Below are positions 1 to 64,000 of a stretch of 64,000 nucleotides of DNA, piece by piece. The notes beneath the pieces were generated by a model. That model worked only from the letters and a program-made list of their open reading frames with translations. It was not told the origin of the DNA and searched no databases. The position numbers and the translations under genes are program-made. The stretch lies in the NCBI RefSeq assembly GCF_006345805.1, contig NC_043013.1, positions 52,328,001 to 52,392,000 on the forward strand. Direction: 5' to 3'. The stretch is from Octopus sinensis. Lineage: Eukaryota. The first letter of the stretch is position 1. Every line of letters starts with the position of its first letter.

Positions 1-859
1 TGACTAGTCCCCTCTCCCCGAATTTCAGGCCTTGTGCCTTTAGAAGGAAGGGTTATTATTATTAAGGTGATGAGCTGGCACAATCATTTGCATGTCAAGC
101 AAAATGCTTTGTGGCTTTTTCTTTGTCTTAATGTTCTGAGTTCAAATGCTGCTGGGGTCGACTTTGGCTTTCATCCTTTCGGGGTCAATAAAGTACCAGT
201 TTAACACTGGGGTTGATATAATCAACTTACCTCCCCCTCCCCTGAAATTGCTGGCCTTGTGTCAAAATTTGAAACCATTATTATTCTTATCATTATTATA
301 ATTATTTTCATTATCATCATCATCATCATCATCACAATCATTATCATCATCAACATCATCATCATCATTGTCGTTATTATTAAGGTAGCGAGCTGGCAGA
401 ATCGTTAGTACACTGGACAAAATGCTTAGCAGTATTTCATCTATCTTTGTGTTCTGAGTTCAAATTCCACTGAGGTCAGTTTTGCCTTTCATCCTTTCGG
501 AGTCGATAAATTAAGTACCAGTTATGCACTGGGGTCGATGCAGTACTTGTGTCTACAGTAGAAAGGATTGTTATTATTATGAAGCTGTTGATGGTGATAA
601 AGTAGTAGTTAATATCATGCAGCTTTTCCAAGTAGGAACATGTAGCCCACATGACAACAAGCTGCTACATGTGGCATAACATTGTTAGTTTTACTGTAGA
701 ACAAACCCCTTCCCACCTTCTCACCCCTCCATCATCTACCTTACTATTCATGACTCCTCCTCATGTGACCACCCCCTCCAACAATTTCTTGTTTATAAAA
801 CAAAATAAGTTTCAGCTCATTTTGTTAATTCACTGAGTTGTTACTGTAGTCCTAGGTAC

Positions 860-1460
860 ACTGTGCCTCATCTAGCACATCTAGGTGTTCCAGACATGGC
901 CATCTCTTCTGATATTACACAGTCTGTTTTGGACTACATTATGTCATATGTCCTTATTGTTTAGCCATAGGTCAGCCCTGATCTACTAGATTAAAGCAGT
1001 CCAGATATGACCATCCCATTTTGTATTCAGACATTAGTGTATCTAACAAGACATTACTGTATTGTGTATTATTGTTTAGCCCTAGGCCAGACCTGACCAT
1101 ACCAGCAGGTGTTCCAAATATGATCATCCCATCTTTCATCCAGGCATAGTCAATCTAAGACTACAATATCTAATGTGTCCCTCTTTGCTACTGTATAACC
1201 CCAGGTCAATCTTTATCCAGCAGATCTAGATGTTCCATATGTGACCAACTCATCTTTTATTCAGGCTTTACACAGTGTATCTAGCACTATATTATCTTTA
1301 ACCCTAGGTCAGTCCTGATCCAGAAGACCTGGCTGTTCCAGATATGACCACCTCATCTTTTATTCATAGTGTATCTAGGATTACATTAATCTCATGTGTC
1401 CATCCTTGTTGCTGTTTAACCCCAGATCAGTCTTGTTCCAGATATGACCATCCTGCCTCC
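860..1460. repeat. Degenerate tandem array, ~5 units of ~100-120 bp
   Basis: Recurrent TGTTCCAGATATGACCATC...GTGTATCTAG...TTTAGCCCTAGGTCAG motif. Mirrored in the right arm at ~25600-26070. Confidence 0.75.
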
Positions 1461-1512
1461 ACCCTTTCCACTGTGTTGGCTGAAAATCTTTTGGTCTTTT
1501 GTTTGGAAACAG

Positions 1513-1645
1513 GTTTATTGGAACAAAGATGGTTTCTTGAAGCTGAAGTTGGCAGACTTTGGTTTGGCTATGGAAATAACAGAAGACATTTATACGGTGT
1601 GTGGCACACCGACATATGTGGCACCAGAGATCCTAACACAAGAAG
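1513..1645 (+). CDS. DCLK3: Doublecortin-like kinase (DCLK3-like), internal exon A (DFG motif, activation loop, APE)
   Basis: ag|GTT at 1511-1513 and G|gtcagt at 1645/1646. Encodes [44 protein letters not shown](G). The [23 protein letters not shown] pattern is typical of DCLK kinases. Confidence 0.9.
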
Positions 1646-1734
1646 GTCAGTAATGCCCTTATATGGGATGAGGGGGTGGGGACGACAGGGTGGAATTGTT
1701 GTTTGCATTTAATACACACTGACGTAAACTTTCT

Positions 1735-2165
1735 GTGTGTACATACACACATATACACACAGGTATGTGTTTATACATACAATACACACACAAAGTATGT
1801 ATTTATACATACATGCACAAACACACAAGCATGTATTTATACAAATATACACATACATCTACTTACACACACACACACACAGGCATGTATTTATACATAC
1901 ATGCACACAAGTATGTATTTATACATACATCTGTATTTATACATACACACACACAGGCATGTGTTTATACATATATGCACATACAGGTGTCTATTTATAC
2001 ATATATACACATACATTTGTGTTTATACATACACACACACAGACATGTATTTATACACGTATGCACACAGGCGTGTATTTATACATATATACACATACAT
2101 CTGTGTTTATATATACACACACACTGACATGTGTTTATACATATATGCACACACAGGACTTATTC
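1735..2165. repeat. Degenerate CA/TA-rich minisatellite
   Basis: Repeated CAGGCATGTGTTTATACATATATACACACA-like units. Confidence 0.8.
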
Positions 2166-2572
2166 TTTGTAAGCCTAGTATTTATTCTATTGGTCTCTTT
2201 TGCCAAACTGTTAAGTTACAGGAATGCAAACACACCAACATCGGTTGTCAAGTGATGTTGGGAGATAAACACAGACACAAAGACACACACACACACAAAC
2301 ACACACACGTGTATATGTATATAAGATGAGCTTCTTTCAGTTTCCATCTACCAAATCCACTCACAATGCTTTGGTTAGTCTGAGGCTATAGTAGAAGACA
2401 CTTGCCCAAGGTGCCATGCAGTGGGACTGAACCCAGAACCATGTGGTTGGGAAGCAAGCTTCTTACCACATAGCCATGTGTAAATAAATAAGCGTTACAT
2501 TTGACAATCTGAATTCTAAAAGAATGATGATAAATGATGTTCTTTTTTTTTATTATTGTAAATGTTCTTTAG

Positions 2573-2740
2573 GCTATGGGCTTGAAGTGGACATGTGGGC
2601 AACCGGTGTGATTTGTTTTATACTCCTGTGTGGCTTCCCACCATTTCATAGCCATGACAGACGACAGTCGGATCTTTTCGAGAAAATCAAGTCAGGAGAA
2701 TACGAATTCCTAACCCCGTATTGGGATCAAATTTCGAAAT
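2573..2740 (+). CDS. DCLK3: DCLK3-like exon B (subdomains IX-X), 168 nt, phase 1-1
   Basis: tttag|GC acceptor and AAAT|gtgagt donor. Encodes GYGLEVDMWATGVICFILLCGFPPFHSHDRRQSDLFEKIKSGEYEFLTPYWDQISK, which closely resembles DCLK3 (GYGLEVDMWAAGV..LLCGFPPF..YWDNIS). Splice phases match exons A and C. Confidence 0.92.
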
Positions 2741-3701
2741 GTGAGTAGCAGTTATATAATCAACTCTTGTTTATTACATTGGTACAAATGCAGGAATTAA
2801 GTGGGAAGGTGTTAATTATTGATTAGATTGACCCCAGAGCTTGTCCAGGTATTTACACGAGTGATGATGCTTGTACTTAAATGTGTGTGATATTGGTCTT
2901 AATGATCTCATATAATAAACATTTAATCATAATCATTTAATACAAAAATTATGCAATGATGTCTGTATAATGTAAAGGATGTGTGTGATAATGGAAATTA
3001 TTTCTTTATATGCGTCTGGGAAGAAATTGATAGTGTTTCTAACCTGTGACCTTTGCTTCATCCTCACCATACTAGTGACGCTGTGGAGGCACAATGGCCC
3101 AGTGGTTAGGGCAATGGACTCGCAGTCGTAGGATCACAGTTTTGATTCCCAGATCAGGCATTGTGAGTGTTTATCAGTGAAAACACCTAAAGTACCACGA
3201 GGCTCCGGCAGGGGGTGGTGATCCCTGCTGTACTCTTTCACCACAACTTTCTCTCACTCTTACTTCCTGTTTCTTTTGTGCCTGTATTTTAAAGGGCCAG
3301 CCTTGTCAAACTCTGTGTCACGCTGAATCTCCTCGAGAACTGCGTTAAGGGTACACGTGTCTGTGGAGTGCTCAGCCACTTACACGTTAATTTCACAAGC
3401 AGGCTGTTCTGTTGATCGGATCAACTGGAACCCTCGTGGTCGTAACCAATGGAGTGCCACGACTGGTGAGGCTGATTGAGTTCCAGTGGGTGGCAGGATT
3501 GGGGAGAAAGGATTAGCTACATTAACGCATGGTTCCAGAAACAATACACAGTAGATGGAAAGAGGCTTGGAACATCCGGCAAGTTTGGACAAGGGTGATG
3601 GAGAAGCTGTGGTAGTAACAAGAAGTGGAGGGGACACAGGGAGTAGATTTGAACATGTTAGTATTGTAGTTTGTTGGTGAAACGAATGTGTGGGCAATAG
3701 C

Positions 3702-3753
<52 letters not shown>

Positions 3754-3819
3754 CTGTTCCTTCCTCAGACAGGTGAAAAGGGTTCTAAAAATGAATGGTT
3801 TCTCTTTGATCATTTGCAG

Positions 3820-4034
3820 ATGCTAAAGGTCTCATTCGACATCTTCTAGTGGTCGACCGAAGACGGCGTTACACAGCTGTTGACGTACTCTGCCATCCGT
3901 GGATCCTTTGTGGTGGCAACATTACATGGATTCTCCATGGTCAGGAGTTGGCCAACAACCAGAAAAGACTCCGTGAAAAGTTGAGCAGTGATGGAAGAAA
4001 ATATTTGAATAATTTCAAAAAACAAAAAATATGA
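3820..4034 (+). CDS. DCLK3: DCLK3-like terminal coding exon C (subdomain XI and tail)
   Basis: tttgcag|AT acceptor. Encodes (Y)AKGLIRHLLVVDRRRRYTAVDVLCHPWILCGG...KQKI, with TGA at 4032-4034. Confidence 0.88.
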
Positions 4035-4303
4035 AAAACAAAATAACCAAAATAACAAAAAAAAAACATTTTTGTCTTGTGTTTTTCTTTTAATATTTGA
4101 TATGATCCAAGATGGCAAGCTAGCAGAATCGGTAGGGCACCGGGCGACATGCTCCGTGGCATTTCATCTGTCTTTTCATTTTGAGTTCAAATTCTGCCAC
4201 AGTTGACTTTGCCTTTCACCATTTCAGGGTTCATGAAATAAATAACCCATACAGCACTGACCTCCACCCCTGAAATTACTGGCCTTGTCACAGAATTTGA
4301 AAC

Positions 4304-4357
<54 letters not shown>

Positions 4358-4469
4358 CATTATTGTTATTATTATTATTATCATCATTATTGTTATTATT
4401 ATTATTATTATCATTATTATTATTATTATATTATTATTATTATTATCATTGTTGTTATTATTATCATTA

Positions 4470-4512
<43 letters not shown>

Positions 4513-6311
4513 AGGTGGCAAGCTGGCAAAATCGTTAGCATTCTGGATGAAATGCTTAGTGGCATTTTGGCCATTGCTACGTTCTGAGTTCAAATTCTTC
4601 CGTGAGCGACTTTGCCTTTCATCCTTTCGGGGTCGACAAATTTAGTACCAGTTACACACTGGGGTTGATGTAATTGACTCACCCCCTCCCCCAAAATTGC
4701 TGCCCTTGTGGCAAAATTTGAAGCCATTATTATTATTAGTGTTAAGGCAATTAGCTAGCAGAATCGTTAGCATCCTGGATGAAACGCTTAGTGGTATTTC
4801 GCCAATCACTACATTCTGAGTTCAACTTCCACCAAGGTCAACTTTGCCTTTCATCCTTTCAGGGCTGATGAAATAAGTACAGGGGTCAATGTACCCGACT
4901 CATCCCCACCTGCTACAAGCTACCCTTGTGGCAAAAATTTGAAATTACTATTAAAATTTTTTGCTCTCTCTTCTCCATTCCAATACTTAAGTGGCCCAAA
5001 GTACTGGGAAGGATAAAAAGTGAAGCTGACCTTGCATGGGATTGAACTCAGGATGTATAAGGCAACAACAGCATTCAGCAACTTATTTAGTTCTACCTTC
5101 TACCAAGTCTAACAATCTATTACTACTACTACTAATAAATGGTTACTGGTTTAGTCACAGAGACAACAATTTCAAAAGGAGGGATTTAGTTGATTCCGTT
5201 GACCCCAGTATATGACTGGTACTTCATTCTATCAACTCTAAAAGGTGGGGTTAATCATGATGGGATTTGAATTCAGAATGTAAAAAAGTAGGAACAAATA
5301 CCACAAGGTATATATTTCTGATGCTCAAACAATTCTGCTAGCTCATAATAATAATAATAATAATATAATAATAATGATGATGATTATAATAATAATACTA
5401 TTTTAAAAGGATTGATGAAACTCTTCCCAAAGGTAAATAGACAATACAAAGAGCTCTTTGTAATAATAATAATAATAATAATAATAATCCCTCCTTATTT
5501 TAGCACAAGCCAGCAATTTTTATGGGTGGAGAAGTCAATTACATTGACCCCCCCCCACCAGTACTCAACTGGTACATATCTTATTGACCCTTACTGAATG
5601 AGATGTAAAGTCGACCTCAGCAGCATTTCAGCTCAAAACATAAACAGGTATGACCAAAAGAAATGGTGCCAACCATTCTGTCTAGCACAGTAAGAATTCT
5701 ACCAGCTTGCCATTATTTTAATACCATTTTATTCTTCCATGTTTCCATGGATTGGACAGATGTTCTCCAACACAACCCTTCACCATTTGAAGTTCAACCA
5801 CCTTGAGGGATACCTTTTTTTTCCACTTCTTCCCTGGTCCTTCTCCATGTCCCTCTCTTGCAGATTTCATCTGTTTAAATCACGTAGCTTTTCTTTTACC
5901 AAACAACCATGCTAAATGCTTAGAGGTATTTCTCCCTTTGATTCAGGGATGTATGCAGCCCCATCTCCTCCCTTAAGCACTACATCCGACATCACCCATT
6001 CCTAGTTTTTCTCTTTCAGCTCGTTTCAATATCACAGAGAATATATGATAAAAAAATAAATTCATTTTATCAAATCTATTAACAAAAATAATTCTATCCA
6101 TTTTACAAAAAATGGCAAACTGTGAGTGTAAAAGATTTTCATTTCTTTTGTTTGGTGAAGAGATACATTTTATGAGGTTGCACAAATCTGTATTTTAAAT
6201 TAAAAAACAAAAATTGCCCTGAAAATCCTGTGAAAACAAACCCCTGTCCCCAATCCCTTATTTGTAAGGACAATTAAAATTCATACCATTATATTTATCA
6301 TTCTTTAAATC

Positions 6312-6499
6312 CTATAAACGACTCTTGAGGCACTCTGCGTGCCCTACTAGGGATAGTGGAACAGTTCGATAAATCCATCTCTCTTTCGGATCAAGATGAT
6401 TCAGAAAATTACCAGACGAATGGATCTCATCCTTGGTGAAGGGTAAAAACAATTCTTCATACTGTTCCTCGTTTGGCTTTTCAGGGTAGAGGTAGTCAC
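6312..6499 (-). pseudogene. NUDT19: Orphan duplicate of NUDT19 terminal exon (intact acceptor, ORF, stop and PTS1)
   Basis: ttgcag|GTGAC acceptor. Encodes (G)DYLYPEKPNEEQYEELFLPFTKDEIHSSGNFLNHLDPKERWIYRTVPLSLVGHAECLKSRL*. It has 9 nt differences in 188 from the + strand exon, and no exon 1-2 is present on the - strand in this window. Confidence 0.8.
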
Positions 6500-9400
6500 C
6501 TGCAAGAATAAATTGTAACTGAAGACCTGAGTTCAAACACAACTAAAGTTTAGCTGGACTTCACCTTTTTTTGTTTTTTAATTAGTGACACCAGTTTTAA
6601 AGAAAGTGTTATTTTAAAACAAGAAATTGTTGCAGTGAAATATTGCAATTATTTTGATGTTGTGCAGTGGTACTGCAAAGAGATCATTGCAGTCTAGGGT
6701 ACGCAGGTTCAATCCTAGGGCATGATAGTGAAGACAGGATAATCATCTTATTAAAGTTGTCTAAATTCTAATGAAAGCCGTCAGTAGTCTGTGAGACAAC
6801 CAGTCCCTGTGTCTGTGTGTATAGATCATCATCATCATCATCATCATTTAACGTCCATTGTTCATGCTGGCATGGGTTGGACGGTTTGACCAGGGCTGGC
6901 AAGCTAGAAGGCTACACTAGACCCCAGTCTGCTTTGACCTGGTTCCTACAGCTGGATGCTCTTTCTAGTGCCAACCACTCTGAGAGTGTAATGGGTGCTC
7001 TTACGTGCCACTGGCATGGGTGCCATTTGCTTGACACCAGTATCTGCCACATCTGTGATTTTGCTCAGCTTGATGGGTCTTTTATCTCAAGCATGACATA
7101 ATGCCAAAGCTCTCAGTCATTGCCTCCATGAAGTTCAACAATCGAAAGGATCTTTTCATGTGCCACTAGCATAATCCTCTTTGCCTCTGTGAGGTGCAAT
7201 CCTCAAAAGGTGCTTTTTATGTGCTACTGGCATGGGTGCCAGTTATGCGACACCAGCACCAGCCTTCACTACGATTTCACTTGGCATCAGTTTTTCATGC
7301 TGGCATGGGTTGGACGGTCTGATAGGAATTGGTAATCTGGAGAGCTGCATCCAGTGTATATGGAGCTGTGTTGCAAATTACGTATAATTTGGCTGTTGTT
7401 AGTTTGTTTCTTAAGGAGGGACATGACTCAGAACACTGTTGCTGTACAAATTGATTGATCAGTCTTCATGCATTAAGCTCATTTGGCAGGTTGCAGTTGG
7501 GATTAATACCTATTTATTTATATATATATGTATACTCCAAGAACGTTAGGGGTTGTGGATCCAACCCATTAAGGGATAATATCCATCCAATGTACTGTTG
7601 GTAGAATACCCAATTATTAATACACAAGTGTTTTTCTATTGCATTGCAATTAACTTACCTATTGTATTAAATGGGTGAAGGTAAAGAGGTATTTTACCAT
7701 TAATTTATATCGCAAATAAGAAAATGGAGAACAATAGTTGGTTCATCAACCTTAGGACATTAAAATTGATAAGTTATTTATTTATTATAATGATAATTAT
7801 AATAATAACATACACACATATAGCATATTATTCAATGCATATAAAAATAAGAATACAAGTATTATTAAAAAACATGTTCCTCCATTTTCTTATTTGCTAT
7901 GTGTGTGTGTGTGTGTCTATAATAATCAATTAAGTAAACAGAAGATGGAATTGGTATAACTACTAATTTTGTATGACGATTATTTTGACCCATCCTGCAT
8001 CCACCCTTTATGGGTGAGGTGCTGTGCCTCATATTATGTTGCATCAATCTTGCAGTCTGGGTCACATCAAGTACATCCATACGTGAAGTGGTGTCTCGCT
8101 AAAGATCTTGATTCTGGGGCAGTCATGTTGTTACTTGCCCACTTCATTTAGGGAATATATACGTATTTTACACTAACTAACACTGCGGAATTCCAGAAGT
8201 AGATCCAAAGGAAATGTACCCCAATTGTGGATGACATCAGGTAGCCCAAACTGTAGCAGTGCTTTACTCAACACATCAGCATACTAATTGACATATACTC
8301 ATTAGCCTGAAATATTACATAGGAGTGGCTGTGTGGTAAGAAGCTTGCTTCCCAACCTTATAGTTCTGGGTTCAGTTCCACTGTGTGGAACCTTAGCAAG
8401 TGTCTTCTATTATAGCCTCAGGTCGACCAAAGATTTGTGAGTGGTTTTGGTAGATGGAAACTGAAAGAAGCCTATCATATATGTGTGTGTGTTTGTATGT
8501 ATAGTGTAGCACAATCAGTAAGTTGTCATAACGGGACTCAGATTTTCAAATGCTGGAGCTAAGGGCCACGATGCATTCTCATTGGCTATTATTGATTGTT
8601 GTAAACTATACATATAAATTCTTCTATTTATCTAATATCTAGGTCCTATTCTTTTGTTGTCATTCATTATTATTGTTATTATTATTATATATACTTATAT
8701 ATATATATGAAGACATATATATTTGTGTGTGTGTGTTCATCCCCCCACCATTGCTTGACAACTGATGTTGATGTGTTTACATCCCCATAACTTAGTGGTT
8801 CAGCAAATGAGACCAACAGAATAAGTCCCTGGCTTACAAAATATAAGTCCTGGTGTCGATTAGTTCGACTAATGGCAGTGCTCTAGCATGGTCGCAGTCA
8901 AATGACTGAAACAAGTAAAAGAATATATATTTCAAACAATTACAAAGATTATGGAGACTGGCACCGTTTCAAATTTCTCTACTAATTTTACAGTTGGTCA
9001 GCATAATTATTTGGTCATTATTGTAAGCAATTAATTTTGCTATTAGATCAACTGTAAAATTAAAAAGAAAAAATTGATGATATACCATTCTCCATATTCT
9101 ATATAACTGTTTGGAATCTACACTCCTGAAAAATTTCATAATCCGGAGAAGTGAACCCAGAGTTATCCATCAGAAAAATTATAGCATGATTGCTAACACT
9201 AAGCAATCTTTGATTCTTATCACTACTTGATGAGGTTAGCCGTAACCTGGAGTCTATCTCAGAACTACCATGGTACCCACCTAGATAACTTTATCCCTGT
9301 ATACTCACATAATCACTTATATGTGGATGTGTATAAAGTTATACACTTCTGCCAGCATGGAACATGAGTGTTATATGATTGTGTATATCTATCTATCTAT

Positions 9401-9627
9401 CTATATATATATATAAAGTGGAACAAACCACCTTTTATCAATACATATAATAGAAATATTAAATATAAAATAACAATAAATCTCTCTCTATATAAACGGC
9501 AGTTTGTATATAATAATTTTGAATTGATAAAAGGTGTTTTTTTTCTAATTTTTATATATATATTATATTTTGTGAAATTTGATTTAGTATTTCTAAATTG
9601 AATTTTTCCCTGTAAGTTTTCCCTCAA

Positions 9628-9687
<60 letters not shown>

Positions 9688-10633
9688 ACATAAAGGTGGC
9701 AGTTCTTGTTTACACATGGTTGTAGATATTTAAGAAAGGAAAATATGGTAAAAATGCACAGGAGGTTTGTATAATAAAATTTATGCTAATATTAAGATCA
9801 TAATGAAACAAAGACTTGTATTACAATATTATATAATAAACTAGGAGTACCAGTGACAGAAATGGTGTCCCCAAGATTTAGCAAAAATTCTCTCTCTATG
9901 GAAATCTGAGACCTTGGAAGTTTGATAAGCATAAGACACGAAACTGGTTCTGGTTCTCATAGTTTATATATATATAGAATCAACAGATGAGATTGAGAGA
10001 ATCTTAGATTAAAAATAACACTTAGTAATGCTCAAATGGTTTTATTTAAACACTGATAACTTTACTGAGGACCAAGTCTGCAGCTTAAAGAATGGCTACA
10101 AGGAGAATCCAGGTGAGCAGTGAGCAGGTATGGAGACAATGATTCAAATAAACAGATAAAAACTTAGGTTTTAATGTACAATATATGTATATATATACAT
10201 AAACATCGAAATAAATGGAAACAGTAGTTGTGATACCTGTGCCGGTGGCACGTAAAAAACACCATCCAAACGTGGCCGATGCCAGCGCCGCCTTGATTGG
10301 CTTGTGCTGGTAAAAAGCACCAACCAATTGTGGCCAATGCCAGCCTCCCCTGGCACCTGTGCCAGTGGCACGTAAAAAGCACCCACTACACTCATGGAGT
10401 GGTTGGCATTAGGAAGGGCATCCAGCTGTAGAAACTCTGCCAGATCAAGATTGGAGTCTGGTGCAGCCATCTGGTTCGCCAGCTCTCAGTCAAATCGTCC
10501 AACCCATGCTAGCATGGAAAGCAGACGTTAAACGATGATAATGATGATATATATAAATCTACACATATCTTTTTACACGTATATATATTTTTATACATTA
10601 AAATCCAAAGTTTTATCTATTCATTTGAATCAT

Positions 10634-10666
<33 letters not shown>

Positions 10667-11309
10667 ATCTATATATATATATATATGTATGTATGAATAT
10701 ATGCATACATATATATATAATTATTTTTTAAAAAATGAAGAAAAAAGACAAGAACAAACAGCAATACGAGGACGAGGTACATGCAAAGTATTAATAAATT
10801 GCTCAGGTAAGGAAAGAAAGGGTGTTTTACGTTTCGTGCAAAGCTCCTATTCAGAAACGGGAGACAGAGGAAAGCCCAAGAGAAAAGAAAGACAGAGGAA
10901 ATTAATCACCAGCAATCCACATGTAGCTACATTTTGGAATATATATGTGTATATATAAATAAGCATGTATAAAGTATAAGTGTATGTATAAAATACTGCA
11001 TATATAAGAGGTAAGTTACAGCGTTTAGACAGTACAATCTTCTTTCATCCAAGCAAGATATTTAATCACAGACAGAGCATAATGACTCAGCAAATAGTTC
11101 TTAATTACTAATTAAGTTTCAATTCATTTTTACCGAAGACCGTGATGTAAGGGGAGTAACTCTACACAACAAATGTAGTCCATTTGAAATGACAAATAAC
11201 AGGTAAACTTCATAGCATTAGTCATAGCTATGTATGTGTACGTATATAAAAATACATACATACATTCATGCACACACACACATATTTATATATGAATAAA
11301 TGCAATGTG

Positions 11310-11530
11310 CAGCAGAAAAACCTGCTTCAATGATGCGAGGTGTGGCAGAAAACCCTCCCACATTGATGTGAGGTGCGGCAGAAAAGCCTCCCTTTTACAT
11401 AGGGTCTTTGTTGGAAGGTGGGACAGAAACCCCTGCTTCATTGATGCAAGGTGCGGCATAAGAACCTCCCACATTGATGCAAGGTGAGGCAGAAAAACCT
11501 CCCACATTCATCCCAGGTGCAGCAGAAAAA
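11310..11530. repeat. 33-bp minisatellite, ~6-7 degenerate units
   Basis: Consensus approx. GCAGAAAAACCTCCCACATTGATGCAAGGTGCG in head-to-tail units with no spacers. Confidence 0.8.
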
Positions 11531-12380
11531 TGCTTTTGTTGGCCTGTGGCTCTAGCAGAAACACCTCCCCAAGGTTCTACGCAGTGGGACTGAGCCCGGA
11601 ACCATGTGGTTGGCAAGGAAACCTCTTACCGTACAGCCATGCCTGCGCCTATATCAACCTTTCTTCCAAACACCGATTTAATCTGATAATGAAGAATTTG
11701 TTTCATAATTTTCAAAATCGATTGAAATAAAGGAATTGTATTGCACTAGAAATATGGCAAGAAAGAAATAAGAATCGTTAGCATGCCGGACGAAATGCTG
11801 AGCTGTATTTCGTCTGTCTTTATGTTCTGAGTTCAAATTCCGCCGAGGTTGACTTTGCCTTTCATTCTTTCGGGGTTGATTAAATAGGTACCAGTTACAC
11901 ACTGAGGTCAATGTAATCGACTTAATCCATTTGTCTGTCCTTGTTTGTCCCCTCTGTGGTTAGCCCCTTGTGGGTAGTAAAGAAATAGAAATAGGTATTT
12001 CGTCAGCCGTTACGTTCTGAGTTCAAATTCCGCCGAGGTCGACTTACCCTTTCATCCTTTTGGGGTCGATAATTTAAGTACCAGTTACGTACTGAGGTCG
12101 ATCTAATCGACTGCCCCCCCCCACCAAATTTCGGGTTTTGTGCCTAGAGTAGAAACGAATATCACTAACTGTTCAAATTTATCCTTTCAAATTTTCCTTG
12201 TTAAAACAGAATTAGAAATTGAACCAATTCCGCCGTAGAATGATGTTTAAAAACCTATTTGTTGAATGGTCGGTTAATTTTGTGTATCTGGTGCTACGTA
12301 GGAACAGTCTATCTGTGAGAATCTGCTTTTACGGTCTCGTGTCTTGTTTTGTTCTTTGTTGCTTGTATAGTTTTCAGTTG

Positions 12381-12725
12381 TGGAGGCGCAATGGTTCAGT
12401 GGTTAGGGCAGCGGACACGCGGTCGTACGATCGAGGTTTCGATTTCCAGACCGGACGCTGTGAGTGTTTATTGAACGAAAACACCTAAAGCTCTACGAGG
12501 CTCCAGCAAGGGGCGAGGACGAACCTTGCTGAACCCTTTCACCTCAACTTTCTCTTACTCTGTAATTTCAAAGGGCCAGCCTTGTCACACTCTGTGTCAC
12601 GCTGAATCTCCCCGAAAATTACGTTAAGGCTACACGTATCTGTGGGTACACGTTAATTTCACGAGCAGGCTGTTCCGTCGATTGGATCAACTGGAACCCT
12701 CGTCGTCGTAACCGACGGAGTGACA
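12381..12725 (+). mobile_element. tRNA-derived SINE family C (GGAGGCGCAATGG..CAGTGGTTAGGGCAGCGGAC...), representative copy
   Basis: A-box TGGTTCAGTGG and B-box-like GGTTTCGATTTCC, then a shared body. Other approximate copies: 3085-3460, 18460-18705, 24805-24960(-), 29950-30260(-). Confidence 0.78.
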
Positions 12726-13375
12726 CGTCAGTTTCCAATTATGACCATGTATTATTTAAGGAATCAGAAATTTTCGGTAATTTGAACCCTCTCTCTCTCG
12801 CTCTCTTCCAAGATCCTAAACTTTATTCTTAAAGTTTTATCGTAAGACAATAACCGTAAACCTAATAATAGCCGAAATCCCAACTAAGAATACAATTAGA
12901 AGAAAATAATTTAATGGATTATAAATTGTATTCAAATTTTATTGAATACAACTAGAAAGACAAAAAGAAAAAATCAATCGCATCGTTAAGTATTCATTTC
13001 GAAATAGTTTCTCTGTCAGACGGTAAAGTCCGGAATCTTTGTTAAAGTGGTCATATCTTGGGTGTCACCGGTTGTAGATGTAAGGGAGGTAACTGTTAAA
13101 CCTTAACGACGTTTCGCATTCTTGAGGATTAAAGAGTAAAGGTTAAAGAAGAAGGATTAAAGATTAAAGAAAAAAGAAGACAACACCAGGCAAATGGCTT
13201 TACGAAGTCGCAACTAATATTTCTCTCCCAGTGGATTTTGATGTCGCATTCTGCAACATTTGTCATCGACTAACACACACACACACACACACACACATGT
13301 GTCCTAGTTTGAAATATTTTGTCAAACATTGATATCCGTCACTGCTAAGACAGGAACCAGGAGTTTATTCCACAA

Positions 13376-14212
13376 ATGGCAGCAACTGTTCTCCGTTGTT
13401 GGAAGGAATCTGCGGCCCTTATAATTGTGAGGCGGCTGAAACCGAAACAATGTTACAAAGAGGTGGCCGCGGTGCCACCGCCTCAAGAAAATACCCCGCG
13501 ACCACCCGAGACGAATTTCCAAGTGTTTATGGCAGAGAGAACTGCTGTCATATCCAATTTCCCCAAAGCTCACGTATTTCCAGGTGGAGCGGCCGAAGAG
13601 GCGGATTTCTCTGCTCAATGGTTGGATGTGCTGAGCATGGGTTCCCTTAAACAAGGTGAAGATCAAACACCCGAAGGTCAAATGGTGAATTTCTTTAAGA
13701 ACAATCGGAGAAAGAATTGTGTTGGTGATAATAACCAAGGGACCCCGATGTACCGGAGACAGAGGTTGCCGGAGTTTAGTGCAATACCCAGCGAAGTGGC
13801 CTTCCGAATCACAGCCATTCGAGAGGTATTCGAAGAAATCGGTGTCTTGTTTGCACGAAAAGCAGAAGAAAATAAAACAGACGAAGACAAAGAGGAATCT
13901 TTTATGCAAAACCACGACACAAGAAATGGACAAGTATTCAGGAGGCGGTGTATACCGAAAATATGTCACCTGCCACTTGATTTGTCGGAATTCTGGAGAC
14001 AAAGTGTTGTGGAGAACCCAGAAAACTTTTTATTCATGTGTAAAGAATTGAAGCTTGTTCCCGACATAACAGCCCTGTCCGAATGGTCCAACTGGTTGAC
14101 GCCAACCCACGCCACAAGTAAACGATTCGACACAGTGTTTTATATAACATTTCTTGATGAACACCAACATCCAAACATACGCTTAGATGGGATGGAATAC
14201 GTCGACTACAAG
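13376..14212 (+). CDS. NUDT19: NUDT19-like acyl-CoA diphosphatase exon 1 (279 codons, split Nudix box)
   Basis: ATG at 13376. Contains W..SAALI, FPGG....DFS, a long insertion, AIREVFEEIGVL, WSNWLTP and RFDTVFY, as in NUDT19. Donor AAG|gttagt at 14212/14213. Confidence 0.92.
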
Positions 14213-16304
14213 GTTAGTGAAAAATACTTTCATAATGGTGATTGTTTGTTCATAGAAATATTAAAAAAAAAAAAAAAAAAAAGAATGCGCTTGCGTGTAT
14301 CTAGGATGTCCGTGGGTGTTGCCCTTAAAATCTTGGCCTGCTAGTTTTCGTCCACTGTTTGATATTTCAAAGTCATTGTCCCTCCTCTTCACTCAAAAAT
14401 TTAGTAAACATATTATTCTACCAAAAAATATTTAATTCTTCAGTTTAATTAATATTGGATTGGTATAAAGACAAACAATGTGTGCGTGTGTGTGTGAAGA
14501 TACAATTTCGCTCGTTCGATCTACCGAATAATCTACTCTTGGAATTGGAGTATAGGTGGTCGAGTATTCCCCAGACACGTGTACCCTTAACGTAATTCTC
14601 AGGCAGGATTAGCGTGACTGCCTTGTTATGCAACAGATTGTCCTCATTTCGTTCTTTTCCAACCTTTGCCCTTCAGGGCCCACCCTCTCACCACCCATAC
14701 AGCATTGCAATTTGTACACGTGCATCTTACTCTGTTCTTCACTCAGAGAAATTATCTTATTGTCAGTTAAGGTAATAACTCCCTAAACTTATTCAACCCT
14801 TTTCTAATCCTGGGCCACTACACTTTCTATCTTTACACCCTCCCCAGCTGTTGATTAAGTCACTTACAGAAAAGAAACTACTTTTAAATTGCTACAAAAT
14901 CACTTCCCCTTAATGGTGTTGTGATGGATCACTACTCCACAGCTAAAATATTTATTCAGCATCAGCTTGTCTTCAAATCCACTACAATTCTTGGGCATCA
15001 ATAGATGCACCAGGCTACACTACATCAAGGTATCTACTAACTCCTGTCCTAAATAATGACCGACCCATTTCTCGGATGTTATCAGACTTCTTTCTTCTCT
15101 TCTACTTTCTTCTCTAAGTCAACACTAAGACATTGCAATTCTAAATTTTGGAATTTTTTCCTCTTAATCTTCCAGAGTCTCTGCTATAAATACTATGTCG
15201 TCCTTATAGATGAGCCCCCACGGGCAGTCTGTCTTAAACTACTACAAATTATTAAAGATGTCTTAAAGAATTTTCTTTGTCTTCTTCTTATCATTTGATA
15301 CATATCATCATCATCGTCGTTTAACATCTGATTTCCATGCTGGCATGGGTTGGACGATTTGACTGAGGTCTGGCAAACCAGATGGCTGCAACAGGCTCCA
15401 ATCTGATCTGGCTGGATGCCCTTCCTAACGCCATTGGCTTGGAGGCCAGCTTGTTGCTCTGGCCCCGATCTCACTGTATGGTTTTCTTAGCACTCCACTA
15501 GCATGGAGGCCAGTCATCGAATTTGATTTCGATATCGATTTCACTTGCCTCAACAAGTTTTCACAAGCAAGTATGTATACAAGTCACCAACTAGAAAAAG
15601 ACGCCAATGTCTAAAATCTACCTCAAGTTATCATTGTAGCGAGCAACAAGCTAGTCGTAAAAGGCAATGGTCATGATTGGTTAAAATTACTGCCCATATT
15701 AGAATTCTAAACTTTCATTAAAGAGAATTCTTTCATGAAATACGGTTCTTAGAATTCAGGTATGAGCAGTTTTAAAAACCCTGATTTTTGGGAAATTAAT
15801 CAGTTGGTTGTTACTAAACTCCACAACACTCACAATAGTGATGTTTGATTATCAATAGACTTCACGACACTTAGACTAGTATTCGTTGGTCGTAATTCTC
15901 TATGACAAATTGCCTTACTCCTAAATGTACTGTAAATATTAAATGTACATAAATAAACCAATGTAGTAAATATTTTCTCTTTCTTCACTTCTTTCCAACC
16001 TGTTAATGAAATTTATTTCTGCAATTATGAAACTGTTTTTATAGCGGTGAAAAAGAACACAAACTTATCTTCAACATACATGCACATTCAACATGTCCTT
16101 TCAAATGTATTGATATATATACTTTTCACTACGGCATTTATGTAGCTTGAGTTAGGATTTATGTTTAGTGATAGCACTTATAATTAAGTTATAAGTGATG
16201 GGTTTATCAATATAGATTCTTAAGAGATAAAATATATTTATTATCTATCTCAGTAGAAAGCATATAAATAAGACATTACAAAAGTGGTACCCAATCAGCC
16301 GTTG

Positions 16305-16784
16305 TATCACCACAAAGTATAAACACACATGCAAATAAATGAAACAGATTCATCAAGTGGTTCTTTTTCTATCATCAGTGTTATATAAACCAATCAATGC
16401 AGATAAATACAAACAAAATATACACCCATGAAACAGAATGGTTCCACAGCGCAAATACACTGTTTGTGCTTATATACAAAACAAAAATTCAAAATCTCGT
16501 TTCATTTATTTCAATCACATGTTAATAATATTTGGTTAATAATATTTGGTTAATAATATTTGGTTATTAACATGTGATTGAAATAAATGAAACGAGATTT
16601 TTGAATTCTTATTCTGTATACAGGCGCAGGAGTGGCTGTGTGGTAAGTAGCTTGTTTACCAACCACATGGTTCCGGGTTCAGTCCCACTGCGTGGCACCT
16701 TGGGCAAATGTCTTCTACTATAGCCTCGGGCCGACCAAAGCCTTGTGAGTGGATTTGGTAGACGGAAACTGAAAGAAGCCTGTC

Positions 16785-16823
<39 letters not shown>

Positions 16824-17255
16824 TGTGTGTGTTTGTGTGTCTGTGTTTGTCCTCCTAGCATTGCTTGACAACCGATGATGGTGTGTTTACGTCTCCGTTA
16901 CTTAGCAGTTCGGCAAAAGAGACCGATAGAATAAGTACTGGGCTTACAAAAGAATAAGTCCCGGGGTCGAGTTGCTCGATTAAAGGCGGTGCTCCAGCAT
17001 GGCCGCAGTCAAATGACTGAAACTAATAAAAGAGTATATAAGTTCAAACGGTGTATTTGTGCTGTGGAGCCGTTCTGCTTCATGGGTGTGTATTTTGTTT
17101 GTGTTGATATGCATTGATTGGGTTATATTACATTGATGACAGAAAAAGGGATTACCCCCTAATCTTGAAAGCAATTGATGTGTAATTGAACCATTTCATG
17201 AATCTGTTTCATTTATTTACACATGTTCAGCATGGGTTTATACTTTATGGTGATA
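16305..17255. repeat. Long foldback palindrome centred ~16552, interrupted by a SINE
   Basis: Central ~45-bp stem (16484-16545 vs 16565-16610). Outer arms 16305-16480 and 17035-17255 are reverse complements. Confidence 0.85.
16622..17035 (+). mobile_element. tRNA-derived SINE family A (TGGCTGTGTGGTAAG...GGTTCAGTCCCACTG...), representative copy
   Basis: A/B-box-like head with a non-tRNA body. Other approximate copies: 2330-2480(-), 8320-8480, 11540-11650(-), 18355-18450, 26580-26750, 28765-28925(-), 32890-33050, 34310-34435, 39955-40040(-), 45705-45850(-), 48180-48330(-), 52757-52915, 62150-62300(-). Confidence 0.8.
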
Positions 17256-17452
17256 TTTTAAGGTAGATTTTAGACATTGGCAACTTGTGTACGTATTCTG
17301 TTGCCCTTGATAGATATTTATAAATTGATTAATTTAACCTTAACTGGTTGATTGCATGCTAACTCCCTGATAAAATCTAATATAGATTTTATCCTTAATT
17401 TTAATATAATTTTGATATAATGTGTATCATCTTCTTTTATATTCCTGTCCAG

Positions 17453-17645
17453 TGGTTAACACCAATGGAATATTTCTCACAGAAACTTCATATTTTCCCT
17501 CCGCAATTATGGGAGATCTACCACCTGAACTCCTCCAGCTGGGAAGACCTTCACAATTCGGTCACCTCGATTCCCTATTTACAACCCAAGAGATTCTTAC
17601 CTGTGAAAATCAATTGCAAAGATGGGGTATTGGTTTTTTTACCAG
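17453..17645 (+). CDS. NUDT19: NUDT19-like exon 2
   Basis: Pyrimidine tract and ccag|TGG acceptor. Encodes WLTPMEYFSQKLHIFPPQLWEIYHL...VLVFLP(G). Donor CCAG|gtaat. Phase 0 start matches exon 1. Confidence 0.88.
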
Positions 17646-19254
17646 GTAATTTCTTTTTTTTTTTTTATATTTATATATTAGTTATTTTCCTGTTGAGAAC
17701 ATTTCTTCTTCTCATCTCAGTTCCTGGTTCACCCTTGGTTGCAACAATAAGGTTTCAGTATGACAGGATTTGGTTAGTTGCAGGGCTTCCTTGAGTTTCC
17801 ATACCATCTTCGGCATACCCTTCTTAACACCAACCACTCCACAGTGTGTACTGGGTGCTGTCTTTGCATCATTGGTAATACTGAGGTCACAAAGTCGCTT
17901 GCAATAGAGGAAAAGAGCAGGAAAATGAAAAAGATTTTAAAAAAGCCCCCTTGACAAAGTGGCAGGAGCGGGAGCAAGGCTTCATACCAGATGTTAAGAG
18001 ATTAAACTATGAGAGTAAGAAACACAGGTGTCTTGGTATAAGGGAGATACATGACTACCTGTGTTTTAGAAGATAAGATGGGAGCCAGAGCCAGCCCTCA
18101 AGGGGTACATGTGGTGGAATTAATTAGCTCTGTGCAAAAAAATGCTGCAATATTTTCAGTGGGTTGCACTCACCCCACACAATTGCTGACCTTGTGCTAA
18201 AATTTGAAACCAATGTTTTGAGGGTCATAGCACAACCTGTCACTGGTGCAGGAATATTCCATGTCAATACCGTTTTGTAAAGGTCTGCTGTAGACATTGT
18301 TATATAATCTGTCATCAGCTTTAGAAGATGTTTGTAAAACTCTTATTCATAATCACCCATGGGTGTGTGGTGAAGAAGCTCTCTTCCCAGCCATGTGGTT
18401 CCGGGTTTAGTCCCACTGTGTTGCACCTTGGGCGAGGGTCTTCAACAATATATATATATGGAGGCGCATGGCTTAGTGGTTAGGGTGTCAGCACTATGAT
18501 TGTTAGATTGTGGTTTCAGTTCCTGGACTGGGTGACACGTTGTGTTCTTGAGCAAAACACTTCATTTCACATTGCTCCAGTCCACTCAACTGGCAAAAAT
18601 GAGTAACACTGCGATGGACTGGCGTCCAGTCCAGCTGGGGACACATACGCCATAGAAACCAGGAAACCGGGCCCATGAGCCTGACTAGGCTTTAAAAGGG
18701 CGCATTTATTTTATATATATATATATATATATATAGAGTGAGAGAGAGAGAGAGATAGATTAGACAGGTATTCTCAGTACTGAATACCCTTCGTAATGCT
18801 TAAGAGATTTGAACTTGACTATGTAGAGGAGGAAATGTAAGGACAAGCAAGTTAGGTAAGTCGATTTACACAGAATATTAAACACATTTAATACAAAAAA
18901 TGTACATATATATACATATAAAAGAAGTCCGACTCACACAGAATAGCAATGATATCCGGAATTAAAAGGGTTGAGTAAGACTTTTATGAGCCCAACAGCT
19001 GTTTCTTGGGGCTTGGTGGTCCAAAATCATTCCATCTTTAAAATACATTTTGTCAATGTCTCAAATGTAAAATTCATCCCTGAAAATGGAGGCTGGTATT
19101 ATCCGATGATGAAATCAATCTACAATCATTATTTTGGATCACCAAAACCCCAGAAACAGCTATTTGATTTGTGAAACTCTTATTCAACTTCTTTACTCCC
19201 TCATATCATTTCTATTCTATGTAAACCGGGCTTTTATGTATATATATATATATA

Positions 19255-19485
19255 TTGGGATGGTACATAATTATTGCGGTTTTTTTCAACATTTTATTCC
19301 ACAAAAACAATAACAGCAATGTAACAAAAACATCTTTAAAGGATTATTCCGGAGCATATTCACCATCTACTTCAATTACTGCTTCCCATTTGCTTGGCAG
19401 ACGGTCAGACCATCATTTAAAGATTTTTTGTTAAATATTATTGTTTTTGTTGAAAAAAAGCTGCAATAATTATGCACCGACCCAA
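19255..19485. mobile_element. Tc1/mariner-type MITE
   Basis: TIR TTGGGATGGTACATAATTATTGC / GCAATAATTATGCACCGACCCAA, flanked by TA. Confidence 0.75.
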
Positions 19486-19549
19486 TACATATGTACATTG
19501 TTTTTATATCGACTTGCCTAGCTCGCGTCCTTACATTTATTCATATGTA

Positions 19550-20117
19550 TTAGGTTGTCCGGAAAGTTCATGCTGATTTTTAAAGGAAAGAAAAAAGTCA
19601 ATAAATACTTGCCATTACATTTTTAATCAACCAAATATGAACCATTTTGTTGCACAATGCGTCTCCATCTTTCCTTTAACTTGAAAATACCCTCTTCCCA
19701 GAATTGATATGGTTTCATGGCAAAGAATTCATCAAGGTATCTTTTTTTACGTCATTCAAGGAAGTGAAATTTTTACCATTAAGACTATTCTGCAGAGACC
19801 TGAATAAGTGGAAATCCAAAGGAGCAATATCTGGTGAATATGGAGGGTGGGGTAACACATCCCAGCCGAGCTGCAGCAATTTTTGTCTGTTTCCTAAAGT
19901 ATCAAGTGCCGAAAATGAACTTTCTTATCTTTCATTTTAAAGGGTTACATAATTAACACAGGTAATAGGAACATAAATCTTCTTCCGTGAAAAGATAGCT
20001 TAAACTGTGCTCTAAATGGAGGTGTAGTTAAATCCTATTTTATGGACTCAACCATGTTCTAAAATAAGTCGAAAGGTAAGCTACTATAAATCGGCACAAA
20101 CTTTCCGGACAACCCAA
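19550..20117 (-). mobile_element. Internally deleted mariner element
   Basis: TIR TTAGGTTGTCCGGAAAGTT / AACTTTCCGGACAACCCAA with TA flanks. The - strand encodes the mariner C-terminus LGWDVLPHPPYSPDIAPLDFHLFRSLQNSL. Confidence 0.88.
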
Positions 20118-20882
20118 TATATATATGTGTATGTCTGTGACCTGCTGTTGGTCATTTCAAATGGACCGACAATGTTAGTTCTATAGAGTTATTCCCTTTA
20201 CATCACTGTCTTTGAATGTGTCAAACCGTCAATGCTGTTCTTTCGTGATAGCAACGATGATTCTGAACTCCCTGGTGTATGTGTTTGTGTGTGTGTATAC
20301 GTAAATGACCGTCAATGGCTATCGTATTTAATGTCATAATAAAAGACCTTAATTCCTAATTAGGTTGTGTCTGTTTTACTAGACGAATTGTTTTATATGT
20401 AATAATTATTATTATTACGGTGAAAATGAATTGATGAAACTTAATTAGTAATTAAGAACTATTTGCTGAGTCATTATGCTCTGTCTGTGATTAAATATCT
20501 TGCTTGGATGAAAGAAGATTGTACTGTCTAAACGCTGTAACTTACCTCTTATATATACAATGTTTTATACATACACTTATACTTTATACATGCTTATTTA
20601 TATATATACACACATATATATATATTCCAAAATGTAGCTACATGTGGATTGCTGGCGATTAATTTCCTCTGTCTTTCTTTTCTCTTGGGCTTTCCTCCGT
20701 CTCCTCTTTCCGAAGAAGAGTTTTGCTCGAAACATAAACACCATTTCTTTCCTTCCCTGAGTGTCTTATTAATTCTTTGCATCTACCATGTCTTCGTATT
20801 GTTTGTTTCTTGTCTTTTTTCTCCATTTTTTATTAATTATATATATATGCATATATACATACATACATATATATATATATAT

Positions 20883-20914
<32 letters not shown>

Positions 20915-21009
20915 GAGACGGAGAGAATGATTCAAATAAATAGATAAAACCTTAGATTTTAATGTATAAAAAATATATATACATGTAAAAAATGTGTAGA
21001 TATATATTA

Positions 21010-21310
21010 TCATCATCATCGTTTAACGTCCGTTTTCCATGCTGGCATGGTTTGGACGGTTCAACTGGGGTCTGGGAAGCCAGGAGGCTGTACCAGGCTC
21101 CAGTCTGATCTGGCAGTGTTTCTACAGCTGGATGCCCTTCCTAATGCCAACCACTCCGAGAGTGTAGTGGTTGCTTTTTACGTGCCACCAGCACGGGAGT
21201 CAGTCAAGGTGGTGCTTGCATTAGCCACATTCGGATGGTGCTTTTTATGTGCCACTGACACGAGGAGCCAGTCAGTTGGTGCTGGCATCAGCCACGACTA
21301 CAATTTCCAT
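21010..21310 (+). mobile_element. Interspersed repeat family D ((CAT)n-CGTTTAACGTCC...CATGCTGGCATGG), representative copy
   Basis: Other approximate copies: 6830-7000, 10250-10550(-), 15300-15550, 21990-22150(-). Confidence 0.7.
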
Positions 21311-22477
21311 TTGATTGTGGTTTGATTTGATTTTGATATTGATGTACTTGACTAAATAGGTTGATGTACTTGACTCAAGCACAGCATGTCGCCCAATGAT
21401 CCAGAGGTACTATGCTGATGTGTTGAGTAAAGCACTGCTACAGTTTGGGCTACCTGATGTTATCCATAGTTGGGGTACATTTCCTTTGGATCTACTTCAG
21501 GAATTGCGCAGTGTTACGTAGTGTAAAATACGTATATATTCCCTAAATGAAGTGGGCAAGTAACAACATGACTGCTCCAGAATCAAGATCTTTAGCGAGA
21601 CACCACTTTACATATGAATGTACTTGATGTGACCCAGACTGCAAGATTCCTATCAGACCGTCTGATCCATGCCAGCATGGAAAACGGATGCCAAGTGAAA
21701 TCGTAGTCATGCCTGGTGCTGGTGTCACATAACTGGCACCCATGCCAGTAGCACATAAAAAGCACCTTTTGAGGATTGCATCTCACAGAGGCAAAGTGGA
21801 TGGTACTAGGGGCACATGAAAAGATCCTTTCGATTGTTGAAAGTCATGGAGGCAATGACCGAGACCTTTGGCACTATGTCATCCATGGGAAGAAGACCCA
21901 TCAAGCTGAGCAAAATCACAGATGTGGCAGATACTGGTGTCAAGCAAATGGCACCTGTGCCAGTGGCGCATAAAAGCACCCATTACACTCTCAGAGTTGT
22001 TGGCACTAGAAAGGGCATCCAGCTGTAGGAACCAGGTCAAAGCAGACTGGGGACTAGTGCAGCCTTCCAGCTTGCCAGCCCTGGTCAAACCGTCCAACCC
22101 ATGCCAGCATGAACAATGGACGTTAAATGATGATGATGATGATGATGATGATCTATACACACAGACACAGGGACTGGTTGTCTCACAGACTACTGACGGC
22201 TTTCATTAGAATTTAGACAACTTTAATAAGATGATTATCCTGTCTTCACTATCATGCCCTAGGATTGACCCTGTGTACCCTAGACTGCAATGATCTCTTT
22301 GCAGTACCACTGCACAACATCAAAATAATTGCAATATTTCACTGCAACAATTTCTTGTTTTAAAATAACACTTTCTTTAAAACTGGTGTCACTAATTAAA
22401 AAACAAAAAAAGGTGAAGTCCAGCTAAACTTTAGTTGTGTTTGAACTCAGGTCTTCAGTTACAATTTATTCTTGCAG

Positions 22478-22665
22478 GTGACTACCTCTACCCTGAGAAG
22501 CCAAACGAAGAAGAGTATGAAGAATTGTTTTTACCTTTCACCAGGGATGAGATCCGTTCGTCTGGTAATTTTCTGAATCATCTTGATCCGAAAGAGAACT
22601 GGATTTATCGAACTGTTCCACTATCCCTAGTAGGGCACGCAGAGTGCCTCACGAGTCGTTTATAG
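22478..22665 (+). CDS. NUDT19: NUDT19-like exon 3 (terminal; C-terminal PTS1 -SRL)
   Basis: ttgcag|GT acceptor restores LPGDYLYPE (cf. LPGDELY in mammalian NUDT19). Ends TSRL-TAG. Total CDS is 837+193+188=1218 nt (405 aa). Confidence 0.88.
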
Positions 22666-23243
22666 AATTTAAAGAATGATAAATATAATGGTATGAATTT
22701 TAATTGTCCTTACAAATAAGGGATTGGGGACAGGGGTTTGTTTTCACAGGATTTTCAGGGCAATTTTTGTTTTTTAATTTAAAATACAGATTTGTGCAAC
22801 CTCATAAAATGTATCTCTTCACCAAACAAAAGAAATGAAAATCTTTTACACTCACAGTTTGACATTTTTTGTGAAATGGATAGAATTATTTTTGTTAATA
22901 GATTTGATAAAATGAATTTATTTTTTTATTATATTTTCTCTGTGATATTGAAACGAGCTGAAAGAGAAAAACTAGGAATGGGTGATGTCGGATGTAGTGC
23001 TTAAGGGAGGAGATGGGGCTGCATACATCCCTGAATCAAAGGGAGAAATACCTCTAAGCATTTCGCATGGTTGTTTGGTAAAAGAAAAGCTACGTGATTT
23101 AAACAGATGAAATCTGCAAGAGAGGGACATGGAGAGGGACCAGGAAAGAAGTGGAAAAAGAAGGTATCCCTCAAGGTGGTTGAACTTCAAATGGTGAAGG
23201 GTTGTGTTGGAGAACATCTGTCCAATCCATGTAAACATGGAAG

Positions 23244-23260
23244 AATAAAATGGTATTAAA
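23244..23260 (+). terminator. Candidate polyadenylation signals for NUDT19
   Basis: AATAAA (23244-23249) followed by ATTAAA (23255-23260), ~580 nt after the stop. Position only; the background is AT-rich. Confidence 0.25.
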
Positions 23261-23922
23261 ATAATGGCAAGCTAGCAGAATTCTTACTGTACTAGACAGA
23301 ATGGTTGGCACCATTTTGCTTTTGGTCATACCTGATTATGTTCTGAGCTGAAATGCTGCTGAGGTCGACTTTACCTCTCATTCAATAAGGGTCAATAAGA
23401 TATGTACAAGTTGAGTACTGGAGGGGGGGGGGGGTCAATGTAATCAACTTCTCCACCCATAAAAATTGCTGGCTTGTGCTAAAATAAGGAGGGATTATTA
23501 TTATTATTATTATTATTATTATGAGCTGGCAGAATTGTTTGAGCATCAGAAATATATACCTTGTGGTATTTGTTCCTACGTTTTACATTCTGAATTCAAA
23601 TCCCATCACGATTAACCTCACTTTTTAGAGTTGATAGAATGAAGTACCAGTCATATACTGGGGTCAACGGAATCAACTAAATCCCTCCTTTTGAAATTGT
23701 TGTCTCTGTGACTAAACCAGAAACCATTTATTATTATTATTAGTAGTAGTAGTAATAGATTGTTAGACGTTGGTAGAGGGTAGAACTAAATAAGTTGCTG
23801 AATGTTGTTGTAGCCTTATACATCCTGAGTTCAAACCCAGAATTTGAACTCAAAATGTAGCAATGGGCGAAATACCGCTAAGCGTTTCATCCAACATGCT
23901 AACGATTCTGCCAGCTTGTCAC

Positions 23923-23958
<36 letters not shown>

Positions 23959-24069
23959 TAATAATAATAATGGTTTCAAATTCTGTGACAAGGCCAGTAA
24001 TTTCAGGGGTGGAGGTCAGTGCTGTATGGGTTATTTATTTCATGAACCCTGAAATGGTGAAAGACAAAG

Positions 24070-24522
24070 TCAACTGTGGCAGAATTTGAACTCAAAATGA
24101 AAAGACAGATGAAAGGCCACGGAGCATGTCGCCCGGTGCCCTACCGATTCTGCTAGCTTGCCATCTTGGATCATATCAAATATTAAAAGAAAAACACAAG
24201 ACAAAAATGTTTTTTTTTTGTTATTTTGGTTATTTTGTTTTTCATATTTTTTTTTTTTGAAATTATTCAAATATTTTCTTCCATCACTGCTCAACTTTTC
24301 ACGGAGTCTTTTCTGGTTGTTGGCCAACTCCTGTCCATGGAGAATCCATGTAATGTTGCCATCACAAAGGATCCATGGATGACAGAGTACGTCAACAGCT
24401 GTGTAACGCCGTCTTCGGTCGACCACTAGAAGATGTCGAATGAGACCTTTAGCATCTGCAAATGTTCAAAGAGAAACCATTCATTTTTAGAACCCTTTTC
24501 ACCTGTCTGAGGAAGGAACAGC

Positions 24523-24557
<35 letters not shown>

Positions 24558-25542
24558 GCTATTGTCCACACATTGTTCGTTCCACCAACAAACTACAATA
24601 CTAACACGTTCAAATCTACTCCCTGTGTCCCCTCCACTTCCTGTTACTACCACAGCTTCTCCATCACCCTTGTCCAAACTTGCCGGATGTTTCAAGCCTC
24701 TTTCCATCTACTGTGTATTGTTTCTGGAACCATGTGTTAATGTAGCCAATCCTTTCTCCCCAATCCTGCCACCCACTGGAACTCAATCAGCCTCACCAGT
24801 CGTGGCACTCCATTGGTTACGACCACGAGGGTTCCAGTTGATCCGATCAACAGAACAGCCTGCTTGTGAAATTAGCATGTAAGTGGCTGAGCACTCCACA
24901 GACACGTGTACTCTTAATATAGTTCTTGGGGAGATTCAGCATGACACAGAGTGTGACAAGGCTGTGTGTAATGTGGAACGTATATACATATATATATATA
25001 TATATGCATACACATATACATATGTGTGTGCGCATATAATTTTCCTTTTTATCATATTTTATTCATCAGCTCCTCTAAATATTGTATGTATCTATCAACA
25101 GATGTATGTGTATATATGTATAAACACACACCTGCATGTGTTTGTGTATAAATAGATGTATGTGTGTGTTTAAGTAGATGTATATATTTGTATAAATACA
25201 TACTTTGTGTGTGCATGTATGTATAAACACATGCCTGTGTGTAAATGTGTGCTCACACACACACACACACACACGTATTTGTAAATTGTTAAGCATGTGT
25301 CACATCAGTGTGTATTAAATGCAAACAACAATTCCACCCTGTCGTCCCCACCCCTTCATCCACAACCACCACCACCACCACCCTCATCCCATATAAGGGC
25401 ATTACTGACCTTCTTGTGTTAGGATCTCTGGTGCCACATATGTTGGTGTGCCACACACCGTATAAATGTCTTCTGTTATTTCCATAGCCAAACCAAAGTC
25501 TGCCAACTTCAGCTTCAAGAAACCACCTTTGTTCCAGTAAAC
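24070..25542 (-). pseudogene. DCLK3: Partial inverted DCLK3 copy: exon A' (25410-25542) and exon C' (24455 downward); exon B deleted, 5' exons absent
   Basis: Both exons keep their splice sites. A 1-nt loss in the A-run near 24247-24258 removes the normal stop and extends the frame to 24070. No GYGLEVDMW exon lies between them. Confidence 0.88.
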
Positions 25543-28213
25543 CTGTTTCCAAACAAAAGACCAAAAGATTTTCAGCCAACACAATGGAGAGGGTAGAGGC
25601 GGGATGGTCACATCTGGAACAAAACTGATCTGGGGTTAAACAGCAACAAGGATGGACACATGAGATTAATGTAATCCTAGATACACTATGAATAAAAGAT
25701 GAGATGGTCATATCTGGAACACCCAGGTCTTCTGGATCAGGACTGACCTAGGGTTAAAGATAATATAGTGCTAGATACACTGTGTAAAGCCTGAATAAAA
25801 GATGAGTTGGTCACATATGGAACATCTAGATCTGCTGGATAAAGATTGACCTGGGGTTATACAGTAGCAAAGAGGGACACATTAGATATTGTAGTCTTAG
25901 ATTGACTATGCCTGGATGAAAGATGGGATGATCATATTTGGAACACCTGCTGGTATGGTCAGGTCTGGCCTAGGGCTAAACAATAATACACAATACAGTA
26001 TGTCTTGTTAGATACACTAATGTCTGAATACAAAATGGGATGGTCATATCTGGACTGCTTTAATCTAGTACCGTGATTCCCCAACGTGGGGCGAATGAAT
26101 TATTGAAATAAAAATTCTTTACACCCCTTCTGTAGACCAAGTTTATCAAAATCTTTGACACTTTAGCGACAACACAACAAGTCGTGACCTTCAAAGGCAT
26201 AGTTATAAGATCTGATGTCTCTAAAGTGGTAAACATGTACGCGCATTTGGTGTATGAGCGTGGGTGGTAGAATTCTATGGATGCACAAACACACAAAACG
26301 GAGAAAATGAAACAAATATGGATGACTTGGTTCAGAAACACCCGCAGATGGGGAACAGCTCCCAAATTCCTATATCCTCGGAATCTACATAATCCGAGGT
26401 ATACTTGTAGAGAATTTTATTAAAAAATATCCATTTTCTTGAAAGTTAAGACGAATTGAATTGGACTCCGGTGAAATTTCTGAAATCCCCCACCTTCACC
26501 CCTCCTAAAACACCCCCCCTCCCAAATTTTGTATATTCGGAATCTACATGATATAACACATATTCGTAGAAAATTCGTAGGCGCAGGAGTGGCTGTGTGG
26601 TAAGTAGCTTGCTTACCAACCACATGTTTACACTCAGGTTTAGTCCCACTGTGTGGCACCTTGGGCAAGTGTCTTCTACTACAGCCTCGGGCCGACCAAA
26701 GCCTTGGGAGTGGATTTGGTAGACAGAAACTGAAAGAAGCCCGTCGTATATATGTATATGTACGTGTGTGTTTGTCCCCCCAACTTCGCTTGACAACCGA
26801 TGCTGGTGTGTTTACATCCACGTAACGTAGCGGTTCGGCAAAAGAGACCGATAGAATAAGTACTAACCAATAAGGACACATGACATAATGTAGTCCAAGA
26901 TAGACTGTGTAATGTCAGAAGAGATGGTACAAAATGAAACTTTTTTTTTTTGGTTATATAAACAGGAAATCGTTGGAGGGGGTGGTCACATGAGGAGGAG
27001 ACATGAATAATAAGGTAGATGATGGAGGGGTGAGAAGGTGGGAAGGGGTTTGTTCTACAGTAAAACTAACAATGTTATGCCACATGTAGCAGCTTGTTGT
27101 TGTCATGTGGGCTACATGTTCCTACTTGGAAAAGCTGCATGGTATTAACTACTACTTTATCATCATCAACAGCTTCATAATAATAACAATCCTTTCTATT
27201 GTAGACACAAGGCCTGCATCGACCCCAGTGAGGTCGACTTTGCCTTTCATCCTTACGGGGTCGATAAATTAAGTACCAGTTATACACTGGGGTCGATGTA
27301 ATCGACTTACCCCCTCCCTCAAATTTCAGGCCTTGTGCCTAGAGTAGAAAGGATTATCATAGATGGTATGCTTCTTGTTCATGTTGGTATTGTTGCTGTT
27401 ATTTTTTAGCCCTAGGTCACGCATGATCCAGCAACAGACATTTAATAATTTCAGACAGTTTATCCCAGACTACACCACTCAATGTTCGTTCCTTTTATTA
27501 AATCAAACACTGGGGTGTACGAAAGATTTGGCTGCTATTTCTCTACAGTAAGATCTGATCTGAAGGAGATTTGGCTGTTATGTCTAATTGGTAGTGTGTG
27601 ATTTGAGGAAGATTTCGCTACTGTTTCTGATTGGCAGTATGTATGACTGGCGGCTAAGCTGGCTGCTACTTCTAGCAACTCCCTTGCCCACTTACTGGTT
27701 TTCTCGTGACAAAACCAAGTTTCTCCCGGAGTGCCAACCTACCATTACACCAACGTGCAAAACGTCCCCTAAACATATGAGTCTTGTCCTTCCTCCTAAT
27801 AATAGCAATTGCCCCGCTAGGAACAGCAGGGCAGTAAGTGAAAACGATATAGTGTTGGTTAGAAGGGGAGAGAACAACAGAATAATAAACAAGAGTAACT
27901 TCCCTTAGATAATTTATTAGGTTCTTGAAAATTTCGTGCGCTTTGAACGAGAAGTCTTATGAAGCGAAGATAGTGGATACTGATTCTTCTCAGAGCTGAA
28001 GAAATGATTTTAGGCTATTAACGCACTATGATGTGTTTTAAGTACAAGGTACTGCAGGAAAATACAAGGTGCGGCAGAAAAACCTCCCGTATTATGTAAC
28101 GGTAATTGATGTATTGCCAGTGGAGTCAAAAAGATTATCTTTATCGATGAGAGTTGTAGAGGAGTTGTATGTTTGTCTTTTCTCTGTCTCTCCCTCTCTC
28201 GTACACCCTCTGC

Positions 28214-28470
<257 letters not shown>

Positions 28471-29084
28471 TAATTTAATAAGAGGATATGTTAACCTCGT
28501 GAAGGGATGGTTCAATACCTAATATTGGGGAATGAAATTCCCCCAGAAACAATAGGCATATACTCTTTTACTTGTTTCAGTCATGTGACTGTGGCCATGC
28601 TGGAGCACCGCCTTTTTGGCCTAGTACTCATTTTATCGGTCTTTTTTTGCCGAACCGCGAAGTTACGGGGACGTAAACACACCAGCATCGGTTGTCAAGC
28701 GATGTTGGGGGGACGAACACAGACACACAAACACGCACATACAAATATATATATACATATATACGACGGGCTTCTTTCAGTTTCCCTCAACTGAATCCAC
28801 TCACAAGGCTTTGGTCGGCCCGAAGCTATAATAGAAGACACTTACCCAAGGTGCCACGCAGTGGGATTGAACCCGGAACCATGTGGTTCGTAAGCAAGCT
28901 ACTTACCACACAGCCACTCCTGCGCCTATATTAATCATATTGTAATATAATTATTGAGTATTAATTGAAACGGCTGTAGGAAGTGAAGATGACCAATTTT
29001 TGCTTATAAATAATTGTTAACTTCCTTACTTCCATTTCTTTTCTTCTTTTAACTGGACATAAACTACATACACACATATATATG

Positions 29085-29310
29085 AAGGCGACGAGCTGGC
29101 AGAAACGTTAGCACGCCGTTCGAAATGCGTAGCCGTATTTCGTCTGCCGTTACGTTCTGAGTTCAAATTCCGCTGAGGTCGACTTTGCCTTTCATCCTTT
29201 CGGGGTCGATAAATTAAGTACCAGTTACGCACTGGGGTCGATGTAATCGACTTCATCCCTTTGTCTGTCCTTGTTCGTCCCCTCTATGTTTAGCCCCTTG
29301 TGGGCAATAA
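29085..29310 (+). mobile_element. SINE-like family B (GAGCTGGCAGAATCGTTAGC...GAGTTCAAATTCCGCCGAGGTCGACTTTGCC), representative copy
   Basis: Other approximate copies: 65-280, 385-545, 4110-4300, 4515-4950, 11770-12150, 23830-24150(-), 27230-27350, 33885-34100, 60705-60890. Confidence 0.8.
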
Positions 29311-29345
29311 AGAAAGAAATATATATATATATATATTATATATAT

Positions 29346-29385
<40 letters not shown>

Positions 29386-29394
<9 letters not shown>

Positions 29395-29553
29395 ATATGT
29401 TACATTACTCAATAGTCAAGATAAAACTCTGAGTTTCAGATGCCGAAGTGGAAATCCAGATAACCGAAGAGATGGTGTTGTGGATTTCCACTTCGGCATC
29501 TGAAACTCAGAGTTTTATCTTGACTATTGAGTAATGTAACATATTATTTTATA
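29386..29553. repeat. Perfect 73-bp inverted repeat with 22-nt loop (MITE-like hairpin)
   Basis: 29386-29458 is the exact reverse complement of 29481-29553. It adjoins a (TA)n tract. Confidence 0.9.
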
Positions 29554-29619
29554 GATAAATTTCCTCTATTTACATAATATTGAGGTCGCTTTCTTTCTTT
29601 TGTTATCTTACCGTTTTTA

Positions 29620-29704
<85 letters not shown>

Positions 29705-30464
29705 TATACATACATATATATATGTATATATACATGTATATATGGGTACAGGACATTAAAAAAACGTGGACAGAATGAGAAACGAGAATTTTAAAAAACA
29801 AAATAATAGAAAACGAACTTTTTTTCGAATAACGATAAAAAACGCCAAACCAGCAGAGAAACGAGACATTCAACATAAAGAACATTCCCTTCATAAGTTA
29901 TTCCTTGTTTTATCTACTCCGTGTTTATAGGTATATATGTATGTAAAAGAAGCACTCCGTCGGTTGCGACGACGAGGGTCCCAGTTGATCCGATCAACGG
30001 AACAGCTTGCTCGTGTAATTAACGTGCAAGTGACTGAGTACTCCACAGACACGTGTACCCCTTAACATAGTTCTCAGGGAGATTCAACATGATACAGAGA
30101 GTGAAATACAGGTGCCACTCATTTTTGCCATCTGAGTGGACTGGAGCAACGTGAAATAAAGTGTCTTGCTCAAGAACACAACGCATCGCCGGGAATTGAA
30201 CTCACGACCTTACGATTGTGAGTTGAAAGCCCTAACCATTAAGCCACGCACCTTCACACATGTATATAGATATATGTATATATACACACATATACAACCA
30301 TAATTATGTACATACAGACACATATACGTACACACACACACACACATGTTCCTTTCTCTGAGAGTGAGGCAGTAAGAGAGGGCTTAAAGAAATGTTGTAG
30401 TATTAAAGGTGCTTTTAGGAAAATCTCGAAGAAAATGAGACAGCATATCGTGGAATTGGTAAAT

Positions 30465-30498
<34 letters not shown>

Positions 30499-30640
30499 CT
30501 ATCATCATCATCATCATCACCACAACCACCAAAATCATGATTATCTTCATGATCATCATCATCACTAGCACCACCACCACATCATCATGGTCGTCGTTAT
30601 CGTCTACCCTCCTCCTCCACCTCCTCGTCGTCACCACCAC

Positions 30641-30674
<34 letters not shown>

Positions 30675-31957
30675 TCCGCCGCCATCGCCATGATAATCAT
30701 TATTATCAATGACGTTGAATGTTTTGGCTATCATTTTTAATTGCTAATTACTTAAAATGTCTCCCCGCCCCTCACCTTCTGTGCAGACCATCAAGTTTAG
30801 ATATATCCTGTAGGCTTTTAAAAAATCTTGCCTCTTCCCCAGCCCTTCTTTTAAATGGTTTTTAAGAACAGTTTTACCTTTAAAAACGTTTTTGATACAA
30901 TTTTTCGAAATAAACCATGTCATATAGACTTGATTATTTGCATTTTTATCGCCTGGAATTTCCAGACCTAAGCTCTGGAGAAAAATCTGCTGCGTCTATA
31001 GGATAGGAACCGAAAAAGTTCGTTCTAGTAGCCATCCTTTTATCATCTTTTAGTCCGGAAGGGAGGCTGTGCCTATGACCCTTTATAGAGCCTTCAAGAC
31101 TGGTTAATGGGAAGGAGGAAAGTATTCTTAAACTAGGGACCTGGTCCATTTGCAACAGAATGAGCTCTGTTAAAGGTGTCAAAGGACCAGTGTGTGACCC
31201 TTTGGAACCGGTCTATACTTTCAGTTTATTCCCCAGTAACTATTTTGTTACCATATTTCTGTTAAAACACTCTGCTTTGTTTCATTAGTTTTCAAAATAA
31301 TAAAGAATTTGGTAAAATAACTCGGTCCTTATAATGCGATGTTTTGCTCATAAATTAACACGAAATTTTCTTCAAAATTTTTTTATGCAGATTACTTTAA
31401 CCCTTCCGTTATATTTCCTTTGAAATCCCCTGCATTCGTTTTGATTAATTATGAGAATAATGATGAATTAAAAAAAATAACTTAGTCATTATTAACCCAT
31501 TGCCTGGCATGAGTCCCATTTGGGGATCTGCTAAAAACAGTCTCAATGCTGGTTGTTCGATATATTTAAAGTGGATTGCTTATGCAGATTGCATTTGCTG
31601 AGGTGTGTTTAACAATATTTGGTAATTAAAGTTTGTCATTATTATCCCTGGCTAATTTTAGAAGACATTTTATGTCATATTCTGAACTACAAAAATATTG
31701 ACTGTTTTGAAACGGTTTTCGGTTTTCTTTTTGGCATTTCCCTTCTATATCATTCATTGATATTTCATACACATTCGAATTTGATAGTTTCAAAAAAACT
31801 AAAATGTTTATTATTGTAATGGAACAGAAAAGGATAAATATGTTTTTTGCAGCGATCCCCATTTGAGAATTTTCGAAAAAATTATAATTTCCAAAATACA
31901 TCTCGCATGAAGAAAATTTTAATTGATTAAAAACAATAATGGAGAACCTTGCAAAAT

Positions 31958-32100
31958 AAACAATTGCAGCGTGGAAGGTGTTTATTAGCCATTTAAGAAA
32001 CACACAAAAACCGTTAGATTCACTTCAACTTGAAGTGAATCTAACGGTTTTAGTATGTTTCTTAAATGGCTTATAAACACCTTCCATGCTGCAATTGTTT
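31958..32100. repeat. Near-perfect 143-bp palindrome (71-bp arms, 1-nt loop at 32029)
   Basis: AAACAATTGCAGC...GATTCACTTCAA-c-TTGAAGTGAATC...GCTGCAATTGTTT with about 4 mismatches. Confidence 0.9.
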
Positions 32101-32852
32101 TCGTTCCAGCACACGATCTCAGATCAGGTCACTTGCTATGCAAGTACATCTCCGTAATTTGTAAAATAACTTTGTCATTATTAAGTTGGTGTTTGGAAAT
32201 GAATTAACATTAAGTTCTGATGGAAAATTTAAATTTAAATCTCTTTCAAAAAGTAAGTTGGTGTCACTAGAACCAAGGACGGTCTTGGCTAGGTTGGTGC
32301 CCAAAGTGTCAAGACGTGTTTGTCCCAGTTTTAGAAAGAATACACATAAAATACGGAAATTAAAATAGTGTGATGGACCTTCAATAACATTTGTGACCGT
32401 TTGAATAAAATATTTAATAGTCAGTGCCACACTTCGTACAGAAATAAGCGACGCTTTTGTTTAGGTTCTTCCTGGGACATTAAACGCTCTTGTTTCAGTT
32501 TTTCAGAAAGAAAAAAAACAAAAAACGTTTGGTTTTATATTTTCAAAATCAAACCCAGAGAAGATTCTGTTGTAACCGTTAACGATCACCGCCAGATCAG
32601 CAACAGCATAATCTTTTGTCTTTAATCTTTAATCTATAATCTTTTTCTTGTTTCAGTCATTGGTCTGCGGCCACACTGGAGCAACACATTGAAGGGTTTT
32701 AATCGAAAAAATTAACCCCGGTACTTGTTTTCTTTTGAAACCTGCTCCTTATGTATCGGTCTTTTGTGTCGAATCGCTAAGTTACGGGGACGTAAGAAAC
32801 CTACACCGGTTGCCAAGTGATGCTGGTGGGGTGGGGTGACAAGCAAAAAGAC

Positions 32853-32883
<31 letters not shown>

Positions 32884-33053
32884 TATTTAGGCGCTGGAGT
32901 AACTGTGTGGTAAGACGCTTGTTTACTAACCCGCATGGTTCCGGGTTCAAACCTACTGCGTGGCACCTTGGGCAAGTGTCTTCTATAGCCTCGGGCTGAC
33001 CAAAGCCTTGTGAGTGGATTTGGCAGACGGAAACTGAAAGAAGCCTGTCATAT

Positions 33054-33107
<54 letters not shown>

Positions 33108-33499
33108 TGTATGTATGTATTTGTGTGTCTGTCTTTGTTCCTCCCATCGCTTAACCACTGGTGTTAGTGTGTTTACGTCCCCGTAACTTAGAGGTTCGCC
33201 AAAGAGTTCGGTAGAATAAGTTCTGGGGTCCATTTGTTCGACTATAGGCGATGCTCCAGCATGGCCGCACCCAAATGTTTGAAACAAATAAAAGAACACG
33301 CACACAAACGACGGACTGTTTCCGTCTACCGAATTTACTTACGAGGCATTGGTCGACGCGTATATATATATATTGGAAGACAATTGCCTGAGATGCCGCA
33401 CAGTAGAATTGAACCCAAAACCATGTATTTGTAAATCGCCCTTCTTAACCACATGAAGACAATATTGTTAACGTATAACCTGATATAGCTGGAAGCTAT

Positions 33500-33890
33500 C
33501 ACAATTTTCTGCAATTATTCTGTGTTGTGACTGGAAGAATAATGGTGGTTTACGCGAAAACTGATTGAGTTAAAGAACACGGCTAATGAGTCTTTGGATA
33601 CAATCGCTAATTATGTCAAGGAATCTCTGGAGAAAAGTGGTCTTTCTGAGAATTGTGTTGAATTCACAGGTGACAACTGCAACACAAATGTTTGCAAGAC
33701 TCGGCGGTAATGAAGACATTAATAACGTGTTTGGAAATTTGAAGAATATGTTTCAAAAGAGATCATTAATTGGAACTGGTTGTTCAGCTTCTATTTTAAA
33801 CAATTTGGTCCTTCAACATGCAACAGAAAGAATGGGGTCTGATACTGAAAATATCAAAGGTAAAATTTATCAATATTTTCGTATCTAAGG
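33500..33890 (+). mobile_element. Frameshifted hAT-like transposase fragment
   Basis: NESLDTIANYVKESLEK..FTGDNCNTN /fs/ FARLGG..NNVFGNLK..LIGTGCSASILNN resembles hAT catalytic-domain motifs (D-N-x-NTNF, C-x-x-H region). Confidence 0.6.
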
Positions 33891-34483
33891 TAGCGAGCCA
33901 GCGGAATTTCTAACACGGAGGGAAAAATGCATTGTGGGATTTCGTCTGTCTTTATGTTCTGAGTTCAAATGTTGGCGAAGTCGACTCTGCCTTTCGTGTT
34001 TTGGAGGTCGATAAAATAAGTACCAGTCGAGTACTGGGGTCGATGTAACCAGATTCTTCCTTTTCCCTTAGCCTCGTGCCAGAATTTGAAACCAATATCT
34101 GGAACTGAACAACTATTCTAAGAGGATTGTGATTCAATTGGTTTTGTATAGAGGGCGCTCCTCTCGCACTACGCGACCCACTGGTTGTTGCTATCACTTA
34201 GTATCAACAGACAACTACAAAAGACCTTCAAATCCCGGTTTTTCCATCACAAAAATCAAAATCCTGACAAGAGTTAAACAGGTTCTTTGAGAATGAAACG
34301 AATGGGTTACAGGTGTGGCAGTGTGGTAAGAAGTTTGCTTCCCAACCACATAGTTCCGGGTTCAGTCCTACTTCGTGGCACCTTGCACAAGTGCCTTCTA
34401 CTATAACCTTGGGCCGACCAAAGCCTTGTGAGTGGATGATCAACACTTGTGTATGATCAACTCTGCTATCGCCACAGAGCAGA

Positions 34484-34535
<52 letters not shown>

Positions 34536-34574
34536 TCTCTCTCTGCTCTGTGGTGATAGCAGAGTTGATCATTC

Positions 34575-35757
34575 TTTTCTACCCTAGGCATAAAATGAAT
34601 GTTGGGGAGCTTCATCCTGTTCATGGGCCAAAAGAAGCGATGGCCCAAACTGGTGTCGATGTCACTAATTTGTCGAAAACAGATGATGATTATTGTTGCA
34701 CTGGATTCCTTTCCCAAATGGCCTGAGTCTCGACCAACGAAAGATCACATAGCGGAAAGTGTGGGAATCTTTCTCGTCGAGGATGTTATTTGTCTCGACA
34801 TGGCTGTATTAAAATTCAGATAAATGACCAAGGAAGGGAATTCGTATACAGAGTGTCTGCAGAACTACATAAACTGACAGGAAGCGCTTATCACCCTCAA
34901 GCAAATGGCCTCGTGGAGCGACAGAATCGCACTGTAAAAGATGCTTTTCTCAAATCCCTCGAGGACCGTGGCAACTGGGTTGAATGCTTACCTGCAGTTC
35001 TGCTTACATATCGAACAGCCAAACATTCTTCAACACATTTTACCCATTTCAAATTTTATAGAACTAGCAAACTACACTTCCAGTTGAACTACAGCACAAC
35101 CCAACTGCCAAAGATCGGGACAGTTTTGGAAATGATCGATCTATATCTAGAAAAAATGATGTTATGACAGCTATTCGGGACAGTATGATTTCTCGAGTTG
35201 CCTCCAATATTAGAATAGCTGAGTCCGTTCAAAGAGGAGAATACGATAGAAAACACGAACAGTTTGTTCGAGAGGACAGAAAGGGGGGACATTTTACGGA
35301 ACGCCGCACAGGTCCTTACACTGTTGCAGAAGTTTGTGGCAAAAATACCTCTCGACTTTCAGATAACAATAAAATACTAGAAAAGAAAGTAAATGCTATC
35401 AACCTCACTCGATATATTGAGCAAGTAAAAAACGAAAAACAAATTACGAAAATCAAGAAAATCTAAGAAAAAAAAATTGCAGGGATGATTTAATGTATAT
35501 AAATACATTTCGTTACCATCATAAAAGTGTTTAAAAAAATTTAACATTTTTGTCTTATTTTCATATTTTAAAATTAGTTTACAATCATGAATATAATCTG
35601 TGTTTAATGTTATCAAAATATCAGGAGGTCTTAGAATTTATTATTTTAGAAAAATCATCGAAGGTGTAATGTGAACAGCGCGGGAGTAATCTGAAATCGA
35701 TTTCAGGTTACCGGGAGATAGATTGAAATGGGGTGGGGGTAAATTGAAATCTTTACA
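34575..35757 (+). mobile_element. Decayed Gypsy/Ginger-type rve integrase with C-terminal GPY/F module
   Basis: Fragments across frames: IIVALDSFPKWPESRP, I..DQGREF, SAYHPQANGLVERQNRTVK, W...LPAVLLTYRT, RRTGPYTVAEV. No RT, RNase H or LTR nearby. Confidence 0.8.
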
Positions 35758-36265
35758 TCGGTACATAGCTGGTGGTTTATCATATTTATTTAAGAAATTA
35801 TTTATAAAATAATTTATGTAATATTATGATAATGGAAACTCAGCTACTAACAGCTGTTACCACAGCGCAGAAACAATTGTTGTGTGCAATCAAATCCTAT
35901 TCATTCCGCCTTGGCTTATAAATTTTCATATAAATTTTGCATACTCTAACAGAGTTCCCCATGTATATCCAGTAAAAAGAATAACCCTACTGTATGATGG
36001 CATATGGTAGCCGATAACAGTATAGGAGCTTTGAAATGCCTGTTATAAGGTTATTACCCAGATGATATTATACACACATACACATACACACTTATGTATA
36101 TTTATGTATATATATATTTGAATATTCTGTTTTGTTTGGGGAGAGTCATTTTCTTTTTGTGCCTTATAATGTAACACACTCACCGGTAAAATTTCCACTT
36201 ATTTCTTATTTTTATTTTTCTAAAATTTTCGTTGCGTCTTGCAAACTTTTTAATAGTCTTGGCTA

Positions 36266-37205
36266 TTGAAAAGGTGGCGAACACGTACATCGCTTCCGTC
36301 ATCTACTACCGCCTGACCGTCGTGCCTTGTCCCGACCCTACCATCACCAAACTATAACGCATTCTCTTCCGCTTCTTGTGGAAAGGCTGCGTTCCCATGG
36401 TCAGGCGATCCGTTTGCTGTCAACACCCGTTAAAAGGAGGGCTGGGACATGCGCTGAGACTACGACACCTCCGGCTCTACGTAGACGACGGTGAAATGGT
36501 GTGGTCGCCGTTTGTGAGGCACACTTTCCCGCAGCTTGTCTCCATGACCGAACTGCAGTCGTGGATCAAAAAGAGGCTGAGGAAGGGCGAACGGCACCGC
36601 GAGTGTCGCGTTGCTCTCGAGCAATTATGCCGTCCCGAGTCGACCTTGAGCGACTGCAACACAACCAAAGCATTCTATAGGAGATTAGTGGAGGGGAGGT
36701 ACGACGACGATCTCGGGTCGAACGTGGGCGTCGACGAAGAATACCTGACCCACCTGTTCAAGACGACTTTCGGGCTGGAACAACTTCCAGAGATCCCTGG
36801 CCTGGCAGTGCTACCGAGAAGCGCTACCCGTTCGGGATAAGCTCTACAGACACGGCTCGAGAAACACGGGGCCGACCTGCCCGAGATGCGGTCAGAGCGA
36901 CGAAACCGTCCTGCACACACTCGTACAGTGTCCAACCATTTCCGACCTGTGGGCTCATGGTGAACGACTGCTATCGCGTGTGGGACGAGTCGGTTTATCA
37001 ACCGAGTCTATCGTGAATATTGTCGCGCCTCCCTCCTTGAAACGGGAAGGAAGAGCTATTTTCACCATCCTTGTGGCTATGGCGAAAGAATGTATCTGGT
37101 GGACGCGTCTGAAAGGTCTAGAGACAAACAGTTTCCTCTCTGGTGAATCTCTCATCAACGTCTTCAAGTATCACTTGAAGAGGAAGGTGAGAAGTTCTGT
37201 CTAGT
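36266..37205 (+). mobile_element. 5'-truncated Tx1/L1-clade non-LTR retrotransposon (post-RT region and zf-RVT)
   Basis: Fragments IASVIYYRL..ILFRFLWKG..VRRSVC.QHPLKGGLG and the zinc knuckle CPRCGQSDETVLHTLVQC, with stops and frameshifts. Confidence 0.8.
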
Positions 37206-37612
37206 GAATGTTTCAAAAAAATATGGGTGAATGTAGCAAGGATGGCACGTGAATGACGAAGCCACCTTGAGCATAATCTTATGAACCAAAAGAAAAAAAA
37301 GAAAGGTAAAAAGAGAGTTACTTACTGTAATGTGTTTTTTTTGCATGACATTATTGCCCAAGGTTACCATGGTCTTTTCCGTAGGTTTTTCTTTCCACAG
37401 ATAAGCCTAATCTGTTTGCCCTTTTTACATTATGACATTTCTGTGATACACGATCCCTATTGATCGGCCCTTCTTTTTTACGATCGCTTTTGATCGAAAT
37501 TCTCTGCCCCTTTTTCTTTTTTCAATTTTTCTTTTCTTCTTCCCCAAAAGAAAAGCTCTACTTTGTATTTTGTCCATTCTGTGTTCATCCCTGCGTGGCC
37601 AATAAAGAAACA

Positions 37613-37705
<93 letters not shown>

Positions 37706-37730
37706 GCATGCCTGTCTGTCTGTCTATCTA

Positions 37731-37797
<67 letters not shown>

Positions 37798-37821
37798 CTC
37801 CATTTATCTATCTCTCCATTC

Positions 37822-37901
<80 letters not shown>

Positions 37902-37923
37902 CTCCATTTATCTATCTCTCCAT

Positions 37924-37994
<71 letters not shown>

Positions 37995-38087
37995 GCTATC
38001 TATCTATCTATCTGTCTGCTTGTCTGTCGATGTGTGTATGTATGTGTGTATGTATGTATGTATGTATGTATCAGTGACAAAAAATAA

Positions 38088-38337
38088 AATTCACGAGATT
38101 CTTTATTCAAATCCCCTACAATTGTTTCGACTCTATCTCGCACCTGTAGCTCATAGGTGAGATGGTGTGCAGTCAATTGTCTTGCATCACAGGTATAGAA
38201 TGCGCCTCCTTAGGTGAGTTTCTAAATAAGTACCTCGCTATATCCGAAGTAAATCTGGTAGCACGAGCAGATATAGCGAGGTGCTTGTTTAAAGTAGAAA
38301 CAATTGTAGTGGGTTTGAATAAAGAATCTCGTGAATT
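38088..38337. mobile_element. MITE-like element with ~41-bp TIRs
   Basis: AATTCACGAGATTCTTTATTCAAA..CTACAATTGTTTC at the left and its reverse complement at 38298-38337, plus a second internal stem. Confidence 0.75.
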
Positions 38338-38394
38338 CCATTTCCTGTCGCTGATCTGTTTATATAAACCCTACAGACACAATGAGGTTCCTGT

Positions 38395-38440
38395 AATTAT
38401 TATTATTATTATTATCCTTCTTATTATTTTTATTATCCTT

Positions 38441-38473
<33 letters not shown>

Positions 38474-38483
38474 TTTATTATCC

Positions 38484-38521
<38 letters not shown>

Positions 38522-38579
38522 GTTATTGTTATTATTATTATCATTATTATTATTATTATTATTATTATTTTTATTATCC

Positions 38580-38613
<34 letters not shown>

Positions 38614-38615
38614 CA

Positions 38616-38695
<80 letters not shown>

Positions 38696-38700
38696 TTCTT
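38395..38700. repeat. (ATT)n-rich microsatellite
   Basis: Seen directly. Similar tract at 4305-4510. Confidence 0.95.
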
Positions 38701-39044
38701 CTGTTATTTTAAAGTGCTAAAAACGAAATGGTTTCCTGTTCTGGTGAAGATATGAACACAACCGGATGTGTGTATTTGAATAAAAATTCTTACGTTGACT
38801 TTATCTGTTGCTTTATTTATTGTCCTTCATACGCATGCGCGTCCGTGTGTGTTTGTGAGTTAATTGTCTTATCTAAGTACACATCATATCTTTTCTTCTT
38901 TGCTATCGCGTATTTACTTACACACCTATCTTACTTATATACACACACACACATCATTCGGGTGGAGGGGTTACATATATGCAAACATGCATAAATACAC
39001 ATACATACATACAACTCTGCACATACATACATACACACACATAC

Positions 39045-39142
<98 letters not shown>

Positions 39143-39217
39143 CCAAAGGAAAAAAAACTAGGACGAGGTAGAAAGCAGGTTGTATCAGATTTGATGCTCA
39201 GGAAAAATGGAATGTGC

Positions 39218-39255
<38 letters not shown>

Positions 39256-40084
39256 ATTATGATGTATTATATATGTGTGTGTGTGTGTATAAACACATAC
39301 GCACACACATGTATATATAATATACGTATATAAACTTTTGCGCGCACACACATACACACACACACACGACTCTAACGTTCGTAGAAAATTTTCAACTCAC
39401 AGACCTAAGCCTATGTTTCCAAAATGTTTCAAAATTGAGCATTTTATTGAAAAAACTGCGCAGTGCCGCCGTACATGGTGCATTATAAAAATTGGGCCTC
39501 TGAAAAAGGGGACGAGAACTGGTTGCTCGTAGGGCAGGGACCAAATAATGATGGTCAATATATTCAAGGTTTCCATTTGATCTTTCTCTCTCTCGCTCTC
39601 TCTCTCACTATATATATATATATATATGTGTATATATACACATATATATATTATTCTTTTATTCTTTTATTGTTTCAGTTATTTGACTGCGGCCATGCGG
39701 GAGCATCGCCTTTAAAGGGTGTTAGTCGAAGCAATCGACCCCAGGATTTATTCTTTGTAAGCTTAGGACTTATTCTGTCAGACATTTTTGCCAAACTAAG
39801 TTACGGGGATATAAACACACCGGCTTCGGGTTGTCAAGCGATGGGGGGGGGGCACAAACACAGACACACACATACAAACACACACACAGATACACAGACA
39901 CACACAGACACATACAGACACACACATACACAGACACACACACGCACATATATAATAGAAGACATTTGTCCAAGGTGCCACGGTAGTGGGACTGAACTCG
40001 GAACTATTTGGTTGGGACGCAAGCTTCTTACCACACAGTCACTCTTGATCAACAACAACAGCAACAACGACAAGGATATATATA

Positions 40085-41808
40085 CACCGTGTTTTCTCGA
40101 AAATAAAGCCTACTCCGAAAATAAGCCCTACCATGATTTTCCAGGATGTCTTTAATGTAAGCCCAATCCCGAAAATAAGACCTAGTCAAAAATGCATCGG
40201 CTTGTTAGCAAGACCATGTGATGTTTGCAAAACAAACCAAGTACCTCAGCTTGGCTAAAGTCTGCACTAAGTGCGCATGCTCGGAGCTGACTCCCTTGGC
40301 CTGACTCCCTTGTCCCCCAGGAATGATGAGTGCAAAAAGAAAGAGTTATTCCGTGGAGTACAAGAAAGGAATTGTGGAAGAGTCACATAAGAAGAATCTT
40401 TCAGCTTTCTGTAAGGAGAAGATGTTGGATCTCTGAATGGTTCGAAAATGGCGAGCAGAGTATGATAATCTCAGCAGACAGGTGGATGAGGGAGTTGCTA
40501 AGGAACGCAAGCGTGGATCAGGTCGACAACCGTTATTTTCGGAGCTGGAAGATATCACCTGAGGATGGGTTGCTAACAGAAGAACCGATTGCTAACAGAA
40601 GAACAAAGGCTTTGGTTGTTTGCAGGGTTGATATTCAAGAATTTGCCCTTGCAATGACACCACAGATGGATATACCCTCGGAAATATTCAAAGCATCACC
40701 TCATTGGTTGGACACCTTCTTTCGGCTATGTGAGCTCTCTCTAAGAAGATCGAGAACACTGTTCAAGTTGGAGGATGCTGAAGCGATTCAACGTGCTCTT
40801 GCATTCAAGTCCTTCGTTGATGGCATCGACTTTTCTAAATACAATCTCTCCCCATATAATTGCTATGGATGAGACTTCAGTATTTATGGGCCAAGAATCC
40901 AAAACAACAATTGAACAGACAGGTGCCTCGTCAATCTACGTTGCTTCAGCGGGTTACGTAAGTTCAAGAGTTACTTGTATTTTAGCAATTCGTCTTGATG
41001 GAATAAAAGTTCCACCGCTTATCATCACAAAGGGCAAAAATGAGAAAATAGAACGAGTTTGAGTATTTATGTCCTTGAAACGGAAAAGGCTTGGTGTACA
41101 CAAGCTGTTATGAGGAAATGGGTTGACTTAACTATGCTACTTGTTTTACGTGGTTCTCAAAGAGGTCTTTTAGTCTGGGATTCGGTCAGTATTCATCGCG
41201 CAAAAGATATGAAAACTTTCCTTTCTGATTCCCGTAGGAATGACTTGATATTTACAAACTTTAGATCTTGTAATGAACGAGCCCTTCAAGTATTATTTGC
41301 GGATGGAAGTGAATGAATATATCGAACATCGAATGGAATGAAATCTGCAAAGAAATTTTGTCAAATCCAGCCTCTAAGAAGTCGTGAATTGGGTGAAGAA
41401 TTCATGGAATAAAAGTACCGACAGTTGCATTGCCGATGCACTACATGCAGGGTGCTTGGACAAAAAGTGTTCATTTAAGGAGAGTGATATTGCCAAACAT
41501 GAGAGACTGAGGTCCATGATTCTACAGGAAATGGATTTGTATGAAATTCAGTTTATTTATGACCATGCTCCGGAAGAGGACGAAATGTTTGTACTTGACT
41601 AAAAACAAGAAGCAAATAAACTTATGATAACGAAAAACACGGGCTTCCTTTTTACAATTTTCTTCCTTTTACACAAGGACATGAGACTTTTTTGTCTTTC
41701 TTGTATTTTTTCCGCAAAAATATAAGACATCCCCCGAAAATAAGCCCTAGTACGTTTTTTGGATGCAAAATAAATATAAGACCGGGTTTTATTTTCGGAG
41801 AAACAGTG
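40085..41808 (+). mobile_element. Full-length decayed pogo/Tigger-family DNA transposon
   Basis: Imperfect TIRs (CACCGTGTTTTCTCGAAAATAA / TTATTTTCGGAGAAACAGTG), TA flanks and subterminal CCGAAAATAAG repeats. Fragmented HTH/CENP-B and DDE_1 motifs (IIAMDET, RVTCILAI..DG.KVPPLII.KGK, LLVWDS..IH). Confidence 0.88.
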
Positions 41809-41881
41809 TATATATATTTCGTTTTTTGATTTGGTTTGCGAGATTCTTTATATGAGTTCGTGTATTGAAGCATATTCTGTT

Positions 41882-42060
41882 GTGTCTGGGGAGAGTCATT
41901 TTCTTTTAGTGCCTTATTATTTAACAATAGTCAAGACTATTGAAAAGGTTGCAAGACGCAACGAAAATTTTAGAAAATAAAAATAAGAAATAAGTGGAAA
42001 TTTTACCGGTGAGTGTGTTACATTATAAGGCACAAAAAGAAAATGACTCTCCCCAGACAC
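41882..42060. mobile_element. Foldback MITE with 25-bp perfect IR
   Basis: GTGTCTGGGGAGAGTCATTTTCTTT / AAAGAAAATGACTCTCCCCAGACAC. A related copy lies at 36138-36268 in inverted orientation. Confidence 0.75.
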
Positions 42061-42158
42061 CAAAACGTAGAGTAGATGAAACCATGGCGACTGAAGAAGG
42101 GTTTTTTTCCTTGTGTTATATATTCATGTAGAGGTAGGTACGTACATATATGTATATA

Positions 42159-43438
42159 CGAGGGACGTTCAATAAGTAATGCCTCTGACCCACTTGCAGT
42201 TGTTTGATCTAGCTGAAATTTTGCATGTGCAATCATTTATATCTCTATAGAGTAAGTGGCAAATTACAGCTCTGAGCTAATTGTGGTTTCTGATTTACAG
42301 GAGTTTGAACCGAGTCAAGTGTGAAGTGGAGCCTGTTGAGTGTCGAGCAGTGATCCGGTTTTTGTATTTGAAAGGACGCACACCACGGGAGACTTTTGAT
42401 GAAATGAAAGTAACTTATGGTGATGATGCCCCATCATATGACCTGGCATCGTGAGTTCAAACATAGTCGGAACTCTGTGGAAACAGCTCCCAGATCTGGT
42501 CGCCCCCTTCTGCCATTGATGAGGCATCTGTCCGTCAAGTTGAGGCTGCCATTTTGGAAGATCGACGCATAATTATTCGCCAAATAGCCCATGAGGTCAA
42601 GATTAGTACCGGGTCTGTGGAAACAATCATTCATTACCATTTGCATATGCAAAAGGTGTCTGCCAGATGGATTCCCAGGTTGCTCATGCCTTTCCAGAAG
42701 CAAGAACGCGTCGAGTGCTCGAGGGTGAATTTGGAGATGTGCCAAGAAGATGAGTCAACATTTTTCAAAAGACTGATTACACAGGATGAAACCTGGGTCC
42801 ATCACGATGATCCAGAGACCAAAGCCCAGTCAATGCAGTGGAAGCACCGTGACTCACCCCCTCCAAAGAAGGCAAGGGTGCAGCCTTCCGCTGGCAAGGT
42901 CATGCTCACAGTCTTCTGGGACCAGGACGGAGTAGTGATGACAGATTTCCTGGCAAAGGGTACCACAATTGCAGGAGCCTATTATGCTTCACTTTTGAGG
43001 AAATTAAGAGAAGTTATCAAAATCAAGAGGCGGGGCAAGATCTGCAAAGGCATCCTCCTCCTGCAGGACAACGTTCCGGTCCACAACTCGCTTGTCGCCA
43101 GATCAGAAGCACAGGCGTATGGCTATGAACTCCTCCCCATCCCCCCTACTTTCCTGACCTTGCACCCTCTGATTTTCACCTCTTCCCAATCATGAAATTG
43201 TTTTTGAAAGGAAAGCGTTTCCCAGATGATGCAGCCTTGATTTCTGAAGTCACGTTGAGGTTGGAGGACCAAGCTGGGTTCTTCTACAAAAACGGTCTCC
43301 AGAGCCGCATCAAACGATGGGAGAAATGCGTAACTCTGGGTAGTTCCTATGTAGAAAAAGACTAATAACTGTGCCAAGTTTCGTTGGTCTACTGCTATGG
43401 GAAGTGGGTCAGGGGCATTACTTATTGAACGCCCCTCG
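42159..43438 (+). mobile_element. Full-length (1280 bp) frameshifted mariner transposon
   Basis: TIR CGAGGGACGTTCAATAAGTAATGCC / GGCATTACTTATTGAACGCCCCTCG with TA TSD. Motifs WIPRLL, LITQDETWVH, KVMLTVFWD, LLQDNVPVH and a frameshifted P-Y-x-PDLAPSDF. Confidence 0.93.
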
Positions 43439-43461
43439 TATATGCATATGTTTTATTTATA

Positions 43462-43552
<91 letters not shown>

Positions 43553-43613
43553 AAGAACAGAAAAAAGAGATTGTGATGCTAATATGTGCTTATTATCAGC
43601 AACAAATTTAGCA

Positions 43614-43680
<67 letters not shown>

Positions 43681-43684
43681 GTAC

Positions 43685-43735
<51 letters not shown>

Positions 43736-44185
43736 TTGGGTCGCACCGATTTTAAATATTTTTGAAGTCGTTCTAAGCTGCAACCGATAAAATTATGAGC
43801 AGGGGAGCGAACCCCTACCACCAGTATACGAGTCCTGGTTTCGGGCTATTTCTGCCACTCCTCAATACTGGACACCTCGTCTGCTAGAGATGATAGCAGA
43901 TCGCAATTTTATCGACTGCAGCTGTGCATCGTTAACCATCTAGAGGAGATGTCCTCTTGGGGTTAAAAAATCGCAGTAGAGTCCGCTCGAGCGGACAGCC
44001 ATTTTAAAGTTGCTACGAATATTACCTGTCAATACAACTACTGCGTTGATCTCTGAGAGATTTTATTACCAGAATTTTTGCTTATATGCAAAACCATATG
44101 CACTTATGTGTAAATGGTGCTATTAAGTTAGACATGGCCTGGGCCAATAATGGCCGAAACCTATCAAAGTATCAAAGTATATATA

Positions 44186-44259
<74 letters not shown>

Positions 44260-44387
44260 GTATATATATATATATATGTATATATATATGTATATATTGA
44301 GCGTGTGCATTATACATAAACATCTCAGATTTCGTCATTGTGGCCAATATTTGTGTATATATATTGTTCTTCTGGCTGATAAAGAAA

Positions 44388-44428
<41 letters not shown>

Positions 44429-44659
44429 AACAACAACAACAACAACAACAACTACTACTACTACTGCTTCTGCTGCTACTACTAATTATTATTATTATTG
44501 TTAATATTATTGTTATTATTATTATTATTACTATCATCATCATCATCGTTATAATTACTATTATTATTATGAACATTATGTATATGTATGTGCGTGTGTG
44601 TGTGTGCGTGTGTGTGTGAGTGTGCGTGCTTGCATGTGTATGCGTATCCATGGTTTTGG

Positions 44660-45030
44660 TGCAACCGGAAACGGATACAAAAGTAGTGGACGTGGAAGGT
44701 TCTAGAAACGTATTTTTGCTGCCTCTGACATGCTACCGCCCTCTAGCGACAGCGTTGCTACTTCCGCTTGTATTTCATTCTTCATCTTTATTTTCCGATG
44801 GTCAAGACTTCTTTGATATATTTTTTTCTGAGATAAAATATTTGCTTCATTTTCGCTGCATTCGTTATATTTTTTTTTATATAATTATTATGATTATTTA
44901 ATTAAGAGATAATAATTATTATATAATTAAAGAATCGTCGCCTTCATCGACGTCATGGTTTTTGTTGTTGGTAATGGAGGACCAAGAAACGAAAATAGAG
45001 GACCCTTAACTTCCGGGTCACGTGTTCAGT
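44660..45030. promoter_or_regulatory. Candidate promoter-like segment (ETS and E-box motifs)
   Basis: CCGGAA (44665), CTTCCG (44761) and ACTTCCGGGTCACGTG (45009-45024) in locally CpG-richer unique sequence. No gene assigned. Confidence 0.25.
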
Positions 45031-47315
45031 ATTCGTTGTAGGCGTTGGAACGTGTGTTTTCGAGTCGGTTGTTGGTGTTTGCGTATAAGTGTGTGTATGT
45101 GTTTGTGTGCGTGTGTGTGGTGTGTATGTATATGTGTGCTTGAGTGTCAATGTATCTATGAAGACATGTGGAAAGAGAGTGTGTATGTGTATGATTGTGT
45201 GTGAGTGTGTTTACACGTGTATGTATGTTGATCAAAAGACCTTTAACCTTCATATGTCTTCGGGTTTCGTGTATTCTTAATTAATAATAATTGCTATTAG
45301 CTATGAATGTTATTATTGTAGTTGTTAGTACAGCACAGATCCAAATCTATGACGCGGTTTCGCTTCCAGACAGAAACTATTTCACTTCATTTAAAAGTCA
45401 GAAACTTCACGGAAGTTATTTATATAATAGAATTAGTAGTAGTAGTAGTGGTGGTGGTGGTGGTGGTGGTAGTGATGTCTTTTACTTGTTTCAGTTATTA
45501 GACTGCGGCTATGCTGGGGCACCACCCTGAAGGATTTTTAGTCGAATGGATCAACTCCAGTACTTTTTTAAAAACCCGGTACTTCTTCTATTGGTTACTT
45601 TTTCCGAACTGCTAAGTTACGGGGACGTAAGCACACCAGCACCGGTCGTCAAGCGGTGGTGGGGAACAAAGACACGAAGACGCACCCACACACACACGAC
45701 AGGCTTCTTTCAGTTTCCGTCTACAACATCCACCCACAAGGCTTTGATCGACCCATGGCTATAGTAGAAGAGACTTGACCAAGGTACTATGCAGTGAGAC
45801 TGAACCTGGAACCATGTGGTTGGGAAGTAATCTTCTTACCACACAGTCCCAACTACGCCTATACAACACCTTTACATAACTTTAACAAACTTATAATAGT
45901 CTTGTGTAGAATAGAATTAATTACATAACAGTAAAGGCCTTATATTGAAGTTGTCTTACGTAAAATACTTATATAACATTTACAACTTTACATCAGTTTT
46001 CGAAACAACACCATTACATAACATTAACAGCTTTATCTTAAAGTACTTTTGTCTACAATGTCATTGCATAACGTTTACAGTTTTAGATTAATTTAACATT
46101 AGGTTCCTTAAAATCAGCAAAGAAATCTTGCAAGAAAACGGCGAAAACAATAACAAAGAATTTTCTAACGTAGAAGCAATTTCCTCACAAGTATTCCCAA
46201 AATTTATTCCAAGAATTACTGGTCTGTCTACTTTCTTATCATGAGTATAAAATATTTATTGTAGGTGCTAATGTAGGTGTCGAGTTTTACAATTCTGTAA
46301 ATAATAATAATGGTATTTTTTTATAAGCTTAAAGCAATCACCGTGCAAATAACTATGGAAAATAATCTTATAATGGGGCATGTATTGTAGATATTTCAAA
46401 GGGACGATTGGCCATGGGATTGCACCTAGAAAATTACCCTCCGAGGCACAAGTCCAGGCAAGGTTGTTTATGGAAGACCAGCAGTCACCCATGCATACCA
46501 GCCTCCCCTCTTCACGTCAGTGTTATCCAAGGGAAAGGCAAAGGGGCCGATACAGCTTGGCACCAGTGACATCGCAACTCATTTCTACAATTGAGTGAAC
46601 TGGAGCAATGTGAAATTAAGTGTCTTGCTCAAGAACACGACATGCAGCCCGGTCTGGGAATCGAACTCACAACCTCACGATTGTAAGTTCGACGCTCTGA
46701 CCACTGAGCCATGCACCTTCACTTCAAAGCGACATTTCTAGATAATTTAGTAAAGAACGTGATTATATTTCCCTTCCTGTTTTTGTTTTGTTAGAGACAA
46801 TATCAATGCAATCCATTTCGTAGTGGTCTATGTTATGCTTCATGAAAAGTCGTCTCGACGTTTTCTGCCCAAAATGTCGGATAAAACAAGCTGCTTTCTT
46901 TACACAGGACACACTATGTATAGTGTGATGGTGTATCTCAGACAACGTGGTTGGACTTTTAGTAGGATTGGTCGGGAAGAAGATGAGAGAAAATAGAATA
47001 AAATAAAATGAAGGGATAGTTCGGTTGGTAAATAGAAGGCAAGAATGTTTACCCTAAATAGGGTGTGTGACCTGTTGTGAGCCAGGTTGCAGGATGTTAT
47101 AATTAATTAAGTGAGCACTTTCGAATCGATGAATCTTTATCAGACATTTTTAATCCTTATTTTCCCGCTCCTCTTGCTGGTAGTTAGTTTATCGCTATTT
47201 CATAATTAAAAATCCTGGAAGCAGTCTTCTTGACATAAGATGAAATATAGTGCCTTCTTCAGACAGGAGAACATTTATGATTCCCTTTAGACAATATCTA
47301 TCTATCTATCTATCA

Positions 47316-47374
<59 letters not shown>

Positions 47375-47401
47375 TTATCAATCTATCCATCTATCTATCT
47401 A

Positions 47402-47502
<101 letters not shown>

Positions 47503-47505
47503 AAG

Positions 47506-47787
47506 AAAAAGTCAAGGTAGAAAATGCTAAAATATTTTTATAAAAAGAAAACACTTCAGTACTCGAACCCTCAAGAGTAAACAAGAGAGACAGAAATAGG
47601 CAGAAACAAGGAAAATGTCCCTTGTATTTGAATACTTTGCAAATATTCTTTTAAAAAAACTTTTCTTTTAATTTTCCCAGAATTTAATTGTTTTCTATAA
47701 TTACAGTTGAAAAAGTCTGAATGACTGAAACCGGTACTGAAATGTTTTTTATAAAATTATTTTAGCATTTTCTACCTTGACTTTTTT
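47506..47787. mobile_element. MITE-like element with ~55-bp TIRs next to (TA)n
   Basis: AAAAAGTCAAGGTAGAAAATGCTAAAATA...TTCAGTAC at the left and its reverse complement at 47733-47787. Confidence 0.75.
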
Positions 47788-47859
47788 CCACGTATATATC
47801 AACTCATGTGTTCCTTTTCAACCTTCTACACACACACATTCACACACGCACACCACACA

Positions 47860-47906
<47 letters not shown>

Positions 47907-50072
47907 CTTTTATTCTCTTACTTGTTTCAATCATTTGACTGTGGCCATACTGGAGCACTGCCTTGAAGAGTTGTAGTCAAACAAATCGACCCCAAGATTT
48001 CTTTTTAAAGCATAGTACTTATTCTATCAGTCTTCTCTGTTGAACCGCCAGGTCACAGGGACGTAAACACACCAACACTGGTTGTCAAATGGTGATGGAC
48101 TGACAAACATAAACACACACACATACACATGTACATACCTACATATCCACATACATATATGCATACATGCATATATACGACGAGGGCTTCTTTCAATTTC
48201 CGTCAACTAAATTCACCCACAAGACTTTAGTCGGCCCGAGGCTGTAGTAGAAGACACTTGCCCAAGGTGTCACGCAGTGGGACTGAACCCGGAACCTTGT
48301 GGGTGGGAAGCAAACTTCTTACTCCTGCGCCTATCCAAAAATGTTTGCGAAACACAAAGTGTCCTAATGAGATTATGTATACGACGGACGACCACGACTA
48401 CCTCCAATACGATTACTACTACTACCACCACCACCACCACCACCACCACCAGTTTTACCACAAGTTAGTAAAACTGCAGAATCGCTAAATGTGTTGGACA
48501 AAACGGTTTTACCGTATTTATTTCGACTTCCTGCACACGGAGTTCAAATCCTGCAGAAGCGACCATTTACGCCGCCGCCGCCGATGACGACGACGAGGAC
48601 GACCAAGCAACCACCACCACCACCACAGCCCCCTCCCCCATCTCTCCCCCAGCCCCCTCCCCCATCTCTCCCCCCCGCACCCTGTATCATTAAGTGGTCA
48701 TTAAAGACCATCTTTCACGTGAGAGATCATTCATCTTCACACATGACAGACAACAGCAACAAGGGGAGAAGGAAGAGGAGGAAGCTGAATACAAAACAGC
48801 TCTCTGTACATTGCTACCACCCTTATGTCACTGTAGTAGTAGTAGTAGTAGTAGTAGTGGGGGGCGTGGGGTAACCTTGGGCGACTTACTGCTACTTCTG
48901 GTGACAATAAGTAGCTCCACGGGGTGGGGTGGCGATGGCTGTAGTGGATGTTGCTATTGTGGTGGTGGTGGGGGTAGTAGTGGTTCCCGTGGTGGTTGTT
49001 ATAGTGGTGTTGGTTGTAGCAGACGTTGTGGGGAGGGGGTTGATGGTGGTGGTTGTGATTGTGATCTGGTGTTCCTTGTTAGAAATGTTGTTGTTGTTGT
49101 TGTAGCAGTTGGTGGTGGTGTGGCGATGTAGTACGGAGTAGTATAGTGGTGATGGTGGTGGTGGTGGTGGTGGTCGTAGTGGCGGAGTGTCCACAGGGTG
49201 TGGTGGCGGCGTTGGGGGGTGGGTCTTTGTGTCAATATGGCGAGGTGTCGTAGTTAAGTATTGGGACGCGGCCTGGAAAGTGCTCGAGTCCTGTGTAAAC
49301 GTTTATCACACACACACACACACCAAACACACACACACACCAAACACACACACACACGCACAAACACACATACCAAAGACACACACACGCACGCACAAAC
49401 ACACACACACGCACACATATATACATGGCTGGCCAAATCCATATCAATCCTTAGACATATTCAGGCAAATGTACAAATATGCTTAAGTACGCGCGCACAC
49501 ACACAGACACACAGACATACAACATACACACGCACACACACACACAGACATTCATGCTTACACGCATACATACAGACACATAGACACCCACATCGAGATA
49601 ATCAGACTTATCTTGTCCTTCCCTCCACCATTCAATAGTTTACACAGCAACACCACCACCAACACTACTACTGCTACCATCACCACTACCACCGCTGCCA
49701 TCAACACTACCTTTAGCGCCGTCATAACCACGACCACCACCAACGATGGAGTCTCTATGTGACCAGTTAGATATAGTAGCTAGCTGTCTCTTGGGTTAAA
49801 ACGAAAATGAAAGTAATAGAATATGATATTGCTGTAGATTCTATATACACCACCTCTTTCATATTTTACGAATAAATATAGATACCGTGTTCTACATCCA
49901 TATATCTAATAAGCTTATTGTGTTGCGGTGAAGGGAAGTCTCAGGGATGAACTGCAGGGATTTGGGTTGTTGAGATGAAGGGGAACTGGATTGATTAATA
50001 TAGTCTTAAAACTCATCAGGGATCACTTAGGTCTGATTTACTGGAACCGGATGTTAACCTGCGGTTAAACAT

Positions 50073-50133
<61 letters not shown>

Positions 50134-51349
50134 ACCAACAGCAGCCGTTCAAGAATTTGGACCTGGAGATCTCCATTTCCAGCGACTTCGAGGGCCACCT
50201 CCCAGTAATATCGGGCGTCAACGAAGAGCCCTCGACTACAACAAGACTACTAAAGTTTTTTTTTCCAAGGTCTGAGGTTTCCCGCCCCTAAGCCCTAGAC
50301 CATCACCTAATCACCCTTACCAGTCTTGTTGCTTAACAACAACAACAATCAACAACAACAAAAGCGAAAGGAGGACAAGTCAATGCTAGTGAACCTTTTA
50401 CAGACCCATTTTTCAAGATGGCAATCTGACACAGATATCAGAGTGCTCGGATATAATGCCTTGTGGGTTTTGGTCCGGCTTTCTTCTCTCTGAGTTCACT
50501 TCCCACTGAGATCAGTTATGGGTTTTCATACTTCGGGGTAGATTAGTAAAGTAGCAGTAAAAACTAAGGTCAATCTTCACCTCTGTCTGTCTGTCTGTCT
50601 GTCTGTCACTCTCTCCCTCTCGCCTCTGTGTCTTGAAATCTACAGCATTGAAGAGGTCAAAAGAAAAGGATTCAATTTATGACCACAGCAATTTTTTCAG
50701 CACGGTTTTACCACCAAAATAAATAAATAAATAAACAATTAAATAAATGAATAAATAAATGTAAAACAAACAAAATAACAAAAGAAAAGTTTTCCGTGAT
50801 GCATAGAGAGCAGGGTTGGAGTTATCCCCCATTAACCAAAATCATGGCCTGAATGTTTTCATCAGAATGAATTCTGTTAAAAGCAACGAAAAGTATTAAA
50901 CGACAACGTATTAAGTTCGCCACCCAAGAAAACAAACGATTCTTTCGAACGGGCTTCCATACAGTTTCCGTCAACTAAATTTCATTTGTAAAGCACTGGT
51001 CGGACTGAAGCTATAATAGGGGAGGCACTCACTCGAGAAGCAGTTGATTGGGATCGAACCAAACGAACCGAAACCACAAAGACGCCAACCTAACTTCTCA
51101 CCTGCATAACAATGACCGTGGCCTTGAACTAAAATTGCATAAAGCTTCATTAGAAATTTAGAATAGGGTAGTGATTAGCAAGTTTGTCTGGTGAGCAAGG
51201 TGTACGAGTTTCGATCCCCGGCAGCAGTTTCTTGTAATTTTTTTCTTTTCTATTTTGGTTGACGAATAATTGTTGTTTATGAATGTATATCATTTAATAA
51301 TGTGTACAGAAATAAATAATAATAAAAAAACCTTAGTTATTAATATATA

Positions 51350-51357
51350 ATTTATCG

Positions 51358-51438
<81 letters not shown>

Positions 51439-51602
51439 TGCATGCATGTAAATATGTATGAAATATATATATATATGTATGTATATATATATATATATGT
51501 ATGTATATATATATATATATGTATGTGTATATATATATATATATGTATGTATATATATATGTGTATGTGTATATATATAGTATGTGTATATATATATGTA
51601 TG

Positions 51603-51658
<56 letters not shown>

Positions 51659-52641
51659 ATATATAATATATATATGCATGCACATGCAAAGATATGTATA
51701 TATGTATACATATGTGTGTGTGTGTGGATATCTGTTCACCCACGTTTGATCATATAATTATGCAAAATATATATGTATATTAATTACACACGTACACCTC
51801 TGTGTTCGTGTGTGTATGTGTGTGTGTGTTCCTATTTAAAAAACATATTTATATAATTATGCATATAGCAGCACAAATATATATATATAGTGTTATATAT
51901 ATACATGTATGTATATATGTGTGTGCGTACATGCGTGCTTCTGTGTTTGTAAATGTGTCTATATATATATATATAAATACACATACAAAATGCATACGTA
52001 CATAGATGTATATATACGCATACAGACAAAAGACACATATACGCACATATGTATATGCTCACACAGAGACAAAGGCGTATGTATATATAAGTATGCATGT
52101 ATATTTTTATATATGTGTGTATGTATATATATATATATATATATATGTGTATATATATATATATATTTTTATATATGTATGTATGTATATATATATACAT
52201 ACATATATAATGCACACACATAAACACATATATATATACCTACCTATCTATTAAATTAGATACTCGTTAGCTTTAATGATGTGTACGTGCCACATACCCG
52301 AGGTTACCCCAGGGTAAAAACTGTCACAGTTTAGTGTACTTATGTGAGGAAGCGTGTCTTTTAATGAATGTTATATACACGTGTGTAAGGATGTGTTCGT
52401 TAATGTATGTCGAATGCACGTGTGTCAGCGTCGAGGCTTCTCCATTTTTTTTATATATATACGCGCACACGTGCTGCTACTCACCCGATATTATTTTTTC
52501 TCTTTCGCTCCCTTTCGCTTTTATATTCCTATTATTCTGTAGTTAAACATTCAAACATATATACGTGCATGCCTCCGTGTATACGTGCAAACATACATAC
52601 ATACATACATACATACATACATACATACATACATACATACA

Positions 52642-52675
<34 letters not shown>

Positions 52676-52760
52676 CACACATATATTCATACATACATAT
52701 AAGTGCATACGTTTATATATATGTTATATATATATATTATATATCATGTATATATGGCAG
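51350..52760. repeat. Long compound (TA)/(TG)/(TACA) microsatellite block
   Basis: Seen directly. Confidence 0.95.
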
Positions 52761-53098
52761 AGGAGTGGCTGTGTGGTACGAAGCTTTTCCTCCCAACCAC
52801 ATGGTTCCCGGTTCAGTTCCACTGCGTAGCACCTCAGGCAAGTGTGTTCTATTATAGCCTCGAGCCGACCAAAGCCTTGTGAGTGGATTTGGTAGACGGA
52901 AAGTGAAAGCAGCCCGTTGTATAAAAGTGTAGTATCTGTTATATATCAGCTATATATATATATATATATATATATAAGAATGAATGTTTTTATATATAAT
53001 GAACGTGAAATACAGGAAGGGACGAATACGGAACACAGACAAATCATTCGAAGCCTTCAATCTTCAGTCAGACACCGAATCATCATAGCAAATTTCGG

Positions 53099-53147
<49 letters not shown>

Positions 53148-54142
53148 ATATATATATTTGTATATATATGTATATATATATATTTGTATATATATATATA
53201 TGTATATATGTATGTATGTATGTATTATGTATGTGTTTGTGTGTCTGGGTTTGTTCTCCCACCATCACTTGACAATTGATGTTGGTGTGTTTACGTTTCT
53301 GTAACTTAGCAGTTCGGCAAAAGAGACCAATAGAATAAGTACTAGGCTTACAAAGAATAAGTAGTGGAGTCGACAAAAGGCAGTGCTCCACCATGACCGC
53401 AGTCAAATGACTGAAACAAGTAAAAGAATAAAAGAATAAAAGTATATATATATAAAGTAACGATTATTTGCCAACCTAATGCGGCAGTCCCGTTTGGGGC
53501 GAATGCTACTGTTGTTTAGCCCCAGGAGACAGCGTCTCCAGCTAGCTATACGATACACGATCTGTGTCCTTATATTTTCGAACAGGGAAGGTTAGCACCC
53601 TCACACAGCACAGAGCAGTATCTGTGGACCGTGCGGTTTCAGGGTTATTCCTCTTCGTCACACAGAATAACTCTTTGGTTGAGATGGCACTGCTAAACAC
53701 CCATTCGAAAATATAGATAATTTCCTAAGTGATTCGCAGTCACTGATTGAATAAATAGAAACATCGTTGTTCCTAAATTTTTCAACGAGAGATATTCAGT
53801 AGCAGCACTTTGAAGTAACGATTATTTGCCAACCTAATGTGGGGGTGCTAACCTCCCCTGTTCGAAAATATAAGGACACAAATCGTGTGTCGTATAGCCA
53901 GCTGGTGTTCGCTTCCATTTTGGAAAATAGGCTTTTGGAGACTGTTTTCCAAAAGGGAGCGAACACCTTTCTCCATGTGATCGGCTTGAAAATTGTTAAG
54001 ACACTAGGATATTTTCCTACTTTTCTTAACATGAAACCAATGGTAGCCTTAATTCACAAATAAAGAAATTATATATCCACCAATGCGTTGTTGAGCACTC
54101 ATTTCAGCGTTTGACATTTACGTATATATATACACGCGCGCG

Positions 54143-54187
<45 letters not shown>

Positions 54188-54803
54188 CTGTAATTTGGTA
54201 TTGTAGAAAACAACAATGCATTTACTGATGAGATTAAAATTTATTGATTATATTGAATAGACTGGGATTTTAAATCTCGCCTTTAATGACTTTGCAATCA
54301 TTTAAATAGTCAAAGCAATTAAATTATAGAACTGAGAAGTAAGGTATATACATATATTCTAGCTCACATGTGAGCATAAATATAAATTTCATTGCGCGAA
54401 GCTAGCCACGTAAAGATGGTATGAGCTATTTACGTTATAAATACTTCTCATAGTGCATACATATCCCGAAAGACTCTGATCTATGTCGAAACAGGAATAA
54501 TCGTTTAGCGGGGTTTTTTTAGTATTAGCTTTTCTCTATTGAATAAATATTTGATATTTTTGTTCCAGCATGTATTTGATTCTCTCAATAATCTTCTATC
54601 TGAGGTTGTAGCTGGAATTTATTCATATTTAGATCGAGCTGGATTTTGTTACAATAATCTTTTCGATGTAACTAAATGAAACTTATGCTTGTAAATTATA
54701 CTTAAACTTCTTTTAGTAAGTTAGTTAGTTAGTTAGTTAATTTGGCTCAAAAGCAAATAGCAAGGCCATGTAGGGGGACATGGAGTTAAGTACAGGGTGG
54801 TGT

Positions 54804-57679
54804 TCATGTAAAGAGTTCAGGCCACTTGAGGTCCAGGGAGGCTTTGAACAAAGCGGTCGTCGGCATCTTCACCATCTCGTCTGGCAGCTTGTTCCACGGA
54901 TCCGCAACCCGGACGGAGAAAGCTCCTCTCCTTCGATTGAGATGAAATCGTCGCAGGTAGAGCTTTTCGGAATGACCCCGCAGCCGACGCTCCGGAGCAG
55001 GAGTGAAGAACAGCTCTTTCGAGAGGTTACACTTCCCGCTTATGATGTTGTGGGCGAGAATGAGATCACCACGGCGGCGGCGTTTTTCAAGAGAATAAAG
55101 GTCGAGCGTCCTCAGCCTTTCTTCGTAGGACAAATTTTTGAGACCATGAACCATGCGGGTAGCCAGCCTCTGGACTCTTTCGAGATGCTGTATGTCTTTG
55201 AGGAGATAAGGAGAAGAGGCTTGAATCCCATACTCCAATATGGGTCTCACCAGCGTGACATAGAGTGGCAGGAATATGGCTGCTGTGAGCATTCCGAATG
55301 ACCGTCGAATCAAAAACAGAATTCCGCGCGCTTTGTTGGCAGCATGGACGCACTGGGCCGAAGGCGAAAAGGAGGAATCCACCAAGATACCCAGGTCCTT
55401 TACCTGATCGGTCCTCTCCAGCAGCAGACGACCCGGCTCGAAATCAAGTTGAGTTGCAGGAGTAGAGCCGACAGGCAGATGACAGCACTTTGACACGTTC
55501 AGACACAGGTCCCAATCGTTAGACCACTTCCAAATTTGGTGGAGGCATCGACGAAGATCCTCTATACTACCGCGAGGAGCGACCAGTTTGATATCGTCGG
55601 CAAATAGAAGGGTGTGTTGCGTGAGGTCGTCGGGCAAGTCATTTATGAAGACTAAGAACAACAAGGGCCCAAGCACTGAACCTTGAGGCACGCCACTGCT
55701 CGCACTGGAGACGTCGGACCGCGAACCATTAACTTGAACTTGGAAGGAGCGATCTGAGAGGAAGGCACCAACCCATCGTACAATATCCGGATGGAAACTA
55801 TATGCTTGAAGCTTGACAAGTAGTAGGCGGTGGTTTACCGAGTCAAAAGCTTTGGCAAAGTCCAATAAAACGATGTCAACAGCATCACTATCATCGAGGA
55901 TGCGCGTCACCAATTCTTCCATTACTAGTAAGTTGGTCAAGCATGATCTCTTCGGCACGAAGCCGTGTTGGGAATCAGTGATCGAGGCTGTGTTTAGGAG
56001 GTGGAGCATCATACTTTTCTTAAGGATGGTTTCGAACATCTTGCTGATTATTGATGTAAGGGAAACCGGTCGGTAGTTAAGCGGGTCTTCGCGGCTCCCT
56101 TTCTTGAAAATTGGGCAGATTATCGCTGTTCTCCAGTCTGCAGGTATAACACCCGTCGCCAATGACATATTGAATAGTCGTGTTAAGGGCTCGCAGATGA
56201 CCGGAGCCAACGCTTTGATAACCCGTGGGTGTATGCCGTCAGGGCCGTGACCCTTGTTGACATCGAGGCCTTGAATAACACGTTTGACTTCGTCCCGCGT
56301 GATGATCAATCGAAGCATTGGAGGTACCGATCTATCAAATGGAGGGGGTTCACGACCATCATCTTGTTTGAAAATAGTTGAAAAAGCCTCGGCAAATAAT
56401 TGACTCTGTTGATAAGGGTCCTCAATCGATACGCCTGTTGAGTCTACCAACGTTGCAATCTGGTTGTTCAAGCGGGAATTCCGCTGGACATGGGCAAAGA
56501 AGGTTTTTGGATTGCTACTGGCATTTGCCGCGATTTTGTATTCATAACTGAAGCGTTCTTTCTTTTCAATTTTCACGGCTCGGTCTCGTTGAGTTTTGTA
56601 CACCTCAAAAGCTGCAGTCGAATCCAGATTTTTGAATTCAGCCCAAGCAATATCTCTGAGTCGACGTTCTCGTTTAACCTTCTTCGTCACCCAGGGCTTG
56701 TGTTTCTTCCTCTTGGGAAGCCCAACGGGAACTGCCTGGTCAGTCAAACAGATTACATATGCTTTGAGGGATGACCATAGTTCGTCAACTGAGGACAACG
56801 TCATCAGGGATCGCCAGTCCAGAAGCGCGGAAGCCTCGGTTAGAATTTCAAGATTAATTGCAGAGAAGACTCTACGTGGCAGCGAAGTAATCGTGGGCGT
56901 GGAAAAAGTTGTGTGCATGACGAACTTCAGGACCGCATGATCACTCTTGGCAAGAGGGGCGCACACAGATACGTCTGACACTGATCTTGGATAGCGGGAG
57001 AATACCAGATCTAGCATAGATGGCTGCTGCCCAGACCGATGCCTTGTCGGATATTCAACATGTTGCGATAGAAAACAATCTTCAGCCACGTCAAGAAGGG
57101 CCTGGCCGAACCGGGAAGATGTTGTACAAATTGATGCGGGCCAATCGATCGTGGGAGCGTTGAAGTCGCCTAGTACCAAGCAGTCATGCGAAGCTGAAAC
57201 GAATCTTATCGCTTCGAGTAGATGAGCATCGTCCTGGGGGTCGGCTAGAGGCGGCCTGTAGACAGCCAAACGGGCAGGCAAAACTCAGATAGGCTCAGCT
57301 TGCAATAGACGGCATCGAATTTGGTTGTAGGTTGAGCATTTGTGGGTAGAATACCGCAGGACGGTTTGTGCTCAGACTTAACATACACAGCAACACCTCC
57401 ACCTCGCCTTTTTCCTCTGTCACATCTGAAAAGGACGTAGCCCTGCAGGTGGATTTCTGAGTCCTTTACTGCTGGAGTCAGCCAAGTCTCGGTGATAGCT
57501 ATCACATCAGGGGAGTCACGTATGGCCAGTGTAAATAGTTCACTGAACTTTGGGAATAAGGAGCACGAGTTGGTGTAGACGATGCTGAGCTGTGAAGTCT
57601 GAGGGGCGGGAGTTGGGGAACAAGCAGAATAAAGGGCATCGTTGACGGGGGTATCAACTTCACTTCGATTTGCCCTCAC
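54804..57679 (-). pseudogene. LINE ORF2 (AP endonuclease and reverse transcriptase) with one frameshift near 57275-57285
   Basis: APE motifs: YTNSCSL..K, IAITETWL, RGGGVAVYV, AVYRPP, LVLGDFNAP, LDLVFS, SDHAV. RT motifs: NYRPVSLTS, QHGF, DFAKAFDSV, SGVPQGSVLGPLLFLVFIND, LFADD. C-terminus RRRRGDLI..LRGH..WNKLP. Confidence 0.92.
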
Positions 57680-58512
57680 ATCACTTTCCCTGTCAGCACT
57701 ACAGCATGGGACCAGAGGTAGGACTTGATTATCTGTCCATCTTGGATTCGTAAACCCTTCTCTCCCATTTGTTTCCTCATCTTTAGCTCGGATATCAGGT
57801 TCCTCCGGCGAATTCTCTCTCTTAGTGAGTATTCCTCGCGAAAACCCATATTGGGGTCCTCCCAGGCATGCGTCTGAGCTCTGTTCAGAAAGACTGAAGC
57901 CTCCCGATCAGAAGAAAAGATTACCCTTATTGGGCGTGGTCTAGTATCTGCGGTTGGGTTCGCTTGGAATCTTCCTAGCCGAGCGACCTTAAGAACACTG
58001 ACATTTTCGTTCACAGAGAACAATTCTCCAACCAAAATGGAAACAAAATTAATGTCATCTTTTAGGCGGTTTATGCCTGTATCACAGGTGGATTCAGCTT
58101 TGCCATATATTATTGCCGATCTTGAGTGGGCAAAAAGTTCTCTACAATGAGCTGCGGTATTCGATTCTTCATTGGAGGATTTCGAAAGGGTGGTTTCATA
58201 GCCATCGGACTTATGTCGGCCTGTGGGGTCGATCGAAATGGATTTAGTGGTCATAATTTTCCCGCCTGGTTTGGAACTGCACTGCCTCTTCTTCTGTTTG
58301 GGGGAGCACCACTCCCCAGATGAACTCACATCGAGATCGTTCAGAATTGGTTGAGCAATGGCATTAATGGGAAGGACAAGTGAAGGAGAATCCAAACAGA
58401 TTTTATCGTGATCAGGTTTCATAGCCAAATCTTCCCCTCTGGAGTTTTGACTACGTTTCTTCTTTTGGGGAGAACAACGGTCTTCAGGTGGGTTTGAGTC
58501 TACGCTCCTCAA
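57676..58512 (-). CDS. LINE ORF1 protein (~278 aa)
   Basis: AIIYGKAES, V..V.RLGR..RPRPIRVIF, and ER.RRR.L..ELK.R...GEK.L.I C-terminus are typical of CR1/L2-type ORF1. The true start is uncertain. Confidence 0.75.
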   Translation of the reverse strand: MRSVDSNPPEDRCSPQKKKRSQNSRGEDLAMKPDHDKICLDSPSLVLPINAIAQPILNDLDVSSSGEWCSPKQKKRQCSSKPGGKIMTTKSISIDPTGRHKSDGYETTLSKSSNEESNTAAHCRELFAHSRSAIIYGKAESTCDTGINRLKDDINFVSILVGELFSVNENVSVLKVARLGRFQANPTADTRPRPIRVIFSSDREASVFLNRAQTHAWEDPNMGFREEYSLRERIRRRNLISELKMRKQMGEKGLRIQDGQIIKSYLWSHAVVLTGKVM

Positions 58513-60144
58513 ATTAGGTTGGGGAACCTCCGGGACCGAAAAGGCAGATGAGGAAGAATCCGCACGGGAACGATCATGTGCAGAAACGACCGCCGGTTCC
58601 CTCGCCTTCTTTGGCCGCTTCGATTTTGTTCCCTTCGGTTTGGACGTCTCCAGGGAGAAAAATCAAGGGTGACTCTGCGTCAACAGGAGACTGTTTATTC
58701 AGTAAGAGAGCAACAACACTTTAGGTGCTCAACCTCTTGTTTGAGCAACAGCAACTGCTCGTTGAGATGACTATTGGTAGGACCATCATCTTGATGAGAA
58801 GCCCTACTTGCAGATCTCAGTTTCGATGCGTAGGTAGCTGACATGATGGATGGTTGACTAAAAACAATCTTCTATGGGCTCTAGGACAAATCGGGGTTAA
58901 ATCAGGAACAAAAAAACAGGTGCAATCCTTGTAGGAGTAGGCAACAGCAGACAAAATCTGAGAGAGTTTGGGCTGAGCCGAATCACAATCCAAGATTGAA
59001 AGCAGACGGTGCAACGAGTCGGGAACCCTTCCTAATTGTCTGAAGCAGCTTTAGGATAAGGGATAGTATGTCCAAACTTTAGAATATTGATATGCATGTA
59101 ACATGTTCCACACGATTAAATATCATTTGACGTGCCATTTAGTACTTCAATAATTGCATCTGCGCGTGTTTGTACATGTGTGAATACTGTGTTTATGTGC
59201 GAGAAGGCACATGTTTTTGTCTATTGTTAAATTAGATTATTAATTTTTCTTTTTTTTTCTCACGTTTTTCCCTTTTAAAGTATTTCTTTTAGTCATGCTT
59301 ATGTAATGTTTACGCACCGCAACGTAGTTTGGTCTTGTAGCGGTAATCATTGCTTCATAAATTAAGCCTGTTGCATTAAAAAACATATTTAGTGGGCATA
59401 TGTTTGTACTTATCCATGAACACGGGACCTCAGTTTTTTCTGATGAAACGAAGAACGTGTGACGTTATATTGTCATGCTTGTGGTACAACTGTAGTTTAA
59501 TTTAAGACTGCGCCTATTGAAACCCATTCTGTATGCTGCATCATTGGGACCTGTTCATCCATTAAGAGGAGACAAGGTTTGCGATATTTGATTTGACATT
59601 AAGGAGAAAGGAGCTGAGTGTGAGCGATATACTATTATGGCGGTTTTTCTTAGTTTGAGGAGGGTGGAAGTTTGATACGCAATAGGCAGGTCGTTCTACC
59701 CTTGAATCTACAAGCTATTCAAACATTACTGTTATTATTACTAGCAGCATCGCTCGGCATTGCTCGGGTTTGTTTCGACCCTTTAGAATTGGAATTTTTG
59801 AAAAGTAAATATTTTGCATTATGTAGCTTGTTATTCTCTTTAAGTGAACTTTTTTCTGGTTGAAATACACCGAAAAATGACGACACAGCCGTCAAAAAAT
59901 CGTAAAATATAGGGATTTTCATAGAAAAAAAGCATCTTTTTGATGTAAATAATTTTTGGTGTTAACATGGTCCGATTTGGATTTTTTCTTCTACGGAAGG
60001 AAGAGCAAGCCTTCTTCTATCATACTCTCAATTTTGGTCAACTTGCGCCGCAGGGTCTCGGAGGATATAGTGTTAGTTGAAGGCTACCAAACCTGCCATA
60101 CACTGACAACTTCAGCTTTATATATAGAGAGATTATTATTATTA

Positions 60145-60187
<43 letters not shown>

Positions 60188-61759
60188 GTTATTGTTGTTG
60201 TTGTTGTTGTTGTTGTTGTGTTTTTGTTGTTGGAGGGTCCTTATAGAAAATTATAGAAATTCTTCTACTGATCCTACGGACGATATTCTTAAAGTCTATG
60301 AGGTTGGGTGGTAGTGAGGGCAGGATTCTACGTGCATGAAGCGAATGTGCCAATAAGCTTTCTAAATGGCTTATATAAGTTCGTAGTTAAATGTAGGGTA
60401 ACGTCAACGAAAGAAACTGTAGTTAGTTTTATATGCCTCTTTGTGTGTGCATGCGCGTGTGTATGCATATACATTTAATTCTTATGTGTTATAGTGAGCC
60501 TGTGTAAACTTTAAAGTGTTCAATACGCACTTGCGGTCGAGTGTTTAAAGTCCTTTATACGTGGGTGTATGTCAGTTCTTGATTAACGCTTTAAAAGGTT
60601 TCACATAGTTTCCTGTGTAGATGTTGACGATCCTCGGTTGATGTTATGTACGTGGTGAAGAATTCAGTTATAGTAGCGTTTTAATTTAGTCTTTACTCCA
60701 AGGCAGTAAGCTGGGAGAATCGTTAACAGGCCGGACAAAATGCTTAGCGGCATTTCGTCCGTCTTCACGCTCTGAGTTCAAATCTCGCCGAGGTCGACTT
60801 TGCTTTTTATCATTTCAGGGTCGATGTTAATTGATTTACCCCTTCCCCAAACTGGCTGGCTGGCCTCGTAACAAAATTTAGAACCATTTTAGTCTTTACC
60901 CCCAGAATCTCCATGCTGTAGCAGACAGCAGGAGACCTAAAATATTTCTGAACAAAATATTCATATTTTAAGCTGTAGGTATTTTAAGCAAATCGATAGA
61001 AACTGAAGTAAGGTGAAATACATTCGATTTTCACTCGATTTTCGGAGAGATTAAATGGCTGACGATAAGAAAATGATACCGATTAAGGGGTATTATCTAT
61101 AAAGTTGGGTAATTTGAATATAAAGCGTAAATAGAGATATTATTGTGTAAAAACCCAAACAATACCGCTGGCGAAGCATTAAGAGACATTGTTTGATATT
61201 TCGATCACAAAATGCTTCTAATCATGACCACAATATTACAAGGAAATGATTTGTTGAGAGGCAACAAGACCAAACGAATAATATTTGACATCTAACTATG
61301 ATAAACATTTGTTTAAATCAAACAATGAATGCCAGGCAGTTTATGTTGAGTTTTAAACTAAAAGTTAAAGGTATTTTCTGAAGATCACTTCACTTATCAT
61401 TGTTATTGCTTTTACTGTTTTTTTTTTATTGTTGCAGAGCTACGTTGGAAGGCGTTGAAAGCGTGGCCTTTCAGTTGTGGGTCTAGTTTGCACCTCTCTA
61501 TTTTCATGATGGTAAAGTGTCACTTGAAGGGAGCTTATGCTACTATTTCTAGCAGGCTAAGCGTCCACAAAGAGGCATCTCTTTAGCTGGCTAATTGTTT
61601 GGTTGTCGGCATTTCCGACAGCAATCCTGGTGAAGACTATGAGTTACCTTTTAAGATAATTGTTTGCGTACATCATCTGAAACTAGACGAATCTCATAAC
61701 GAAGGTACCTTTTGTATTCCTTCATTGCCTGGCGTTAGTTCTTGATGTATGCTTTTCTT

Positions 61760-61797
<38 letters not shown>

Positions 61798-62407
61798 TGA
61801 GAGAGAGAGTGTGAGAGAGAGAGTAAGAGAGTAAGAGAGACGGAGCGAGAGAGAGTTAAAAAGACAAACTTTGGGCCTCCATTGACTTATATGTTTAAGA
61901 AGAAAATTCCTTTCTCAACTTGTTTCACTGATTGGACTGCGGCCATACTGGGGCACCGACTTGAAGGATTTAGTCGAATGAATTGACCCCAGAACTCGCA
62001 TTTTTTTAAAAGTATCGTACTTATTCTATCGATATCTTTTGCTAAACTGCTAGGTTAATGGGACGTAAACAAACCAACACCAGTTGTCAAGCAGTGAGGA
62101 TGGCATGCACAAACCACAAAGACACACACACATGCACATACACACACATATATACGACGGGATTCAACAGAGTTTCCGTCAGGAATATTTACCCGCAAAG
62201 TTTTGGCCCGGAGTTGTCATAGAAAACCCTCGACCAACAGTGGGACTGAACCGAAAACCCCGTAGCTGTAAAACGAGCCGCTTAACCACACATCCATACC
62301 TTCGCATATTTCCAGTTTTTCTTCTAAAGAAGTATTACGCGATACAACACCGACCGCGTGAATTGATGGAATCCGTACCAGAACCTGACTCCAAAGTGTT
62401 TCTTATA

Positions 62408-62623
62408 CGCAGGGCTGCTGTAAAGTTCCTGGCTTTGAGTAAAAGAAAATACAAGAGGACCAGTTAATTATGATTTATTCAACATATTCCCCTCTCAGAT
62501 TCACACATTTATTGCAGCGGTCCTTAAGTTTTTCTAAGCCCTGTAAAAGAATTCTGAAAGTTGAGCTCCCAGCCAAGGCTTTCGCAATACCCTTGAAGCC
62601 AGGAACTTTTCAGCAGCCCCTCG
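62408..62623. mobile_element. Mariner-derived MITE
   Basis: TIR CGCAGGGCTGCTGTAAAGTTCCTGGCTT / AAGCCAGGAACTTTTCAGCAGCCCCTCG with TA flanks. Confidence 0.8.
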
Positions 62624-63007
62624 TATTCTTAAAATCATGGAATTAATTGTCGTGTTGTCATAAAGCAAGAAGCTAGAATTCTCTGCGATTCTTTTCGAAT
62701 GGTTGTGATGGAACAATTAAAGATTTAAATTAACTTTTGAATGGCGAAACTGATGGCCACTCGTTTCTTTTGAGATAGAGTTGATTGAGAAGGGAGACTC
62801 TAAATTGGGGATTCTCAACCGGTCCACACCGACCCTTGGGGATCCACATGACCTCTGGGGGTCCGTATTACCTTTGGGAGTCCATATAAGATTTTGTTAT
62901 TAAAATTTATGTGCAATATTTCTTCAATTCACGAAATATATTATTTTTTAAAATGCAATTCTTATTTGAAATTTAATTATAAAGATACAGAAAGATTTTT
63001 TTCTACA

Positions 63008-63280
63008 TACAGTAATACCTTACTTTGCGAGGACTCGTTTTACGAGACCCTGGGTTTACGAGTTTTATCTTATAACGAATATAAGAACAGCCATTTTGTG
63101 TGTGGCAACGTCGCAACATGTGACAACACTAGTTCTGACGTGTCTACACAGCAATGAAGCCAGATGACGGCATACAATTTCATTGCTACTATGGGGAAAG
63201 TATTGCTCTGCTTTATGAGTTTTCGCTTTACGAGCGGTCTCCGGGAACAAATTAACTTTTATATCGAGGCATTGCTATAC
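63008..63280. mobile_element. Decayed Tigger-like MITE
   Basis: TACAGTAATACCT...TTTACGAG repeats ...CGAGGCATTGCTATA terminal pattern. Confidence 0.45.
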
Positions 63281-64000
63281 ATCGAATGGCTATGGAGGTC
63301 CAGTAGAGTAGAATAGGAACGAAAGGGGTCAATAGGTTAAAAAAGGTAAAAAAAATGGTTCCGAACAACTGCTCTAATACGTCGCTCGACGTGGTGGAAA
63401 TAGCAGCCGAAATCTCCCTGAAATCACACCCTACCGTCTTAAACAAGGAAGAGGTACGCTTAAATCTATCGAAACAGACGAGATGGTCTTTGGACGAATG
63501 ATTTGATCAAAAGTAGGGGAATCATCGTTGACCTTTGGTTAAACAGCAACAACGATAGTAACAACAACAACAACAACAACAACATGAATACGACTGAACA
63601 TAATTTGATCTTAGACTCGTTTACAAAGGAATACATTTCTAAGAACGAGATTTTCTTTCTTTCTTTCTTCCTTCCATTCTCTCTCTTTAATTTTCTTCCG
63701 ACTCTTATAATTTATGTATGTATGTATGTATGTATCTATCTATATATCTATCCGCCTGTCTGTCTATCTATCTATCTATCTATCTAATCACTTCGCTATT
63801 TCTTTCAACTCATTCTCCTTTTCTTTCATTGTCTCCCTTTTCCACACTCACCCCCTCTCTATTTCTCTCTCTCTCACCTTCTCCCACCACTCCTCTCCTC
63901 TGCCTTCCCCCCTTGTTTCATTTAAACATCATTACACGGAACGAAGTAATAAATACATATGAAGTATTCATTAGCAGAAAGAAGAGCGGGGTAGGAGGGG

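What the first reader, a model, noticed from the sequence alone, without database searches (positions are those of the whole stretch)
6312..22665. Candidate DNA flip-switch: invertible NUDT19 upstream region and exons 1-2 between two intact alternative terminal exons
Seen: exons 1-2 and upstream DNA lie in the core. An intact exon 3 sits on each arm in mirror orientation (22478-22665 +, 6312-6499 -). Both have the same phase-1 acceptor, an open frame, a stop and the -SRL peroxisomal signal, and differ at 5 residues (E/Q, R/K, R/H, N/R, T/K at -4). Inference: recombination between the arms would flip the core and splice exons 1-2 onto the other exon 3, giving two NUDT19 C-termini chosen by DNA orientation (polymorphic or somatic). 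The residue just upstream of SRL differs (T vs K), and basic residues there are known to modulate PTS1 import efficiency.
Basis: partly seen in the sequence, partly recalled or inferred. Interest (0 to 1): 0.85.

Follow-up and report, generated by a model that had tools for sequence, protein, structure and literature searches.

The report
Octopus NUDT19 inversion scar, not switch
The mirror-image copies of the last NUDT19 exon are real, but they are most likely the leftover of an old small chromosomal inversion in the common-octopus lineage that duplicated its breakpoint region, and nothing here shows a working DNA switch.

Summary
The window is Octopus sinensis chromosome DNA (CM016875.1). 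NUDT19 exons 1-2 (13376-14212, 17453-17645, +) lie in a 9.3-kb core between inverted arms (about 527-11135 and 20418-27230). Each arm carries an open exon 3 ending in -SRL, and the two copies differ at 5 residues.

The switch reading is not supported. Each arm also carries 3' exons of a neighbouring DCLK-like kinase gene, tail-to-tail with NUDT19 exon 3. In the outgroup Argonauta hians the two genes are single-copy and convergent. So the left arm keeps the ancestral layout, the core has been inverted, and the right exon 3 (the annotated one) is the duplicate now in use. The left exon 3 is the orphaned original.

O. vulgaris, an independent assembly, has the same arms, junctions and core orientation. 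Its left arm has lost exon 3 through a 252-bp microhomology deletion. The redundant DCLK copies in the right arm are decaying too. Intactness of the left exon is expected by chance (P about 0.55-0.63), and pN/pS of 0.55 does not differ from neutral. No recombinase is present.

This matches inversions with duplicated breakpoints, as described in Drosophila. Patchy arm identity suggests past gene conversion, so a segregating inversion in O. sinensis is not excluded.

The parts
527..11135 (.). Left arm of the inverted duplication. It keeps the ancestral tail-to-tail layout of DCLK 3' exons and NUDT19 exon 3. About 3.8 kb of it has no right-arm counterpart.
1504..1647 (+). DCLK-like kinase exon A (DFG...APE segment), functional copy. 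Limits are from tblastn.
   Evidence: annotated 985-aa DCX+Pkinase gene
2572..2742 (+). DCLK-like exon B. It exists only in the left arm. Its right-arm counterpart is deleted in both species.
3849..4034 (+). DCLK-like last coding exon with its stop codon. The annotated gene ends at 4034.
6312..6499 (-). Left NUDT19 exon 3 (...KSRL*). It is the orphaned original terminal exon, still open in O. sinensis. In O. vulgaris it is removed by a 252-bp deletion equivalent to window 6264-6515.
11136..20417 (.). Unique core, inverted relative to the ancestral arrangement. It holds the NUDT19 upstream DNA, exons 1-2 and the 5' part of intron 2.
13376..14212 (+). NUDT19 exon 1 coding part (Nudix domain), followed by a GTTAGT donor.
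17453..17645 (+). NUDT19 exon 2. It ends in phase 1 and is followed by a GTAATT donor.
20418..27230 (.). Right arm, the duplicated copy. It is continuous with NUDT19 intron 2 on its left.
22478..22665 (+). Right NUDT19 exon 3 (...TSRL*), the copy used in the annotated protein.
24244..24426 (-). Redundant copy of the DCLK last exon. It has 2 aa changes plus a 1-nt deletion in an A-run that removes the stop codon in O. sinensis. The O. vulgaris copy is intact.
25408..25551 (-). Redundant copy of DCLK exon A. It has 1 aa change and keeps its splice sites.

Best explanation
The structure is the scar of a small evolutionary inversion with a duplicated breakpoint region.

Ancestral state: a DCLK-like kinase gene and NUDT19 lay tail-to-tail (convergent).

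The event: in the lineage leading to O. sinensis and O. vulgaris, a segment was turned round. It held the NUDT19 promoter, exons 1-2 and part of intron 2. One breakpoint region ran from a DCLK intron to NUDT19 intron 2. It covered the last DCLK exons, the intergenic DNA and NUDT19 exon 3, and it ended up on both sides of the inverted segment in mirror orientation (A-B-C-E became A-B-C'-B'-E).

Consequence: both genes survived. DCLK uses the left arm. NUDT19 uses the core plus the right arm.

Redundant copies are now neutral relics decaying at different speeds:
- the left NUDT19 exon 3;
- the right DCLK exons.

Shown here: the net inversion, the duplication, its age relative to the species split, and the loss of the left exon in O. 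vulgaris.

Inferred: the molecular route (staggered breaks, inverted duplication followed by homologous recombination, or fold-back duplication plus deletion), later gene conversion between the arms, and the non-use of the left exon in O. sinensis.
For: 1. Each arm holds NUDT19 exon 3 and DCLK exons A and C tail-to-tail. Exon B exists only on the left.
2. The annotated 985-aa DCX+Pkinase gene runs on the + strand and ends at window 4034, inside the left arm.
3. In Argonauta hians, NUDT19 (+) is followed 1.4 kb later by the DCLK orthologue on the - strand. Exons C, B and A are present, at 72% and 88% identity for the two compared (C and B). Each exon is single-copy and no inverted repeat surrounds NUDT19.
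4. O. vulgaris is collinear with window 4082-63786 in the same orientation and has the same junctions.
5. Four-way site patterns: 180 sites group left with left and right with right, against 5 and 4 for the alternatives. The duplication therefore predates the species split, and no exchange has been fixed since.
6. The O. vulgaris left arm lacks the acceptor, exon 3 and 48 nt of 3' sequence, through a deletion between TTACAA microhomologies.
7. Neutral expectation: P(still open) is 0.55-0.63 for 7-9 random substitutions. pN/pS is 0.55, Fisher p = 0.41. 14% of equally sized windows in the same tier have at least 9 mismatches.
8. The right copy of the DCLK last exon has a frameshift that removes its stop codon.
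9. No recombinase domain was found in arm or core ORFs.
10. The same pattern, inverted duplicates of unique genic sequence at inversion ends and often from one breakpoint only, is documented for 17 of 29 Drosophila inversions (PMC1885836).
Against: - Polarity rests on one outgroup plus the internal logic of the arms. O. bimaculoides DNA could not be fetched.
- The arms are much longer (7-10 kb) than the Drosophila breakpoint duplications (at most 1.9 kb), which strains the simple staggered-nick version.
- Arm divergence falls in two tiers: 12% in the proximal tier and about 2% around exon 3. A second process is needed to explain this, probably gene conversion. That also means the arms do recombine.
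- Only one haplotype per species was seen, so a segregating opposite orientation in O. sinensis is not excluded.
- No transcript data could be searched.
Confidence: 0.8

Rival explanations
1. Active or polymorphic flip-switch. Homologous recombination between the arms still inverts the core in O. sinensis populations or tissues. NUDT19 is then made with either the TSRL or the KSRL tail, and both exon copies are kept for that purpose.
For: - Both exon 3 copies are open, with identical acceptors.
- The arms share identical tracts of 277, 222 and 195 bp.
- Their mosaic identity (0-3% patches among 12-18% patches) suggests past gene conversion.
- The other orientation existed ancestrally.
- Comparable recombination-driven flip/flop regions exist in yeasts (PMC9731477, PMC5720833).
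Against: - The orientation is the same in both assemblies.
- There is no swapped block since the species split: 161 sites group left with left against 1 swap site in the proximal tier.
- The left exon is deleted in the sister species.
- There is no sign of selection on the left exon.
- The left arm evolves about 5 times faster than the right.
- No recombinase is present.
- No protein or contig with the KSRL form is on record.
Confidence: 0.07
2. No inversion step as such. A head-to-head (fold-back) duplication copied all of NUDT19 plus the DCLK 3' end. The 5' half of the original NUDT19 copy was then deleted, leaving the same A-B-C'-B'-E structure.
For: - The final structure is identical to that of an inversion with a duplicated breakpoint.
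- Long palindromes are known to lose their centres (own knowledge).
- Arms of 7-10 kb are easier to obtain this way than by staggered nicks.
Against: - No remnant of a second exon 1 or exon 2 exists anywhere in the window or in the O. vulgaris locus.
- It needs two events where one suffices.
- It cannot be told apart from the best explanation with the present data.
- It leads to the same conclusion about the left exon.
Confidence: 0.15
3. Assembly artefact. The inverted arm is a mis-joined haplotig or a chimeric long read, and there is only one exon 3 in the real genome.
For: - The O. sinensis assembly has a raised duplicated-BUSCO fraction, 5.2% (PMC10700109).
- The O. vulgaris locus itself shows one suspicious local fold-back.
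Against: - The same arms, indels and junctions occur in two assemblies made with different technologies from different species.
- The arms differ by 2-18% and by kb-sized indels. Orthologous copies group together at 180 sites.
Confidence: 0.02

Closest known systems
Inversions with inverted duplications at their breakpoints (staggered-break model; Drosophila melanogaster group, Ranz et al. 2007, PMC1885836)
   Same: - Ancestrally single-copy, genic, non-repetitive sequence from a breakpoint region is present in mirror orientation at both ends of a segment that is inverted relative to an outgroup.
[quoted passage not shown]
- The redundant copies decay by substitutions and small deletions.
   Different: - The arms here are 7-10 kb, against at most about 1.9 kb of aligned sequence in D. 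yakuba.
- The inverted segment is only 9.3 kb.
- Both breakpoints of the duplicated region lie inside genes (a DCLK intron and NUDT19 intron 2), so the duplication is what keeps both genes whole.
- The arms show later patchy homogenisation.
Recurrent (toggling) inversions between inverted segmental duplications in humans (bioRxiv 10.1101/2021.12.20.472354) and the Saccharomyces chromosome XIV flip/flop region (PMC9731477)
   Same: - Paralogous inverted arms flank a unique segment.
- The arms are kept partly alike, apparently by gene conversion.
- Homologous recombination between them would invert the segment.
   Different: - In those cases both orientations are observed in populations. Here only one orientation is seen.
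- The longest identical tract here is 277 bp.
Regulated flip/flop mating-type switching in Ogataea polymorpha (PMC5720833)
   Same: A eukaryotic DNA segment between inverted repeats whose orientation decides which gene product is made.
   Different: - The yeast inversion is induced, reversible, observed in both states and under a defined regulatory pathway, and both outputs are conserved.
- None of these properties is shown here, and one output is lost in the sister species.
Bacterial and phage invertible segments that swap protein C-termini (phage Mu G segment with Gin; R64 shufflon). Own knowledge, not tested here.
   Different: - Those systems use a dedicated site-specific recombinase and short crossover sites.
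- No such gene is in the arms or core.
- Joining here would be by splicing.
Human IDS gene and its partial inverted pseudogene copy (Hunter syndrome inversions). Own knowledge, not tested here.
   Same: A partial copy of a gene's exons lies nearby in inverted orientation. Recombination between gene and copy inverts the intervening DNA and re-pairs exons.
   Different: In the human case the result is a broken gene and disease. Here the fixed arrangement is the functional one.

Membership tests
Inversion with breakpoint-associated inverted duplication | The segment is inverted relative to an outgroup. | tested here: met
   In Argonauta, NUDT19 and DCLK are convergent. In the window, the NUDT19 5' part points the same way as DCLK. 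The arm content independently requires an ancestral convergent layout.
Inversion with breakpoint-associated inverted duplication | Mirror copies of ancestrally unique, non-repetitive sequence lie at both ends of the inverted segment. | tested here: met
   The arms contain exons of two genes. They match only each other within the window.
Inversion with breakpoint-associated inverted duplication | The outgroup carries the duplicated region once. | tested here: met
   In the 22.8-kb Argonauta locus, the ORF lists show one NUDT19 exon 3 and one set of DCLK exons, and no flanking inverted repeat is found. Only one outgroup was available.
Inversion with breakpoint-associated inverted duplication | One copy is continuous with the outer flank and the other with the inverted segment. 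| tested here: met
   The left arm continues the annotated DCLK gene. The right arm continues NUDT19 intron 2. The same junctions are found in O. vulgaris.
Programmed invertible DNA switch | Inverted repeats flank the invertible segment. | tested here: met
Programmed invertible DNA switch | Both orientations coexist in a population or clone. | not testable with these tools
   Only one haplotype per species was available, and both have the same orientation. No read data could be searched.
Programmed invertible DNA switch | A dedicated recombinase or a regulated break is present. | tested here: not met
   No Pfam hit in any arm or core ORF other than NUDT19. Transposon genes occur only at 34-58 kb.
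Programmed invertible DNA switch | Both alternative outputs are conserved. | tested here: not met
   The left exon 3 is deleted in O. vulgaris. pN/pS does not differ from neutral.
NUDT19 (peroxisomal acyl-CoA diphosphatase, Nudix family) | Nudix domain and orthology to named NUDT19 proteins. | tested here: met
   PF00293 scores 25.3 bits, above its cut-off of 21.1. The best hits across molluscs and vertebrates are named NUDT19.
NUDT19 (peroxisomal acyl-CoA diphosphatase, Nudix family) | C-terminal PTS1 tripeptide. | tested here: met
   Both copies end in -SRL. The Argonauta and sea-slug (Plakobranchus) orthologues end in -SKL. Import itself was not tested.
Recombination-prone inverted segmental duplication pair | Long, highly identical inverted arms with signs of exchange between them. 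| tested here: inconclusive
   The distal tier is about 2% diverged with identical tracts up to 277 bp, set in a mosaic with 12-18% patches. In the 22051-24300 tiers, 5 concerted and 3 swap sites stand against 19 orthologous sites.

The most novel reading that the evidence does not exclude
In O. sinensis the left exon 3 is still usable and the arms still recombine. Both core orientations may therefore segregate in the population through recurrent homologous recombination. Individuals would then make NUDT19 with either a TSRL or a KSRL peroxisomal tail. That would be an animal gene whose C-terminus is set by a small inversion polymorphism.
Probability: 0.07. Interest if true: 0.6.

Novelty: new member of a known kind. 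Interest (0 to 1): 0.3.

Why it matters
This is a clean, base-level example from a cephalopod of how a small inversion can cut through two genes and leave both working, because the breakpoint region was duplicated. It also catches the redundant exon copies at different stages of decay in two sister species:
- the DCLK exon B copy is gone in both species;
- the NUDT19 exon 3 copy is gone in O. vulgaris only;
- the copy of the DCLK last exon is frameshifted in O. sinensis only.

It extends the breakpoint-duplication pattern known from flies to much longer arms in a mollusc. It also gives annotators a caution. An open, spliceable mirror exon is not evidence of use. The O. vulgaris gene model at this locus is chimeric.

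Tried and rejected
1. Accelerated divergence of exon 3. Nine of 188 nt differ in the exon, against 7 of 600 in the nearest flanks (Fisher p = 0.005). This looked like diversifying selection or an unconverted island. A sliding-window control showed that 14% of equal-sized windows in the same tier reach 9 mismatches. Synonymous sites are as affected as the rest. Dropped.

2. Polarising the five amino-acid changes with O. bimaculoides and O. vulgaris. Two are derived on the right copy, two on the left, and one is ambiguous. This does not show which copy is constrained.

3. Looking for the KSRL form or either exon-3 ORF in public assemblies and transcript-derived proteins. Nothing is on record. 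The collection seems to hold no O. sinensis or O. vulgaris read assemblies, so this absence says little.

4. Fetching the O. bimaculoides locus through its protein. It is not on record.

5. Argonauta locus in scripts. The locus file never appeared in the script sandbox. The comparison was done with the ORF listing, protein comparison and the repeat finder instead.

6. Right flank against Argonauta. I did not compare the window's right flank with the DNA upstream of NUDT19 in Argonauta. No conserved gene is visible in either stretch.

7. Assembly artefact. Rejected because of the second, independent assembly.

8. tRNA genes. A scan of positions 1-30000 found none.


Full report
**What is there**

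The window equals CM016875.1:52,328,001-52,392,000 of the Octopus sinensis assembly GCA_006345805.1.

- NUDT19 gene structure: exon 1 (13376-14212), exon 2 (17453-17645) and the right-hand exon 3 (22478-22665), all on the + strand, splice in phase. Together they give a 405-aa protein identical to XP_029646972.1, 'nucleoside diphosphate-linked moiety X motif 19'. It has a Nudix domain above the Pfam cut-off.
- The second exon 3: a copy lies at 6312-6499 on the - strand. It has the same acceptor and phase and is open to a stop after -SRL. It differs from the right copy at 9 nt. Three are synonymous and the rest give E/Q, R/K, R/H, N/R and T/K.
- The arms: the two exons sit in inverted arms, about 527-11135 and 20418-27230. 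The arms form a collinear series of blocks at 84-99% identity, interrupted by kb-sized indels. They flank a unique 9.3-kb core.

**It is not an artefact**

The O. vulgaris chromosome assembly was made from ONT reads, independently of the PacBio O. sinensis assembly (PMC10700109). It is collinear with window 4082-63786. It has the same arms, the same arm/core junctions and the same core orientation.

**What else the arms contain**

The annotated upstream gene encodes 985 aa with DCX and protein-kinase domains, so it is a DCLK-like kinase. It runs on the + strand and ends at window 4034, inside the left arm.

| DCLK exon | Left arm (+) | Right arm (-) |
|---|---|---|
| A | 1504-1647 | 25551-25408 (copy) |
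| B | 2572-2742 | absent in both species |
| C (last) | 3849-4034 | 24426-24244 (copy) |

Each arm therefore carries the 3' end of DCLK and NUDT19 exon 3 tail-to-tail.

**Polarity**

A single ancestral copy of such an arm requires two convergent genes. The DCLK 5' exons must lie on one side, and NUDT19 exons 1-2 must lie on the other side on the opposite strand.

The outgroup shows exactly this. In Argonauta hians:
- NUDT19 (+) has the same three-exon structure and stops at L003:12812.
- The DCLK orthologue follows on the - strand, with its last exon at 14468-14238, then exon B, exon A and the large DCX exon. Exons C and B are 72% and 88% identical to the octopus exons.
- Each exon occurs once, and no inverted repeat surrounds NUDT19.

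In O. sinensis, the left arm next to the DCLK body keeps this ancestral layout. The core is turned round, and the right arm supplies the exon 3 that is now used.

In symbols, A-B-C-E became A-B-C'-B'-E. The left exon 3 is therefore the original terminal exon, now orphaned. The right exon 3 is the copy.

**Age and later history**

In a four-way alignment of the arms of both species:
- 180 informative sites group left with left and right with right.
- 5 sites group by species.
- 4 sites show the swapped pattern.

So the event predates the species split, dated at about 2.5 My (PMC10700109). No exchange of arm segments has been fixed since then.

Divergence between the arms falls in two tiers:
- The part next to the core (right-arm 20418-22050) is 12% diverged, with 161 fixed left/right differences.
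- The stretch 22051-23830, which holds exon 3, is 2.2% diverged, with only 7 fixed differences.

Further out, patches of 0-3% alternate with patches of 12-28%.

Both genes needed the whole arm from the moment of the inversion. The simplest reading is therefore an old event, very roughly 9-15 My by these rates (inference), followed by patchy gene conversion shortly before the species split. That the arms have recombined is thus inferred, not shown.

The longest identical tracts today are 277, 222 and 195 bp.

**Is the left exon maintained?**

Several lines say no.

1. In O. vulgaris a 252-bp deletion between TTACAA microhomologies removes the polypyrimidine tract, the acceptor, all of exon 3 and 48 nt beyond it.
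2. With 7-9 random substitutions the exon stays open in 55-63% of simulations.
3. pN/pS between the copies is 0.55 and does not differ from 1 (Fisher p = 0.41).
4. The exon's 9 mismatches are matched or exceeded by 14% of equal-sized windows in the same tier.
5. Since the species split, the left arm has accumulated about five times as many lineage-specific substitutions as the right arm: 22 and 25 against 3 and 4, and 22 and 22 against 1 and 9.
6. The right-arm DCLK copies serve as an internal control. They cannot be used, because exon B and all upstream exons are missing on that strand. Yet exon A differs by one residue and keeps its splice sites. Exon C has two changes plus a 1-nt deletion that removes the stop in O. 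sinensis, and it is fully open in O. vulgaris.

Short exons at this divergence are expected to look intact.

**Is there switch machinery or switch behaviour?**

- No ORF in the arms or core has a recombinase or any other Pfam domain apart from NUDT19.
- Transposon genes lie only at 34-58 kb.
- Both species have the same orientation.
- No protein or contig with the KSRL form is on record. The collections seem to lack octopus read assemblies, so this is weak evidence.

**Mechanism**

The structure is what the staggered-break model predicts: an inversion flanked by inverted duplicates of ancestrally unique, often genic sequence, frequently from one breakpoint only. Ranz et al. found this at 17 of 29 Drosophila inversions (PMC1885836).

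The arms here are several-fold longer than in flies. This favours one of three routes:
- the chromatid double-strand-break version of the model;
- a replication-based event;
- an inverted duplication followed by homologous recombination.

A fold-back duplication of the whole gene, followed by loss of the original 5' half, gives the same end product. No remnant of a second exon 1 or 2 exists. These routes cannot be separated with the present data.

**Verdict**

The 'flip' did happen, once, in evolution. But the feature is a known kind of inversion scar and not a demonstrated switch.

What remains open is whether O. sinensis, which still has a usable left exon and recombining arms, carries the ancestral orientation as a polymorphism. 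I put that at about 7%.

Noticed in passing
window 54717-59284 (ORFs 54804-57281, 57245-57679 and 57676-58512, - strand): A non-LTR retrotransposon with reverse-transcriptase and endonuclease domains. The whole 4.6-kb stretch is absent from the orthologous O. vulgaris position (L001 about 52330). It is therefore a species-specific or polymorphic insertion.
   Followed up: partly
L001 about 14579-16110 (O. vulgaris NUDT19 intron 2; equivalent to window 17991-18735): O. vulgaris has a local fold-back. A ~760-bp stretch is followed, across an (AT)n run, by its own inverted copy at 98.3% identity. O. sinensis lacks it. It is either a real small palindromic duplication or a long-read assembly artefact.
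   Followed up: partly
L001 10001-52298 (O. vulgaris protein CAI9734922.1, 509 aa): The O. vulgaris gene model is chimeric. It follows NUDT19 up to ...DEIRSS. It then uses a GTAAT inside exon 3 as a donor and continues into about 130 residues from DNA up to 30 kb downstream.
   Followed up: partly
window 4082-11135 vs 20418-24300 and their O. vulgaris counterparts: Since the species split, the left arm has gained about five times more lineage-specific substitutions than the right arm in both species. Orthologous mismatch is about 3.3% on the left against 0.6-1.1% on the right, and about 1.3% in the core. The cause is unknown. It could be constraint on the right arm, a local rate difference, or mis-polishing of duplicated sequence.
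   Followed up: partly
window 2156-2476, 16618-17039, 26578-26875, 28558-28931, 32885-33296, 39660-40047, 45478-45863, 47906-48322, 53150-53430: A dispersed repeat family of about 300-420 bp occurs in both orientations at 68-86% identity to one another. It is probably a SINE-like element. One copy lies in each arm at non-homologous places and one lies in the core.
   Followed up: no
window 42554-43195, 40330-40872, 34790-35167: Remnants of DNA transposons and an integrase: a mariner-type transposase DDE part (E = 1e-23), a Tc5-type DNA-binding domain just below the Pfam cut-off, and an integrase core fragment below the cut-off.
   Followed up: partly
window 28166-28472 and 37613-38072; also L003 4622-6021: Long microsatellite-like arrays that read as (YLSI)n in translation. 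The two window arrays are 83-90% identical to each other, and similar arrays lie upstream of NUDT19 in Argonauta.
   Followed up: no
window 22598-22599: The N residue of the functional O. sinensis exon 3 (AAC) arose by two adjacent base changes from AGA (R). AGA is kept in the O. sinensis left copy and the O. vulgaris right copy, and O. bimaculoides has R at this residue. It is a lineage-specific double substitution in the copy that is in use.
   Followed up: partly
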